This document shows positions 1 to 64,000 of a stretch of 64,000 bases of DNA, piece after piece. The translations under genes and the position numbers were made by a program. The stretch covers positions 736,001-800,000 of the forward strand of contig CAXXGI010000002.1 of the NCBI GenBank assembly GCA_963674695.2. Reading direction: 5' to 3'. Every line of letters starts with the position of its first letter. The first letter of the stretch is position 1. A model generated the notes under the pieces. The model was not told the origin of the DNA, ran no database searches, and saw only the letters and a list, made by a program, of their open reading frames with translations. The DNA is from a bacterium. GTDB lineage: Bacteria; UBA10199; 2-02-FULL-44-16; JAAZCA01.

Positions 1-564
<564 letters not shown>

Positions 565-588
565 ACGGCGAAGAGAATGTTCATTTGG

Positions 589-663
589 TGTCATTCCCGC
601 GGGTGGAAGCGGGAATCTCGATTGTGATTGTCCGTCGAGATCCCCGCGTTCGCGGGGATGACA
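589..663. repeat. REP-like inverted doublet, family A
   Basis: TGTCATTCCCGCG..GCGGGAATCTCGA...TCGAGATCCCCGCG..GCGGGGATGACA; further copies elsewhere in the window. Confidence 0.85.
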
Positions 664-687
664 ACGCCAAGGGAAGACGGAGTGTAT

Positions 688-1956
<1,269 letters not shown>

Positions 1957-1960
1957 ATTT

Positions 1961-2081
1961 CGTGAGACGGCTGAATCGTGAGGTGGCAAAATCGTGAGAT
2001 AGCGATATGGCTTAATGGCAAGATAGCTTAATTACAAAGAGCATTTAGCCATCTCGCTATTGAGCTATCTCACTATCTCAC
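1961..2081. repeat. Two-armed degenerate 8-mer tandem element (GTGAGATA-like left arm, CTATCTCA-like right arm)
   Basis: Left arm gtgagacgg..gtgagatagcgatatgg, right arm ccatctcgctat..ctatctcactatctcac; related copy at 17760-17847. Confidence 0.65.
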
Positions 2082-2094
2082 CAGAGAGGATCTT

Positions 2095-4602
2095 ATGACC
2101 GACAAATTGCCGAAGGATGAGAAGGGTGAAAAAATTGCGCCGGAGCGGAAGATCGATGGACCGGTAGTGGTGCCGCTGTTGCCGCTGCGCGACATCGTCG
2201 TCTTTCCGTATATGGTCGTGCCGCTCTTCGTCGGGCGCGAGAAGTCGATTGCCGCGCTCGAAGAGGCCATGAACAAGGAGAAGGATATCCTGCTCTCCGC
2301 ACAGATCAATCCGAAGACGAACGATCCGAAGGAAGACGATATCTACAAGGTCGGCACGCTCTCCTCCATCATCCAGCTGCTGCGTCTTCCGGATGGCACG
2401 GTGAAGGTGCTCGTCGAAGGGCGCAAGCGGGCCTGCATCAATCAGTATCTGTCCAACCCGAACTTCTTCCAGGTCGAGGCCGAGGCCTTCCAGGCGGAAG
2501 GGGAGGTGACCGTCGAGATCGAGGCGCTCATGCGCGGGGTGAAGAGCACCTTCGAACAGTACGTGAAGCTCAATAAGCGCATTCCGCCAGAGATGCTTGC
2601 GTCTGTCTCCACCATTGAGGATCCTTCGCGGCTTGCCGACACAATCGTTGCGCACCTGTCGCTCAAACTCCCCGACAAACAGAGCATCCTCGAAGTGATC
2701 TCGCCGGCTGACCGCCTGGAAAAGCTCCTCTCGCTCATGCAGTCCGAGATCGAGATTCTGCAGGTCGAGCGCCGCATTCGGTCGCGCGTGAAGAAGCAGA
2801 TGGAGAAGACGCAGCGCGAGTACTATCTCAACGAACAGATGCAGGCCATTCAGAAGGAGTTGGGTGAACGCGACGAGTTCAAGAGCGAGATTGCTGAACT
2901 GGAGGAGAAGGCAAAACAGAAGGAGCTCTCCACCGAAGCCAAGGATCGCGTCGCCAAGGAGATCAAGAAGCTCAAGATGATGAGCCCGATGTCCGCCGAG
3001 GCGACGGTGGTGCGCAACTATATCGATTGGGTGCTCTCGCTTCCCTGGGAGGAACTCACCAAGGATAAGCTCGATATTAAGGAAGCGGAGAAGATTCTCA
3101 ACGAGGATCACTATGGGTTGGAGCAGCCCAAGGAGCGCATCATCGAATATCTCGCGGTGCGCACGCTGGTGGAAAAGATGAAGGGCCCGATCCTCTGCTT
3201 TGTAGGACCTCCGGGGGTGGGAAAGACGTCGCTCGGTCGTTCCATCTCGCGCGCCATGGGCCGCAAGTTCATCCGACTCTCTTTGGGCGGCGTGCGCGAT
3301 GAGGCCGAAATTCGCGGGCACCGGCGTACCTACATCGGCGCAATGCCGGGCAAGGTGATTCAGAGCCTTAAAAAAGCCGGTTCCTGTAACCCCGTTTTTC
3401 TGCTCGACGAGGTCGATAAGATGAGCATGGACTTTCGCGGCGATCCCTCCGCGGCGCTCCTCGAGGTGCTCGATCCGGAACAGAACTCTACGTTCAACGA
3501 TCACTATCTTGATCTCGACTTTGATCTGTCGCACGTCATGTTCATCACCACGGCCAACACGTTGCCGTCCATCCCCATGCCGCTGCGGGATCGCATGGAG
3601 ATCATCCGTATTCCGGGCTATACCGAACTCGAAAAACTCAAGATCGCGCAGATCTATTTGGTGCGCAAACAGCGCGAAGCCAACGGCTTGACCGAGAAGA
3701 ATATCAGTTTCACGGAGAGCGCGCTCAAGTATGTCGTTCGTCACTACACGCGGGAGGCGGGCGTGCGTAACCTCGAGCGCGAGGTCGCCTCGATCTGCCG
3801 CAAGGTGGCGCGCGAGGTCGCACGGTCGGGCAATCGCGACAAACTCATCCGGATCACGCCCAAGAAGGTGCAGCAGTATCTGGGCGTTCCGAAGTTTCAT
3901 TTTGGTCTGGTCGAGGAGCACGACCAGATCGGCATGACCACGGGGCTGGCCTGGACGGAAGTCGGCGGGGAACTTTTGCAGACCGAGGTGAGCGTCATGC
4001 CCGGAAAGGGGAAACTCATCGTCACCGGAAAGTTGGGCGAGGTCATGCAGGAGTCGGCGCAGGCAGCGATGAGCTATGTCCGTTCACGCGCGGACGATCT
4101 GGGGCTCGGGCGCGACTTTTACGACAAGCTCGACATCCATATCCACCTCCCCGAGGGGGCGATCCCCAAGGACGGCCCGTCGGCCGGTATCACCATGGCC
4201 ACCGCCATCGCCTCCGCACTCCTCAAAATTCCGGTGCGCAAGGATGTCGCCATGACCGGCGAGATCACGCTGCGCGGGCGCGTATTGCCGATCGGCGGTT
4301 TGAAGGAAAAACTCCTGGCCGCGCATCGGGGTAAGATCAAGAAGGTGCTCGTGCCGAAGGAGAACAAGAGGGATTTGAAGGAGATTCCAAAGAAAATCCT
4401 CAAGGAACTCGATATCGTGCTGGTGGAACACATGGATGACGTTCTCGCCAATGCGTTGGCGATGGATGATCCGAAGCGGCTCTTTCGCCACAACAAAGAG
4501 CACAAGCTGATCGGCGGAGACGGAGAGGGTGCAAAGAAGGCGCGCGCCAAACCCGCCGCGCGCAGCCGTAGGCGTAACACCGAGCCGAGGGTGGTGGTCT
4601 GA
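2095..4602 (+). CDS. lon: Lon protease
   Basis: [11 protein letters not shown]-domain, GPPGVGKTS Walker A, PKDGPSAG catalytic Ser, IGGLKEK catalytic Lys. Confidence 0.98.
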
Positions 4603-4648
4603 AATAGGCCCGCCGGAGGCGGGTCAGACTGCTGACAAAGTCCCATGA

Positions 4649-4774
4649 TGTCATTCCGAGCGGACCCGGCATCGTATGATGCCGGGGAAGTCGAGGAATC
4701 TCATGAGATCCCTCCACTCCCTCGTGCAACTCGGTCGGTCGGGATGACAAACCCTGTTGTTGTCCGGAATGACA
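4649..4774. repeat. REP-like inverted doublet, family B
   Basis: TGTCATTCCGAGCG...GTCGAGGAATCTCATGAGATCCCTCC...CGGGATGACA; related to 8157-8252 (shared CCGGCATCRTAYGATGCCGG hairpin) and 38550-38639. Confidence 0.8.
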
Positions 4775-4789
4775 AAACCGCGTCTCTCG

Positions 4790-5848
4790 CTAGCGTTTAA
4801 TCTCCCATCCCTTCGCGTGTGCTTCGAGCAGGATCTTCTTACGAAACCCCCCACAGATGAATCGATGATAGGGCGTGTTCTTGCCGATGACCCTGCGCCA
4901 GGCGCTGTTCGAGGCCGCCGCGATTGAATCCATGACGAGCGTCTGTTCGTGCATCGCGCCGTCGACGGATACGCGCACCGGGATGTAGACGCGCGTGCCG
5001 AAGTTGAACATCAGCTCCGCGCTCTCTCGCGCGCGTCCCTCGACGTCGACGCATTCGCTGCGCAGCGTCCAGGCGCTCCAGCCGTTTCCCGTAAAACCCC
5101 GCATGATGAAGTCCATCTTGATACCAAACGGTTTGAAGACGTAGATGTGATGATAGGCATCCACGAAGTTTCGGCCCTTTTCATCGGTTCCTTCCCCGCA
5201 CCGAACCGGGGGGCTGACGTAATAGGTGTAGAGGGGGGCGGCCTCCAGCCGATCGAGGTAGGTCTGCGCCGATGCGGCCGGCAGATCGACGGCGAACATC
5301 GTGGCGGGCATGCCGCCCCCCCGGTCTAACTCGATCCAGACATCGTCGCAGGAGTCGATCGTGTTGAAGACCGGCGAGGTTTCCCAGTCGTAATGTTCGG
5401 GGCAGGCGCGCTCGAGTTTGAAACGCTTGGCGATGACGCCGAGTGGCAGCGCCTCCCTCGGCGTCATGCTCTCCCCCTTATGCTTGTTGCGCAGCTCGTT
5501 GTGATTTTCCCTCTTGGCGAAATTTGAGCTGGTCACCGCCGTCAGGATAGTGTCCTGCGTCAGCATGCCGTTGAGGAGGCTCCCAAAGATCCATTTGCGA
5601 TCGGCCGGAAAGTGTTCATAGCCCGTTCGAATGCTCGCGGCCAGGCGTGAGCGAGTGCGGTCGCGCACCGCCTTGAGCCCATCATCGTCGATGCTGCAGG
5701 TGAGCGCCCCATCGTCGCCCGTGGTGCAGCTGACATCGGCGGCCGATGGAAGGGCGATGCTCTTGATCTGTATCGGTTTCTCCTCAGGAGGGATCTGGGC
5801 GACGGCTGCGTCTCCCTGTGGACCCCCTGCAATAATCCGATCTGACAT
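4790..5848 (-). CDS. Hypothetical protein (C-terminal half weakly SRPBCC/START-like)
   Basis: Long ORF; start MSDRIIAGG follows a G-rich RBS-like site; fold assignment is a guess. Confidence 0.65.
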   Translation of the reverse strand: MSDRIIAGGPQGDAAVAQIPPEEKPIQIKSIALPSAADVSCTTGDDGALTCSIDDDGLKAVRDRTRSRLAASIRTGYEHFPADRKWIFGSLLNGMLTQDTILTAVTSSNFAKRENHNELRNKHKGESMTPREALPLGVIAKRFKLERACPEHYDWETSPVFNTIDSCDDVWIELDRGGGMPATMFAVDLPAASAQTYLDRLEAAPLYTYYVSPPVRCGEGTDEKGRNFVDAYHHIYVFKPFGIKMDFIMRGFTGNGWSAWTLRSECVDVEGRARESAELMFNFGTRVYIPVRVSVDGAMHEQTLVMDSIAAASNSAWRRVIGKNTPYHRFICGGFRKKILLEAHAKGWEIKR

Positions 5849-6042
5849 ATGTTTTTCCCCCACGTCGTTTTCCCGTTGATACAGAAAGGGCGGAAGTTGG
5901 TAAAGACGCGCCGCTTCCATGCGCGCGACGGACAGAGAGACTTGCCCGCAAACGGCGGGCAAGTCAATCTCTGCAGCCTATTGCACTGCGCAACGTCTTT
6001 GACGCGATGGCGGGGTTCACGTGGGGGGGAGGCGTCATTCTC

Positions 6043-6492
6043 TTACGTCAGAGGTGGACGGGCGAGGATGTTGCGGGCGAGGGCGAGAAACCGTTCGGCA
6101 GACGCAACGAGTTTTCGCGCGCCGTTCTCGGAAAAGTCGTCGCTGTAGTCTGCATTTTCGCGCATCTGTTTGGCCATCTGGAAGTCTTCGATCAGGCGAT
6201 GGAAGGGGTCGCCCTCTCCCGCATAGAGATGCGCGACGGCGATGCGCAGGCATCGGTGGTGATGTTCGCGAAATCCCTTGGCGAAGAGGAGCGCGCGCGC
6301 CGTGTGGAACATCGAATAGTAGGCCTGGATCGTCGACCACTTCCATCGCGCGCGGTCGATGCCCTCTCGCGCTTCGGTCAGATCGCTCTCGGCGGTTCCG
6401 AGTTCCTTCTGCACCAGCTTCGGTCCGTTTGCGAAGGCGGCGATATGATTCTTCTGCACGCATTCCTGAAACTGCTGTTCTATGTTTCCCAT
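6043..6492 (-). CDS. HEPN domain protein (toxin of HEPN/MNT pair)
   Basis: WSTIQAYYSMFHTARALL..H and RENADY are typical HEPN segments; overlaps the MNT gene. Confidence 0.85.
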   Translation of the reverse strand: MGNIEQQFQECVQKNHIAAFANGPKLVQKELGTAESDLTEAREGIDRARWKWSTIQAYYSMFHTARALLFAKGFREHHHRCLRIAVAHLYAGEGDPFHRLIEDFQMAKQMRENADYSDDFSENGARKLVASAERFLALARNILARPPLT

Positions 6493-7016
6493 AGGACGAT
6501 TCCCTTTCTGATCTCTTCCGCAAGAACGGGTTCTCCTTCATCGAGTGAGAGCATTTGTTCGGGCGTCTTGTAGAGCGTCTGAACCCGTTCGGCGATGGTG
6601 CTTTCGTCGACCATTCTTTGGACGGCACGGGTATCAGTGGTCACGACGATCAGGTCGAAGTCGCTTTTCGCATGACTCGTTCCCTGCGCGCGGCTGCCGA
6701 AGAGGACGATCTTCGATGCGATCGGTTTGATTCGATCAATGAGCGGTTCGAGGACAAGGAGGTTGGAGAGGATGCGAAAAGGAACGAGCCATGCATGCGT
6801 TCCATTGAGCCGGTTGAAGCAGCGACGCCCGCGATGGATCCGTTCGGTGACACCCATATCGGCGAGTTTTACCAGAGCCTGGTGAACGGCGGCACGCTTC
6901 ACCGCGACGGCGCGTTCGGTTACCTCTGCATCGGAGAGCTCTCCCCCGTCCTGGAGGAGGACATCCAAAACGCGTAGTAGAGGCGTGCTAAAGAGTTGAT
7001 ATTTAATGTCTTCCAT
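6480..7016 (-). CDS. HTH-fused minimal nucleotidyltransferase (MNT antitoxin)
   Basis: LFGSRAQGTSHAKSDFD matches GS-x10-DxD; N-terminal winged-HTH-like region; alternative start at 7034. Confidence 0.85.
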   Translation of the reverse strand: MEDIKYQLFSTPLLRVLDVLLQDGGELSDAEVTERAVAVKRAAVHQALVKLADMGVTERIHRGRRCFNRLNGTHAWLVPFRILSNLLVLEPLIDRIKPIASKIVLFGSRAQGTSHAKSDFDLIVVTTDTRAVQRMVDESTIAERVQTLYKTPEQMLSLDEGEPVLAEEIRKGIVLWET

Positions 7017-7027
7017 ATATACAGAAT

Positions 7028-7045
7028 TATCCATATATATGGATA
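7028..7045. promoter_or_regulatory. Perfect 18-bp palindrome, putative autoregulatory operator of MNT-HEPN
   Basis: TATCCATATATATGGATA directly upstream of the MNT start; a degenerate second site is at about 7012-7025. Confidence 0.6.
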
Positions 7046-7104
7046 TAAATGCAACCCGTTTTTTTGGGGGGAAGAGTCAATCTACGGGAAGGGAAGGGAG
7101 GCCC

Positions 7105-7452
7105 TCAACACGTTAGATGCAGCGCGCAGACGGTCTGCGCCCGCTCCTCGTCGGTGAGCGCATTGAATTCGCCCACGGCCTCAGGCGTCGGTGCGGCGAT
7201 GAGTTCGATGCCCAATGTTTCGCATGCGCCGCGCACCTCGGGCAGGACCTGGCACTTCCCGTTCGCTCCCGTACCGATGATGAGGCGTGCGGGCTTCGGG
7301 TCGAGAAAGACGGCCAGGTCGAAGAGCGAGACCTCGTGCCCCGACTTTCGCCACCAGCCGGGGCGAACGCCCGTGGGCGTGATGACGATGTCGTCCTCAT
7401 AGGTCTTCCCGTCGATCTCGATTTTTCCGAATTGATAGCTCGTGATCTGCAT
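7105..7452 (-). CDS. Mth938-like domain protein
   Basis: ITSYQFGKIEIDGKTYEDDIVI...WWRKSGH...LIIGTG...ALHLTC. Confidence 0.88.
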   Translation of the reverse strand: MQITSYQFGKIEIDGKTYEDDIVITPTGVRPGWWRKSGHEVSLFDLAVFLDPKPARLIIGTGANGKCQVLPEVRGACETLGIELIAAPTPEAVGEFNALTDEERAQTVCALHLTC

Positions 7453-7508
7453 GGAGGAGCATTTTACACCCCTTGAACCTCCCGTCAATCCATGCCAGGG
7501 TGGTGACC

Positions 7509-8057
7509 ATGATTCGCATTATTCGCACGCCGGTTCGCGTCCTCGTCTTCATCGTTTGTTTTGTCATCACCTACCTGGAGATGGCGGCCGACTGGATCAT
7601 CGGCGTGCGCGCTCGCACCGAGTATGTGCGCGAGGGGAAGTGCAAGCGCTGCGGGCGCTGTTGCCAGGCGCTCGCACTCATCATGCCCCGTGGCATGGCC
7701 CGACGCGATTGGCTCGTGCGTGCGGTGAGCTGGTGTCACGGCGTTGCGCTCAATTTTTACTATATCGCCGAGGAGGAGAACTGGCTGATCTACGGGTGCA
7801 ACTATTATAAAAACGGGTGCTCTATCTATCCCTTCCGCCACCGGATCTGTCGCAGCTTTCCGCGTCAGCAGCTCTACGGTCATCCCAACGTCCATCCCGA
7901 CTGCGGCTTCTCGTTTGTGCGACGCGATGTCTGGGAACGTCGTCGCGCGGAGAAGGAGGCGGGGAAGACCCCGTTCGATGCGGTCATCGCCCGCGAACGC
8001 GCCGCCCTCGCCGAGCGCCGCAGCCCCGCACCGCCGTCGTGCACGCACACGCCGTAA
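7509..8057 (+). CDS. YkgJ-family (CxxCxxCC) cysteine cluster protein with N-terminal hydrophobic segment
   Basis: CKRCGRCC...CSIYPFRHRICRSFP...CGF. Confidence 0.8.
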   Translation: MIRIIRTPVRVLVFIVCFVITYLEMAADWIIGVRARTEYVREGKCKRCGRCCQALALIMPRGMARRDWLVRAVSWCHGVALNFYYIAEEENWLIYGCNYYKNGCSIYPFRHRICRSFPRQQLYGHPNVHPDCGFSFVRRDVWERRRAEKEAGKTPFDAVIARERAALAERRSPAPPSCTHTP

Positions 8058-8156
8058 GGGGGTGTGGTTTGATATCCGGGGGTGGCGGTGAAAGGGCGTT
8101 GTGGTCATTATAATTACCAATTGGTAATATAAGAGGGTGATGACAAACCTGGGTGT

Positions 8157-8252
8157 TGTCATCCTGAGCGAGGCCGGAACGGACGAGTCGAAGGATCTCA
8201 TGAGACTCCTCGACTCCCCCGGCATCATACGATGCCGGGTCCGCTCGGAATG
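8157..8252. repeat. REP-like doublet, family B
   Basis: Inverted relative of 4649-4749. Confidence 0.8.
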
Positions 8253-8429
8253 GGTGCGATCGATGCTGCCATCGGGGTGAAGGTTGTTCGCGGCGCCCTC
8301 CCTCCTGCACACATACGCCATGAGGTTTGTTTTCACGTGTTTTGCCTCAAACGCGAACCGCCCGCGTCCGGAAAGGAGCGGGCGGTTATAGGATTCAACT
8401 CGTTGCGGGGGATCGTACTCCTGTCGCGA

Positions 8430-9413
8430 TCATCCCCCTTTGTGGTATGCAGTCGGGAGGGCCGCCGCGTTGACGAAGTCGCGTTCGTAAAAACCGTCGA
8501 GATGCCTTTGCAGTCCGTCCGCCAACAACCCCGATGTGATCATCGCGTGTGCGGCGTCGGTGGAGACGTTGTTCGGAAACGCATCGGCGAAGCCGCGCAG
8601 GAGTGTGAGGTGTGCCGAAGCGCTGGTGTCGATCGCCGCGAGCGCTTTCTTGCGATTGGTGGGAAGATTGAGCCAGTTTGTGACCTTTCGGCTGCTGGCA
8701 TTCGTGAGATAGGTAGTGGATGCCGACATTATAGCTAATCCGAACATGAGGCCACCGGCAACAGCACTGGGAATGCTACCATTATTCACTGTGTTTTGTA
8801 TGATGTTTTGTATGCCAAAGATTCCAACTAAAATGGAGGGCCAATACGCAGCCTGTTTTTTGGCCAACCTCTGTACTTCTGAGAGCGCATACAAATTTTC
8901 ATAGATGTTGATCCCCATCGCGTGCGCGAAGAGTGCGCCCGACTCGGGCGTGATGACGCCGCGATCGCTCGCGCGTTTGACCATCGGACCGTTAAGCGCC
9001 TCGTGGAGGAGGATGCCCTGTCCGGCACCATCGCGTCCGCCAAGGCGCTCGGCGTGCGTCGGAAAGAGCGGAAGCCCCGCTGCGTGACTACTGACCTTGA
9101 GCGCCAGCGCGTCGAGTTTTTCGCTCGCTGCCGGTCTGAGCTTCGAGATGATCGCGGCGGCGCCGTCGGCGTCCGTCGGCGAGACCCTTCCCTCCGCGAC
9201 GAATGCGATCTCGTTGTTCTGGAGCGCCACGTTCATCAGGATGGCGGCATCGTCCACTTGCGGATGGAGCAAGAACGAATCCGTCGTCTCCAGGAGATTC
9301 GCCATCGGGCTCTCCTCCAGAAACGGTTCAGTGTAGTCGGTCGGCATCGTGCTGATGTCCCGCCAGCCGAAGGTCGTCGTTGCCGGATTCATCGCTGTGT
9401 TGAACGTCATCAT
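8430..9413 (-). CDS. Orphan protein with two hydrophobic helices in a low-GC internal segment
   Basis: GGAGG RBS before MMTFNTAMNPATTT; hydrophobic YWPSILVGIFGI and AVAGGLMFGLAIM. Confidence 0.7.
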   Translation of the reverse strand: MMTFNTAMNPATTTFGWRDISTMPTDYTEPFLEESPMANLLETTDSFLLHPQVDDAAILMNVALQNNEIAFVAEGRVSPTDADGAAAIISKLRPAASEKLDALALKVSSHAAGLPLFPTHAERLGGRDGAGQGILLHEALNGPMVKRASDRGVITPESGALFAHAMGINIYENLYALSEVQRLAKKQAAYWPSILVGIFGIQNIIQNTVNNGSIPSAVAGGLMFGLAIMSASTTYLTNASSRKVTNWLNLPTNRKKALAAIDTSASAHLTLLRGFADAFPNNVSTDAAHAMITSGLLADGLQRHLDGFYERDFVNAAALPTAYHKGG

Positions 9414-9460
9414 ATCCTCCTTGCGTCGCTTCTCCCTCGAAGCGCGTCCTTGTACCCCCT

Positions 9461-9487
9461 GTATCGCACCGGGGCAAGAAAAGTTGC
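9461..9487 (-). promoter_or_regulatory. Sigma28-like promoter GCAACTTT-N11-TGCGATAC
   Basis: Same spacing as the FliA consensus TAAAGTTT-N11-GCCGATAA; recurs before other orphans. Confidence 0.5.
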
Positions 9488-9607
9488 GCACAATTTCTAT
9501 TTTGCGAAGAGGGAAGGGTATGCACATCAGAACTGTCGTCGAGGAGGGAAATGCGAGATGGGATACAGACGCCCTTGAAAAAGAACAGAGGACATGAAAG
9601 AAAGTGC

Positions 9608-9637
9608 GCAACTTTTCTGCGGGGGGGGGGGCGATAA
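9608..9637 (+). promoter_or_regulatory. Sigma28-like promoter GCAACTTT-N14-GGCGATAA with a G11 tract
   Basis: Inverted partner of 9461-9487; G run at 9621-9631. Confidence 0.45.
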
Positions 9638-9685
9638 TCACATGTCCGTGATGGCAAACGTAAACGTGAGTTGAAAGGAGATCAT

Positions 9686-10471
9686 ATGGGTATCACGACG
9701 AATCCACGGTGGAGCAAGCTGATGGGATACTGCTCGCAGATGCTTTTCGAATCGGTGAAGACGAAGGACCCGGAGGAGAAGGCGAATCTGGACTTCGCCT
9801 ACACGAAATGCACCGAGGAACTTGCATCGGCCCAGAATGAATCGATTCGTGTCTGCGGAGCGGACGATGCCTGCGAGAACGACTACATGGAGCACCGCAT
9901 GTCGGCGTACATGCGCATGTGCGACCGGGGCAACTTGCGCCGCTGCTATGGTGCGATGTTTCGGGAGAACGAATGGGGGATGTCCTGTATGGATCGGGGT
10001 AGCCTCGTCGATGATCTCTATACGGAGCTTCAGAAACGCGTCGTGAGCGGGCAGAACGTCATCGACGATCATTGGTCGATCGTCGGCGAGAATTACAGCC
10101 CTTTCGGTAACTATGAAGATGCAGAGGGGAACATTGTTTTGCAGTATACTTCCGATAAAGAAGAAGGATACGTCATCGAGGTCGCCAAGGGCGTTCCCAT
10201 CTGGAGAAGGGAAGGGGACAACGCGCATTGGATCGGTCATGTTGACGATCGAAACTCGGGCGTGTATCGAGTGTCCGTCAGGAGGGAGAATGGCGAAGAA
10301 TTGTATCACGCATCCGACGACGGCTGTGGTGAAGCATTCGGTTGCAACTACTGGATCGCAGAAATAACCGATTCGAACAGGCTCGGGAAATCCATTCTGC
10401 AGGCTGGGCTTGATCTCCTGTCGGCCGGAACGATTCCGGTCGGTGATTATCGGATTGGCGGATCGCCATAA
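9686..10471 (+). CDS. Cys-rich orphan protein
   Basis: AAAGGAG RBS; 261-aa ORF; no recognisable family. Confidence 0.7.
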   Translation: MGITTNPRWSKLMGYCSQMLFESVKTKDPEEKANLDFAYTKCTEELASAQNESIRVCGADDACENDYMEHRMSAYMRMCDRGNLRRCYGAMFRENEWGMSCMDRGSLVDDLYTELQKRVVSGQNVIDDHWSIVGENYSPFGNYEDAEGNIVLQYTSDKEEGYVIEVAKGVPIWRREGDNAHWIGHVDDRNSGVYRVSVRRENGEELYHASDDGCGEAFGCNYWIAEITDSNRLGKSILQAGLDLLSAGTIPVGDYRIGGSP

Positions 10472-10635
10472 GCGACCTGGAAGTTTCTTGTCTTTTTCCG
10501 CGACTGATGATCATTAGGACGCGGAGCGATGATCGCACACTTTCCTCAAGGGCATCGATTTTTTCCGCGCCTCCCGCCTTGCCATCCGACCTCTCCAATG
10601 CTATGCCCGCGCGACATTTCAAGGAGACACACACT

Positions 10636-12219
10636 ATGGCTCAAGCACTGCTCTCGAAACTTCTGGAAACCCAGCCCGATCGGGTCTTTTGCAACCTTTC
10701 CCCGGCCAAGCTCGTGGAGGTGGCCCTGCAAACCGGCGAGGGGACGTTGGCGGCCAATGGGGCGCTCGTGACCCGTACCGGCGAGCGCAGCGGGCGCTCT
10801 CCCAAAGATCGCTTTATCGTCGAGGACAAGTGGTCGAAGAAGAAGGTCGCCTGGGGGGATGTGAACCGGCCCGTCACGCAGGAGGTCTTCGACAACCTCC
10901 TGCAGGTCGCCGTCGATTATCTCGCCGAGCGCGATCGCTACGTCTTCGAGGGATTCGTGGGCGCCGATCCCAAATACCGCATGCCGATCCGCGTGATCGC
11001 CGAGAAGGCGTGGCACGCGCTCTTCGCGACGACGCTCTTCATTCGCCCCGAGGCCTCGGAGCTCAAGGGGTTCTCTCCCGAGTTCACCGTCATCGACGCG
11101 ATGGACCTCAAAATCGATCCGATGAAGTATGGCATTCGTTCCGGCACCTTCGTCGGCGTCTCCTTCGAGAAGCGCATCGTTCTCATCATCGCCAGCGGCT
11201 ACGGCGGCGAGATCAAGAAGAGCATCTTCTCGGTCATGAACGGAATGCTCCCCGAGCGCGACGTCTTTCCGATGCACTGCTCGGCAAACATCGGTCGCGA
11301 CGACGATGTCGCCCTCTTCTTCGGACTCTCCGGGACTGGCAAGACGACGCTCTCGGCCGATCCGACCCGGCGTCTCATCGGCGACGACGAGCACGGCTGG
11401 TCCGATCGCGGCATCTTCAACTTCGAGGGAGGCTGTTACGCCAAGGTCATTCGCCTCTCGCAGGAGGCGGAACCGCAGATCTACGACGCCATCCGCTTCG
11501 GTTCGCTCCTGGAGAACGTCATCGTCGATTCCACGACGCGCGCCATCGACTACGACTCCGATGCCATTACGGAGAACACGCGCGCGACCTATCCGGTCGA
11601 GCACATTCCGGCGGCGGTCATCCCCAGCGTTGGCGGTCATCCGAAGCATATCTTCTTCCTGACCTGCGATGCCTTCGGCGTGCTGCCGCCGATCGCCAAG
11701 CTCGATCCGGCGATGGCGATGTATCACTTCCTCTCCGGCTATACGGCCAAGCTCGCGGGAACGGAGGTCGGAATCGACGAGCCGCAGGCGACGTTTTCCA
11801 CCTGCTTCGGCGCGCCGTTCATGCCGCTCGATCCCACGGTCTATGCCAAGCTCCTGGGCGAGCGCATGGCCCGGCACAAGACGCAGGTTTGGCTCGTCAA
11901 CAGCGGCTGGAGTGGTGGATCCCACGGCGAGGGGAGCCGCATGAAGATCTCCATCACGCGCGCGTTGCTTTCCGCCGCACTCGAGGGGAAGCTCGATGCC
12001 GTCGGTTTCTCCCCCGATCCCATCTTCCACGTTCTCGTGCCCGATTCCTGCCCGGGCGTGCCCGCGGAGGTGCTCACCCCCCGCAACACCTGGCGCGACA
12101 AGGCGGCCTACGATCGCAAGGCCGCGGAGCTTGCTGAGCGTTTCCAGAAGAACTTCGCGCAGTACGCCGATCACGCGGGGGATAACGTTTGCGCCGCCGG
12201 TCCGAAGATCGATCGTTGA
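10636..12219 (+). CDS. pckA: Phosphoenolpyruvate carboxykinase (ATP)
   Basis: GRSPKDRFIV, YGGEIKKSIFS, MHCSAN, GLSGTGKTTLS, IGDDEHGW, NFEGGCYAK, ENTRATYP. Confidence 0.97.
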   Translation: MAQALLSKLLETQPDRVFCNLSPAKLVEVALQTGEGTLAANGALVTRTGERSGRSPKDRFIVEDKWSKKKVAWGDVNRPVTQEVFDNLLQVAVDYLAERDRYVFEGFVGADPKYRMPIRVIAEKAWHALFATTLFIRPEASELKGFSPEFTVIDAMDLKIDPMKYGIRSGTFVGVSFEKRIVLIIASGYGGEIKKSIFSVMNGMLPERDVFPMHCSANIGRDDDVALFFGLSGTGKTTLSADPTRRLIGDDEHGWSDRGIFNFEGGCYAKVIRLSQEAEPQIYDAIRFGSLLENVIVDSTTRAIDYDSDAITENTRATYPVEHIPAAVIPSVGGHPKHIFFLTCDAFGVLPPIAKLDPAMAMYHFLSGYTAKLAGTEVGIDEPQATFSTCFGAPFMPLDPTVYAKLLGERMARHKTQVWLVNSGWSGGSHGEGSRMKISITRALLSAALEGKLDAVGFSPDPIFHVLVPDSCPGVPAEVLTPRNTWRDKAAYDRKAAELAERFQKNFAQYADHAGDNVCAAGPKIDR

Positions 12220-12263
12220 CGTCCACGGGCCCTGGCGGGTACAGTAGGGCGCACGGGGGGACG

Positions 12264-12884
12264 ATGCGCCGGATACAGAACGAATACGGCTATTTCTGGC
12301 TGAAACGCCTGCACGACGTCTCCGGCGTGTTGCTGGCTGGGGCGTTCATCCTGCTCTTTCTGCTCCCCTGGTCATCGGCATTCGGCGGTTCGGCTGCCTT
12401 CGATCGCACGATGATGGCCCTGCATCGGCTTCCGCTCTATGATCTCGTCACCACGGTTGTCGTCGGCGTCCTCATCCTTTTTCACATCGCTGTCGGCGTT
12501 CTCATCCTCTACGAATCACGCGCTAACATCATCGCCTATCCCTTCTCAGGGAATGCGATGTATCTCATCCGCCGCGCGACGGGGCTTTTGCTCATCCCCT
12601 TCGTCCTCTATCAGCTCTACGTGACGCGGCTGGGTTCGGCGGCCTCCGGGGCGACGCTCACCTTTCGCACCCTCCAGCAGATCTTTGCGCCGCTCTGGAT
12701 GAAGGTGATCGCGGTCGGCGGCATGATCTGCTTGGCGCTCTATTGCGCGGCGGGTCTGCACGCCATGCTCTCTCGCTGGGGGGCAACCGCTTCACGGCGT
12801 TCGCGCGAGGCCAGCGCCATCGTCGCGGCGATCATCGGTATTGTGCTGGGCGGATGGGGCGTGGCCATCCTCCTCGCGTTCTAG
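12264..12884 (+). CDS. sdhC: Succinate dehydrogenase cytochrome b558-like subunit (Bacillus-type, heme ligands degenerate)
   Basis: YFWLKRLHDVSG N-terminus, about five TM helices, upstream of sdhA/sdhB homologs. Confidence 0.75.
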   Translation: MRRIQNEYGYFWLKRLHDVSGVLLAGAFILLFLLPWSSAFGGSAAFDRTMMALHRLPLYDLVTTVVVGVLILFHIAVGVLILYESRANIIAYPFSGNAMYLIRRATGLLLIPFVLYQLYVTRLGSAASGATLTFRTLQQIFAPLWMKVIAVGGMICLALYCAAGLHAMLSRWGATASRRSREASAIVAAIIGIVLGGWGVAILLAF

Positions 12885-12891
12885 GAGACAC

Positions 12892-14634
12892 ATGCGGGAC
12901 AAGCGTGCAGAGATTCTCATCATCGGTGCGGGGGCTGCGGGCTCCATGGCGGCGCTCGCTGCCATCGAGCAGGGCGCGCACGTCACGATGCTCTCGCGCG
13001 ATCACCCCTATCGCGCCACGACCGCGACGCGCCATTCCGGCATCGCGGCGGCGCTCGACTTGCACGGCGAGGGAGACAGCCCTGCGCTGCATGCCCAGGA
13101 GACGATCGTCGGCGGCGACTTCCTGGCCGACCAGTCGATGGTCGCGCGCATGACCGATGCCGCGCCGGCCATCGCGGGGCTGATGCAGCGCATGGGGATC
13201 GTCTTCGATCGTACCGCCGAGGGAGGCATATCTCTCCTGGCGGGAACCGGGTTTTCGAAGGCGCGCACGCTCCGGGCCGGGGTGACGACAGGGCAGGAGG
13301 TGGCGCGCGTGCTGGCGGGGCAGCTTCTGCGTGCACGGCATGAGGAGCGGCTGGCCTGGTACTCCGGTTGGGAATTGCTCTCCCTGCTCAAGGACGAGTC
13401 GGGACTCGTGCGCGGCGTTGTGGCCGCGAACCGGAGAAGCCTGGAAGTGCGCCTCTTTTCCGGCGATGCGGTGGTGCTGGCTGCCGGCGGTTTTGCCGGG
13501 CTCTTCGCTGATTCCAGTGCTCCCCTCGATGCGGATGGCGCCGCGCTCGCGACCTGTTTTCAACAGGGGGCCCATCTCTCCAATCCGGAGTTCGTCCAGG
13601 TCCATCCCTTTACGATTTTGACCCGAGGCAAGCGTCGTCCGGTTCCGGAATATCTCTTGGCCGAGGGGACGCGCGTCTTCTGCTGGCGCGAAGGGCGCCC
13701 CTGGTACGTTCTGGAAGAACGCTGTGCACCGCTTGGCGCACGCGTGCCGCACGATGTGGCCCTGCGCGCTCTGCGCGAGGCCGCCCGCGAGGTCGGGGAT
13801 GAGCGCGCGACGATCGCCCTGGACTGCTCTGCACTCGATCCGATGGATCTCGAGCAATGGCTCGGCTCACCCCAGCCGGAGGTCGTATCGGATGAAGAAG
13901 TGGTTTCGGCCGAAGCCCCGCTGGGAGTGGAGCCGGCGATCGTTCGAACGCTCGGGGGACTCACCGTCGATGCCGACCATGCGACGACGCTCTCCGGTCT
14001 CTTCGCTGCCGGCGATTGCACCGCGGCCTATCATGGCGCCTGCGCGCTCCCCGCAAACGAAATCCTCGCCGCCCTGCAGGGGGGACTCGTCGCCGGTCGT
14101 TCCGCGGCGGCGTATGCCGATCGAAGCGGCGCGGGTCTGGGCGACATTCCGCAATCGGTGCGCGATGCCGCGCTTGCACGCGAGGAGGACCGCCACGCAC
14201 AGATCTATGCACGCGAGGGCGATGAAAACATTCGGGGCATTCGCCGTGATCTCCATGAAGCGATGCGCGATGCGTTTCAGGAGGGCATCGACGATGCGGC
14301 CTTGGTGAAGACCGAGGAGCGCCTGGAGATTTTGCGCCAGCGCCTGGATCACGCGGCGCTTGCCGATACGGCGCACTGGGCCAATCCCGAACTCTTCGCT
14401 GCGCGACATCTCGAGGCCGCCTTCGATCTGGCCCGAGCGACGATCGCCGCTGCCCGCGCACGTCAGGAGAGCCGCGGCGTCTTCTTCAAACCCGCCCACC
14501 CGAAACGCGACGATGCGAACTGGTTGGTGACGACGAAGGTCTCACTGGCAAACGGCCAGGTGCAGTTGGATCATTCCGAGCGCATCGACACCTCGATTAT
14601 CGAGCCGACGGTGCGAACGTATGAAGGGCGTTAA
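12892..14634 (+). CDS. sdhA: Succinate dehydrogenase flavoprotein-like protein (catalytically degenerate)
   Basis: IIGAGAAG, GGDFLADQ, EFVQVHP, GLFAAGDC, RQESRG..RDDANWL, C-terminal RTY. Confidence 0.8.
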   Translation: MRDKRAEILIIGAGAAGSMAALAAIEQGAHVTMLSRDHPYRATTATRHSGIAAALDLHGEGDSPALHAQETIVGGDFLADQSMVARMTDAAPAIAGLMQRMGIVFDRTAEGGISLLAGTGFSKARTLRAGVTTGQEVARVLAGQLLRARHEERLAWYSGWELLSLLKDESGLVRGVVAANRRSLEVRLFSGDAVVLAAGGFAGLFADSSAPLDADGAALATCFQQGAHLSNPEFVQVHPFTILTRGKRRPVPEYLLAEGTRVFCWREGRPWYVLEERCAPLGARVPHDVALRALREAAREVGDERATIALDCSALDPMDLEQWLGSPQPEVVSDEEVVSAEAPLGVEPAIVRTLGGLTVDADHATTLSGLFAAGDCTAAYHGACALPANEILAALQGGLVAGRSAAAYADRSGAGLGDIPQSVRDAALAREEDRHAQIYAREGDENIRGIRRDLHEAMRDAFQEGIDDAALVKTEERLEILRQRLDHAALADTAHWANPELFAARHLEAAFDLARATIAAARARQESRGVFFKPAHPKRDDANWLVTTKVSLANGQVQLDHSERIDTSIIEPTVRTYEGR

Positions 14635-14636
14635 CG

Positions 14637-15377
14637 ATGGAAACGATTCTCCTCAAAGTGAAGCGACAGGATGACCCGAGCGATCTCCCCTACTGGGAGG
14701 AGTTCGAGGTAGAGCTGACGCCAGAGATGACGGTGCTCGCGGCATTGCAGGCGGTGGGGCGCGCGCCGGAGACGCTCGAAGGCCATCGCACCGCGCCCAT
14801 CGTCTTTGATGCAAACTGCGGCGAGGGTATCTGCGGCGCCTGTGCCATGCGCATCAACGGCAAGGTGCGCCTGGCCTGCCACACGCTCGTGGCCGAGCTG
14901 GACGAGCCCATCGTCTGCGAGCCGATGGAGAGTTTTCCGGTCGTGCGCGATCTGATCGTCGATCGCGACCGGCTCTTCGATGCGCTCGAGCGCGGGCGTT
15001 GCTGGATCACGCTCGATGGTCTGGAGGGACGCTCGGTGCCGGATTTGTGGAAGACGCCCGCCGAGGGGCTCGATGCCTTTCTCGGGTGTTGTCTCTGTGG
15101 GGCCTGTGCGGATGCCTGTCCGCAGGTGAATGAACGCACGGCGTTCATGGGCGCAGCGCTCTTTGCTCACGTTTGGCTTTTCAACCTCCATTCGCATGGA
15201 ACGCGGGAACGCGATCTGCGTCTGGGCGCTGTTGCTGCGCGCGGGGGTGTGGCCGACTGCGCGGGGACACGCAACTGCGATCTCGTCTGCCCGCAGGGGA
15301 TCGACCTGGCCGGCATCATGTCCCGGACGGGTGCGGCGGTGATGGGCGCTGCTTTTAGGTCATTTTTCCGGGGTTAG
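14637..15377 (+). CDS. sdhB: Succinate dehydrogenase iron-sulfur subunit
   Basis: CGEGICGAC..RLAC (2Fe-2S), FPVVRDLIVDR, CCLCGACADACP, CAGTRNCDLVCP. Confidence 0.88.
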   Translation: METILLKVKRQDDPSDLPYWEEFEVELTPEMTVLAALQAVGRAPETLEGHRTAPIVFDANCGEGICGACAMRINGKVRLACHTLVAELDEPIVCEPMESFPVVRDLIVDRDRLFDALERGRCWITLDGLEGRSVPDLWKTPAEGLDAFLGCCLCGACADACPQVNERTAFMGAALFAHVWLFNLHSHGTRERDLRLGAVAARGGVADCAGTRNCDLVCPQGIDLAGIMSRTGAAVMGAAFRSFFRG

Positions 15378-15429
15378 GGTATGTTCTCATTTGACCATAA
15401 CCCTCTAAAACAAAAGGAGTCTTGGCTTT

Positions 15430-15500
15430 TGTCATCCCCGCGAAAGCGGGGATCTCGATTGGCCATTACAAGCGAGATTCCCGCTTTCGCGGGAATGACA
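15430..15500. repeat. REP-like doublet, family A
   Basis: TGTCATCCCCGCGAAAGCGGGGATCTCG...CGAGATTCCCGCTTTCGCGGGAATGACA. Confidence 0.85.
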
Positions 15501-15582
15501 CCTTGCAAAATGAGGACACGTCCTAGCTATATCGACGGGTCTTTGGTATAGGGGATCCGTCGATTTCATAAAAGGAGGCGGT

Positions 15583-16158
15583 ATGAAAAAGGGACTTTTG
15601 TTTGTGGTCGTCGCGCTCATCGCATCGATGGCGGTCTTTGGATGTGAGAAGGCGCAGATGAAGGAGACGATCGAAGGGGCCGTAGGCGATGCGATGGATA
15701 CGGCTCCCGAGATGGGCGTCGAATCCCCCGCGCCGAATCTGCCGGCGACGGTTGCGACGATCGTCCTGGACGCAAATGGAAAGAAGAACTGCTTCGACGT
15801 CTGGGTCGCCACGACCGATGCGGAGCGCATGACGGGGCTCATGAACCGCGAGTCGTTGCCGGAAGAGGGCGGCATGTGGTTCGTCATGTCTGAGGGGCAG
15901 TGCGATAACCCGTCCGGCGAGAACTGCAATTTCTGGATGAAGGACACGGAGATCCCGCTCGACGTCATCTTCGTCAGCAAGGAGATGAAGGTCGCCAGCA
16001 TCTTCCCGGACGCCGTCCCTGGATCGCTCGATATGATTGCCTCGGATGCGCCCTATCAGTATGTCCTGGAGATCAACGGCGGCATGGCTGCTGAGATGGG
16101 TCTCAAGGCAGGCGATGCCGTTACCAAACAGATCGGGCATGACGGTTGCAGCGAATGA
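15583..16158 (+). CDS. DUF192-family lipoprotein
   Basis: Lipobox VFGC; ERMTGLMNRESLPEEGGMWF..FWMKDTEIPLDVIF..YVLEINGG. Confidence 0.88.
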   Translation: MKKGLLFVVVALIASMAVFGCEKAQMKETIEGAVGDAMDTAPEMGVESPAPNLPATVATIVLDANGKKNCFDVWVATTDAERMTGLMNRESLPEEGGMWFVMSEGQCDNPSGENCNFWMKDTEIPLDVIFVSKEMKVASIFPDAVPGSLDMIASDAPYQYVLEINGGMAAEMGLKAGDAVTKQIGHDGCSE

Positions 16159-16171
16159 CGACGACATCTGG

Positions 16172-16215
16172 ATAGAAAAAACCCGGTGCGGGATTCCGCA
16201 CCGGGTTTTTTCTAT
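16172..16215. terminator. Bidirectional intrinsic terminator
   Basis: ATAGAAAAAACCCGGTGCGG-GATT-CCGCACCGGGTTTTTTCTAT between convergent genes. Confidence 0.85.
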
Positions 16216-16220
16216 GGATG

Positions 16221-16297
16221 TGTCATTCCCGCGAAAGCGGGAATCTCGCTTTGTGCTTTCTCGGCTGGATCCCCGATTGAATCACTCGGGGATGACA
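16221..16297. repeat. REP-like doublet, family A
   Basis: TGTCATTCCCGCGAAAGCGGGAATC...GGATCCCCG..CGGGGATGACA. Confidence 0.8.
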
Positions 16298-16302
16298 GTC
16301 GA

Positions 16303-17334
16303 TCAGGGCTTCTTCGCTTCCGGTTTCTTTTCCAACTCTTTCATCGCCTTTTCCTTCACCTGCTGCGCCGCGGCCTTTACATCCTTCACGCCTTCAGCGG
16401 CGGGGGCCTCCATCTTCTTGACCGGTGCGGCGGCGGGCGCGTCCTTCTTGGCTTTTTCTGCGGCGGCCTTCGCTTTTTCCTCGGCCGGATAGACGATGGT
16501 CGCTTCTTTCTTCAAACGCGTGAGGAGGGCCTGACGCGCATCGTTGCGTACCTTGAAGACGATGGCCTGCTTGGCTTCGTCGAACGGCTCCAGCTCGATG
16601 CCGCGGGTGATGGTGATGAGCGAATAGCCCTTGTCGGTCTTGATCGGGCCGGAGACTTCGCCCACTTTCATCGTGAAGGCCTTCTCGAGCAGCGGTTCAT
16701 ATCCGCGTGCCACCAGCCGTCGGTCATCCTTGGAGACGAGTCCCAGCTCGCCACCGCGAGCCTTAGAGGTGACATCTTCGGAGAATTCGCGTGCGGCTTG
16801 GGCAAAGGGCATGCCGCCATCGATCTTGGCCTTCACCTCCGTTGCAAGCTCCAGCGCCTGTTTTTCGGTGTGCATGCCCTTCTTGTCCTTGGCCTTCTTG
16901 ATTTCGGCAGGCGTTTCAAACTTGATCAGAATTTGCGCGACGGAGAGTTTTTTGAACTCGTCCTGATGTTCATCATAGTATTTATTCGCGGCCTTCTCGA
17001 TGGCATCATCGACGAGCGACTGCGCGATGATGACGCGCCGATAGAGGTCGACCTTGGCCTTCACGGCCTGATCGCGATTGATCCCCTCTTTGACGGCTTC
17101 CTGATAGAGCAGGTCTTGTTCGACGAGATTGTCGAGGATGCGCTTTTGGCCGGCAGGACTGGCCAACTGCGCCTGGATGCGCGGGTTGACTTCACCCAGG
17201 AATTTGAGGTCGCCCTCGGTGATCTTCGTTCCGTTGACGTCGACGATCACTTCACCCGACGAAGTGCCCTTGCTGCAGCCGGCGATTCCGGCAACCAGGA
17301 TAATGATGGCGATGAGTCCAGTCAGACGCTTCAT
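16303..17334 (-). CDS. Parvulin/PpiC-type peptidyl-prolyl isomerase lipoprotein (PrsA-like)
   Basis: Lipobox IAGC; FAQAAREFSED..GGELG..GEVSGPIKTDKGY; Lys/Ala-rich tail. Confidence 0.88.
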   Translation of the reverse strand: MKRLTGLIAIIILVAGIAGCSKGTSSGEVIVDVNGTKITEGDLKFLGEVNPRIQAQLASPAGQKRILDNLVEQDLLYQEAVKEGINRDQAVKAKVDLYRRVIIAQSLVDDAIEKAANKYYDEHQDEFKKLSVAQILIKFETPAEIKKAKDKKGMHTEKQALELATEVKAKIDGGMPFAQAAREFSEDVTSKARGGELGLVSKDDRRLVARGYEPLLEKAFTMKVGEVSGPIKTDKGYSLITITRGIELEPFDEAKQAIVFKVRNDARQALLTRLKKEATIVYPAEEKAKAAAEKAKKDAPAAAPVKKMEAPAAEGVKDVKAAAQQVKEKAMKELEKKPEAKKP

Positions 17335-17423
17335 AGTTCCTCCCCATACAAGATGTTGATAATCAAAAGAATTGGCATCTTATACACCCGCGCTCCGGCC
17401 CCTGTCAAACCAGGATGTCGGCA

Positions 17424-17696
17424 TTAGGGTGTTATGCGAAAGGATCCCGCCATGCCCTCCGGTTCCTCCCAGGAGACATCGACCGCATCGACCCGAGCGG
17501 CGGGTGGTCCCTGGCGGCACCAGGCCAGAAACTGTTCGAGCGCCTCGCGGGGGCCTTCGGCGACCGCCTCGACCGCGCCGTCCGGGAGGTTGCGCACCCA
17601 TCCGGAAAGCCCCAGCTTGTGGCCCCTCTCCTGCGTATGCGCCCGAAAGAAGACCCCCTGCACGCGACCATGAACGATGAGGTGAATGCGTTCCAT
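17424..17696 (-). CDS. acyP: Acylphosphatase
   Basis: [11 protein letters not shown]...[12 protein letters not shown]...GPPAARV. Confidence 0.93.
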
Positions 17697-17759
17697 ATCT
17701 TAAGCTGATGCCAAGCTTCACGGTCGAACGCAAGAATTCGTTGCGAATACGATGCGCTC

Positions 17760-17847
17760 GTGAGATGGCTGAATGGTGAGATCGCTAAAACCAGAGTGCT
17801 TTTTAGCTATCTCACGATTTAGCTATCTCACTATCTCACGATCTCAC
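17760..17847. repeat. Two-armed degenerate 8-mer tandem element
   Basis: gtgagatggctgaatggtgagatcgctaaaa...ttttagctatctcacgatttagctatctcactatctcacgatctcac. Confidence 0.65.
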
Positions 17848-17853
17848 AAAACC

Positions 17854-18309
17854 ATGCGCATTCTTTGTCTCGACATCGGCAGCAAACGCATCGGGGTCGC
17901 CGCGACCGACCCGATGGGGTGGACCGCCCAAGGGCAGGGCGTCATCATCCGGCGCGGCGATGAACGCGACTTCGAGGCGGTGGCTGAATATTGTCGTGAT
18001 CTGGAACCACAGTTCATCCTCGTCGGTTTGCCGCTCGATGCGGAGAGCGAGCGCGGTCCGCAGGCCAAGAAGGTCGAGGGTTTCGTCGATCGATTGAAGC
18101 GCTATCTGGGCGAACACGACATCGACCTGCCGGTGACCTATTGGGACGAACGCTATTCCACGGCGGAGGCCGAGCAGCGCCTGATCGATGCGGATGTGAG
18201 CCGCGCCAAGCGCAGGGCCGTGATCGACAAGATGGCGGCGGTGGTCATCCTGGAAGACTATCTGGATGTGCATCCATTGTCGGATGACAGCGAGGGGGGG
18301 GGCGGATGA
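17854..18309 (+). CDS. ruvX: Holliday junction resolvase-like RuvX/YqgF
   Basis: LCLDIGSKRIGVA..VGLP..WDERYST..IDKMAAVVILE. Confidence 0.94.
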   Translation: MRILCLDIGSKRIGVAATDPMGWTAQGQGVIIRRGDERDFEAVAEYCRDLEPQFILVGLPLDAESERGPQAKKVEGFVDRLKRYLGEHDIDLPVTYWDERYSTAEAEQRLIDADVSRAKRRAVIDKMAAVVILEDYLDVHPLSDDSEGGGG

Positions 18310-19349
18310 GTTTTGTGCGGAAAACGGTGCTGATGGTCCTGGCGGTGGTGTTGCTCGTCGGTGTCGCCGTCGGGGGGGTGGTCTATTACGGCGCCACCCG
18401 TTGGCATTCGCGCATGGATGTGCGCGTGGAGGTCGATCGCGGCATGAGCCTGCGCGGCATTGCCGATCGCTTGTCGGCGCATGGCGTGATCCGCACGCCC
18501 ACGCTCTTCGAGTTGCTCGGCCGGACCAAGGGGATGTCCCGGAAACTCAAGGCGGGGTTCTATGAATTCCCCGCGGGCACGACGATGATGACGGCGATGG
18601 CGCGGCTCGAGCGCGGCGAGGTGATCGAGTATCCCTTCACGATCATCGAGGGGTGGACGATCAGTGATATCGCCCAGCATCTGGGGGGCCAGCCCTTTCT
18701 CGCCTCATCCGACGTTCCGGATGAGGTTGCGCGTCTGGCGCGCGATCCGGGGTTTGTCGAAGAGTTGGGACTTTCGCCGGCAAAGACCTTGGAAGGGTAT
18801 CTCTTTCCCGAGACCTATCAGTTTGCAAACGCGGTGACGGCCGCGAGTTTTTTGCATCGACTCGTCGATCAGTTTCGCGAGGTCTGGAAGTCGATCGACG
18901 ACGATGCGACCGAGCGGCTGGGGCTTACCGAGCAGCAGATCGTCACGCTCGCCTCGATCGTGGAGAAGGAGACGGGGGCCAAGGTGGAGCGCGCACGCAT
19001 TGCGGGCGTCTTCTTCAATCGGCTGAACAAGAAGATGCCGCTGCAGAGCGACCCGACGATCATCTACGGCCTGCCGAACTTCGATGGCAACCTGCGCAAG
19101 CGCGATCTGGCCAATCCCCATCGGTATAACACCTATGTCCATGGCGGTCTGCCGCCAGGGCCGATCTGCAATCCGGGACGCGCCGCGCTCGAAGCGGTTC
19201 TGCACCCGGAGGCGACCCGCGCGCTCTACTTCGTTTCGCGCAACGATGGGACGCACGTCTTCTCCGAGACGCTGACCGATCACAATCGGGCCGTGCAACG
19301 CTTCCAGGTCGAGCTGAAGGGCCGCCCGGAGAACGCCAAAAAACGCTGA
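18306..19349 (+). CDS. mltG: Endolytic transglycosylase MltG
   Basis: N-terminal TM; LEGYLFPETY, LASIVEKE, LQSDPT, YNTY..GLPPGPICNPG. Confidence 0.95.
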   Translation: MSFVRKTVLMVLAVVLLVGVAVGGVVYYGATRWHSRMDVRVEVDRGMSLRGIADRLSAHGVIRTPTLFELLGRTKGMSRKLKAGFYEFPAGTTMMTAMARLERGEVIEYPFTIIEGWTISDIAQHLGGQPFLASSDVPDEVARLARDPGFVEELGLSPAKTLEGYLFPETYQFANAVTAASFLHRLVDQFREVWKSIDDDATERLGLTEQQIVTLASIVEKETGAKVERARIAGVFFNRLNKKMPLQSDPTIIYGLPNFDGNLRKRDLANPHRYNTYVHGGLPPGPICNPGRAALEAVLHPEATRALYFVSRNDGTHVFSETLTDHNRAVQRFQVELKGRPENAKKR

Positions 19350-19401
19350 GTTTTCATGCGGTTCGATGGTTGTCCCCCTCCATTTTTGTGTCATTTTTCA
19401 C

Positions 19402-19428
19402 GCAACAAATGTGACGCTGCGCCGATAC
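19402..19428 (+). promoter_or_regulatory. Sigma28-like promoter GCAACAAA-N11-GCCGATAC
   Basis: 7/8 match to the FliA -10 element with canonical spacing, 44 bp before ORF 19473. Confidence 0.55.
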
Positions 19429-19472
19429 AAGGTTGCTGGCGACAAACCCAGTTTGTATCTGGATAGGGCGGA

Positions 19473-22400
19473 ATGACAACGACACGACCAACATTTCAAT
19501 TTGATCTCCTGAAGCATTCCGCTCTGCATGCCCTCGTCTGGGATCTGCTCGAGCGCGATCGAGGTATGAATAGGCGCGATCGCGCCGATATGGTTTTGGC
19601 GCTCAATAATCCGGATCTCTTTGAGAAGCATCCCTCCCTCCAGGACCAGTTCTTTCGATCCATCGCTTCCGAGCAAAACCGGGTCTTTGATCTCGCTTCC
19701 GTGGTTTCAGCGCGTTCGCAACTCTATGCCACCGATGCCTTCGAGCGCCTGCCGCCGGTGGTCGAAGGGACGGTCCATAACCCGATACGCATCTTGAACG
19801 CGATCTATGCGGCTCGTCTGGGCGATGCGGGGATGCAGGGGCGGTCGGGGGCCGTTTCCGCGATGTCTGCCTGGAGGGGGCTGCCGCTCGCTCCTCGCGT
19901 AAGCGATGACGAGGAACTTGGAGTGGCCATGCTCGATGCGCACGCCTACGCGATGATCGCGTCGGCTGTGGCCGCATCGCGCCCGGTAATCGTCGAGTTC
20001 GGTGCGGGGGATACGCCCTACGGGATACAGCTCGCTGCCGAGAATCCGGAAGCATCGGTCTTCTCTATCGAACCGAACGTGGATTACTTCGACTGGAGGA
20101 CGCTGGGCAATCCCGAGGTGCCGGAGAACTTTCACTTCCTCGGCGGAACGGTCGAGGGGCTCTTGCCGCTGGCCCTGCTCGGCCCCTTCGCCGATCGGAT
20201 CGTGACGGTCGCGCCGCGCGCCGACAGCATGCCGCTCTTCGTGCTCGCGGGGCTGGCCATGTTGCGCCCGGGCGGAGTCCTTGAAATGTTCACGGAGGAT
20301 CGCAAGAGCATCGCGGAGGCGGGAGATGTGCAATCCCTCGGGGTTTCCGTCGATTCCCGTAAACTCTCCCCAGCTCTCGCGCGTTCGATCCCCAGCCAGT
20401 ATCTCGAATTCCTGGGTCCGGAGGTCTATCGCCTGCGCGCGCGCCTGTCCGACGACTTGCGGGCACGCTTTCGTTTCGATCGGGGAGAGCGCTCAGTCGC
20501 GCGCCGAACCATGCTCTCCACCATGCCATATGCGATGGAAGCCGAGCGCCGAGGCATCAGGGTGGAGATCAATCTTCCCTCGGATCTGCACTATCGCGAG
20601 GTGATCGATGATGAGGCCATCGATCGTTTCTTCGAGATGTTCTTCGAGACGGCGATCGATCGTGCGACCGATCGCGGTGGAGCGATACGCATCGGCTGGG
20701 AAGAGGGCGCGTTTACGATGGAGGCGAAGGGTCTCTTCTCCCAACTTTCGGCGGAACAGTTTCGCATGCTCACGCTCGCCTGGGATTACAATCAACATAT
20801 TCAGGCCCAGTATGCACAGCCGTCCTCCCGCGATATTCCCTTCCTTCGCTGGACGAGTGTCTTTTCCGCCGACGCCGATCACAGCGTCCGCTTTCGCATC
20901 ACTCCGCGCGATGGGGACGTGCAGATCGATCGTCCGACGAACGGTCTTGCGGCGGTCGAGGCCTTTGAACGGCAATTGGATGAGATCGATAAACAGGTGA
21001 CCCAAAGGCAGCAGGAGGTCTTCGATCAGCTCCACGGGAAGCCGCTCACCGAGGAGGCCTTCCGGACGGTCTACAGACCGTTGGTGGATGAGGGCGAGGA
21101 GTACCTCGCCGCAATTTGGCAGCAGCAGGAAGAGCTCACTGCGCGCGCAAAGCGGGAGGGCTGGCCGACGGAGGCGATCGAGCGCGTCGGTTCCGGGTAT
21201 CATGATTATACGATGATGTGGCACAACCCCATACAGTGGGGTGAGCTCTATGCGTTGCGCCTTCAAAATGGGGGCGAGTATCGCTTCGATCTCGCCAGTT
21301 TCGGCAAGGCGCGTACCCTCGGCGATACGGCATATTCCGCTCGGCGGGCATTCGAGGAGATCGCTTCGAAGGATGGTCTTGAAATCGATGTCGGTGATCT
21401 TCCCGCGGAGATTGACGAAGCGATTCCGACACGCGAGGCGTGGAGGCACTTTCGCCGCATCCTCTACAACCTCCTCTCCAACAGCTCCAAGTACTACAAC
21501 CCGTCGGTCCCGGAAGGCGAGCGATGGGCGCGGGTGCGGTTCTCGCTCGAAGGCGGGTCGCTTCAGATCGAGGCCAGTGACAACGGGCGCGGGATGTCGG
21601 CCGATATGCTCAAGCGTTTCGGCGAGCAGGGTTGGCGCGACCCGGCGGTCGTCGCCGAGGGGATCGAAGGGACGGGGACGGGTTCCGGGAGCATCATCGC
21701 GAGTGTAAAGCGGCTCGGCGGAACGTTTGCGGTCGAATCGGAGCTGGGGAAGGGTTCGAGCTTCCACATCGCGCTTCCGCTCGAAGGTCTCCTCGGCGCG
21801 GAGAAGGCGGCCAAGATCAAAGCGTCGACGCCGGTCGTGCGAATCATGCGCAACGATGGGAAGGGGGATAGGGAAGATCCGGCCTATAGTGTCCATCCGG
21901 CTTCACCGGAGACGCTCAAACGGTTGCAAAATAATTATGCCAATTATTCCGAGATAAAGCCCATCATGCGATATCCCTTCTTTGTTGACATCGAAAACGG
22001 AACGATCCTGATGGCGCAGTACGGATTATTCAAAGAAGATACGGGGGAATTCCAGAAAGGCCTTTCCAGTCACGCGAAGATACTTGAGCAGATCAAGCGC
22101 GACGGGGGGAGGGATCTGGATCGAATCGTGATCTCCCAATACATTCAGGAGAATGATGGGGGTGGGATGCTGATGTTGACGAGGGGACAGTATGGAGGAG
22201 AGGGGATCGCTCCCCCCGTCTTTGCCGAGGCGATTGCGCTCGTCGCTCGAATGTGTGGACAGCGCAACGGCCATGTGTTGCTCGGCGAGGAGATGACGAC
22301 ATTTGCATTCGAGGGGGCGCACACCGGACGGCCGCGCTGGAATGATTTTGAGGAAATCTCTTACGGTGACGAGCTGCTCGATATGCTCTGGGATGGTGGC

Positions 22401-22610
22401 ATTCGTGTTAACGAGGATGGCTCATCCGAGTCGTTCAGCCTGTCCCATCCGCCGACGCTGATCGACGCTGCCTTCGACGTGACCGACATCGCCCCCGCCG
22501 ATCTCGACCCCTTCCTCGAAGAGGATGCCCATCTCATGGGCAGCGACCTCATGGCCGGTGCACATCTCTTCGCCGCCGCCCCCTTCGTGATGCCCGTGCC
22601 GATGTTGTAG
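19473..22610 (+). CDS. Large chimeric orphan: SAM-methyltransferase-like domain plus histidine-kinase ATPase domain
   Basis: IVEFGAGD..FSIEP..LRPGG (class I MTase-like); NLLSNSSKY, DNGRGM, GTGTG, ESELGKGSSF (HATPase_c). Confidence 0.75.
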   Translation: MTTTRPTFQFDLLKHSALHALVWDLLERDRGMNRRDRADMVLALNNPDLFEKHPSLQDQFFRSIASEQNRVFDLASVVSARSQLYATDAFERLPPVVEGTVHNPIRILNAIYAARLGDAGMQGRSGAVSAMSAWRGLPLAPRVSDDEELGVAMLDAHAYAMIASAVAASRPVIVEFGAGDTPYGIQLAAENPEASVFSIEPNVDYFDWRTLGNPEVPENFHFLGGTVEGLLPLALLGPFADRIVTVAPRADSMPLFVLAGLAMLRPGGVLEMFTEDRKSIAEAGDVQSLGVSVDSRKLSPALARSIPSQYLEFLGPEVYRLRARLSDDLRARFRFDRGERSVARRTMLSTMPYAMEAERRGIRVEINLPSDLHYREVIDDEAIDRFFEMFFETAIDRATDRGGAIRIGWEEGAFTMEAKGLFSQLSAEQFRMLTLAWDYNQHIQAQYAQPSSRDIPFLRWTSVFSADADHSVRFRITPRDGDVQIDRPTNGLAAVEAFERQLDEIDKQVTQRQQEVFDQLHGKPLTEEAFRTVYRPLVDEGEEYLAAIWQQQEELTARAKREGWPTEAIERVGSGYHDYTMMWHNPIQWGELYALRLQNGGEYRFDLASFGKARTLGDTAYSARRAFEEIASKDGLEIDVGDLPAEIDEAIPTREAWRHFRRILYNLLSNSSKYYNPSVPEGERWARVRFSLEGGSLQIEASDNGRGMSADMLKRFGEQGWRDPAVVAEGIEGTGTGSGSIIASVKRLGGTFAVESELGKGSSFHIALPLEGLLGAEKAAKIKASTPVVRIMRNDGKGDREDPAYSVHPASPETLKRLQNNYANYSEIKPIMRYPFFVDIENGTILMAQYGLFKEDTGEFQKGLSSHAKILEQIKRDGGRDLDRIVISQYIQENDGGGMLMLTRGQYGGEGIAPPVFAEAIALVARMCGQRNGHVLLGEEMTTFAFEGAHTGRPRWNDFEEISYGDELLDMLWDGGIRVNEDGSSESFSLSHPPTLIDAAFDVTDIAPADLDPFLEEDAHLMGSDLMAGAHLFAAAPFVMPVPML

Positions 22611-22770
22611 GGACGGCAATGACCATTCAACCTGGCCGCGGATGCGTCATATGTGATTGACAGGGGTGGTTCTTGTGGGATAGAGGCGCCGCTTCGTTTT
22701 TTGACGCGTATCGGATGTGAATGTCGCTCGAAGCTGAGATTCCCTTTTTCGACAACATCACAAATAGCGC

Positions 22771-22797
22771 GCAACTTTTTCGATCTTCGATCGATGT
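22771..22797 (+). promoter_or_regulatory. Sigma28-like promoter GCAACTTT-N11-ATCGATGT
   Basis: Same -35 and spacing as the other copies; weaker -10; 45 bp before ORF 22843. Confidence 0.4.
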
Positions 22798-22842
22798 ATT
22801 CGTGTCGCTGCGAATTCCATCGGGTCGGACATCGGAGGTCGT

Positions 22843-24378
22843 GTGGTCAGGATCACGAGGACAACAACGTCAATTCAAGAGACCGAACGCCTGCGTTCGG
22901 CGCAGGGCATGCTTGCGCGCGTCCTCGGTCTTGAGTCGGGGCAGGCCGATGCGGCAGCGGCTCATGTGACGGGGCTTCGTGACACCTATGTGCGAGTCGG
23001 TCCATCGGAGATCGGGTTTGCCGATGGGATCTTTGGGTTTGCCGGACGGATCTTCTCCGAGCGGCTCAATGCAGGCAGCGATCGCCCGACGGCAGTCGAT
23101 GCCGGTGTGGTCGAAGGAGCCTTTCGCGCCTATCTCATCGGCGGACAATCCGTCTTCTTCGGAAGTCGCGTTCCCCAACGAGCGCTCGCGAAACGGGTCG
23201 ACGGGGATATTGTGGTCGCCTATCATGCCCTGGCCTCCTCGGAGATCGGTTCGGATTTTGCCCGAACGATCGCGCGGTTTCTCGGCCAGGTCCGGAATTC
23301 GTCGGCATCGCCCGAAAACGAGCGGAATCGTCTCGATGCCCTGTTGCGCAGCGCAGGAATGCGTTCCCAGGTGGAGGCGCTGCTTGCCACCTACGACACG
23401 TTTTTCTTCGACCGGCTGATCCATGAGGTGCAGCAGGGCGTGCAATCGGCTCGAACGGCCCTTGCACAAGGGAACAGCGATGACGCGCTCGTGCAGCTCA
23501 AAGGGTTGCTGCCGCGCATCGAGCGTTCGACCGACCTGCGTACGTGTCTGCGGGCGCTGCTGATCGGCTATGAGCAGCAGGATGAGATCAATGCGCGTGC
23601 GGACGACGGGGAGGCGTGGGCGCTCATGCTGCGTCAGGGGCGCTCGCTCCTGCACGACCTCAACGGGATTGAGACGGCCATGGGCGGCTTTATCCGCCTG
23701 GTGGTTCGGCTGGGTCAGAGGGATGTCGCCGAACTCGAGCGGACAATGCGTTCCTATCTGCTGCAGTATGATCTCTCGACGGTCGGATCGATCTTCCGGT
23801 TCGTTCGCACGATGTTGGAGCCGATGGCGAAACATCAGGGGGTGGACCTGCGCCTGGGGGAGCTCTCCGAACGGTTCGTGGCACCCGGTCGCCGTCGCGC
23901 ATTGCTGCGCATGATCAATGAATATGGATCGAACGCCCTGAAATATCACGCCCGTGAACGCGCGCGCCGCACGGTTTACCTCGATGCACGCGAGCGAGGC
24001 GGCGTTGTTCGTCCGCGCGTGATCGACAACGGCGTTGGCATCGGGGATATCGATGCCGCGAGGCGAATGGATGTGCGCGAACGACCCGATCTGGCTGACG
24101 GCACGGGAACGGGGCTGGCCGGAAACGAGATGTTGGCACAGATGAACGGCTGGACCGTTGCGTTGGATTCGCGGCCGGGGTTGTGGACGAAGGCCGAGAT
24201 CGTCATCTCCTCCGATGAACTGGGCGTCTCTTCCGACGAGGCGTTGGTCGAAGCAATTTCTGTTTATTCCGATGCGGATGGTTTCTCACCTGAAGTGATT
24301 GCCGAAGCGGTCTTGTCCGGGGCGTATGGACTGGACGCCACCGTTCCGTTTTCCCCGGTTGTGCCGACCCTGCTCTAA
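22843..24378 (+). CDS. Soluble orphan histidine-kinase-like protein
   Basis: LLHDLNG (H-box-like), SNALKY, IDNGVGI, GTGTGL; no TM segment and no adjacent response regulator. Confidence 0.75.
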   Translation: MVRITRTTTSIQETERLRSAQGMLARVLGLESGQADAAAAHVTGLRDTYVRVGPSEIGFADGIFGFAGRIFSERLNAGSDRPTAVDAGVVEGAFRAYLIGGQSVFFGSRVPQRALAKRVDGDIVVAYHALASSEIGSDFARTIARFLGQVRNSSASPENERNRLDALLRSAGMRSQVEALLATYDTFFFDRLIHEVQQGVQSARTALAQGNSDDALVQLKGLLPRIERSTDLRTCLRALLIGYEQQDEINARADDGEAWALMLRQGRSLLHDLNGIETAMGGFIRLVVRLGQRDVAELERTMRSYLLQYDLSTVGSIFRFVRTMLEPMAKHQGVDLRLGELSERFVAPGRRRALLRMINEYGSNALKYHARERARRTVYLDARERGGVVRPRVIDNGVGIGDIDAARRMDVRERPDLADGTGTGLAGNEMLAQMNGWTVALDSRPGLWTKAEIVISSDELGVSSDEALVEAISVYSDADGFSPEVIAEAVLSGAYGLDATVPFSPVVPTLL

Positions 24379-24442
24379 CTCCCCTGTGCAACGACCCGGT
24401 TTCCCCTTGCCACCCCCTGGAAAGACGGGCTAAAACGTCCGT

Positions 24443-25792
24443 ATGGCTGAACAGAATCTGCTCATCGTCAACGCCTGTCTCATCACCGGTCGCGGGCCGG
24501 TCTTTCCCGACGGATTCGTCCACATCAGCGGTTCGCGCATCGCAGCCCTCGGGCCGATGTCGCGCTGTCCGAAACATGGCGCCATGCAGGTCATCGATGC
24601 GCATGACCGCTTTGTCCTCCCCGGTTTCATCAATCCCCACATGCATCTCTATGGGGCGCTCGCCTGCGGGATGGAGCTGCCGCGCATGCGCCACTTTGGA
24701 AAGGTCCTCAAGGATCTCTGGTGGCGGCTCGATGCCGCACTCGAGCTCGAGGACATCTTCGTGAGCGCGATGCTCGGCGGTGTCGCCGCCATTCGCGCGG
24801 GCGTGACCACCCTCATCGATCACCATGCCAGCTACGGCGCGATCAGCGGCTCGCTGGGGGCCATCTCCGAGGCGTTGGGCGAGCTGGGGCTTCGCGCCAA
24901 CCTCTGTTTCGAGATCTCCGATCGTGCCGGGAAGGGAAGTCGCGACGAGGCGCTCGCCGAAACCGGGCTGTGGCTCGAGAGCGTGCGCAACTGGCTTGCC
25001 GAGGAGCCGCAGTTTCTCCAGCGCGGCATGGTGGGGCTGCACGCCTCGATGACCGTTTCCGATGCCACCTGTGACGCTGCACGCGAACTCATGGATCTCT
25101 TCGATGTCGGCGCACACGTCCATGTCGCCGAGGCGATGGAGGATGTCGCGGCGACGAAGAAGAAGTATCGCCAGCGCCCCGTTGCGCGCCTCTTCAAACA
25201 GGGGCTTCTGCGCCCGGAATCGATCGCCGTCCACTGCGTGCATGTGGATGCAAACGATATTCGCCTGCTCGCCAAGAGTGCGGCGACGGTGGTGCACAAC
25301 CCGCTCTCCAATCTGAATAACGCCGTGGGTGTGGCGCCAGTCCCAGAGATGATGCAGCGGAAGATTCCCATCGTCATCGGTACCGATGGCATGAGTGCCG
25401 GCGTGCAGGACGATCTGCGGGTGGCTTCGGTCTTGCATCGCCCGGGGGCAAAGGATGCCCAGGCCGGTTGGAGCGAGGTTGGCCACGCGCTCTTCGAAAA
25501 CGCGCCCTCGCTCGTCTCGCGCCAGTTCGGTTTCGAGGTGGGAACGCTGGGAAAGAATGCCGCGGCCGATCTCATCATTGCCGATGCTCGGCCCGCAACC
25601 CCCGTGACGAAGGCAAATGTCTTGGCGCACGTTCTCTTCCGTGTGATGACCGCCCCCGTGCGCACAACGATCGTCGCGGGCAGGGTGCTCATGCAGGATT
25701 TTGAAATCCCGGGTCTGGACGAAGAGCGCCTCGCGCGCGACGCACAGAGATGTGCGAAGAAACTGTGGAAACGGATGAAGATGGTTCGATAG
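24443..25792 (+). CDS. ssnA: SsnA-like amidohydrolase
   Basis: PGFINPHMHLYGALACG, WWRLD, GVTTLIDHHAS, GLHASMT, HVHVAE, HNPLSNLNNAVG, GTDG. Confidence 0.75.
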   Translation: MAEQNLLIVNACLITGRGPVFPDGFVHISGSRIAALGPMSRCPKHGAMQVIDAHDRFVLPGFINPHMHLYGALACGMELPRMRHFGKVLKDLWWRLDAALELEDIFVSAMLGGVAAIRAGVTTLIDHHASYGAISGSLGAISEALGELGLRANLCFEISDRAGKGSRDEALAETGLWLESVRNWLAEEPQFLQRGMVGLHASMTVSDATCDAARELMDLFDVGAHVHVAEAMEDVAATKKKYRQRPVARLFKQGLLRPESIAVHCVHVDANDIRLLAKSAATVVHNPLSNLNNAVGVAPVPEMMQRKIPIVIGTDGMSAGVQDDLRVASVLHRPGAKDAQAGWSEVGHALFENAPSLVSRQFGFEVGTLGKNAAADLIIADARPATPVTKANVLAHVLFRVMTAPVRTTIVAGRVLMQDFEIPGLDEERLARDAQRCAKKLWKRMKMVR

Positions 25793-25964
25793 TTCGATAG
25801 TTCGATAGTTCGATAGTTCGATAGTTCGATAGTTCGATAGTTCGATAGTTCGATAGTTCGATAGTTCGATAGTTCGATAGTTCGATAGTTCGATAGTTCG
25901 ATAGTTCGATAGTTCGATAGTTCGATAGTTCGATAGTTCGATAGTTCGATAGTTCGATAGTTCG
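25784..25964. repeat. Perfect 8-mer tandem repeat (GTTCGATA)x22 plus a partial unit
   Basis: Counted directly; supplies the TAG stop of the ssnA-like gene; short opposite arm accgacgaaccgacg at about 26005-26019. Confidence 0.97.
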
Positions 25965-26028
25965 GAATAATTTTGACACTTTATCATGGCATTGAAACGC
26001 TGTAACCGACGAACCGACGGGAGGCGTT

Positions 26029-27411
26029 ATGAACAAAGAATACATCTGGGGACCAACGTTTGAGGAGATGCTGCATCCCGAGAAGATTCCCGCCGATTTG
26101 CGCAAGAAGGCACTGGGCGTCCTCGAGGGGGATCCGCTCTCGCCGCTCAACCTCTTCAACATCACCTGGCGCGACGGGGGCAATCGCATCCGTCACGTCG
26201 TGCTGCCCGAGGCGCTCACCGGCGTTCCCACGCCGATCGTGCTCCTCATCGGAACAGGCTTCCCGACCGGTTCGCACAAGGTCGGCGCCACCTATTCCTG
26301 CACGATCGAGAAACAGGTGCGTGATGAAATCGAACCCGGAAAGCATCGCCTCGTCTGGCCCTCCACCGGCAACTACGGCGTGGGCGGGGCCTATGTGGGC
26401 GAGCGGATGAACTATGACTCCTTCGTGATCCTCCCCGAGGAGATGAGTCAGGAACGCTTCGACAAGATCACCTGGTACGGTGCGAAGTATGCCAAGACGC
26501 CAGGCTGCGAGTCGAACGTGAAGGAGATCTACGACAAGGCCTGGGAGCTCTCGCGCGAGCCGAATACGATCATCGTCAACCAGTTTTCAGAATTCGCCAA
26601 CTATCGTTTCCATTATTACGTCACGGGGACGACGCTCCTCGAATGCTTCGACGAGCTCAAGGCCAAGGGTGTGGGCACGCGCTTCGCTGGGATCACCTCG
26701 GCGATGGGTTCGTCCGGCACGATCGCCTGCGCCGAGCGCGTGAAAGAGGTGCATCCCGATTGCCTCACCATCGGCCTCGAACCGATCCAGTGTCCCACGC
26801 TCTATTCCAATGGCTTCGGTGGCCACGACATCCAGGGGATCGGCGACAAACACGTCACCTTCATCCATAATACCGACGCGATGGACGCGATCATCTGTAT
26901 CGATGAATGGGATTCGAAGAAGGGGATGCAGCTCATTCACGAGGAAGTTGGTCGGCGCGCACTCGTCGACGCCGGCGTGGACGCGAATCTTCTCGAGTGC
27001 ATCAAGGACGTCTTCGGCATCTCCACCATCTGCAACATCCTGGGCGCGATCAAGACGGCCAAACACTATCGGCTGGGAAAAGATGATGTCCTCTTCACGA
27101 TCGCCACGGATGGAATCGATCGCTACTACAGCGTGATGGAACAGATGGATGCGAAGTGTGGCAAGATGGATGCCGAGGAGGCGCGTCGTCGGTACGAATC
27201 GATCTTCCTACGTCAGCCCATCGATTATATCCGCGAAGGGACCGAGCACGCCAAGGACTGTTGGGCCAATCTGAAATACTATACCTGGGTCGAGCAGCAG
27301 GGGAAGGCGGTCGAGGAACTGCGCGCACAGCGCTCACCCGAATACTGGCAGGCCCAGCGCGAACAGCTCGCCGAGACCGATCGCCTCATCCGCGATAAGC
27401 GGGGTTGGTGA
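26029..27411 (+). CDS. PLP-dependent fold-type II enzyme (cysteine synthase/ammonia-lyase-like)
   Basis: PTGSHKVGA (PLP Lys), WPSTGNYG, MGSSGT phosphate loop, HDIQGIGD. Confidence 0.85.
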   Translation: MNKEYIWGPTFEEMLHPEKIPADLRKKALGVLEGDPLSPLNLFNITWRDGGNRIRHVVLPEALTGVPTPIVLLIGTGFPTGSHKVGATYSCTIEKQVRDEIEPGKHRLVWPSTGNYGVGGAYVGERMNYDSFVILPEEMSQERFDKITWYGAKYAKTPGCESNVKEIYDKAWELSREPNTIIVNQFSEFANYRFHYYVTGTTLLECFDELKAKGVGTRFAGITSAMGSSGTIACAERVKEVHPDCLTIGLEPIQCPTLYSNGFGGHDIQGIGDKHVTFIHNTDAMDAIICIDEWDSKKGMQLIHEEVGRRALVDAGVDANLLECIKDVFGISTICNILGAIKTAKHYRLGKDDVLFTIATDGIDRYYSVMEQMDAKCGKMDAEEARRRYESIFLRQPIDYIREGTEHAKDCWANLKYYTWVEQQGKAVEELRAQRSPEYWQAQREQLAETDRLIRDKRGW

Positions 27412-27414
27412 AGC

Positions 27415-28845
27415 CTACTTCGACAGCGTCTGCTGAATGGCGAGTGCCCTTTCGTTCTGCGGGTCGAGTGTCAAGGCGCGGCGGAGCGTTTCTCGGGCCA
27501 GGTCTGTTTTTTTCATCCCCCGATAAGCTTCGGCGAGATTGACGAGGGCATCGACATCGTCCGGATGGCGCACGAGGTGTTCCTTAAAATCCGTTTCCGC
27601 TTCCGGATAGCGCTTGAGGCCGAGGAGGGCTTCGGCTCGAATCGAACGGATGTCGTCGCCGTTGTCCCCTGTTATCAATGTTCTATCGAAATCATCGAGG
27701 GCAGCGGCATAATGGCCCCGCTCCAGCCGGATGGCCCCGCGAGCTTTGAAGAAGATGAGGTCATTTGTTCCGCTGTCGATGATGAGGTTTATCTGGGTCT
27801 CCGCATCGGCGAATTCCTCCAGGGCGGCGTGTGCCAGGGAGAGGGCAAAGCGGAGCCAGATGTCGTCAGGGGAGAGGGCGACAGCCCGCAGGAAATCCTC
27901 TTTGGCGCCGACATGATCTTCGATTCGGGAACGCTTATTCGCGCGAAAGGCGAGGGCTAGTCTGTTGCGCGGGTCGAGCGCAATGACGTCTCCGAATGTG
28001 GCGATGGCCTCGGCATGTTTCCCCCGGCCGGCGAAGACGCGGCCCAGTTCAAAATGCGCAGCGACGTTCTTCGAATCGAGCGCGACGGCTTTTTGCAGCA
28101 GTGCCGCGCCTTTATCGAGATCGCCTCGGTTGAGCATTGCTTTTGCGGCATGGAACATCAGAGTCGACCGAAGACGGTCGCCTGTAAGCGGTGCAAGGTA
28201 GACGCCGCCCTCGACGGATTCGGGTGCGAGATCGAATTCGTCGATGAGCGTTTTCGGTGCATCCGCATATATTTCTCGACCGGAAATGACGAAACCCGGG
28301 CGTCCTTCTCCCTTCCACCGCAGGAGCAAGTTGGAACGCTCGGCGATGATCTCCACAGGCCAGTTCAACTCGTGCCCGACGGCGATGAGCGCCAGCGTTG
28401 CCGTCTGATCGGAACAGGCGTCGTTGGCCAGATCTTCGGAAAAGAAATGGGTATGGAAGCTCCCGTCGATGCGCTTCGATTGCAGCTGATCGATGATCTC
28501 CAGAATGGCTTTCTGCGGAGTTGTTGGAGGACTGGAATGCGCTTCGCGCATTCGCGCGATGATCGCGCGCAGCTTCATTTCGGCATCGGCGGTCAGGTCG
28601 TTGGGGATGGCCGTTGATTCCAGTTGTAACAGTTCGAGGATCGGGTTGCTCAGAGAGAGCGGGGCTGTTCGGAGCAGCATCGTCTTCGGCGTGATGTCGG
28701 ACGTAAGGGGAACGGCATTCGGCGCGTGCGCAAAATTCGAACTCGTCGGTCTCTTCGCGTCATCCGCGGTTTTATGGATGGCGCGCTCGGTGTTCTTCCG
28801 CGGCGAGGTGCCCGCGGGCGGGCGGCGGTCGATAGGTTGTGTCAT
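27415..28845 (-). CDS. TPR protein with a degenerate SirB1/transglutaminase-like domain and a disordered N-terminus
   Basis: Multiple TPR-like helices (ALDPRN, ALSPDD, TLDPQN); Pro/Thr-rich N-terminus. Confidence 0.75.
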   Translation of the reverse strand: MTQPIDRRPPAGTSPRKNTERAIHKTADDAKRPTSSNFAHAPNAVPLTSDITPKTMLLRTAPLSLSNPILELLQLESTAIPNDLTADAEMKLRAIIARMREAHSSPPTTPQKAILEIIDQLQSKRIDGSFHTHFFSEDLANDACSDQTATLALIAVGHELNWPVEIIAERSNLLLRWKGEGRPGFVISGREIYADAPKTLIDEFDLAPESVEGGVYLAPLTGDRLRSTLMFHAAKAMLNRGDLDKGAALLQKAVALDSKNVAAHFELGRVFAGRGKHAEAIATFGDVIALDPRNRLALAFRANKRSRIEDHVGAKEDFLRAVALSPDDIWLRFALSLAHAALEEFADAETQINLIIDSGTNDLIFFKARGAIRLERGHYAAALDDFDRTLITGDNGDDIRSIRAEALLGLKRYPEAETDFKEHLVRHPDDVDALVNLAEAYRGMKKTDLARETLRRALTLDPQNERALAIQQTLSK

Positions 28846-28861
28846 CGCAGGTTAGACTCCC

Positions 28862-28888
28862 TGATCGGTGAAGACGGTCCCTCTTTAC
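28862..28888 (-). promoter_or_regulatory. Sigma28-like promoter GTAAAGAG-N11-ACCGATCA
   Basis: Canonical spacing, directly upstream of the TPR orphan. Confidence 0.4.
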
Positions 28889-28911
28889 GGGCAGTCACAC
28901 GCTGCTTGTGT

Positions 28912-30105
28912 TCAGCGGGCGCCGATCGCCCTTGCGGCCTGCGCGTTCAGCTGAAATTCGATTCCCGCCGACGAAACCGCCCCGGTGGGTTGAAACGAGG
29001 TACCCCCATCCACCGGATCGGCCGGGTTCCGAAAGAGTAGGAAGTATTCGAAATGGGTGATGTTCGGCCCACTGCTGTCGGTTCGTTCATCGTCTTCGTT
29101 CGCGCCCGGGTTGACGACCTTTCCCGCCGCATGCCGGCCCCCATCGACCGTGCGGTCAGCCAGGATCGCCAGATACGCATCGAGCGTCATGGTCTCAGCC
29201 GCGACAGCGATGATCACTTTTCCCGTGTGTCGATTGACCACACCTCCACCGGCGAGCGTGACCACGCCGGCGATCTTGGGCGGGTTGCCGCCGGCAAAAT
29301 AGCGATCGTCGACATAGTCGGGATTGACCGTGCTGGTCCCGTCGTCATCCTCGTTATTTTTCTCTTCTTCGATGCGCTCGAGGTAGTCGTCATACTCTCC
29401 TTTTGCTACCTTCGCTTTGTCTCTATGTTTTTGCGCTGCATCTCTATATTCTTGTGCTTGAGCTGCATCCTTAGTCCCTTTGGCAGCAGCATCATAGGCA
29501 TCGGCGCGGTCTCTGTTGTTAAAATATCTACCAAGGGCGGCTTGGCTCCATCGTTGATACAATTGCAGGAGAGTGGCCCTTCCTCCCGCACCGTGACGGA
29601 AGCTCATCGCCCCTCCGGCCTCCCTTCTCATCTGATCGCGGGCGTTTAATCCCCCGCTCTGCCAGCGATTGAGCTGGCGCTGCGCGTTGAGGTTGCGTTC
29701 GGCTTCAAGGCGACGATCCACCCCCAAGCGCTGTGACCAATCCAAAGACCATTGGCGTTGCGTGCTTAAGGGGATCTCCTGGCGCAGGCCGCCGCGGCCG
29801 ATCGACGGCGTGACCCGCCCGCTCGCCTCAGACGGCGATGTGGAGGCCAAAACCGCCAGCGGTTTGTCGTCGATATCGAAGAAGACGACGGCATCGGAGT
29901 CGGGCTGCACCTCGCAGGGCAGCGTGATCGTCTGGCGCCGTTGCCCATCGACGACGAGCGTGTAGGTCTCGTTGACGCAGAGAAACTTCGACCATGCCGA
30001 GATCGAACTCGGTGCCGGCGCGGAGGCGGCCTGAGCCATCGCGGCGGTCAATACGATGACAATCACTCCGGTGCACAATGTTATGGAACGGATCGTGGTC
30101 TTCAT
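28912..30105 (-). CDS. Secreted hypothetical protein with a low-GC internal coiled segment
   Basis: Sec signal peptide MKTTIRSITLCTGVIVIVLTAAMAQA; GGAGG RBS; upstream TGcTATAAT. Confidence 0.75.
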   Translation of the reverse strand: MKTTIRSITLCTGVIVIVLTAAMAQAASAPAPSSISAWSKFLCVNETYTLVVDGQRRQTITLPCEVQPDSDAVVFFDIDDKPLAVLASTSPSEASGRVTPSIGRGGLRQEIPLSTQRQWSLDWSQRLGVDRRLEAERNLNAQRQLNRWQSGGLNARDQMRREAGGAMSFRHGAGGRATLLQLYQRWSQAALGRYFNNRDRADAYDAAAKGTKDAAQAQEYRDAAQKHRDKAKVAKGEYDDYLERIEEEKNNEDDDGTSTVNPDYVDDRYFAGGNPPKIAGVVTLAGGGVVNRHTGKVIIAVAAETMTLDAYLAILADRTVDGGRHAAGKVVNPGANEDDERTDSSGPNITHFEYFLLFRNPADPVDGGTSFQPTGAVSSAGIEFQLNAQAARAIGAR

Positions 30106-30461
30106 GGTTTCCTCCACGTGTGTGATACGGATGACATCCAGTCCGGCTTCTCACCACCCCTATATTATAGCAAGTATTGGGCCATATTCCTGTCTGTTGA
30201 TCGATCAATAGGGGGGAGCGATGAAATGCGCGGTGGTCGTCAAGATGGGCCCCCTGTGTTCCACGGTTGAATCCTATTCTAACAGGGTTTTCGGTTGGGT
30301 GCAGGGGCGCAGTTGTTCTCGGGGCCGAACGAGTGAAGACAAATGTCTACACGGGGCGGCAGCGTTATAATGCGTGTAATAACGATAGGTTGGGAAGCAT
30401 TCACCTGGAGGTCTGGTCGGATGCCCGTGATAATGATAGGGTCGCTTCGATCGGAGGGACG

Positions 30462-31841
30462 ATGCACAAGACCGTTATCGGCAACGCGACCATTTCGACG
30501 GGCTCGGGCGATGAGACCCGCCGCGTGCACCTGGCGATCGACGACGGGCGCATCGCCGAGATCCTCGATGCCGATGGGCCCGCACCGCAGGCCGACGAAT
30601 GCATTGATGCCGACGGTCTTCTCGTCCTGCCGGGTGCGATCGATTCACACGTCCATTTCGATACCCCCGGTTATACCGAGCGCGAGGACTTCACCTCCGC
30701 CTCCATGAACGCCGCCGCGGGCGGCGTGACCACCGTCATCGACATGCCCGATACCTGCGTGCCACCGGTGACGACGCTGGCGAACTTCGAGCGCAAGCTC
30801 TCGGCGCTCGCCCCGCTCTCCGTCATCGACTTTGCCCTCTGGGGCGGCATCTCCGGGAACAGTATTTGTGAAGAGTGGTGGCACGACGAGACCGCACATC
30901 TCTGGCGCGCGGGGGTCGTCGGCTTCAAGATCTATCTCATCTCGTCGATGGAGAGTTTTCGCGCGCTCTCCTTCATCGAGACGGGGCAGGCCTTGGCGCA
31001 TGCGGCAAAGATCGGCGCGCTCGTCGGCGTGCATGCCGAGGATCGCGACCTGATCGAAGAGCGCACGTCGAAACTGATGGCTGAGGGGAATGATTCATGT
31101 GAGGCCTATTACGCATCGCGCGCCGACCCGGCCGAGGAGCGGGGGGTGGCGGCAGCCGTGCGCTTGGGGCTCACGACCCACGCGCGCATGCACATCGTGC
31201 ACGTGGCCGGACGTCTCGCCGCCGCACAGGTGATGGCGGCGCGAAAGGCCGGCCTCGATATCACGATGGAGACCTGCCCGCACTATCTCGCCTTTACGCA
31301 CGAGGATTTCACGCAGTACGGCTCCGTGCTCAAGTGCGCGCCGGTCGTGAAGACTGCCGAGGATCGCGACGCCCTCTGGCATCTGCTCGCCGACGGCGCG
31401 ATCGATTTTGTCGCCACCGACCACGCGCCGTGTCCGCCGGCCGAGAAAGAAACCGGGAGCATCTGGACCGACTACAGCGGACTCCCCGGTGTTGCCTGGC
31501 GCGTGCCGTATCTCTTCTCCGATGGATACAAACAGGGGCGGCTCACCCTCGCGCGCGTGATCGAGGTGACCTCCGCTGCAGCAGCAAAACGCTTCGGACT
31601 CGCGCCGCGCAAAGGCGCGATCGCCGTGGGGGCCGATGCGGATCTCGCCTTCATCGATCCGAAGGCGACCTGGACGGTCACGGGTGAATCGTTCGGCAAT
31701 CGCGGGCACCTCACGCCGTTTGCGGGACGGACATTCACCGGAAAGGTTGTGCGGACGATCTGCCGCGGAACGACGATCTTTCATGATGATCGGATTGCGG
31801 TCCAACCGGGATTCGGACAATTCATTCGGCGGGCAGTGTGA
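30462..31841 (+). CDS. Cyclic amidohydrolase (allantoinase/dihydropyrimidinase family)
   Basis: IDSHVHFDTPG..REDF..AAAGGVTTVIDMP, GFKIY, VHAED, ETCPHYL, ATDHAPC. Confidence 0.88.
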   Translation: MHKTVIGNATISTGSGDETRRVHLAIDDGRIAEILDADGPAPQADECIDADGLLVLPGAIDSHVHFDTPGYTEREDFTSASMNAAAGGVTTVIDMPDTCVPPVTTLANFERKLSALAPLSVIDFALWGGISGNSICEEWWHDETAHLWRAGVVGFKIYLISSMESFRALSFIETGQALAHAAKIGALVGVHAEDRDLIEERTSKLMAEGNDSCEAYYASRADPAEERGVAAAVRLGLTTHARMHIVHVAGRLAAAQVMAARKAGLDITMETCPHYLAFTHEDFTQYGSVLKCAPVVKTAEDRDALWHLLADGAIDFVATDHAPCPPAEKETGSIWTDYSGLPGVAWRVPYLFSDGYKQGRLTLARVIEVTSAAAAKRFGLAPRKGAIAVGADADLAFIDPKATWTVTGESFGNRGHLTPFAGRTFTGKVVRTICRGTTIFHDDRIAVQPGFGQFIRRAV

Positions 31842-31859
31842 ATGAGGAAGAAGCATATG

Positions 31860-31938
31860 AGCTTGGGATCCTGGGAACCGGGGGGCCTGAGAATCTGAAC
31901 ACCGATCCAGGCTCCCAGGCACTCGGGATCACAGGATC
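31860..31938. repeat. Two-armed degenerate 8-mer tandem element (CCTGGGAT-like / CCCAGG-like)
   Basis: cttgggatcctgggaaccggggggcctgaga...atccaggctcccaggcactcgggatcacagg. Confidence 0.5.
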
Positions 31939-31951
31939 AAGGAGATCATCT

Positions 31952-33145
31952 ATGGCATCGAATGCAGCGAAAATAATGGAGCTCGCGAAGAAGGAAGAGG
32001 AGTCCATCGCGAAGTTTTTGGCCGACATCGTTTCGATCCCGTCGCTCTCCGGAAAGGAGAAGGCGGTCGTCGAACGCATCGGCGCTGAAATGGATGCCGC
32101 CGGTTTTGACGAGGTGCGCGTCGATGGGTTGGGCTCGATCATCGGTCGCATCGGCAGCGGCAAGACGATCATCGCCATGGATGCCCACATCGACACGGTC
32201 GACGTGGGCAATCCGGACAACTGGAGTTTCAAGCCGCATCAATCCTTCATCAAGGACGGCAAGGTCTGGGGGCGGGGGAGCGCCGATCAGAAGGGCGGCA
32301 TGGCCTCGATGGTCTCTGCCGGAAAGATGATCAAGAAACTGGGGCTCGAAGGGGACTATACGCTGCTCGTCACCGGCACGGTGATGGAGGAGGACTGCGA
32401 CGGCCTCTGTTGGGACTATCTCATCCGCGAGGAGAACGTCCGTCCCGATGTCTGTGTGATCACGGAACCCACGGGGCTCAAGATCTATCGTGGCCATCGC
32501 GGCCGCATGGAGATCGAGGCGCGGGTCGCGGGCGTCTCCGCGCATGGCTCCGCACCCGAGCGGGGCGAGAATGCGATCTACAAGATGGCGCCGCTGATCA
32601 CCGAGATCGAAAAGCTCAACGAGCGACTGAAGAAGGACGACTTCCTCGGCAAGGGGACGGTGGCCATGAGCGACATCCGCTCCACCTCGCCCTCGTTCTG
32701 CGCGGTGGCCGACTCCTGTCGCGTCTACCTCGACCGGCGCCTCACCGCTGGCGAAACCAAGGAGACGGCGGTGGCCGAGATCAAGGCGATCGTCGAGGGT
32801 GTCGGTGGGGTCGTGAGCATTCCCGTCTACAACCGCCCGGGCTACACGGGGAAGATCTTTCCGATGGAGAAGTATTATCCCACCTGGGTGATTCCCGAGG
32901 AGCACCCGGCGGTGCAGGCGGCGGCGACGTCCTGCCGCGATCTCTTTGGGAGCGTACCGAAGATCGACAAGTGGACCTTCTCGACCAATGGCATCGCCCT
33001 CTGTGGTCTGCACGGCATTCCCTGTGTCGGCTTCGGTCCCGGCTTCGAGGAACAGGCCCACGCGCCGGACGAGTTCACCCCCACCGAACACCTCTGGAAG
33101 GCGTCAGCGTTCTACGCACAATTCCCGCAGGTGTACGGAGCGTGA
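31952..33145 (+). CDS. ygeY: YgeY-family M20 metallohydrolase
   Basis: DAHIDTV, GRGSADQKGG, TVMEEDCDGLCW, YRGHRGRME, KWTFSTNG, QAHAPDE. Confidence 0.88.
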   Translation: MASNAAKIMELAKKEEESIAKFLADIVSIPSLSGKEKAVVERIGAEMDAAGFDEVRVDGLGSIIGRIGSGKTIIAMDAHIDTVDVGNPDNWSFKPHQSFIKDGKVWGRGSADQKGGMASMVSAGKMIKKLGLEGDYTLLVTGTVMEEDCDGLCWDYLIREENVRPDVCVITEPTGLKIYRGHRGRMEIEARVAGVSAHGSAPERGENAIYKMAPLITEIEKLNERLKKDDFLGKGTVAMSDIRSTSPSFCAVADSCRVYLDRRLTAGETKETAVAEIKAIVEGVGGVVSIPVYNRPGYTGKIFPMEKYYPTWVIPEEHPAVQAAATSCRDLFGSVPKIDKWTFSTNGIALCGLHGIPCVGFGPGFEEQAHAPDEFTPTEHLWKASAFYAQFPQVYGA

Positions 33146-33206
33146 GGGTTTCCCCTCTTGTCTTGCACGAAGAATCGCGATACGTTTGCCGACACAGGAG
33201 GAGACC

Positions 33207-34223
33207 ATGGATCTCACATCGCTCAAGGGGAAACACTTCATCACGACGCAGGATTGGAGCAAGGCCGAGCTCGATCATGCGCTGGCGCAGTCGTTCGAGT
33301 TCAAGGAGCTTAAAAAAAGGAACGTCATCACCGACTGGCTTACCAACCAGACGCTCTTCATGATGTTCTTCGAGCAATCCACCCGTACGCGCAATTCGAT
33401 GGGCTGCGGTATCACGCAGCTCGGGGGCAATTCGCATGATCTGACCCCCGACAAGATGCAGCTTTCCCACGGCGAGAGCGCCAAGGACACGGCGATCGTC
33501 CTCTCGCGCATGGGATATGCGATCGCCTGCCGGAACTGTTTCTATGGGATCGGCAATGCGTACTTGCGCGAGATGGCCAAACACGCGACCATTCCGGTCA
33601 TGTCGCTGCAGGACGACTTCTATCACCCGATGCAGGTCATGGCCGATACGATGGTCATGCAGGAGAAGTTCGGCAAGGATCTCAAAGGCCTCAAGGTGAC
33701 GGTCAGCTGGGCCTACGCCGAGAGTCATGCCAAGCCGCTCTCCGTGCCGCAGTCACAGATTCTCATGTTCCCGCGCTATGGCATCGATGTGACGGTGGCC
33801 GCCCCGAAAGAATTTCCGCTGATGCCGGAGATCGTGAAGACCGCCGAGGCGAATGCCAAGGAGGGCGGCGGCAGCATCCGCTTCGTCGACGACATGGACG
33901 CCGGCTTTGAGGGCGCGCAGGTGGTCATCCCCAAGAACTGGGGCGGGTTCGCGCACTTCGATCGCTGGGAGGATTCCGACGCGCAGAAGAATGAAATGAA
34001 GGCCAATCTCGGCAAACATAAGGATTGGATCTGCGACGAGCGCAGGATGAAGCTTGCCGACCCCGACGTGAAATACATGCACGCCCTCCCGGCCGACCGC
34101 GGCCGCGAGGTAACCGACGCCGTGATCGACAACGAGAAGTGGTCGATCATCTACGACGAGGCGGAGAATCGCCTGCACACCGCAAAGGCCATCATGGCCC
34201 TCACGATGGGAGCCGCTCGATAG
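33207..34223 (+). CDS. ygeW: YgeW-like carbamoyltransferase
   Basis: STRTRNS, HGESAKDT, HPMQ, SWAYAESHAKPLSVPQS (YgeW-type loop), HALPAD, EAENRLH. Confidence 0.75.
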   Translation: MDLTSLKGKHFITTQDWSKAELDHALAQSFEFKELKKRNVITDWLTNQTLFMMFFEQSTRTRNSMGCGITQLGGNSHDLTPDKMQLSHGESAKDTAIVLSRMGYAIACRNCFYGIGNAYLREMAKHATIPVMSLQDDFYHPMQVMADTMVMQEKFGKDLKGLKVTVSWAYAESHAKPLSVPQSQILMFPRYGIDVTVAAPKEFPLMPEIVKTAEANAKEGGGSIRFVDDMDAGFEGAQVVIPKNWGGFAHFDRWEDSDAQKNEMKANLGKHKDWICDERRMKLADPDVKYMHALPADRGREVTDAVIDNEKWSIIYDEAENRLHTAKAIMALTMGAAR

Positions 34224-34228
34224 CAAAG

Positions 34229-34297
34229 GGCCGAGGGACGAAGGACGAAGAAGCTCTATCGTCCGAGATCCCGGAGTGATCGGTCGTCCTTCGTCTT
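34229..34297. repeat. Two-armed degenerate 7-mer element (GGACGAA / TTCGTCC)
   Basis: ggccgagggacgaaggacgaag...tcgtccttcgtc; the same unit occurs inside the UDG gene. Confidence 0.55.
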
Positions 34298-34356
34298 AGC
34301 GAACGGAGTGAGCGATCGTCCATCATTCATGATATTTTCATCAAGCGGAGGTCTTT

Positions 34357-34578
34357 ATGGGTTTTTTCAAGATCAACACCGAGTATCTCACCGAAAAACG
34401 CGTGAAGTGGTATTTCCTCATCGACCTCATCCTCGGTGCGGCCGCCCTCGGCGTCGCCATGGAGCTCTATGGTACCAAGTGGTCGCTCATGTGCGCGGTC
34501 GTCTCCGTCATCTGTCTCGTCGATTCTTGCCTCTTGCGCTATGCGTATGAGGTCAAGAAGACAGTAGAAAATCGATGA
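34357..34578 (+). CDS. Small two-TM membrane protein
   Basis: GGAGG RBS; 73 aa with two hydrophobic helices. Confidence 0.6.
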   Translation: MGFFKINTEYLTEKRVKWYFLIDLILGAAALGVAMELYGTKWSLMCAVVSVICLVDSCLLRYAYEVKKTVENR

Positions 34579-34647
34579 TATCTTTTTCGTATCACATGGA
34601 AATCACAGGCGAATTTTAGATATTGATTCATATGTGTATATATATGC

Positions 34648-34671
34648 ATTACTGAATATATATTCGGTAAT
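34648..34671. promoter_or_regulatory. Near-perfect 24-bp palindrome in AT-rich promoter, putative operator
   Basis: ATTACTGAATATATATTCGGTAAT upstream of the XRE-HTH gene. Confidence 0.55.
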
Positions 34672-34707
34672 TGCTTTATATATCAAGCTGTTGTATTGTT
34701 TTTTTGT

Positions 34708-35403
34708 ATGGAAACGGTCGAGATAAGAGAGTTTCGTCTTCGTATCGGACGGGCGATTCGTTCCTTGAGGGAGAAGGAGGGGATCAGTTCGCGTTTTTTG
34801 GCCAAGGTTCTTGGCGTGACCCAGCCGACGATCTCCCGTATCGAAAACGGGACGACATCCCTATCCGCAGAACGCCTCTGTTTTCTCGCTCGCGTCTACA
34901 ATCGGCCGCTCTCCTCTTTTGTTGGCGAACAGAGTCCCCTGGTTCACAGCGAGGAGGATATCCTGCGTGCTGCAGCTGTTCATTTTGGAGCTCGTCATCT
35001 CAAGTGCAAGCGGACCATCGATGTGCACGAACACTACAAGACCTATGCTGATTTTCTTCGTGCGGCTTTGAGTGTTGTCGAACAGCCGCGTTTTGCTGCA
35101 GCTGTGGCAGCGACGCTCTATCAGCAGGCCGCGCATGACGCCATCAATGTTACGCGCATTATCACCAGCCTTCCCCATGAACGGCTTGTGGTGAACCTTC
35201 GCGAGCTTCTTCGATTCGTCATCGCCTGCGTTCCTTCGATTGATCGCTCTGCGACGGAAAAGCGGCGCGTGCGCTCAGTTCTGCAGAAGCTCAACCAGGC
35301 GCTTGGGCACGCATCGGAAGTGGAACAGGGGCACAGCGATGTTCCAGAGATGAGTGCTGCGTTTTTTATGCCATTCGTCAACGCGGAGTCCGCTCATGGA
35401 TGA
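34708..35403 (+). CDS. XRE-family HTH protein with an extended C-terminal domain (putative antitoxin)
   Basis: IRSLREKEGISSRFLAKVLGVTQPTISRIENG; overlaps the next gene (ATGGATGA). Confidence 0.82.
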   Translation: METVEIREFRLRIGRAIRSLREKEGISSRFLAKVLGVTQPTISRIENGTTSLSAERLCFLARVYNRPLSSFVGEQSPLVHSEEDILRAAAVHFGARHLKCKRTIDVHEHYKTYADFLRAALSVVEQPRFAAAVAATLYQQAAHDAINVTRIITSLPHERLVVNLRELLRFVIACVPSIDRSATEKRRVRSVLQKLNQALGHASEVEQGHSDVPEMSAAFFMPFVNAESAHG

Positions 35404-36022
35404 TGCCTATGTCACATTCTTGAGGAATATTGATGCCGCCGTCCGGGAACGATTTCATCCCTTGCAACTCGAGCTGAGTATCGTCGGTTTTACGGCGCTT
35501 GCCCTTGCCGGGATGACGGATAGGGGGACCAAGGATATCGATGCCCTGAGGGGGGCTGCTTTTTTCGATGAGAAACAATCGGACGCCCTTGATTATCTTG
35601 TGGCTGAGTTTGGCCGGGGCAGTGCCGGTGCTCTTCGGTATGGAATGTACCTGGACCTCGTTCCACAGGAGATTATCTGGCTTCCGCCACACCCACGATT
35701 TCTCCCCGGATTTCGGTTGGATCATATCGAAGTGCGTCGACTCGATCCGATCGATGTGTGTGTTTCAAAAACCTTTTCGAACTTTCAAAGAAAGCAGGAT
35801 CGGGCAAACGACCGAACGGACATCATGCAGGCGTTGCATGAACAGATCATGTCTTTTGATAGCTACGTTTCCCGCCTGGATGAGTCGTTCCCTCGATACG
35901 AGTGTCATGCACAGGCGCCGGAGGTCTTTCCGCGCGTGATCGCTTTCATCGAAGAGATGCGACCCCTCTATGGCCAGGCTCGACTGAGTTATTCGATTCC
36001 AAGCTGGATGGAGAATATGTAG
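35396..36022 (+). CDS. DUF6036/AbiEii-like nucleotidyltransferase (putative toxin)
   Basis: IVGFTALAL...RGTKDID...DPIDVCVSK...NDRTDI. Confidence 0.72.
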   Translation: MDDAYVTFLRNIDAAVRERFHPLQLELSIVGFTALALAGMTDRGTKDIDALRGAAFFDEKQSDALDYLVAEFGRGSAGALRYGMYLDLVPQEIIWLPPHPRFLPGFRLDHIEVRRLDPIDVCVSKTFSNFQRKQDRANDRTDIMQALHEQIMSFDSYVSRLDESFPRYECHAQAPEVFPRVIAFIEEMRPLYGQARLSYSIPSWMENM

Positions 36023-36073
36023 ATATCTTGATATCGATGGTTTTCTATGATCGTATCACGGAGAGGTTTTCAC

Positions 36074-37327
36074 ATGCCCGAAGAAGGTTATAACTCGCAG
36101 CAGGCGCTCCTGGAAGCTAACCGCTGTCTGATGTGCGCCGATGCCCCCTGCACCTGCGACTGCCCCGCAGGGGTGGATGCGCGCGCCTTCATCCGTAAGA
36201 TTCGGTTCGACAATCTCGATGGTGCGGTGCGTCTGCTCAAGCGCGCGAATGTGCTGGCCGCCTCCTGTGCGCGGATCTGTCCGACGGGAACGCTCTGTGC
36301 CAAGGGGTGCACGGCCGCGGGGCTTTCCACCCCGATCGACATCGGGGGACTGCAGCAGTTCGTGATGGATTGGGAGCGCGCCCACGGCATGATCGAACCG
36401 CGCGTTCCGGTTCAAAACGGCAGGCGCGTCGCGATCATCGGTTCCGGTCCGGCGGGGCTCGGGTGTGCCGCTGAACTTGCCATTCGCGGGCATATCGTCA
36501 CCGTCTTTGAGCGGCGCGACATGCTCGGCGGGATGCTTCGACGCTGCATCCCGGCCTTTCGCCTTCCCGACGATGTTCTCGACTTCGAAATCGCATTCCT
36601 CAAGAACCTCGGGATCGCGTTCGTGACGGAACACGAAGTTGCCGATCCGCGCGAGCTGCTCCAGAAGGACTTCGAGGCGGTCTTCCTCGCCACGGGTCTG
36701 CATCGCGCGCGCGGAGGAGATCTTGCCGGCATGGAGCTCTCCGGTGCCCATCAGGCGATCGACTACCTCCAGGCGGTCAAGGATGGCAATGCGCCCTCGA
36801 TCGGAAGGCGCGCTGTGGTCATCGGCGGTGGTGACACCGCGCTCGATGCCGCGCGTACAGCGCGTGCGCAGGGCGCCGAATGTTTCCTCCTGTACCGCAA
36901 GCCGCAGGCCGAGATGCCCGCCTATCCCAACGAAGTAGACGACGCCTGGAACGAGGGCGTCGAGTTCTACTTCCGTGTCGTCGTGCAGCAGATTCTCGGG
37001 AAGGAGAAGGTCGAAGGCGTGCGCTGTATGCGCGTGAAGTGGCAACCGAAGCAGGCGGGCGGCAAGCGCACATATGATGTCGAGGCGACGGCGTTCGACA
37101 TCGCCTGCGACGCGGTGCTCATGGCCATCGGCCAGGGGGCGGAGTCGACCTTCGAACTGGCGACGGCGCCGAACGCGCTGATCGCCGTCGATTCCGAGAT
37201 GATGACTTCGACGCCCGGCCTCTTCGCTGGAGGCGATGCGGTGATGGGCGGCGGTACCGCCGCACGCGCGGTGGGGCAGGGCCGCCTTGCGGCGACGCAC
37301 ATCGACGCGTTTGTGAAAGGATTGTAA
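36074..37327 (+). CDS. preT: Dihydropyrimidine dehydrogenase subunit PreT-like (GltD-like FAD/Fe-S)
   Basis: [43 protein letters not shown]. Confidence 0.8.
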
Positions 37328-38538
37328 TGTATCCGGAACCCAAAGTTGATCTCAGCGTCTCTTTCTGTGGTGTTTCGTTTGCCAACCCCTTCATCCTCGC
37401 TGCGGCACCGCCTTCCGATGAGCAGGATATGGTCGCCGATGCCTTTCGCGCGGGGTGGGCCGGTGCGGTCCTCAAGACTGCGACGGTCGAGAGCGAACCG
37501 GTCGATCTCGTCTATCCGATGATGAGCGGCCTGGATGCAGGGCCCGAGCGCCTCATCGGTATGGGCAACATCGATCTGGTGAGCGAATACCATATCGACG
37601 TCGTCGAAAAGCGTATCGTCGAACTCAAAAAAGAATTTCCCGACAAGCGCGTCATCTGTTCGATCAGTGGCCAGTCCGAGGAAACCTGGAAGGAACTCGC
37701 GGCGCGGGCGGCGAGCGCGGGTGCCGATTGCATCGAGTGCAGCTTCTCCTGTCCGCAGGGGTCGATGGGCCTCAAGCCCGGCATGATGCTCGGCCAGGAT
37801 GCGGTCGCCAGTGCCAGTGCTGCCGGTTGGATCAAGGCGGCCTCAGGGGATGTGCCGGTCATCATCAAGCTCACCCCACAGGTCGCCGACATCGTCGAGA
37901 TCGTTCGCGCGGTCAAGGATGCGGGGGCCGATGCGGTCTGTCTCGGCAACACGATGCCCTCGCTCATGGGGGTTGATCCCGTGAGCTTCGTTCCGATTCC
38001 CAACGTCGGTGGCAAGTCGACCTATTCGGGGCTCTCCGGTTCTGCGGTCCGCCCGATCTCGCTGCGCGCATTGGCGCTCGCCTCCAAGGAGGTCGGCATT
38101 CCACTCGCGGGAAGCGGCGGGGCCATCACCTGGAAAGACGCGTTGGAATTTCTGCTGGTGGGCGCCACGGTCGTCGAGTTCTGTACGGCGGTCATGCACT
38201 ATGGCGTCGACATCATCGAGGATCTGACCGAAGGCCTGGCCTTTCACCTCGAACGCCGAGGCATCGCATCGGTGCAAGAGGTCATCGGCGCGGCCCTGCC
38301 TCACATCGTCGCGCACGAGGAGCTTCCACGCGATGGGAAGTGGCGTCCCGCCATCGATCTCGATCGGTGTGTGCGCTGCGACGCCTGCATGATCGCCTGC
38401 CGCGACGGCGGCCATCGTGCGATCACGGTCGATGCGGAGCGCACGCCGATCATCGACGACGAGAAGTGCGTCGGCTGCGCCCTCTGCTCGGTCATGTGCC
38501 CCGTGCGCTGTATCGAGATGCAGGAACAGGGAAAGTGA
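37327..38538 (+). CDS. preA: Dihydropyrimidine dehydrogenase subunit PreA-like (FMN plus 2x4Fe-4S)
   Basis: NPFILAAAPPS, GWAGAVLKT, FSCPQG, KLTP, C-terminal CVRCDACMIAC and CVGCALCSVMCP. Confidence 0.85.
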   Translation: MYPEPKVDLSVSFCGVSFANPFILAAAPPSDEQDMVADAFRAGWAGAVLKTATVESEPVDLVYPMMSGLDAGPERLIGMGNIDLVSEYHIDVVEKRIVELKKEFPDKRVICSISGQSEETWKELAARAASAGADCIECSFSCPQGSMGLKPGMMLGQDAVASASAAGWIKAASGDVPVIIKLTPQVADIVEIVRAVKDAGADAVCLGNTMPSLMGVDPVSFVPIPNVGGKSTYSGLSGSAVRPISLRALALASKEVGIPLAGSGGAITWKDALEFLLVGATVVEFCTAVMHYGVDIIEDLTEGLAFHLERRGIASVQEVIGAALPHIVAHEELPRDGKWRPAIDLDRCVRCDACMIACRDGGHRAITVDAERTPIIDDEKCVGCALCSVMCPVRCIEMQEQGK

Positions 38539-38549
38539 GCAGCTGTATG

Positions 38550-38639
38550 TGTCATCCCGAGCGAAGCCCGGAGGGCGCAGTCGAGGGATCTCATGAGATC
38601 CCTCCACGCGTTCGCGTTGCTCACTTGGTCGGGATGACA
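38550..38639. repeat. REP-like doublet, family B
   Basis: TGTCATCCCGAGCG..GTCGAGGGATCTCATGAGATCCCTCC..GTCGGGATGACA. Confidence 0.8.
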
Positions 38640-38706
38640 GCTCAAGCAGGTCGTTATCCACTTGATAGGTGGATCACCTGAATAGTTGCCAAAATGTTTA
38701 TAATGA

Positions 38707-38784
38707 GCCGCCGCGAGGGGAAATCATTTGCGTCTGGAACAAGCTTCATCTGTGAAGATGCAAATGATTTCCCCGGAAGGCGGC
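38707..38784 (+). repeat. Structured hairpin element, family C (copy 1)
   Basis: GCCGCCGCGAGGGGAAATCATTTGCGTC..GATGCAAATGATTTCCCC..GGCGGC; inverted copy at 41878-41954. Confidence 0.8.
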
Positions 38785-38814
38785 ATCAATAGCTGAGTTT
38801 TTAGAGGTGTTCTC

Positions 38815-40083
38815 ATGCGATCGTATCTCTTCGAATGTATCGACTGTCGCAAACACTACGCGCCGGATGAAGTCGAATATGTCTGTCCTGAGTGCGCGCG
38901 CGAGCAGCAACCGATGCAGCCGCTCAAGGGCTTGCTTCGTTGCATCTACGATTATGAATCGATCGCGCGGCAGTTCGATGCGGACCTGATCGCCAAGCGC
39001 GAAGAGCTGGGGTTCGATCGTTGGATGGAACTGTTGCCGCTCGAGTCGGCCGATGCATTGCCGCCGCTCATTACCGCGGCGACACCGCTGCGGCCGGCGC
39101 CGAAGTTGGGCGATCTGCTCGGGCTCGAAGAACTCTGGCTCAAGGATGACACGGGGCTGCCGACCGGATCCTTTAAGGACCGTGCCTCCGCGCTCGTGGT
39201 CGCCTGCGCCTATGAGCGTGATCGCGAGACGGTGGCTACCGCTTCTACAGGGAACGCCGCGACCGCGCTCGCCGGACAGTGTGCCTCGATGGAGATGGAG
39301 AGTGTCATCTTCGTGCCCGAGTCCGCGCCGATGGCGAAACTCACGCAGATCGCCGTCTATGGCGGAAAGCTCATTCCCGTGCGCGGCAGCTATGACGATT
39401 GTTTCGAGCTCTCGCTTGCGGCGTGTGAACGCTTCGGGTGGTATAACCGCAACACCGCTTACAATCCTTTCACGGTCGAGGGGAAGAAGACGGCGGCGCT
39501 CGAGATTTGGGAACAGCTCGAATTCGAAACGCCCGACTGGGTGATCGTACCCACGGGCGACGGCGTGATCCTGGCAGGGATCGAAAAGGGGTTCTCCGAT
39601 CTGGCTGCCCTGGGGCTCATCGAGCGTGTGCCGCGGCTTGCGGCCGTGCAGGCCGCTGGCTGTGCGCCGATCGTGGATGCCGTCGCGTCTGGATCGACCA
39701 CCATCATTCCGGAGATGAAGCCGGAGACGGTCGCCGATTCCATCCGTGTGGGCGTTCCGCGTGCAGGGCATTGGGCGCTTCAGGCGCTCGCCTCGACAAA
39801 CGGGGTAGCGGTGGCCGTCGACGACGAGGCGATCCTCGAAGCGATCGCGCTCATCGGTCGGAGCAGTGGTGTCTTTGCCGAACCGGCAGCGGCGGCATCG
39901 ATTGCGGGGGCGCAAAAACTTGCGCAGGATGGGATCATCGCTCCCGACGAGGTCGTGGTGGCGCTCATTACGGGCAACGGTCTCAAGGATGTTCCCGCGG
40001 CGGCAAAGGCGGTTTCCTTTCCGAAACCGATCGAAGCCACTATCGAAGGCGTTCAGGATTTCATCGATCAATCCGCAAAATAA
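38815..40083 (+). CDS. thrC: Threonine synthase-like PLP enzyme
   Basis: N-terminal CxxC..CxxC, PTGSFKDRAS, ASTGNAA, EGKKTAALEI, VPTGDG, ITGNGLKD. Confidence 0.8.
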   Translation: MRSYLFECIDCRKHYAPDEVEYVCPECAREQQPMQPLKGLLRCIYDYESIARQFDADLIAKREELGFDRWMELLPLESADALPPLITAATPLRPAPKLGDLLGLEELWLKDDTGLPTGSFKDRASALVVACAYERDRETVATASTGNAATALAGQCASMEMESVIFVPESAPMAKLTQIAVYGGKLIPVRGSYDDCFELSLAACERFGWYNRNTAYNPFTVEGKKTAALEIWEQLEFETPDWVIVPTGDGVILAGIEKGFSDLAALGLIERVPRLAAVQAAGCAPIVDAVASGSTTIIPEMKPETVADSIRVGVPRAGHWALQALASTNGVAVAVDDEAILEAIALIGRSSGVFAEPAAAASIAGAQKLAQDGIIAPDEVVVALITGNGLKDVPAAAKAVSFPKPIEATIEGVQDFIDQSAK

Positions 40084-41801
40084 TTTCGTGCCAGGGTGAT
40101 TTCACCCGTAACCGCATCCATAGAGGCGGTGATCGCGCCCAGCTCAAAGCGATGCGAGAGCGTGCGGGCCTTCGGCTGGATGACGAGTGAAGAGGGAAGC
40201 GTGCGTGAGCGGCGAAGTTGTGCCTCGACGGCGCTGAGTACTGCTTCATCGCGGGTGAGTGTGGAAAGGTTTTGCCATCGCTCGCTCGAGAGGGGTTTTG
40301 CAGACCATGTTTTGATCTCGCGGCGCGTCTGGATGAGCGCCTTGCGGATGTGTCGCAGGATGCGTCCGCGTCCATCTGCGGCTCGTACCAGGATACGCTC
40401 GTCGATCTCGTTTCGTTTGATCTCGCGAACATTCTTGGTGGTGACTCCAACGGCTTTGTTGGCCTTCACGAACAACATGCCGCCGGGTTTGACCGTGTTT
40501 TCGACAAACCCTTGGCCGAGCATCGGGATCATCCGATCATTGCGCGTGCGGTGGAGCTGTGGATAGACGGTTCGCTCTCCCGCGGCGGTGGACGACTCAA
40601 CTCCCGCTCCGAACAGCGCGGTTCCTTTTCGGCGGAAGTGCGTGATGACATCTTTTGCTGATTTCAGCGTGCGGCCGTCCTCCTGCGCGGGGGAAAAGCT
40701 CAGTGCCAGTCCTCCCTGCGGCGCGCGATGGGCTTTGACAAAGGTCTGCGTCACGATGTTGCGTGCGAGCGCCTCCTCTAAAATGATCGCCCGCAGCGTG
40801 TTGGGATCGATGGGCAGTCGCCCGGCTTCAGCAAGTGCCTCCATGCCGGCAAGTATTGCGTTCACGAAATCTTCGCGGTCGACCCGTCCCGGCGGATAGT
40901 GGCGCGCGTGCTCCCACAGGATCTTGAGGGCGGTTTCATACGCCTCCTGCTCGGTCAGATAGGGGATGTCGGCGATGCGCTCTTTGACCGCCCAGAAGAA
41001 GTTGCCGTAGATCTTGCCGCGCTCATGGCATTCCGATGACGTGTTGCGATCGAAACGCGCAAACTGCGAGATGTCGCGCAGACCCGCCTCGCGATCGTTT
41101 CCCGTGAAGACATAGGAATCCTCGGCGATCTGCGGGTCATGGTGGATGAAGGCGGCCAGCGCATCGGCGAACCCCTCGTGGATGGCGTTTTGCTCGCCCT
41201 GGTACATCTGTCGTCCGTTGGGCGTTGGCGGGATGTAGTTGGCCGGATCGAGCATGTCGGGATTGCGATGATCGAGAACGAGGTGCCCGAATTCGTGCAC
41301 AAGGATGTCCCCGTCGGCGGGGGTGTCCATCTCCGGGCAGGAGCCGAAGTTGAGATCCTCGCTGTTCCGATTGTAATAGGCGTTGCAGATGGGGCCGACA
41401 TCGACGTTGACCTCGATCCGGTTCAGGTCCTTGCGTCGAAAGGTGTGAAGCATCTGCGAGGTGTTCAGGCCCAGAGCGGTCAGGTAGTCGAGCAAACTCG
41501 TGTAGGTGACGTAGGCATGCACCTGGTTGAACTGATCGCGCGTGCGATGGACATGATTTCGATTGGTGGCGCGGTGGTCGAACGGAAACTGGCGGAAGTT
41601 TCCGGCCAGCGATGTGGCGCCGTGAACCGTGATGCGTTTTCCCCGGAGTTCCTGCGCGCCGATGGGAAGGTCGATGGAGATGCCGGCGTTTCTGGTCTCG
41701 TCGAAGCCGTCGCCGTCGCGGTCGACGCCGTCGTTGGAGGAGATGAAATTGTGGCCTTCCCAGAGAATCGGGATGCGGGAATCGGTGATAGGATCGGGCA
41801 T
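40068..41801 (-). CDS. M36/M4-like zinc metallopeptidase without a signal peptide
   Basis: CNAYY, DGDILVHEFGH (HExxH), AIHEGFAD (third ligand), ECHERGKIY. Confidence 0.8.
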   Translation of the reverse strand: MPDPITDSRIPILWEGHNFISSNDGVDRDGDGFDETRNAGISIDLPIGAQELRGKRITVHGATSLAGNFRQFPFDHRATNRNHVHRTRDQFNQVHAYVTYTSLLDYLTALGLNTSQMLHTFRRKDLNRIEVNVDVGPICNAYYNRNSEDLNFGSCPEMDTPADGDILVHEFGHLVLDHRNPDMLDPANYIPPTPNGRQMYQGEQNAIHEGFADALAAFIHHDPQIAEDSYVFTGNDREAGLRDISQFARFDRNTSSECHERGKIYGNFFWAVKERIADIPYLTEQEAYETALKILWEHARHYPPGRVDREDFVNAILAGMEALAEAGRLPIDPNTLRAIILEEALARNIVTQTFVKAHRAPQGGLALSFSPAQEDGRTLKSAKDVITHFRRKGTALFGAGVESSTAAGERTVYPQLHRTRNDRMIPMLGQGFVENTVKPGGMLFVKANKAVGVTTKNVREIKRNEIDERILVRAADGRGRILRHIRKALIQTRREIKTWSAKPLSSERWQNLSTLTRDEAVLSAVEAQLRRSRTLPSSLVIQPKARTLSHRFELGAITASMDAVTGEITLARNYFAD

Positions 41802-41853
41802 GTAGAGACCCTATTATACGACGCATCGGTCTGTCAATGGTCTGTGTGTTTCG

Positions 41854-41978
41854 TTCCCCTCGCGGCGCAAAAGCCTGGGCGCCTCCCGGGGAAATCAGGC
41901 GCATCTTCACAGATGAAGCTTGTTCCAGACGCACCTGATTTCCCCTCGCGGCGCAAAGGCCTGGGCGCCTCCCGGGGA
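41854..41978 (-). repeat. Structured hairpin element, family C (copy 2) with a duplicated flank
   Basis: Reverse complement of 38707-38784 with compensatory stem changes; about 38-bp direct repeat at 41854-41891 and 41939-41978. Confidence 0.8.
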
Positions 41979-41984
41979 ATAGGT

Positions 41985-42082
41985 TGTCATCCCCGCGCAG
42001 GCGGGGATCTCGTTTTTCCATAATAAGCGAGATTCCCGCTGGAGCCTGCCCCCGAATGATTGAATCGGGGGCGGGAATGACA
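41985..42082. repeat. REP-like doublet, family A
   Basis: TGTCATCCCCGCGCAGGCGGGGATCTCG...CGAGATTCCCGC...GCGGGAATGACA. Confidence 0.8.
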
Positions 42083-42091
42083 GCATTGTTC

Positions 42092-42790
42092 TTAAAGCTC
42101 AAGCGGGATCAATCGGCAGGTGGAAAGGTCCAGGCGCAGGAGGGTGTTTTTCGGTGGCAGCGGTGTCTCGGCCAGATGCGCGATGGCCAGATGGGCCTGG
42201 AGGGAGGCGACCATCGTGACGGTGGAGGGAATGTTTCCCACGGTCGTTTCCAGGCCGGCCTCGGGCGACTGGGCCTTTGGACCGTAGACGGCATCGAGGC
42301 CTTTCCCCTCGGGGGTGATCATCATGACTTGGCCACTCAGTCCCGCGACCGCCGCATGCACCATCGGGATTTCTGCGGCGCGCGCTTTGCGCTCGAGCAG
42401 AAAGCGATCCGGAATCGAATCGAGGCAATCGCAGACGAGATCGATGTCGGTCAGAAGATCGCGGGCGTTCTTTTCGTCGAAGCGACCAGCGTAGGCTTCA
42501 ACGACGACCTCCGGATCGATGGCGCGTGCACGCTCAGCCGCGGCCAAAGCCTTATTCGTTCCGAGCGTGTCGATCGTCGCGTTGATCTGTCGATTGAGAT
42601 TGGAGGGGACAAAATCATCGAAGTCGACGATGCGCAGAAATCCCACGCCCGCGCGGGCGAGGATTTCACAGACCGTTCCGCCCAGCCCCCCGGCACCGAT
42701 GACCGCAACCCGCGCATCGTGCAAGCGCTGCTGCCCCTCTTTGCCGAGCGTACCGATGTTGCGCTCAAAGCGTTGTGGAATTTCGTTCAT
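42092..42790 (-). CDS. ThiF/MoeB/HesA-family adenylyltransferase
   Basis: VIGAGGLG, DFDDFVPSNLNRQ, DCLDS; lacks the C-terminal CxxC motifs. Confidence 0.88.
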   Translation of the reverse strand: MNEIPQRFERNIGTLGKEGQQRLHDARVAVIGAGGLGGTVCEILARAGVGFLRIVDFDDFVPSNLNRQINATIDTLGTNKALAAAERARAIDPEVVVEAYAGRFDEKNARDLLTDIDLVCDCLDSIPDRFLLERKARAAEIPMVHAAVAGLSGQVMMITPEGKGLDAVYGPKAQSPEAGLETTVGNIPSTVTMVASLQAHLAIAHLAETPLPPKNTLLRLDLSTCRLIPLEL

Positions 42791-42804
42791 GGTTTATCCT
42801 GTAT

Positions 42805-42832
42805 TGTCATCCTCGCGAAGGCGGGGATGACA
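42805..42832. repeat. Single REP-like palindrome, family A
   Basis: TGTCATCCTCGCGAAGGCGGGGATGACA. Confidence 0.7.
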
Positions 42833-42860
42833 CTTCCTTGGCTCGTCTCCCTTCGGAGAT

Positions 42861-43679
42861 TCAGATCCATCTCCAAAGCCGTTCCGTCATCTTCCGCGGA
42901 TCGTCCGGGTGTGGCTCGACGATAAACTCAAAGCCGACGCGTTCATCGGCGTAGACGCGGCGTTCCTCTATTTCGCAGATCCCCTGTTTCCAATGTGTGG
43001 GGGGGCAGCTCGGCGAAGCATCGGTGATGGCGTCCCCCCACCAGATCACGCGCGGCCAGACGGCCACCGCGCGAATCCTTCCCCCGCGACGACACCAGAA
43101 GTGGTGTTGCGCGTGCGCGGTTGTCGGGATGTGACCGGCGAACTCGACGGAGAGGAGTCGCTCGGGCGGACAGAGGAGATCGGCTTCATCGATATCGCCG
43201 ATCTCAGCGGGATTGTCGTTTTCGGGGAGCGTCGTGATCGGCGCGCCCCAGAGTTCGAGCGTCGCGGGGACGATGGCGCCATGTTTGCGCAGCAAACGAC
43301 GCTTGGCATCGGAGAGGGTCGCCAGGATATTTTCGTCGAAGGCATAGCTGCCCACCGTTTCGCAGAGGATGCAGTCGACGCGTTGGGGGAGTTTCACATC
43401 GAAGGAGAGCCCTTCGATGAAGGTGATGCGATCGGTGACGCCCTCGTCGTCGGCCAATGTGCGCGCGGTTCCCAGTGCATCGGCATCGCAGTCGATGGCG
43501 AAGACCTCTTTTGCTCCGGCCTGTGCGGCGGCGATGGCGAGCACGCCCGTTCCCGTGCCGATGTCGCAGACGGTATCGCCCGGTTGAACCGCGCGCGCGA
43601 TCGCGCGTTTGAGCGGCTCGGTGCGCTGGGGGTCGTCCACCATGTGGGCGTGGCGTGCGGTGGCATCGTTCTGATTCAT
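42861..43679 (-). CDS. PRMT-like class I SAM-dependent methyltransferase
   Basis: HAHMVDDPQRT, VCDIGTGTGVL, ILCETVGSYAFDE (double-E loop), PTHWKQ (THW loop). Confidence 0.8.
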   Translation of the reverse strand: MNQNDATARHAHMVDDPQRTEPLKRAIARAVQPGDTVCDIGTGTGVLAIAAAQAGAKEVFAIDCDADALGTARTLADDEGVTDRITFIEGLSFDVKLPQRVDCILCETVGSYAFDENILATLSDAKRRLLRKHGAIVPATLELWGAPITTLPENDNPAEIGDIDEADLLCPPERLLSVEFAGHIPTTAHAQHHFWCRRGGRIRAVAVWPRVIWWGDAITDASPSCPPTHWKQGICEIEERRVYADERVGFEFIVEPHPDDPRKMTERLWRWI

Positions 43680-43859
43680 GTGCGTCAAGCTATGCGGTTG
43701 TCTTGCGCGGGTCAACCAGGAGCGATCGAGTTGTACGATGACAACTTTAAAATGACGTTATATTTCAAGGGGTTTTGCCTTGCACTCCCCTGATGCATGA
43801 ATAAGCTTCGAGGCATCATCTTGTGAACGATCTCTTTCAACCGCAACCGATAGGAAAGG

Positions 43860-45845
43860 ATGACCGTTATGACGACAACCATGTTTGTGCCGACCGTGAC
43901 CGCGATGGGATCGATGACGTTCGAGGGAATCGATTCGCTCTCCTATGAGCTCAATTTCCTTCCCGTCGAGAATGCCGATCAGTTCTGCAGGGGAAATCCG
44001 GTTTCTCCGGAGGTAGGTGCGACGATGGCGGAGTTTGCCGCCGGGATGATGGAGGGAGACGCGGCCAACGTGCACAAGGGGGCCGAGGCTTTGCTGGCCG
44101 TTCAGGCCCAGGAGATCGACATGCTCGGGCAGAAATCCATTCCGGCACCGGCAGATGATATCGAGCCCTCCCTGTGGGAAGTCGTCTTCAAGACGCAGGA
44201 GACGATGCGCGATGCGGAGATGGTTATGCTCACCGCAAAGGGCACCGTTTCCATGACCGCCGAGGAGGTCGAGCGGATCGTCGGCGCGAGCATCGATAGG
44301 AATGTCGAAAGAGGGATGAGCGCAGGACAGGCCACCGTTGGCCTCGTCGGGACGAAGGCCGATGAAAAGCGCTTCCTCTTCCCGGATGTGAACGCCTTTC
44401 GGGAGTATTTTTCTGAGAAGGATTCCTTTCGAATTCGTGATGCGCGCGAGGATCTCTGGGGATCCGTTCTGCATCCCAGCATGTACAATGCGGCGAGCCT
44501 GCGCGAATCGATGGAGCTTCTGGCGTTTAACTCTTCGTTCAATCCGAACGAGGATGTCCGGAATCTGGCCCGTTGGGTGATCTGGGAAGGCTCCCGCATG
44601 GCGAATGCCGAGTCCGCCTCTATTCACGATGTCTATATGGACCGCGCTGCAGGGGGCTGGAGCAATCGAACCATTCCGGCCATCAACCTGCGCACGCTGA
44701 CGTTTGATACGGCCAAGACGATCTTCGAGCGGCTCGAGCGTGATAGCGGAACGGCGATCTTCGAGATCGCCAAGTCCGAGATGGGGTATACGGATCAGCC
44801 CCCGGCCGAATATGTAGCGACCGTTTTGGCCGCGGCACAGGCGGCCGGTTACAAAGGCCCGGTCTTCATCCAGGGCGATCACTTCCAGGTTTCGGCCAAG
44901 GAGTATGCGGCCGATCCGAAAAAGGCCATCGCTGACGCCAAGGTGCTCATCAAGGCGGCGATCGAGGCCGGCATGTACAACATCGACCTCGACACCTCCA
45001 CGCTCGTCGATCTGGATAAACGCACGATCAAGGAACAGCAGGAGCTCAACTATAAGGTGGCGGCGGAACTGACGGCGTTTATCCGTGCCAATGAGCCCGA
45101 GGGGATCACGATCTCGATCGGCGGCGAGATCGGCGAGATCGGCCTGGGCAACTCCACGGTCGAGGAGCTCGATGCCTTCATGGAGGGCTATACCGAGGAG
45201 CTCGCGACATATGGCGAGAATCTCATCGGTATCAGCAAGATGTCCATTCAGACCGGCTCCGCACACGGTGGTCATGTCGATGCGAATGGAAATCTCGCCA
45301 GCGAAGTCAACATCGCCTTCGACGTGATCGAAAACCTCGATGCGCGTGCTCGTGAACAGTGGGGGATCGGTGGTGTGGTGCAGCACGGCGCCTCCACGCT
45401 TCCTCAGGACCTCTTCGATAAATTTCCGCTCTACGGCGCGATGGAAGTCCACTTGGCCACCGGTTTTCAGAATACGGTTTTCGGGAGCCTCTTCTTCTCT
45501 GGCTTCCTGCACAACTGGATGAACGACTGGTTGTTGGGGCAGGGCGAAACGAAGGGGTGGCGCAAGGAGGGACAGAGCCAGGGGCAGTATCTCTACAAAT
45601 TGCGCAAGAAGGCGCTGGGTCAGTTCAAGCGTGAGATCGCCATGCTGCCGGCCTTTATGCGCGCTGGGATCCAGATGGCGCTCGAACCGCAGTTTGCCAT
45701 GCTCTTCGATAAGTTGAACGTGAAGGGGAGCGCTTCCCTCGTGCAGCGGGAATTTGGCGCGGTTCCGGAAAGGGCTCTTCCGCAGATGGGCGAGGCGGAA
45801 ACGCAGGTCGCCATCGTCGACGACGGCAATCCGAACGCCGATTGA
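43860..45845 (+). CDS. Class II fructose-bisphosphate aldolase-family protein with a ~190-aa orphan N-terminal extension
   Basis: IPAINLR, FEIAKSEMGYTDQ, QGDH, GGEIGEIG, GSAHGG, VQHGASTLP, HLATGFQN; start could be 43860, 43869 or 43881. Confidence 0.82.
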   Translation: MTVMTTTMFVPTVTAMGSMTFEGIDSLSYELNFLPVENADQFCRGNPVSPEVGATMAEFAAGMMEGDAANVHKGAEALLAVQAQEIDMLGQKSIPAPADDIEPSLWEVVFKTQETMRDAEMVMLTAKGTVSMTAEEVERIVGASIDRNVERGMSAGQATVGLVGTKADEKRFLFPDVNAFREYFSEKDSFRIRDAREDLWGSVLHPSMYNAASLRESMELLAFNSSFNPNEDVRNLARWVIWEGSRMANAESASIHDVYMDRAAGGWSNRTIPAINLRTLTFDTAKTIFERLERDSGTAIFEIAKSEMGYTDQPPAEYVATVLAAAQAAGYKGPVFIQGDHFQVSAKEYAADPKKAIADAKVLIKAAIEAGMYNIDLDTSTLVDLDKRTIKEQQELNYKVAAELTAFIRANEPEGITISIGGEIGEIGLGNSTVEELDAFMEGYTEELATYGENLIGISKMSIQTGSAHGGHVDANGNLASEVNIAFDVIENLDARAREQWGIGGVVQHGASTLPQDLFDKFPLYGAMEVHLATGFQNTVFGSLFFSGFLHNWMNDWLLGQGETKGWRKEGQSQGQYLYKLRKKALGQFKREIAMLPAFMRAGIQMALEPQFAMLFDKLNVKGSASLVQREFGAVPERALPQMGEAETQVAIVDDGNPNAD

Positions 45846-45871
45846 TGCGAATGCATGATGATAAAGAAGAA

Positions 45872-45909
45872 GGGGAGGTGGATGCGATATCCACCTCCCC
45901 CTTTTTTTT
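45872..45909 (+). terminator. Intrinsic terminator
   Basis: GGGGAGGTGGAT-gcgat-ATCCACCTCCCC followed by T8. Confidence 0.85.
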
Positions 45910-45934
45910 AGAGGTATGCGCGGGAACGAAATGT

Positions 45935-46672
45935 TTATGCGGGCTTTCTTCCCAGCAGTTTCATCACCTGCTGCATGTCCTCCCAGACCGGTTTCTTCAT
46001 GGTGCCGTTTCGCAGGAGAAATGCGGGATGATAGGTGGGCATGACGGGGATGCCCTGCCATTCGGTGAAGCGTCCGCGAAGTTTTGAGATCTTCTCCTCG
46101 GTCTGCAGAAGATTCTGTGTGGCCACGCTTCCCAGGCAGACGATCACCTTTGGTTCGATGATCTCGGCCTGCCCGATCAGAAACGGGATGCAGCTTTTGA
46201 CCTCATCCGGCTCCGGGTTGCGATTGCTCGGAGGACGGCATTTGCAGATGTTTCCAATGTAGACCTCGTCGCGCGTATAGGTCATGGCTTGAATGATGTC
46301 GGTCAGCAGCTTTCCCGCGCGGCCGACGAAGGGGATGCCCTGCTTGTCCTCATCGCGTCCCGGGGCTTCGCCGACGAAGAGGATCTCCGCATCCGGGTTG
46401 CCGACACCGAAGACAAGCTTGTTGCGCCCATCGCAGAGTTTACACCGCTTGCAGTCGCCGATCTCTGTACAGAGCGCATCGAGCGCCGCTTGTTTCTGTT
46501 CCGATGTCATCGCGTTCCTTTTGAGGGTGTCTGTTGGTTTGGTCGAATTCGTCCTTCGTCCTTCGTCCTTCGTCCCTCGTGCTTCCGAAATCGGCACTTC
46601 CGTCATTCCCAGCGTTTCGGCATATTCGAGAAGGTTGCGGACATCCCGAGCTAGTTCCTGTTTGTCGGACAT
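45935..46672 (-). CDS. Family 4 uracil-DNA glycosylase (4Fe-4S)
   Basis: CKRCKL, VGEAPGRDEDKQGIPFVGRAG, KCRPPSNRNP, TYHPAFLLR. Confidence 0.92.
   Translation of the reverse strand: MSDKQELARDVRNLLEYAETLGMTEVPISEARGTKDEGRRTNSTKPTDTLKRNAMTSEQKQAALDALCTEIGDCKRCKLCDGRNKLVFGVGNPDAEILFVGEAPGRDEDKQGIPFVGRAGKLLTDIIQAMTYTRDEVYIGNICKCRPPSNRNPEPDEVKSCIPFLIGQAEIIEPKVIVCLGSVATQNLLQTEEKISKLRGRFTEWQGIPVMPTYHPAFLLRNGTMKKPVWEDMQQVMKLLGRKPA
46548..46582. repeat. 7-mer tandem repeat (TTCGTCC)x4 plus one degenerate unit inside the UDG coding sequence
   Basis: Translates as EARGTKDEGRRT in the UDG linker. Confidence 0.75.
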
Positions 46673-46711
46673 AGAACCTCCCATTGGACTACAGATAACG
46701 CTCTCTCGTAT

Positions 46712-46782
46712 TGTCATTCCCGCGAATGCGGGAATCTCGATTGTCATGAAACATCGAGATCCCCGCCTTCGCGGGGATGACA
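46712..46782. repeat. REP-like doublet, family A
   Basis: TGTCATTCCCGCGAATGCGGGAATCTCGAT..ATCGAGATCCCCGCCTTCGCGGGGATGACA. Confidence 0.85.
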
Positions 46783-46835
46783 AAATTCAAGTTTGTTATC
46801 AATCTCGTTGCTCCAACAACGCCACAAGCTCTATA

Positions 46836-47762
46836 ATGAAGCCCATGCCGATTGTCTATGCTGCAATTTCCCTCTGTTTCCTGGTGCTTTGGCCGGCGAC
46901 CGCGCTGGCCTGGGGGCCGGGCATGCACGTCGATATCGCCTCCGAGGCGCTCGCGAGCATCGCCCTGCTCGCGCCGATCGTGCGCGAGGTGATCGAGCAA
47001 TATCCGAATGCCTTCATCTATGGGGCGGCCAGCCCCGACATCGTCGTCGGAAAAAAGTTCGCGGGCTATCAACATCATTGCCACAACTGGCATGTCGGTT
47101 CCCTCATCCTGAGTGAAGCCGAAAGCGATCTGCAACGCGCGGCGGCCTATGGATACCTGATGCACCTGGCCGCGGACGTCGTGGCGCACAACTACTATAT
47201 TCCGGTGAAATATGTGCGCAGTTATGGAGCGCGACTTCTTTCACACACCTACTGGGAGATGCGCTTCGATCTGGGAGTGAGCGAAGAGGTCTGGGCGCGT
47301 TTGGATGCAGTGACGGAAGAGGAGGTCGATCAATTCGATCGGTTGCTCGAGAGTGTTCTCAAAAAGACCCTCTTTTCCTTTTCGACGAACAAACGCATCT
47401 TCAATACGATTCTCATCCTGCAGAAGATGCGGGGTCTGCGCACGAGCCTGCGGCTCTATGCGAAGCGCTCGCGCTATGGTATCCCCGAGGAGAATCGGGA
47501 ACACTACCGGGATCTGGCTGTGGAGTCGGCGCTCGATCTGCTGAAAAATCCGACAGGGGCTCCCTGCTTGGCGATGGAGCCGATGGGGATACAGCGGATC
47601 GCCTATGCCAAGAACCTGCGGCGCCGCATCCGGGCGATGCTGATGCGCGGGATGATGACCGAGGTGCAGGCCGAGCGCTTGGTCGAACTCGTTCGCGAGC
47701 GCTTGGCCGTCGGTCTCTATCGTCCGGATTTAGCACTCCCGGATGTCGTGGATATTCTGTGA
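46836..47762 (+). CDS. Zinc-dependent phospholipase C family protein
   Basis: Signal peptide followed by WGPGMH; GAASPD, HCHNW, GYLMHLAADVVAHN, HTYWE. Confidence 0.82.
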   Translation: MKPMPIVYAAISLCFLVLWPATALAWGPGMHVDIASEALASIALLAPIVREVIEQYPNAFIYGAASPDIVVGKKFAGYQHHCHNWHVGSLILSEAESDLQRAAAYGYLMHLAADVVAHNYYIPVKYVRSYGARLLSHTYWEMRFDLGVSEEVWARLDAVTEEEVDQFDRLLESVLKKTLFSFSTNKRIFNTILILQKMRGLRTSLRLYAKRSRYGIPEENREHYRDLAVESALDLLKNPTGAPCLAMEPMGIQRIAYAKNLRRRIRAMLMRGMMTEVQAERLVELVRERLAVGLYRPDLALPDVVDIL

Positions 47763-47773
47763 GGAAGGGATTG

Positions 47774-48133
47774 ATGATGCACGCAAAGACGATTCCCTGT
47801 GCTCAGTGTCGCGGCGATTGCTGTACGGGCATGGCCGTCGAGATTCCGACGCCAAAGACGCGCAACGACTATCTCGATATTCGATGGTATCTCTATCATG
47901 AACGCACGCAGGTCTACATCGATCACGCGGGGATCTGGGTGATCGAGATGGATCTCCCCTGTCGCCACCGGGATCCGCGCGGGGGCCGATGCCGCATCTA
48001 TGCCAAGCGCCCTCCGGTCTGTCGCCAGGCTCGTCCCGCTCACTGTGAGATGAACGAGGATGATGCCCTGCTGCGGTTTCGGACGGTTGCGGAGTATGAC
48101 GCGTGGTTGGCCGGAGGGCGGCGGACGAAATAA
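47774..48133 (+). CDS. YkgJ-family cysteine cluster protein
   Basis: CAQCRGDCC..C..CRIYAKRPPVCR..C. Confidence 0.82.
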   Translation: MMHAKTIPCAQCRGDCCTGMAVEIPTPKTRNDYLDIRWYLYHERTQVYIDHAGIWVIEMDLPCRHRDPRGGRCRIYAKRPPVCRQARPAHCEMNEDDALLRFRTVAEYDAWLAGGRRTK

Positions 48134-48195
48134 CTTGCTTTATCGCGCACTTGGAGTAAAAACAGTCCCGATATGGAACCTCCTCAAGGCCGCAT

Positions 48196-49476
48196 ATGTT
48201 TACTTTTTTCACCGAGCTTGTCCGCAAGGATGTCCTGGACCGCCACGGGCGTTTCGTTGGGCACCCGTACGACTTCACCGCGCAGTTGAACGAGACCTAT
48301 CCGCGCGTTACCTCTCTCATCGTCGCCTCCGGCCTGATTCGCAAGACCTACTACATCGTCCCCTGGAACGAGGTGCATCAGACGGCCTCCGGCCTTCAGC
48401 TCAAGGTGCCGCTGGCGTCGCTCGAGGGGCGCCCCGACTATCCGCGCGATGAAGGGGCGACCCTGCGCCGTGGGGTGCTCGATCAGCAGGTGGTCGATAC
48501 CTTTAATCGCAAGGTGGTCCGGGTGAACGACCTGCACTTCCTGCGTGTCGATGATGATCTGCGCATCGCACATGTCGATATCGGCTTTCGCGGACTCATC
48601 CGTCGGCTCGGGTGGGAGCACGCGGTCGATGGCATCGTGAAGTTTTTCAATCGACATGCGCGCTATCTCACCGACGAGGGATTTATCTCCTGGAAATACG
48701 TCCAGCCGCTCTCCATTCAATCGGCGACGGGCTGCATTCAACTCTCCGTCGAGATGGAGGAGCTGCGCAAGATTCCGCCGTCGGACATCTCGACCATGCT
48801 CATGGAGCTCGATCCATATCAGCGCGCGGCGCTGGTGAAGACCATGGACGTGCAGAGTCAGGTCGATGTCATTACCGAGCTGGAGCTGAAGTGGCAGAAG
48901 GATCTGCTCGAAGAGCTCGACACGCAGACCGCGGTGCGCCTCATCGAACGGATGCCCGCCGATGAGGCGACCGATCTGCTCGCCGAGCTCTCCAAACGCG
49001 ATGCCGAGCGAATTTTGGGCGCCATCAGCACGAAGAAGGCGCGCGAGATCGCCGAGCTCATGGAACACGAATCCGATTCGGCCGGCGGTCTGATGACCAC
49101 CGAATTCATCACGCTGCGTCCCGGCATGTCGGTCGGCGAGGCGATCGAGTATATTCGGACAGTCGAGCTGAAAAAGGCGGAGACGATCTATACCTGCTTT
49201 GTCGTCGACGACGAGGAGAAACTCATCGGTACAGTTTCCTATCGTAAGCTTTTGCTCGAGCCGCTCGACGAGCGCATCGACGATGTCATGTTGGAGAAAC
49301 CTCCCGCAGTGAACGTCGAAGATTCGGTGAAGGACGTCGCCTACGCGATGGATAAATACAATCTCTATACGCTCCCGGCGGTGGATGACGACGGCATCCT
49401 CGAGGGCATCATCACCGTCGATGATGTGCTGCATCTCGTCGTCGAAGAGGCGTGGGGTCGCAGGAGCGGAATGTAA
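48196..49476 (+). CDS. Soluble MgtE-like regulatory protein (PRC barrels, MgtE N-domain, CBS pair)
   Basis: LDQQVVD..VVRVND, MPADEATDLL, SAGGLMTTEF, GIITVDDV; no TM domain. Confidence 0.85.
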   Translation: MFTFFTELVRKDVLDRHGRFVGHPYDFTAQLNETYPRVTSLIVASGLIRKTYYIVPWNEVHQTASGLQLKVPLASLEGRPDYPRDEGATLRRGVLDQQVVDTFNRKVVRVNDLHFLRVDDDLRIAHVDIGFRGLIRRLGWEHAVDGIVKFFNRHARYLTDEGFISWKYVQPLSIQSATGCIQLSVEMEELRKIPPSDISTMLMELDPYQRAALVKTMDVQSQVDVITELELKWQKDLLEELDTQTAVRLIERMPADEATDLLAELSKRDAERILGAISTKKAREIAELMEHESDSAGGLMTTEFITLRPGMSVGEAIEYIRTVELKKAETIYTCFVVDDEEKLIGTVSYRKLLLEPLDERIDDVMLEKPPAVNVEDSVKDVAYAMDKYNLYTLPAVDDDGILEGIITVDDVLHLVVEEAWGRRSGM

Positions 49477-49479
49477 GAA

Positions 49480-49552
49480 CGTTCGATGGTCCGATGGTTC
49501 GACGGTTCGATGGTGAAACCGACGAACTGACGAACTGACGAACTGACGAACC
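49480..49552. repeat. Two-armed degenerate 8-mer tandem element (GTTCGATG / ACTGACGA)
   Basis: gttcgatggtccgatggttcgacggttcgatggt-gaa-accgacgaactgacgaactgacgaactgacgaacc. Confidence 0.75.
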
Positions 49553-49554
49553 AC

Positions 49555-50808
49555 ATGGATCATCTGCACAAAAGCAAATCACCCGTGAAAGGGTTTTGGC
49601 GGAACATCGCGCTCTTCCTGGCGGTGTTGGGGCCGGGCATCATTACGGCCAACGTCGACAACGATGCAGGTGGGATCGCCACCTATTCCATCGCGGGTGC
49701 GCATTTCGGCTATGCCTTTCTCTGGGCCGTCATCCCCGTCGTCTTTGCCCTCATCGTTATTCAGGAGATGAGTGCGCGCATGGGCGCGATCACCGGCAAG
49801 GGGTTGGCCGATCTCATTCGTGAAAACTTCGGCGCCAAGGTGACCTTCTACGCCATGCTCGCGCTGCTCTTTACGAACCTGGGCAACACCATGTCGGAGT
49901 TCTCCGGCGTAGCGGCCAGTCTCGAGATCTTCGGCGTCTCCAAATACATCAGCGTGCCGGCGGCGGCCATCTTCGTCTGGCTCTTGGTCGTGAAGGGGAA
50001 CTACAAGACGGTCGAGAAGGTTTTTCTCGTCGCCTGTCTCTTCTATGTGACCTACATCGTCTCCGGATTTATGGCAGGACCCGATTGGGGGACGGTTGGT
50101 TCCGAACTCGTCTCGCCCGAATTTCACTTCGACACGCCCTATATCTACATGCTCATCGGTATCATCGGTACGACCATCGCGCCCTGGCAGCTCTTCTTCA
50201 TGCAGTCCTCGATCGTCGAGAAGGGGATCGGGCCTGAACACTACAAACATTCGCGATGGGATGCCGTGATCGGGTGCCTCATGGCGGGAGTGGTCGTCTT
50301 CTTCATCATCGTCGCCTGTGCCGCGACCATCCATCCCACGGGCATTCGCATCGAAACGGCTGCTGATGCCGCGCTCGCCCTCAAACCGCTGGCCGGGAAA
50401 TACTGTTCCTGGCTCTTTGCCTTCGGGCTCTTCAACGCCTCGATCTTCGCCGCGACCGTGCTGCCTCTGGCGGTGGCCTATTATGTCTGCGAGGGCCTGG
50501 GCTGGGAAGCGGGGGTGAACAAGAGCTTTTCCGAGGCCCCGCAGTTCTACGGGCTCTTCACCGCGACGATTCTCATCGGCATGGGGGTCGTGCTCATTCC
50601 GGACTTTCCGCTCTTTCGCATGATGGTGATGTCGCAGGTCGTCAACGGCATCGTGCTGCCCTTCATCCTCGTCTTCATGGTGCTCATCATCAATCGTCGC
50701 GATATCATGGGCGAGTTCGTCAACGGTCGCGTCTGGAACTTCGTCTCTTGGTTCACCGCCGTCGCCACGATCGCCCTGACCCTCCTCATGATCCTGACGG
50801 TATTCTGA
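49555..50808 (+). CDS. NRAMP-family divalent cation transporter (Mg-type NRMT-like)
   Basis: GPGIITANVDNDAGGIATY, QEMSARMG, GTTIAPW; about 11 TM helices. Confidence 0.88.
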   Translation: MDHLHKSKSPVKGFWRNIALFLAVLGPGIITANVDNDAGGIATYSIAGAHFGYAFLWAVIPVVFALIVIQEMSARMGAITGKGLADLIRENFGAKVTFYAMLALLFTNLGNTMSEFSGVAASLEIFGVSKYISVPAAAIFVWLLVVKGNYKTVEKVFLVACLFYVTYIVSGFMAGPDWGTVGSELVSPEFHFDTPYIYMLIGIIGTTIAPWQLFFMQSSIVEKGIGPEHYKHSRWDAVIGCLMAGVVVFFIIVACAATIHPTGIRIETAADAALALKPLAGKYCSWLFAFGLFNASIFAATVLPLAVAYYVCEGLGWEAGVNKSFSEAPQFYGLFTATILIGMGVVLIPDFPLFRMMVMSQVVNGIVLPFILVFMVLIINRRDIMGEFVNGRVWNFVSWFTAVATIALTLLMILTVF

Positions 50809-50839
50809 TCTGATAGCCGCTGCTTCGCTTCAACCGTTG

Positions 50840-51044
50840 CATCGCGATCCGGATTCTTCCCTTCGTCGTAGGGGCGCGCTTCGCTCGCTACCCCTCACAA
50901 AAAATCCGTTGGCCTCATCAACATTGAGGATCCTCCTTCGTCGGCTCTCAATGTCGTGAGGCCAATCGGATTTTGTTGTTTCGGGATACGCTCGTCTCGC
51001 AAACGCGCCTTTATACTCCTTCGGGAAGAATCCGGATCGCGATG
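50840..51044. repeat. Rod-like palindromic element (MITE-like) with 22-bp perfect terminal IR
   Basis: CATCGCGATCCGGATTCTTCCC ... GGGAAGAATCCGGATCGCGATG with nested internal stems. Confidence 0.7.
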
Positions 51045-51152
51045 AAAGAAGAGGTCCCCGAAAGACACCCTGCCGGACGAGGGCTCACGAAAAGCGACGG
51101 AGCAGGACAGGGCTTCGCATGAAGTATGCCGGATGCATGGGGGAAGCTGTAT

Positions 51153-51803
51153 TCAGCCTAGCACGTGCGAGAGGATGACGAGGGCGAGATCCTCTTTGGG
51201 GAGCTGGGGCAGGGCGATCTTTTTGCCTTCGCTCGGGATGAGCAGGGCGCGTGCGGTTTTTGCGCCGATGACGTTGGCGTGGTTGGCGACGATCCAGTCG
51301 CATGCTTTTACTTTCAATTTCTTGCGGGCGTTGCGTTCCAGGTCTTTCGTCTCCAGGGCGAAACCGACGAGGATTTGATGCGATGGTTTGCGCTTGCCGA
51401 GTTCGGTGAGGATGTCGGGGTTTTCGATCAGTTCGATGGTTCGATGGTTCGATGGTCCGACGGTTTTCTTCCGCTTCTGTTTCGCCATTCGTCTTGGTCG
51501 CCAGTCGGCTACCGCGGCGGCCATGATGATGAGGTCCATCTTGGGCGCGAGTCGTTTGACCTGGGCGTGCATATCGCGTGCGGAGAGGACGTCGATGCGC
51601 GTGATCCCTTCGGGCGTGGCCAGTTCGACGGGACCCGCGACGAGGGTGACTTCACCGCCGAGGTGCGCAGCAGCGCGTGCGAGGGCAAAACCCATCTGTC
51701 CGGAGGAATCATTCGAGAGATAACGGACCGGGTCGATATATTCCCGCGTCGGCCCCGCCGTCACGAGCACCCGCTTTGCATGCGATGTCTGTCGCTTCAT
51801 CAT
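51153..51803 (-). CDS. coaB: Phosphopantothenate-cysteine ligase (stand-alone CoaB)
   Basis: VTAGPTREYIDPVRYLSNDSSGQMG, AAAVADW, NPDIL, VGFALET, IVAN. Confidence 0.9.
   Translation of the reverse strand: MMKRQTSHAKRVLVTAGPTREYIDPVRYLSNDSSGQMGFALARAAAHLGGEVTLVAGPVELATPEGITRIDVLSARDMHAQVKRLAPKMDLIIMAAAVADWRPRRMAKQKRKKTVGPSNHRTIELIENPDILTELGKRKPSHQILVGFALETKDLERNARKKLKVKACDWIVANHANVIGAKTARALLIPSEGKKIALPQLPKEDLALVILSHVLG
51431..51462. repeat. 8-mer tandem (GTTCGATG)x3 plus one degenerate unit inside the coaB coding sequence
   Basis: Translates as TVGPSNHRTIEL; same unit as the intergenic arrays at 49480 and 25784. Confidence 0.7.
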
Positions 51804-51814
51804 CGGCAGTCTGC

Positions 51815-52366
51815 CTATGAAAGGATGGTGGTGATCTCCGACACGATCGCAGCTGTTTCCGGTAAACGACCTTTGCCTTCATAGCCGCAGGCGAGTTCTC
51901 CCTCGGCGGGATCGATGAAGCGATAGCCGAGTTTCGTCAGACGCGTGACGTTCTCCTGGGTGATCGCATTCTCCCACATGTGGACGTTCATGGAGGGGGC
52001 AAAGACGACGGGTGCAGCGGTCGCACAGATGACGGTTGTGAGCAGATCGTCACAGATGCCGCAGCTCACCTTGGCGATGAGGTCGGCCGTTGCCGGTGCG
52101 ACGAGCAGGAGGTCGGCGCGGTCGGCGAGCGCGATGTGTCCCACCTCGCGCTCGCGGATCAGGTTGAACATCTCGGTGTGGACGGGATTTCCGGAGAGCG
52201 TCTGGAGTGTGAGCGGCGTGACGAATTGCAATCCGGCTTGTGTGAGCACGATGTGGACGTCAGCTCCCTGTTTGACCAACAGGCGCGTGAGCTCGCAACA
52301 CTTGTAAGCCGCGATTCCGCCGCCGATGCCGAGGACGATCTGCTTGGCTTTGAGCGTTTGGCCCAT
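51815..52366 (-). CDS. coaC: Phosphopantothenoylcysteine decarboxylase (stand-alone CoaC)
   Basis: GGGIAAYK, HIALA, APATAD, PSMNVHMW, LACGYEGKGRL. Confidence 0.9.
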   Translation of the reverse strand: MGQTLKAKQIVLGIGGGIAAYKCCELTRLLVKQGADVHIVLTQAGLQFVTPLTLQTLSGNPVHTEMFNLIREREVGHIALADRADLLLVAPATADLIAKVSCGICDDLLTTVICATAAPVVFAPSMNVHMWENAITQENVTRLTKLGYRFIDPAEGELACGYEGKGRLPETAAIVSEITTILS

Positions 52367-52367
52367 A

Positions 52368-52847
52368 TTAGCTCCGCTTTGCTGTCTTTCGTTTTGTCTT
52401 CGGTTTCGCCGTTTTCTTCGCCATGCGTTTGGCGGCGCGCTTTCGTCGCTCGCGCTGCAATCGGCGTTTGGCGCGTTCCATATCCTTCCAGTAGTCCCAC
52501 AGCTCGAGATCGGTCTGGAAGACGTGTTCGATGTCGTCGTATTCCTTTGGCGAGGCCATGCCGTGATCGCAGCGCCCCGGCATGTGTTTGCGGCAGATGC
52601 GCGAGCGCCGCTCATAGATGGTGCAGCGGTTGTCCTCGCCCAGATAGCTGCAGCGGTTGCGCACATAGAGGTTCCAGGCCTCGTCGTTGCCGACGTGAAT
52701 TTCGGCGCCCTGATGGGCCAGGATCCACGCGAGGTCGTCGACTTCGCTGCGTGTGTCCGGCTCATCGATCTCGATGCAGAAGTAGGTGCAGCAGGCAGCA
52801 CACTGTTGGCAGATGGCGGGTTGTTTCTCTCGTTTTTTGGTCGTCAT
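52368..52847 (-). CDS. YkgJ-family cysteine cluster protein with a basic tail
   Basis: CQQCAACC..RC..CTIYERRSRICR..C. Confidence 0.82.
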   Translation of the reverse strand: MTTKKREKQPAICQQCAACCTYFCIEIDEPDTRSEVDDLAWILAHQGAEIHVGNDEAWNLYVRNRCSYLGEDNRCTIYERRSRICRKHMPGRCDHGMASPKEYDDIEHVFQTDLELWDYWKDMERAKRRLQRERRKRAAKRMAKKTAKPKTKRKTAKRS

Positions 52848-52909
52848 AGTGATGCATCGCCTACTTGATGAGAACGTGCGAGTCAAGCGGGACAAACGGA
52901 GTGCGAGTG

Positions 52910-53069
52910 TTCTGGGAAATTGACGTTTGCTCTGCTCCTCTCGCTTACGGCTCCTCGCCTCAAACGCCGGCTCGTCGCCTGCTCTTCTTCGCACCGCAAC
53001 ATATGAGGCTTCGATTGCGGTGCTCGAAGAAGCCGCTCGAGGAGCAGAGCAAACGTCAATTTCCCAGAA
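52910..53069. repeat. MITE-like element with 31-bp perfect terminal inverted repeats
   Basis: TTCTGGGAAATTGACGTTTGCTCTGCTCCTC ... GAGGAGCAGAGCAAACGTCAATTTCCCAGAA; internal GCACCGCAA/TTGCGGTGC stem. Confidence 0.75.
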
Positions 53070-53074
53070 AAGCT

Positions 53075-53112
53075 GTTCACCGCTCACGGTTTACGGTTCA
53101 CCGTTTACGGTT
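53075..53112. repeat. Degenerate 7-mer tandem (GTTYACS)
   Basis: gttcaccgctcacggtttacggttcaccgtttacggttc. Confidence 0.55.
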
Positions 53113-53154
53113 CCTGTCTCCTGCGATAGCATGATGCTCAACACGGGAGGTTCT

Positions 53155-53727
53155 ATGGAGACGCTGCTCACCGATGTTCAGAAGGAGACGCTCTTGAAGT
53201 TGGCGCGGGCGACGATCGTCGCCTATCTCGAGGATGGCTCGCGCGCGCCGCTTCCTCCGGCGGAAGGGATCTTGGGGGAGAACTGTGGTGCCTTCGTGAC
53301 GCTGCATCTGCGGGGTCGGTTGCGTGGCTGTATCGGCAACATGGTCGGGCACTCGCCGCTGGTCGAGACGATTCAGGAGATGGCGATCGCTGCGGCCACG
53401 CAGGATCCGCGATTTCAGCGGGTGACGTCGGAGGAATTGAGCGCAATCGACATCGAGATTTCGGTGCTCACGCCCCTCACGCGCATCACGGATGTGAGCG
53501 CCATCGAGGTCGGTCGGCATGGGATCATCATGCGCCGGGGGCTCAATCAGGGCGTGCTCCTCCCGCAGGTGGCCAGCGAATATGGATGGGATCGTGAGAC
53601 CTTCCTGGAAAACACCTGTTCCAAGGCGGGGCTTCCCCCCGATGCTTGGCGCGATCCCGAGACCGTCATCGAGATCTTCTCCGCGCAGGTCTTCGGGGAA
53701 AAGGCCCGTGAGGGGGCTTCAGCCTGA
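53155..53727 (+). CDS. amrA: AmmeMemoRadiSam system protein A (AMMECR1 domain)
   Basis: GAFVTL..LRGCIG, DPRF, IEISVL, GVLLPQVA, KAGLP. Confidence 0.9.
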   Translation: METLLTDVQKETLLKLARATIVAYLEDGSRAPLPPAEGILGENCGAFVTLHLRGRLRGCIGNMVGHSPLVETIQEMAIAAATQDPRFQRVTSEELSAIDIEISVLTPLTRITDVSAIEVGRHGIIMRRGLNQGVLLPQVASEYGWDRETFLENTCSKAGLPPDAWRDPETVIEIFSAQVFGEKAREGASA

Positions 53728-53867
53728 GGCCCTCATCGGCGGGTTCCCTCTTCGGGGATCGAAACCAAAATCCCAGAAACACCCCTAAAATCAACCTCTT
53801 CTTGCATTCATTTCAGCTCGGTGCTAGCCAAAGCGCTTGAATCCTATGCGGTTATTGGGTGAGGGTC

Positions 53868-55418
53868 ATGGTGCGCACAAAAATCTGCTCCATCATTATA
53901 GGGATTGGTCTTCTCCTTTTTCCCCTCCTGTCGTCGGCGCAGCTCGGCCCGGGCGAGCCCATTCGGCTGAGTGCCGATGCGGTCATGAATCTGGCGCTCG
54001 AGCGCAGCTTCTCCATCAAGGAGACGGAGACGAAGCGCGATGTTGCCTATGAGAACGTCCGCGCCGCCAAGGGGATCTTCGACACCGATTTTGCCGCGAT
54101 GTTTTCGCACGAGATCGATAAATCCAAGCGGATGAGCACGGTCTTCGGCACGCGCAACGATTCTACCACCTGGCAGCTTTCCTTCGATCAGAAACTTCCC
54201 AGCGGTACGGGGCTGGGGCTGTCGCTTACAAACTTGCGCGAGAAGACCAGCGGCGCGCTTGCGGTTGGCGGTGTGCCCATCGTGCCCACACAGGCGCAGT
54301 GGGAGCCGATTCTTGGTATTCAGTTTTCTCAGCCCCTCATGCAGAACGCCTTCGGCTACATCGATCGGCGCACGGTCGAAGAAGCGCGCCGGGCGTACGC
54401 CTCCGCCGATGCGAACGTGCGCTATCAGGTGAGCCAGATCGTCGCGCAGTCGATGCTCAACTATTGGGGTGTGGTTTTCACTCGTGCACACGTTGCGGCG
54501 CTCAAAAAATCGGTGCAGTTTGCCCGCAACTTTCTCAACACGACGCTCGAGGAGCATAAGCTTGGCACGGCGGAGAAGACCGACGTGTTGGCTGGGCGTG
54601 CCAACCTTGCCAGCCGCGAGGTTGAGCTCGAAGAGGCGAAGGATCTGGCGCACAAGGCGGAACAGTCGTTGCGTGAATCGCTCGAGCTCGATCCGGGCGT
54701 CGATCTGGTGACGCTCGAACAGAAGCCGCCCATGGTCGATGGTGGGCGCGTGGACGACGCGCGGCTTGCCCGTTCTCTGGCGATGCGCGGCGATTACCAG
54801 GGCGCGTATGAAGAGGCCCAGCGTTCCCGCGTGAAGTTGGCCATGGAGAAGAATCGCCGTTGGCCGAGCTTGGATCTCGTCTCCACGCTCGAACTCAACG
54901 AGATCGATCCGAGCTATACGGATGCCTTCGCCGGGATGGACAGTCCCGATTGGACGATCGGCATGAACTTCAGCGTGCCGCTGCAAAATCGCGTCGCCCG
55001 CGCCGGCGCGCGCCAGGCCGAGGCGGAGCGGGCGCGATCGGTCTTCGCCCTCAAGAATCTCGAGAACCAGGTTATCAACGAGGTGAGCCGCCTCGCGCGA
55101 TCGCTCACCGATCGAAAACGTATCGTGCACACTGCGAAGCGATCCCACATCTTGCGCATAGAAAAACTCCACGGGGAGTTGGGAAAGTATAACCAGGGCC
55201 GTTCCTCCGCCGATTTTATCATTCGCGATCAGGATGATGCGGTTCGCGCAGAGCGCACGCTCATCGAATCCTGGTATGATTATGAGCGCGTGTTTCTCGA
55301 GCTGGCGGTCGCGGAAGGGATCCTCATACCCGTGCCCCCCTCGGTGGAGGAACAGGCGATTGCCGCCGCTGCTCCCGAAAGAGTCGAGGTGAGTGTTTCT
55401 CCGAAGGATGGTCGATAA
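53868..55418 (+). CDS. TolC-family outer membrane efflux protein
   Basis: Signal peptide; SQPLM, PSLDL, FSVPLQNR; repeated OEP helices; adjacent to the RND gene. Confidence 0.85.
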   Translation: MVRTKICSIIIGIGLLLFPLLSSAQLGPGEPIRLSADAVMNLALERSFSIKETETKRDVAYENVRAAKGIFDTDFAAMFSHEIDKSKRMSTVFGTRNDSTTWQLSFDQKLPSGTGLGLSLTNLREKTSGALAVGGVPIVPTQAQWEPILGIQFSQPLMQNAFGYIDRRTVEEARRAYASADANVRYQVSQIVAQSMLNYWGVVFTRAHVAALKKSVQFARNFLNTTLEEHKLGTAEKTDVLAGRANLASREVELEEAKDLAHKAEQSLRESLELDPGVDLVTLEQKPPMVDGGRVDDARLARSLAMRGDYQGAYEEAQRSRVKLAMEKNRRWPSLDLVSTLELNEIDPSYTDAFAGMDSPDWTIGMNFSVPLQNRVARAGARQAEAERARSVFALKNLENQVINEVSRLARSLTDRKRIVHTAKRSHILRIEKLHGELGKYNQGRSSADFIIRDQDDAVRAERTLIESWYDYERVFLELAVAEGILIPVPPSVEEQAIAAAAPERVEVSVSPKDGR

Positions 55419-55419
55419 G

Positions 55420-58400
55420 ATGCGTCGTATTTTCGAGTTCGTCGTCAAACAACCGCTGTTTGTCAATCTCCTCACCCTGTTGGTGGTGGTGGCGGGGATG
55501 ATGGCGATGCTCAACCTCAACCGTGATGTTTTTCCGAACATTCAGCTCGACATCGTCATCATTCAGACCGCCTATCCCGGTTCGACGCCGAAGGAGATCG
55601 AGAAGCTCATCACCATCCCCATTGAGAAAGAGCTCAAAGAGGTGAGCGACATCAAGGAGATGACCTCGATTTCGCTCGAGGGGGCCTCCACGATTTCGAT
55701 CGAAATCGATCCTGACGCGCCTGACAAGAGTAAGGTGGTCACTGATATCCAGCGTGCGGTCGACCGGGTGGATGATCTCCCCGATGACCTCAAGGACAAG
55801 CCGATCGTGACCGAGATCGAGACGCGCAATCGGCCGGCGGTGGAGCTCTCGCTCTCGGGGGATCTTTCGCTCGAGGAGCTTTCGCGTCATGCGGAGGCGC
55901 TCGAGACGCGCATCCTCGACTTGCCCGATATCGCCAAGGTGAGTCTGAACGGGTGGCGGGACCGCGAGATCTGGGTGGAGGTCGATCCCCAGAAGGTGAG
56001 CGAGCTGTATCTGTCGTTGGCGCAGGTGGTCGAGGCGCTCAAAGAGCGCAATGTCAGCATTCCCGGCGGGACGATCTTCGAGGGGGGACGCGAATACTTG
56101 GTGCGCACCGTCGGCGAGTTTATGGACGCCGAGGGGACCAAGCCCGTGGTCATTCGCGCCAACGAGCGCGGCCATTGGATTCGCCTGAGCGATATCGCTC
56201 GCGTGACCGATACCTTCGAGCCGTTCACGACCATCCAGCGCACCAACGGCCATCGCGCCATCAACCTGGTGGCGGTCAAAAAAGAGCGTGGCGATGTGAT
56301 CGATGTGGTCGACGAACTCAAGGAGCTCGTCGCCAACTACAAGACGATTGCGCCGACCGAGCTCGACATTCGGTTGGTGAACGACATGTCTTATTATGTG
56401 CAGCGGCGGCTCAATGTGCTCAAGAGCAACGGCTATGTCGGGTTCGTCCTCGTGCTCGTCTGCCTCTTCCTCTTTTTGACGACGCGCATTGCCATCGCCA
56501 CTGCGGTGGGCATTCCCATCGCTTTTCTCACGACCTTTCTCGTCATGCAGTATGCCGGCATCACGATCAACCTGATCACGATGTTCGGTCTCATTATGGT
56601 ACTGGGCATGATCGTGGACGATGCGATCATCATCGCCGAGAACGTGCACCGTCACATCGAGGATGGCATGCCGATCCGAGAGGCGGGGGTGGCCGGTGCC
56701 TACGATGTTTGGCGCCCGGTGGCGGCTACGGTTATCACCACGATTGCGGCATTTGCCCCGCTCATGTTCATGACGGGGATTATGGGAAAGTTCATTCGCT
56801 TCATCCCGCTGGTCGTGATTCTAGCGCTTATCTCGTCGCTCCTGGAAGCGTTTATCATCCTCCCATCGCATCTGGTGGAGCTCGAGCGTCTGCCGCGCAT
56901 GCGGGCATTTGGTCGGCTTGGCAACGAATGGTTCACGCGCTGGTTCGATCGGCAGCGCGATCGGTACGTGCGTTGGTTGGGGACGCTTATCCGTCACCGT
57001 TGGCCCTTCATGTCGGGCGTGGTGTTCTTCTTCGTGATGTCGCTCTACGTCGGATTTGTGCATCTCCCCTTTGTCCTCTTTCCGCAGAAGGGGATCGAGG
57101 CCTTCTTCGTGCGTGCGAAAGCGCCGGTGGGCACACCCGTCGAAGAGATGGAACGGCGTATGGAGCCGCTGGAACGCCTGATCGAGGAGACGCTTCCCCA
57201 GAGCGAGTGGGACGACTATGTCACGCATGTGGGTATTCAGCAAAACGATGACATCGATCCCTTCGGCGAGCGCGCCAGTCACGTGGGGCAGATTCTGATT
57301 CACTTGAAACCCAGCACGCAGCGCGAGATGACCTCCGATGAACTGGTGGAGCTATTGCGAGCGCGCAAAGGGGAGCTGACGGGATTCACCGAAGTGATCT
57401 TCGAGAAGGTGCGCCATGGTCCGCCGGTGGGCAAGTCTGTTGTCATTCGCGTGCGCGGCGATGATTTCGACATCCTCGAGGCGGCCTCCGAGAAGATCAA
57501 ACAGTTTCTCACGGAGATGCCCGGCGTTTCCGATGCGAAGGATACCTACGAGCCGGGAAAGGATGAGATTCGTGTGGTGGTTGATGATGCGGCGGCGTCC
57601 CGCGCGGGACTCTCCGTTCAGGAGGTGGCGCTGGCGGTGCGCACCGCCTTCGATGGCATGATCGCCACGACGGTCAAGAAGACCGACGAGGAGATCGACG
57701 TGCGCGTGCGCTATCCGGATGCTTCCCGGTATAAGGAGGGAGCGATAGAAGGGGTGATGATTCCCAATGGAAACGGAAACCTCATACCGATCATATCGGT
57801 CGCTTCCTTCGCACGCGGTCCCGGCATCAATGCCATTCGCCACTACGATCGCAAGCGCACGATCATCGTCTCCGCCAGCGTCGACGAAAAACGTGCGACG
57901 TCGATCAGCGCGACCGAAGCGGTCGATCGCGAGTTTCACGACATCGGTCGCGAGTTTCCGGGCGTGACGCTCAACTACGGCGGAGAGTGGGAGAGCACGC
58001 AGGAGTCGTTCACCAGTCTCAAAATTGCCATGGTGATGGCGGCTTTCATCATCTTCATCGTCCTGGCCTTCCAGTTTCAGTCGCTCCTGCAGCCGGTGAT
58101 CGTCATGCTCGCGGTGCCCTACGGTTTTGTCGGCATCGTCTGGGCCTTCTTCTTCCATCTCGAACCAAAGAGCTTTCTGGCGATGGTCGGAGCGGTGGGG
58201 CTGGCGGGCGTGGTGGTCAATAATTCCATCGTGTTGATCGATTTCACCAACAAGGCCAAGGCGCGCGGAATGACGCTGCGCGAGGCGATCGTCGAGGCGG
58301 CACGCATTCGTCTCCGGCCGATCATCCTGACGACCGTGACGACCGTGCTGGGGCTCTTGCCCGTGGCCTACGGCATCATGGGGTTCGATCCCTTCATTGC

Positions 58401-58587
58401 CCCGATGGCGCTGGCCATCGGTTGGGGATTGGCCTTTGCAACGCTGTGCACGCTCTTTGTCACGCCCTGTCTCTATGCGGCGATCGACGATGTGCACTGT
58501 TGGGCAGGCACTCATGTCCCGTTTTTGCGCTGTGACCGCGAACGCAATGCGCAGATTCGCGAGCGCAACCATTCGGATGAAGCGTGA
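55420..58587 (+). CDS. RND efflux transporter permease (AcrB/CusA family)
   Basis: YPGSTPKEIE, GMIVDDAIIIAEN, GVVVNNSIVLID, RLRPIILT. Confidence 0.93.
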   Translation: MRRIFEFVVKQPLFVNLLTLLVVVAGMMAMLNLNRDVFPNIQLDIVIIQTAYPGSTPKEIEKLITIPIEKELKEVSDIKEMTSISLEGASTISIEIDPDAPDKSKVVTDIQRAVDRVDDLPDDLKDKPIVTEIETRNRPAVELSLSGDLSLEELSRHAEALETRILDLPDIAKVSLNGWRDREIWVEVDPQKVSELYLSLAQVVEALKERNVSIPGGTIFEGGREYLVRTVGEFMDAEGTKPVVIRANERGHWIRLSDIARVTDTFEPFTTIQRTNGHRAINLVAVKKERGDVIDVVDELKELVANYKTIAPTELDIRLVNDMSYYVQRRLNVLKSNGYVGFVLVLVCLFLFLTTRIAIATAVGIPIAFLTTFLVMQYAGITINLITMFGLIMVLGMIVDDAIIIAENVHRHIEDGMPIREAGVAGAYDVWRPVAATVITTIAAFAPLMFMTGIMGKFIRFIPLVVILALISSLLEAFIILPSHLVELERLPRMRAFGRLGNEWFTRWFDRQRDRYVRWLGTLIRHRWPFMSGVVFFFVMSLYVGFVHLPFVLFPQKGIEAFFVRAKAPVGTPVEEMERRMEPLERLIEETLPQSEWDDYVTHVGIQQNDDIDPFGERASHVGQILIHLKPSTQREMTSDELVELLRARKGELTGFTEVIFEKVRHGPPVGKSVVIRVRGDDFDILEAASEKIKQFLTEMPGVSDAKDTYEPGKDEIRVVVDDAAASRAGLSVQEVALAVRTAFDGMIATTVKKTDEEIDVRVRYPDASRYKEGAIEGVMIPNGNGNLIPIISVASFARGPGINAIRHYDRKRTIIVSASVDEKRATSISATEAVDREFHDIGREFPGVTLNYGGEWESTQESFTSLKIAMVMAAFIIFIVLAFQFQSLLQPVIVMLAVPYGFVGIVWAFFFHLEPKSFLAMVGAVGLAGVVVNNSIVLIDFTNKAKARGMTLREAIVEAARIRLRPIILTTVTTVLGLLPVAYGIMGFDPFIAPMALAIGWGLAFATLCTLFVTPCLYAAIDDVHCWAGTHVPFLRCDRERNAQIRERNHSDEA

Positions 58588-58590
58588 TGC

Positions 58591-58815
58591 TCACTTCGGT
58601 TTGATCCCTTCTTTCTCATCCATCGTCCTGCCGACCTCATAGCGAAAGATCGAGGAGACGGGCGGTGCGGATGCATCCGGTCGCTTCGCGATGGAATCCA
58701 TCACGAGTTCGCGCAGTTCCTCATCGCTCATGTCGAGTTTGCGCGCGATGAACTCGAGATGCCGCGCGGTGGTTGCGGGAATGCCCATGTGACGAAGGAG
58801 CTTGAGTGGGGCCAT
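58591..58815 (-). CDS. Small orphan protein (74 aa)
   Basis: AGGAGG RBS before MAPLKLLRH; upstream GCAACTTG-N13-ACCGATAA motif. Confidence 0.55.
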   Translation of the reverse strand: MAPLKLLRHMGIPATTARHLEFIARKLDMSDEELRELVMDSIAKRPDASAPPVSSIFRYEVGRTMDEKEGIKPK

Positions 58816-58845
58816 GGTTGTCCTCCTGTGTTTCCTGCGCATTCC

Positions 58846-58874
58846 TTATCGGTTCGAGTGTAGCCCCAAGTTGC
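58846..58874 (-). promoter_or_regulatory. Sigma28-like motif GCAACTTG-N13-ACCGATAA
   Basis: Both halves match the recurrent motif, but the spacer is 2 bp longer. Confidence 0.35.
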
Positions 58875-59035
58875 GTGGGCCGTGATTTTTCTGAAGGATA
58901 CGCGTCGTCATAAAGGGGGAAAAGTGCCGGCGCGTCAGCATCTCCGATGCACGCGCACAGTAATCGGAAGGAGTTTGGAGGGGAGAAGCCGCAACATCTG
59001 ATTATGTAAAAGAAATGACAGCGCTGTGTTGCGCG

Positions 59036-59071
59036 TAAAAAACTCGGGCCGGCACTTTCGCACCGGCCCGA
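59036..59071 (-). terminator. Intrinsic terminator of the ACT gene
   Basis: TCGGGCCGG..CCGGCCCGA hairpin followed by a T-run on the minus strand. Confidence 0.65.
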
Positions 59072-59096
59072 TTCAATTCCCATACTCGTATCAGGA

Positions 59097-59495
59097 TTAC
59101 GGAATCACGTTCATGGCCTTTTCGATCGTGGGTGTGCCCAAGACGATCCAGGTCTCGCCGTTTTTGCCGGCCGTGGCGTAGCAGTAGTCGAGGTCGACGC
59201 CGGCGGTGGCCAGCTGTTGCGACGCGCGAAAGAGCGTGCCTGCTTCGTTGCTCGTTTCGATGACGAGCACTTCCTTTTCATCAACCGTATAGCCCGCTTT
59301 TTCGAGGGAGCTCTTCGCGGCAGCGTTGTCGGAGGTGAGCACGAAGAAAGTAGCTTTGCCTTCGCCCTCGCGCCAGGCGCAGATAGCGTTGAGGTTCACC
59401 CGGGCCTCCGCAATCGGTCCCGTGACACGGGCGAGCGTTCCGGGTTTATCGTCGGCCGAGATCGACAGTTGCTGAGCTTTGAAGACGCGCGTCAT
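59097..59495 (-). CDS. Tandem ACT domain protein
   Basis: QLSISADDKPGTLARV..VNL and NEAGTL..GVDLDYCY. Confidence 0.85.
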   Translation of the reverse strand: MTRVFKAQQLSISADDKPGTLARVTGPIAEARVNLNAICAWREGEGKATFFVLTSDNAAAKSSLEKAGYTVDEKEVLVIETSNEAGTLFRASQQLATAGVDLDYCYATAGKNGETWIVLGTPTIEKAMNVIP

Positions 59496-59573
59496 GGAAA
59501 ACCTCCTGGTTGGAATAGGTGTGTGGGAAAAAACCTAGTATGACGCTGCAAGCATCGCAAGGGGAAAGGGAGC

Positions 59574-60323
59574 TTATGTTTTTTTGAAGTGAAGGAGAAA
59601 TTCGTGGTTCCCCTTCGCGCCGGTGATGGGGGAGTCGGCCATGCCGCAGCAGTTCCAGCCGATCGCGGTGGCCTCTGCGCGGACGCGTTCGATCGCCTCC
59701 GTGTGGGCGTCAGGGTCGGTGACGATTCCACCCTTGCCGACGCGATCACGGCTGACCTCGAACTGCGGTTTGACCAGGGCAATGATCTCGGCTCCGGCTT
59801 CGAGAAAGACGTCGATCGTTCGCATCACGAGCGTGAGCGAGATGAAGGAGAGGTCGATGACCGCCAGCTCGACGCCGTCGGGAATCTTGTCCGGATCCAT
59901 GGTGCGGATGTTGGTGCGTTCGATCACGATAACGCGTTCGTCCTGCGCGATCTTCCATGCCAGTTGTCCGTAGCCGACGTCGATGGCGTAGACGCGCTGT
60001 GCTCCGTTTTGCAGGAGGCAGTCGGTGAATCCCCCGGTCGAGGCCCCCACATCCATGCAGATGCGGCCGTCGATGCTGCAGCCGAAGCTCTCGATGGCAT
60101 GGGCGAGTTTCACGCCGCCGCGACTGACGAAGGCGTGGTCCCGCCCGCGGATACGGATGGAGACAGCCGGATCGACGAGTGTTCCCGGCTTCTCCGAGGG
60201 TTCATCCTCCACGAGGACGCATCCGGCCATGATGAGCGCCTGCGCCTTTTGGCGCGTCGGAGTCAGCTCACGTTCGACCAGCAGCTCATCGATGCGGACC
60301 TTTTTTGATCGCTTCGTCGCCAT
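59574..60323 (-). CDS. tlyA: TlyA-family rRNA methyltransferase
   Basis: S4 domain; FVSRGGVKL, DVGASTGGFTD, DLSFISL, LVKPQFE, SPITGAKGNHEF. Confidence 0.95.
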   Translation of the reverse strand: MATKRSKKVRIDELLVERELTPTRQKAQALIMAGCVLVEDEPSEKPGTLVDPAVSIRIRGRDHAFVSRGGVKLAHAIESFGCSIDGRICMDVGASTGGFTDCLLQNGAQRVYAIDVGYGQLAWKIAQDERVIVIERTNIRTMDPDKIPDGVELAVIDLSFISLTLVMRTIDVFLEAGAEIIALVKPQFEVSRDRVGKGGIVTDPDAHTEAIERVRAEATAIGWNCCGMADSPITGAKGNHEFLLHFKKT

Positions 60324-60363
60324 AGGTATTTTTATTATACAGTACCAATACTGTAAATAGCAG

Positions 60364-60400
60364 AAAAAATCCCCTTCGCCTGTGAAGCAAAGGGGATTTT
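60364..60400. terminator. Intrinsic terminator (of the minus-strand SHOCT gene)
   Basis: AAAAAATCCCCTT..AAGGGGATTTT. Confidence 0.7.
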
Positions 60401-60418
60401 ATGAGTTATATGAACTCG

Positions 60419-61375
60419 TTAGAGGTCCTTGAGGATTTCCTTCCGCTTGGCATCATATTCCTTCTTGTTGATCAGCCCCTCTTTCTGCAGGCGATCCAAC
60501 TCGCGCAGGCGCTCGGCCGTGGCCGATGTGGCTGGTGCTGCACTCGGAGCCGAGGAAGAAGCCGTCGTCCCCGCCATCGAAGCGCCGGCCGTCGCTCCCG
60601 CCGCGACGGGAACGGGTGCTGCTGGGGCGGCCATCACCGGAGGAGGGGTCTTGGCGGCCTTTGCCTTCTTCTCCTTCTTGGCGCTCTCCTGTGCGGTCTT
60701 GCCGTAGGTCTCCACCTTCTGTCCGGACATCGTATAGTCGATGAGCGGTGTCTTCACCATGCCGGGCTTGGTGGCGTAATCGTAATTCAGATCGAGGATG
60801 AGCGTCTCGAGGTCATTGGCCGCCATGGTCTGTCCCGGAGCCAGCTCCAGTTTCACCCGTAGGCCTCGTGCCTTCGATGCGGCGCGCGCCTCGTTTCCGC
60901 GCTTGTCGATATCGCCGGTGATCTTCGCATAGAGCTTCATGAAGTGAATGTAGAGCTTGTTGCCCGAAATCCACATGCTGGCGATGTTGAGGCGATCGTT
61001 GCGCAGGATGAAGATCGGGTTCTTGGAGAGATACGAGATGATCACCTGTTCCATCGGGGTGGCCTTGGCAAAGGCACGCACGATTCCGGGTGCCAAAAAA
61101 TCGATCGCGTCGTCGTCGAAGACGCGCTGCGTGTCGACCTCTTTCTTGAGCACATAGCCACGGGAGAGCTTCACCGACTCGAGCGCGGCGCGCACCCCCT
61201 GTTCGTTGAGCGTCATCGGATGGGTCATGCGGCGCGCCTCGGCCTCACTCCCTTTGATTTCTTTGACCTTCACATAGTTGAAACGGTGGTTGGTGACGAT
61301 ATAGGTCGTCTTGGCGGCCCAGCTCGCAGCTGGCGCCATGATGATGATCAAGGCCGTGAGTAGGATGCGTTTCAT
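60419..61375 (-). CDS. Secreted protein with C-terminal SHOCT domain
   Basis: Signal peptide ending ASWA; ERLRELDRLQKEGLINKKEYDAKRKEIL. Confidence 0.85.
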   Translation of the reverse strand: MKRILLTALIIIMAPAASWAAKTTYIVTNHRFNYVKVKEIKGSEAEARRMTHPMTLNEQGVRAALESVKLSRGYVLKKEVDTQRVFDDDAIDFLAPGIVRAFAKATPMEQVIISYLSKNPIFILRNDRLNIASMWISGNKLYIHFMKLYAKITGDIDKRGNEARAASKARGLRVKLELAPGQTMAANDLETLILDLNYDYATKPGMVKTPLIDYTMSGQKVETYGKTAQESAKKEKKAKAAKTPPPVMAAPAAPVPVAAGATAGASMAGTTASSSAPSAAPATSATAERLRELDRLQKEGLINKKEYDAKRKEILKDL

Positions 61376-61619
61376 GTGATCGATTCCTCCTGAAGAGAGA
61401 GACATGTATGATGTGTGCTGCGTGTAGCGCAGCTCTGTTCCCTTGTCCACGTCAAATGCGCCTCCAGTCGCAGGAGGGGGGTTTTCAATCGATGCGGTCT
61501 ATGGCACGATGGGGCAGTTCTGAAAGCCGTGGTTTGGTTGCCGCCGCACCCGATTTCCCCTCGCGGCGGCACATATGAATGTGAAGAAATGCCCACGTGT
61601 CGATCAGCGGGAGGTTTAA

Positions 61620-61988
61620 ATGGACGAACAACAGATCCCCGAGATTCCTGTCGCACAACCGGTTGCACCCTCGCCGCAGCCGGCCGGAACGGCGCAGAAT
61701 GCGAGCACCCGAGCCACGTTGGCGCTCGTGTTGGGGGTGCTCTCGATCCTCTGCCTCGGGTTTTTCACCGGCATTCCTGCCTTCATCATCGGCTCGATGG
61801 AGCTCAAGGATATCCGGGCGGGGCGCGCGCCCGCAGCGGGCGAGGGGTTGGCCAAGGTGGGATATGTGCTCGGCATCGTCGGATCGATCCTGTCCTGCCT
61901 GGCCATGCTCGTCTTTATCGGTTTGCTCGTGCTGGGCATCACGTTCGGTGCGCAACAGGCTGTGCAGAACACGAGCTTCATTTTATAA
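61620..61988 (+). CDS. DUF4190-family membrane protein
   Basis: ATLALVLGVLS..GIPAFIIG..GEGLAKVGYVLG; GGAGG RBS. Confidence 0.8.
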   Translation: MDEQQIPEIPVAQPVAPSPQPAGTAQNASTRATLALVLGVLSILCLGFFTGIPAFIIGSMELKDIRAGRAPAAGEGLAKVGYVLGIVGSILSCLAMLVFIGLLVLGITFGAQQAVQNTSFIL

Positions 61989-62016
61989 AGCTGGGGCATG
62001 TCCTCATTTCATAGGG

Positions 62017-62087
62017 TGTCATTCCCGCGAACGCGGGAATCTCGATTGTCAGTGTACGTCGAGATCCCCGCCTGCGCGGGGATGACA
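62017..62087. repeat. REP-like doublet, family A
   Basis: TGTCATTCCCGCGAACGCGGGAATCTCGA..TCGAGATCCCCGCCTGCGCGGGGATGACA. Confidence 0.85.
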
Positions 62088-62112
62088 AAAACCAAGATTC
62101 CGCCTCTCGCCT

Positions 62113-62676
62113 ATGCGTGTTATTGCCGGAAGTGCAAAAGGCCACAAGCTGGTGGCGCCGCCCTCGAACCGGACGCGTCCGGTGCTCGATCAGGTCAAGG
62201 AAGCCATCTTCAACATCCTCTTCGACGTGACGGATCTGCGCGTGGGCGACTTCTTCGCCGGCTCGGGTGCCGTCGGCATCGAGGCGCTCTCGCGCGGGGC
62301 GCGCGACGCGGTCTTCGTCGAATCCTGGTCTCCGGCCGTGGAGGTCATCCGCCGTAATCTTGCGCACACACGGCTTGAGGATCGCGCGATCGTCATCGCT
62401 CGCCCGGTCGATATCGCCATCGCCCAGTTGGGCCGCCAGGGGCGCCGCTTCGACCTGATCTTCGTCGATCCTCCCTACGAGCGCGATCTCGTCGGTCCCA
62501 CGCTCGAGCGGATTGCCGAGCAGGAGCTTTTGGCCCCGGCCGGCCGTATCGTCGTCGAACACCATCCGAAGGAGCCCATCCAAGCGCCGCCAGGCCTTGT
62601 CTTGACCGATACCCGGAAATATGGTCAGACGCGCATATCTTTCCTCGAACCAACCTCGAAGGATATCTCCAGCTGA
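62113..62676 (+). CDS. rsmD: 16S rRNA m2G966 methyltransferase
   Basis: MRVIAG..TRP..KEAIFN, DFFAGSG..EALSRGA, DPPY, KYG. Confidence 0.93.
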   Translation: MRVIAGSAKGHKLVAPPSNRTRPVLDQVKEAIFNILFDVTDLRVGDFFAGSGAVGIEALSRGARDAVFVESWSPAVEVIRRNLAHTRLEDRAIVIARPVDIAIAQLGRQGRRFDLIFVDPPYERDLVGPTLERIAEQELLAPAGRIVVEHHPKEPIQAPPGLVLTDTRKYGQTRISFLEPTSKDISS

Positions 62677-62685
62677 GGAGTACAT

Positions 62686-63186
62686 ATGAGCACCACGGCT
62701 ATTTGCGCCGGCAGCTTTGATCCGCCAACGAACGGTCATATCAATATCATCGAGCGGGGTCTGAAGATTTTCGACCGCATCGTCATCGCGGTGGCGGTCA
62801 ACACGCGCAAGCAGCCCATCTTCAACGTCGACGAGCGGCTGACGATGTTGCGCGAGATCTTCAAGGACGACGCGGATATCGAGATCGATACGTTCAATGG
62901 GCTCCTGGTCGACTATGCGCGCAAGCGAGGCGTGCACACCATTCTGCGCGGCCTGCGTACGAACGAGGACTATCAGTACGAGTCGCAGATGGCGCTGGCG
63001 AACAAGACCCTCGATCCAGAGATCGAGATCCTCTATATGATGACGGAGGGGAAGTACGCCCACCTGAGTTCCTCGATCATCAAAGAGATCATCGCCTGCG
63101 GGGGCAGCGGTCACGGCATGCTCCACCCCGTTGTGGAAGCGCGCTTGAAGGAGAAGATATTGCGGTCGTCCTGCGCGAATGCGTGA
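62686..63186 (+). CDS. coaD: Pantetheine-phosphate adenylyltransferase
   Basis: GSFDPPTNGH, RGLR..DYQYE, LSSSIIKE. Confidence 0.95.
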   Translation: MSTTAICAGSFDPPTNGHINIIERGLKIFDRIVIAVAVNTRKQPIFNVDERLTMLREIFKDDADIEIDTFNGLLVDYARKRGVHTILRGLRTNEDYQYESQMALANKTLDPEIEILYMMTEGKYAHLSSSIIKEIIACGGSGHGMLHPVVEARLKEKILRSSCANA

Positions 63187-63212
63187 GGCGCACGAAAAGG
63201 AAGGCACCATTC

Positions 63213-64000
63213 ATGATGCATCTCTCAAAGCGGGCAGAGCAGCTCAAACCCTCGGCGACGCTGGCCATGGCGGCCAAAGCGGCGAAAATGCGCCGGGACG
63301 GCATCGATGTCATCAGCTTCGCCACCGGTGAACCCGATTTCGACACGCCCGCGCACATCTGTGCGGCGGGAAAGCGCGGCATCGATGCGGGGCTGACGCG
63401 CTATCCCCCCAGCCGCGGCACGCCGGAACTCATCGACGCCATCCGTGAAAAGCTCGCGCGCGAAAACGGCCTTTCCTACGAGGCCGACGAGGTAGCCGTT
63501 AGCTGTGGCGCGAAGCAGGCCATCTACAACGCCCTGCAGGTGATGGTCGATCCGGGCGACGAGGTGGTGCTCATCGCTCCCTACTGGGTCTCCTATCCCG
63601 CGCAGGTGCGCCTCGCCGGGGGAGAGCCCGTCGTCGTCTCCACCGATGCGGAGACGAACTTCAAGGTCACGCCGGCGATGCTGGGCAGTGCGATCACCGA
63701 GCGCACCCGCGCGGTCATCCTCAATTCGCCGTGCAACCCGTCGGGCAGCGCCTACACCAAGGCGGAACTCGCTGCGTTGGGCGAGCTGCTCGTCGAGCGG
63801 GGTGTTGCGGTGATCGCCGACGAAATCTATGAGAAGCTCGTCTACGATGGCTTTGTCAGCACCTCGATCGTCGCAGCCTGTCCGAAGCTGAAGGCGCAGA
63901 CGATCCTCATCAACGGCGTGGCCAAGGCCTATGCCATGACCGGTTGGCGCATGGGGTATGCGGCCGGCCCGGCGTCGGTGATCGCCAAAATGATTTCGCT
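63213..64000 (+). CDS. Class I PLP aminotransferase (aspartate aminotransferase-like), 3'-truncated by window
   Basis: Own translation: PSATLAM..GEPDFDTP..GAKQAIYN..PYWVSY..NSPCNPSG..DEIYEKL..AKAYAMTGWRMGY; absent from the ORF track because it has no stop. Confidence 0.93.
   Translation, partial: MMHLSKRAEQLKPSATLAMAAKAAKMRRDGIDVISFATGEPDFDTPAHICAAGKRGIDAGLTRYPPSRGTPELIDAIREKLARENGLSYEADEVAVSCGAKQAIYNALQVMVDPGDEVVLIAPYWVSYPAQVRLAGGEPVVVSTDAETNFKVTPAMLGSAITERTRAVILNSPCNPSGSAYTKAELAALGELLVERGVAVIADEIYEKLVYDGFVSTSIVAACPKLKAQTILINGVAKAYAMTGWRMGYAAGPASVIAKMIS

Follow-up and report, generated by a model that had tools for sequence, protein, structure and literature searches.

The three-gene operon at positions 12264-15377 on the + strand of the window, the 64,000-nucleotide stretch of DNA that we analyzed, is by architecture a derivative of the Bacillus/Wolinella-type (type B) complex II, and it is selectively maintained across a whole uncultured bacterial family. 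With three of its four heme ligands and the residues for catalysis and flavinylation gone, the product cannot be an ordinary succinate:quinone oxidoreductase, a conclusion that the first-pass annotation of this region had already drawn. Judging from the sequences of the operon and its relatives, we put at roughly even the chance that this maintained derivative encodes a membrane redox complex with FAD and Fe-S clusters that is likely linked to menaquinone and works with a non-dicarboxylate partner.

As previously annotated, ORF calling recovered three uninterrupted reading frames in operon order: a single membrane anchor (sdhC-like, 12264..12884, +; 206 aa counted from the ATG), a flavoprotein (sdhA-like, 12892..14634, +; 580 aa, ATG at 12892), and an Fe-S subunit (sdhB-like, 14637..15377, +; 246 aa), with intergenic gaps of 7 nt and 2 nt, respectively. 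A weak promoter-like site, TTGACG-18-TACAGT (12216..12245, +), lies after the pckA stop codon and ahead of the sdhC-like gene; it is a consensus match only, and two such sites occur in the region compared with 0.9 expected in shuffled sequence. The C-A-B gene order with one 5-helix anchor that distinguishes type B complex II is present, and the operon has these features, a four-domain flavoprotein, and a three-cluster Fe-S subunit in common with B. subtilis SdhCAB, Wolinella succinogenes FrdCAB, and Chloroflexus aurantiacus SDH (9lay). Their shared operon suggests that the sdhA-like and sdhB-like subunits contact each other. Assignment to the type D QFR enzymes (E. coli FrdABCD) was rejected given the single 206-aa anchor and a score of 194.7 against 854 for NF006686.

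Motifs in the flavoprotein were placed by phmmer against solved structures and by MAFFT alignment with canonical type B SdhA proteins, and the placement was unambiguous. The RSH motif reads R41-A42-T43, with T43 replacing the His, found in 20/20 sequences of our canonical comparison set, that forms the covalent 8-alpha-N3-histidyl-FAD link. Q-x-H-P-T reads QVHPF, retaining His238 and replacing the Thr with Phe240, while S-E-x-x-R-G-E-G-G reads PEYLLAEGT, retaining Glu253 and replacing the Arg with Leu256; V-P-R-D reads VPHD (His287), H-Y-x-M-G-G reads VRTLGG (Val351 and Arg352), and HGANRLG reads HGACALP (Ala385). Since every replaced motif position is invariant (20/20) in the canonical set, these losses are far beyond chance. 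The first-pass annotation had read RAT, PHD, RTLGG, and HGACALP at these motifs by eye and had listed GxGxxG, QxHP, and the Glu as remaining; the alignments agreed at each position, and they restored neither the catalytic His and Arg residues nor the heme His residues. Of the dicarboxylate and proton-delivery residues of E. coli SdhA, which we take to be His242, Thr244, Glu255, Arg286, His354, and Arg399, the His242 and Glu255 equivalents alone are left, with F240, L256, H287, V351, and A385 replacing the others. The operon product thus differs from type B SQR/QFR enzymes in lacking the covalent-FAD His and the equivalents of Thr244, Arg286, His354, and Arg399.

The GAGAAG, AAGG, and GLFAAGD motifs are retained in the flavoprotein, which matches FAD_binding_2 (162 bits) and Succ_DH_flav_C (75.7 bits) and combines an intact dinucleotide-binding motif with the full four-domain fold. 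All four domains were confidently predicted in the AF2 model (pLDDT 87.9, pTM 0.91), with Foldseek TM scores of 0.93 to 9a55_A and 0.87 to E. coli FrdA. Scores against curated models fell well below their cut-offs, both for the best NCBIfam model (NF006392, 428.6 versus 855) and for TIGR01811 (333.2 versus 541.35). NadB and the soluble flavocytochrome c3 fumarate reductase share this flavoprotein fold and likewise lack the flavinylated His, but these proteins have no SdhB or SdhC partners, and both keep the substrate-binding Arg and His. The possibility that the sdhA-like gene encodes NadB was rejected because it scores 187.5 against the TIGR00551 cut-off of 452.75 and sits between the sdhC-like and sdhB-like genes.

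Five helices were apparent in the membrane anchor from hydropathy and in the AF2 model (pLDDT 86.7), and its fold is most similar to those of single-subunit anchors of complex II (9lay_C, TM 0.76; Wolinella FrdC, 0.62-0.69). A PDB sequence search with the anchor returned no match up to E = 10, the Pfam Sdh_cyt match reached 31.6 bits, and its score for TIGR02046 (34.7 versus 96), like that of the flavoprotein for NF006392, is far below the cut-off. Alignment with 14 canonical relatives, all of which have His at the four heme-ligand columns, placed F32, H74, Q117, and Y160 there, so only one of the four ligands is kept, as the earlier reading (F, H, Q, Y) had it; the columns were defined by these relatives, and the B. 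subtilis numbering (H28, H70, H113, H155) is that of the earlier reading. His166, six residues C-terminal to Tyr160, might ligate heme in its place. The Fe-S subunit carries 11/11 ligand Cys for the [2Fe-2S], [4Fe-4S], and [3Fe-4S] clusters, in agreement with the prior claim that all three cysteine sets are kept, and it scores above the curated cut-off (NF006391, 246 versus 244; Fer2_3, 106.2 bits). All 11 Cys are also retained in nearly all SdhB proteins that are paired with degenerate SdhA.

E. coli FrdCD is a heme-free type D anchor. Yeast SDH is described as "heme-deficient type-D" (PMC12508127), and variants of E. coli SDH without heme b are cited in the literature. Because a complex II without heme can be assembled and still reduce quinone, the loss of heme ligands alone does not make the complex inert. 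However, the heme-free enzymes keep the full dicarboxylate site and covalent FAD, and they have two small anchor subunits in place of one 5-helix protein. Within CC-licensed PMC papers and bioRxiv, we found no description of a type B complex II lacking the dicarboxylate site.

One explanation for these losses is simple decay, in which dismantling of the TCA cycle left the operon as a relic that is on its way out. SucCD and citrate synthase have indeed been lost in the family (f1), the SdhB proteins paired with degenerate SdhA have long branches, and the operon is wholly absent from one genome, G002; since G002 is 99% complete, at least one lineage can do without it. Nevertheless, the same degenerate sdhA type is found in 11/13 genomes of the family, with a form without the capping domain in one more, and the reading frames are intact in eight genomes, including that of the window (G000), at 40-47% mutual identity. 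Gene junctions are tight or overlapping, the sdhB-like protein scores above its cut-off, and the sdhA-like and sdhC-like AF2 folds are confident. Pairwise dN/dS (NG86) for the sdhA-like gene was 0.24/1.82 between G001 and G010 and 0.29/1.16 between G007 and G012; the ratios of 0.13-0.25 match those of sdhB, sdhC, and the flanking genes, although they are rough because dS is saturated (>1). Together with the intact frames, this evidence of purifying selection answers the suspicion, raised with the first-pass annotation, that the genes might simply be decaying, and simple decay is largely refuted; we give it next to no weight.

The operon was also kept as the surrounding pathway disappeared. By gene order, it descends from the icd-mdh-sdhCAB-sucCD-ndk cluster of sister lineages and is not an extra copy, and it was kept after the family lost SucCD and citrate synthase. 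A SucC/SucD pair is present in 0/13 f1 genomes versus 25/28 relatives outside the family; in contrast with type B SQR/QFR loci, sucCD does not adjoin the operon and is absent from G000, where a search for SucCD and citrate synthase found neither and an ACL-alpha-like protein is present. The earlier suggestion that a canonical SDH lies elsewhere, with the operon as its paralog, did not survive a genome-wide search for a second sdhCAB, because no second SdhA/FrdA or SdhB was found in G000, which is 100% complete, and its only other SdhA-family member is NadB (G000:C3:588718-590307; 778.3 versus the NF006567 cut-off of 629). Among relatives, G029, G030, and G036 have a second, bona fide complex II beside a degenerate or intermediate operon, so the stripped complex is kept even where another enzyme covers succinate chemistry.

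Of the 32 SdhA homologues found in relatives, 18 are degenerate or intermediate, and every copy recovered from family f1 is among these 18. In the SdhB tree, the 15 degenerate-linked rows fall on one side of one branch, but its SH-aLRT is only 87 and the branches are long. A search of genome contigs returned only N-terminal Rossmann matches of 30-47 residues in Nocardia and other Actinomycetota, and a search of a protein-cluster atlas returned generic SDH/FAD-binding clusters only. No conserved partner gene adjoining the operon was found across the neighborhoods of the relatives compared. A DUF192 gene lies 3' of the operon in 10 genomes and encodes a predicted lipoprotein; it was rejected as a partner and treated as plain synteny because it is 205 nt away and the SurA-like, RuvX, and YceG neighbors are equally syntenic.

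The gene content of G000 bears on whether the complex could instead be a residual fumarate reductase, with menaquinol reducing fumarate or a close analogue through non-covalent FAD in an unorthodox site. It would then serve as an anaerobic sink for electrons in a branch that leads from PEP through oxaloacetate and aspartate to fumarate. Fumarate can be reduced by enzymes whose FAD is not covalently bound. Directly 5' of the operon on the same strand, pckA is found in six genomes, G000 among them, and G000 also has an aspartase/fumarase-family lyase, NadB, and MenA (110.8 versus a cut-off of 102.15); no other candidate menaquinol oxidizer was found among those searched in G000, whose protein keeps His238 and Glu253 and has a His at the Arg286 position. 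Against this, the equivalents of the carboxylate-binding Arg399 and His354 are Ala385 and Val351, the Thr244 equivalent is Phe, the Arg of E-x-x-R is Leu in 12/17 sequences of the core clade (defined as 17 sequences) and hydrophobic in all of them, His238 is retained in only 6/17, and the curated SdhA/FrdA models are reached at about half their cut-offs. We therefore regard residual fumarate reduction as quite improbable. The evidence for menaquinone use is the single MenA match, and searches of G000 for enzymes that could feed or drain a quinone pool, namely NuoH of complex I, cytochrome bd, Mo-oxidoreductases, and a class-2 DHODH, were negative, which counts against the menaquinone link. A search of G000 for HemB was likewise negative, and SdhE/Sdh5 was detected in none of 5/5 genomes by a search that was positive in only 2/14 reference genomes.

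Within the core clade, the former active site is re-patterned rather than randomized, with an apolar pocket and a new basic/acidic pair beside the flavin. Against a background hydrophobic fraction of 0.45, positions 240 and 256 are hydrophobic in 17/17 sequences and position 385 in 14/17; position 48 is Arg or His in 14/16, position 49 is Asp or Glu in 11/17, and position 390 is Glu in 14/17. In the degenerate clade, 84 canonical-invariant SdhA columns are still conserved and 13 positions are newly conserved, none of which is an obvious catalytic residue.

We extended the comparison to the best 148 representatives of clusters at 50% identity, using an alignment of 156 sequences made with the MAFFT fast setting, in which motif calls for distant representatives may include misalignments. 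At least 94 of these best 148 representatives have one or none of the four core residues, and 60 have none. Former catalytic positions are highly variable across this wider family, which argues against one shared new chemistry. The GxGxx[GA] motif is intact in 80/89 degenerate representatives that have the N-terminus and broken in 9/89, and GLFAAG, HGA..GN, and ESRG are also retained in degenerate representatives. The whole capping domain (query residues ~237-347) is deleted in 19/148 representatives and in four relatives (G009, G021, G026, and G036), and FAD-binding motifs are retained in most forms without it.

These patterns could also be produced by a pseudoenzyme, that is, a flavoprotein without turnover that either stabilizes the module of SdhB and SdhC, as a folded cap or assembly partner, or has a moonlighting role as a scaffold, leaving any redox role to the Fe-S and anchor part, or none at all. 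An analogy is offered by mitochondrial complex III, whose core proteins resemble peptidases but are inactive. Such a role would fit the variability of the former catalytic positions, the small number of newly conserved positions with no obvious catalytic residue among them, the capping-domain deletions, the broken dinucleotide-binding motif in some representatives, and the loss of the operon from G002, and the apolar replacements at 240 and 256 could merely plug the pocket. It fits less well with the retention of FAD motifs in most representatives, including most without the capping domain, or with the conserved new charged residues at 48, 49, and 390 beside the flavin. Moreover, if no electrons were transferred, it would be difficult to account for the complete set of SdhB cluster ligands, and a chain of clusters needs an entry or exit point. 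On balance, we consider a purely structural role unlikely, though well worth keeping in mind.

In the redox complex that we favor, succinate/fumarate chemistry, covalent flavinylation and, in G000, most or all heme would have been given up. The three intact Fe-S clusters would connect the menaquinone pool to a FAD held without a covalent bond, and this flavin, facing the re-patterned and mostly apolar pocket, would have a reaction partner that is not a C4-dicarboxylate. Two readings offered by the first-pass annotation, action on another substrate and a heme-less electron wire, are both live for this product. More tentatively, and with more doubt than confidence, we propose that these operons could represent a new class of respiratory-type enzyme, built on a complex II chassis that binds FAD non-covalently, carries three Fe-S clusters, and has an anchor that is poor in heme and faces menaquinone; the flavin pocket would have been rebuilt as apolar, or opened where the capping domain is missing. 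Such enzymes would pass electrons from or to the quinone pool, with a hydrophobic enoate, a lipid-like molecule, or a redox protein as examples of the non-dicarboxylate partner, and would be widespread in uncultured bacteria, with at least 94 clusters at 50% identity.

Complex II is a trusted marker of the TCA cycle and of succinate/fumarate respiration in genome-based metabolic models. The stripped proteins match complex II domains and, in part, models, yet they seem unable to bind succinate or fumarate, so that proteins like those of 94 of the best 148 representatives would be mislabeled as complex II. The operon probably performs a different redox job: an Fe-S wire and FAD fold under purifying selection in a family with a dismantled TCA cycle point to re-use of the chassis, even beside a real complex II. 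The natural series from canonical to intermediate to stripped forms and then to forms without the capping domain provides a route to study how a respiratory enzyme changes or loses its function. If its partner were identified, the complex would represent a new entry or exit point for anaerobic quinone-linked electron transport.

The operon consists of three plus-strand genes whose top NCBIfam models are all of the Bacillus type: an sdhC-like gene (12264-12884, 206 aa; Pfam Sdh_cyt 31.6 bits), an sdhA-like gene (12892-14634, 580 aa; Pfam FAD_binding_2 162 bits and Succ_DH_flav_C 75.7 bits), which translation showed to start with the ATG at 12892, and an sdhB-like gene (14637-15377, 246 aa; Pfam Fer2_3 106.2 bits). 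The genes are separated by 7 and 2 nt, respectively, and in relatives they touch or overlap. The ATP-dependent PEP carboxykinase gene (pckA, 10507-12219, plus strand; PEPCK_ATP 713.5 bits) lies directly before sdhC, with a weak promoter-like site in the interval between them. SdhB scored above its equivalog cut-off (NF006391, 246 vs 244), the SdhA-like protein at half of its cut-off (NF006392, 428.6 vs 855), and the SdhC-like protein at about one-third (TIGR02046, 34.7 vs 96).

When the SdhA-like protein was aligned to all solved chains with phmmer, RAT was placed at RSH of FrdA, QVHP at QYHP, VRTLGG at HYTMGG, and HGACALP at HGANRLG. A MAFFT alignment with canonical type-B SdhA sequences agreed with this placement and revealed two further changes, VPRD to VPHD and SESxRGEGG to PEYLLAEGT. 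The changed residues are T43, F240, L256, H287, V351/R352, and C384/A385 in protein numbering, and G12-x-G14-x-x-G17, H238, and E253 are kept; all of these positions were invariant in 20/20 canonical comparison sequences. In the anchor, four His columns that were invariant in 14/14 canonical relatives read F, H, Q, and Y, and SdhB has 11/11 cluster Cys residues. These alignments bear out the first-pass annotation, which had read by eye the loss of the SdhA motifs and SdhC heme ligands and the integrity of the SdhB Fe-S cysteine sets. Taken together, the succinate/fumarate and flavinylation residues have been lost, and the Fe-S ligands and FAD motifs have been retained. That the operon encodes a residual fumarate reductase is very unlikely given the loss of the residues for this chemistry. 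Labels such as Arg286, His354, Arg399, Thr244, and Gln50/Glu49 follow the presumed residue numbering of the E. coli, B. subtilis, and Shewanella proteins.

The source genome, in which the window spans C2:736001-800000, is 100% complete (3 contigs, 3.03 Mb), and Succ_DH_flav_C matched two of its genes, the sdhA-like gene and a 530-aa gene on contig C3 that encodes L-aspartate oxidase (NadB; NF006567, 778.3 vs a cut-off of 629). FAD_binding_2 had no further full-length match in this genome, and the sole other Fer2_3 match was a xanthine-dehydrogenase-type 2Fe-2S subunit. Because the remaining family matches are NadB and this subunit, no canonical SDH or FRD is encoded elsewhere in the genome, and the stripped operon is its sole complex-II-like locus. 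The earlier suggestion that the operon is a paralog of a canonical SDH encoded elsewhere is thus rejected, the only other flavoprotein of the family being NadB. NadB was also the second flavoprotein in 8/8 other members tested of family f1, to which the source genome belongs.

Three relatives, G029, G036, and G030, encode an additional, bona fide flavoprotein of complex II beside the stripped or intermediate (partly stripped) operon (946.6, 1153.6, and 958.6 vs cut-offs of 819, 866, and 819, respectively). At loci L066 (G029:C20, 4493-12612) and L067 (G036:C10, 3213-11302), the second complex II, a flavoprotein of 609 or 637 aa with its own Fe-S subunit, and the stripped sdhCAB lie a few kb apart, with icd between them in both genomes and mdh too in G029.

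Within f1, sampled as 13 species genomes, 11 matched the SdhA-like protein at E <= 1e-40 with 36-47% identity, and all SdhA-like copies recovered were degenerate; G009 carries a short form, and G002 (99% complete) had no match. The dN/dS values (NG86) of sdhA-like were 0.24/1.82 for G001/G010 and 0.29/1.16 for G007/G012, the latter pair giving 0.24/1.09 for sdhB, 0.18/1.15 for sdhC, and 0.12/1.05 for pckA; though rough because dS is saturated, the sdhA-like ratios are near those of the other genes and far from the value near 1 that the first-pass annotation had equated with decay. Between 17 degenerate and 20 canonical sequences, 84 canonical-invariant columns were still conserved and 62 were lost, including every known catalytic position. 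Plain decay of the operon is contradicted by both these ratios and the 84 conserved columns, and we consider it extremely improbable; the stripped operon is under purifying selection.

In the core clade of 17 degenerate sequences, the Thr244 position was hydrophobic in 17/17 (F, Y, L, or C), and the Arg of E-x-x-R was replaced by L, F, I, or M in 17/17, against a background hydrophobic fraction of 0.45. The Arg399 position held a small hydrophobic residue in 14/17. The flavin-adjacent position of SdhA Gln50 or FrdA Glu49 was Arg or His in 14/16, the Gly following it was Asp or Glu in 11/17, and the Ser after G-x-N was Glu in 14/17. The formerly cationic dicarboxylate pocket is thus now apolar, with a new charged pair near the flavin; the former active site is re-patterned, not randomised. 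These replacements fit a rebuilt site and a plug alike. In the latter case the flavoprotein might be purely structural, a reading we consider rather unlikely.

The AF2 model of the flavoprotein (mean pLDDT 87.9, pTM 0.91) was poorly defined at residues 326-339 only; in Foldseek its best match was 9a55_A (TM 0.93, 33% identity), and it also matched E. coli FrdA (TM 0.87). The anchor model (pLDDT 86.7, pTM 0.80) has five long helices, and its best fold matches were one-subunit complex II anchors, 9lay_C (TM 0.76) and Wolinella FrdC (TM 0.62-0.69), at weak E-values of 1.7e-3 or worse. Both subunits are therefore predicted to fold like complex II still. The 9a55_A entry is an integrative model titled "SDHA-ATPF" of a type-B SdhA touching an ATP synthase subunit, and its title hints that such a flavoprotein may have protein partners outside complex II.

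All four His were kept in 14/14 anchors of canonical operons, and at least one was lost in 14/15 anchors of degenerate or intermediate operons, counts that are not independent because the genomes are kin; heme-ligand loss tracks the state of the flavoprotein. The replacements by Tyr or Phe were recurrent, not random: the fourth ligand (TM4) was Tyr in 9/15 non-canonical anchors, and the first was Phe in most of f1. In the source genome, H166 lies six residues past the Tyr at the fourth position. Loss of heme alone would not inactivate complex II, since heme-free forms are known (PMC3290573, PMC12508127). Our definition of type B follows the Nitrospina paper (PMC3578206).

An exhaustive representative search returned 337 proteins at E <= 1e-30, and the best 148 of these, leaving out the query and a known relative, were scored in a fast MAFFT alignment for the covalent His, Arg286, His354, and Arg399. 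Among these 148, at least 94 kept no more than one of the four residues, at least 60 kept none, and at least 8 kept all four; at least 19 were 395-520 aa long and gapped across the Arg286 region. GxGxx[GA] was intact in 80/89 degenerate representatives with an N-terminus among those listed, and GLFAAG, HGA..GN, and ESRG were still conserved. In G009, G021, G026, and G036, the match to the SdhA-like protein was split in two (~3-237 and 348-573), and the capping domain has therefore been excised. Cap-less forms of ~470 aa (L067:9101-10534, L068:3889-5304, L043 in G009, and L044 in G021) lack query residues ~237-347, with ~9 linking residues left, and keep sdhC-like and sdhB-like genes as flanks. 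Intermediate forms in G013 (L065:8214-9950) and G030 (L070:7772-9532) have lost the covalent His (RSPS, RSGS), carry Cys for Arg399, and keep HP[T/S], VPRD, and HYxMGG; these may represent stages between the canonical and the stripped type. Our literature search found no description of a type-B complex II derivative of this kind.

In canonical relatives, the operon sits inside a TCA cluster, icd-mdh-sdhC-sdhA-sdhB-sucC-sucD-ndk. In f1, sdhCAB lies between pckA, which adjoins it in 6 genomes, and DUF192, which does so in 10 (order pckA-sdhCAB-DUF192). The DUF192 protein (15583-16158, plus strand) has a lipoprotein-type signal (…AVFGC). Its gene follows sdhB in the same orientation in 10 related genomes, and synteny also extends to the other neighbours (SurA-like, RuvX, YceG). 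Elsewhere in the window, a HEPN-domain protein adjoins a nucleotidyltransferase (Polbeta/NTP_transf_2; 6043-7034, minus strand), an arrangement typical of HEPN/MNT toxin-antitoxin modules. At 24443-38538 (plus strand), an apparent locus for reductive pyrimidine or hydantoin-type degradation combines a PreT/PreA-like pair (Fer4_20 with Pyr_redox_2, and DHO_dh with Fer4_21) with two amidohydrolases, an M20 peptidase, and a PLP enzyme.

The SucC/SucD pair was found in 0/13 f1 genomes and in 25/28 non-f1 relatives. Eleven of the 13 f1 genomes instead encode one ATP-citrate-lyase alpha-type protein of 600-660 aa that combines Ligase_CoA and Citrate_synt, in some cases truncated by a contig end. In the source genome, this putative ATP-citrate-lyase alpha-type protein (C1:120660-122576, minus strand; 639 aa) resembles SucD in its N-terminal part and citryl-CoA lyase/citrate synthase in its C-terminal part and, as in most of f1, is the sole Ligase_CoA or Citrate_synt match. 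Searches of the source genome found no citrate synthase (most of f1 also lacks one), class I fumarase, HemB, real NuoH, cytochrome bd, molybdopterin oxidoreductases, MqnA, or class-2 DHODH above cut-off. Its class II lyase belongs by score to the aspartase subfamily (543.8 vs 510; fumC 539 vs 664.75), and MenA is above cut-off (110.8 vs 102.15). The TCA cycle is dismantled in this genome.

The f1 sequences grouped together in the SdhB tree (SH-aLRT 89), and 15/15 degenerate-linked rows fell on one side of a branch (support 87), with long branches; the stripped type may have one origin or several. The nearest ClpX relatives are labelled "Deltaproteobacteria bacterium RIFCSP..." or "CG_4_10...", "Proteobacteria bacterium", or simply "bacterium". 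In this uncultured lineage, we propose that the flavoprotein would still bind FAD non-covalently, that the flavin would react with a partner other than a dicarboxylate, and that SdhB would carry electrons, in either direction, between the flavin and menaquinone at the anchor.
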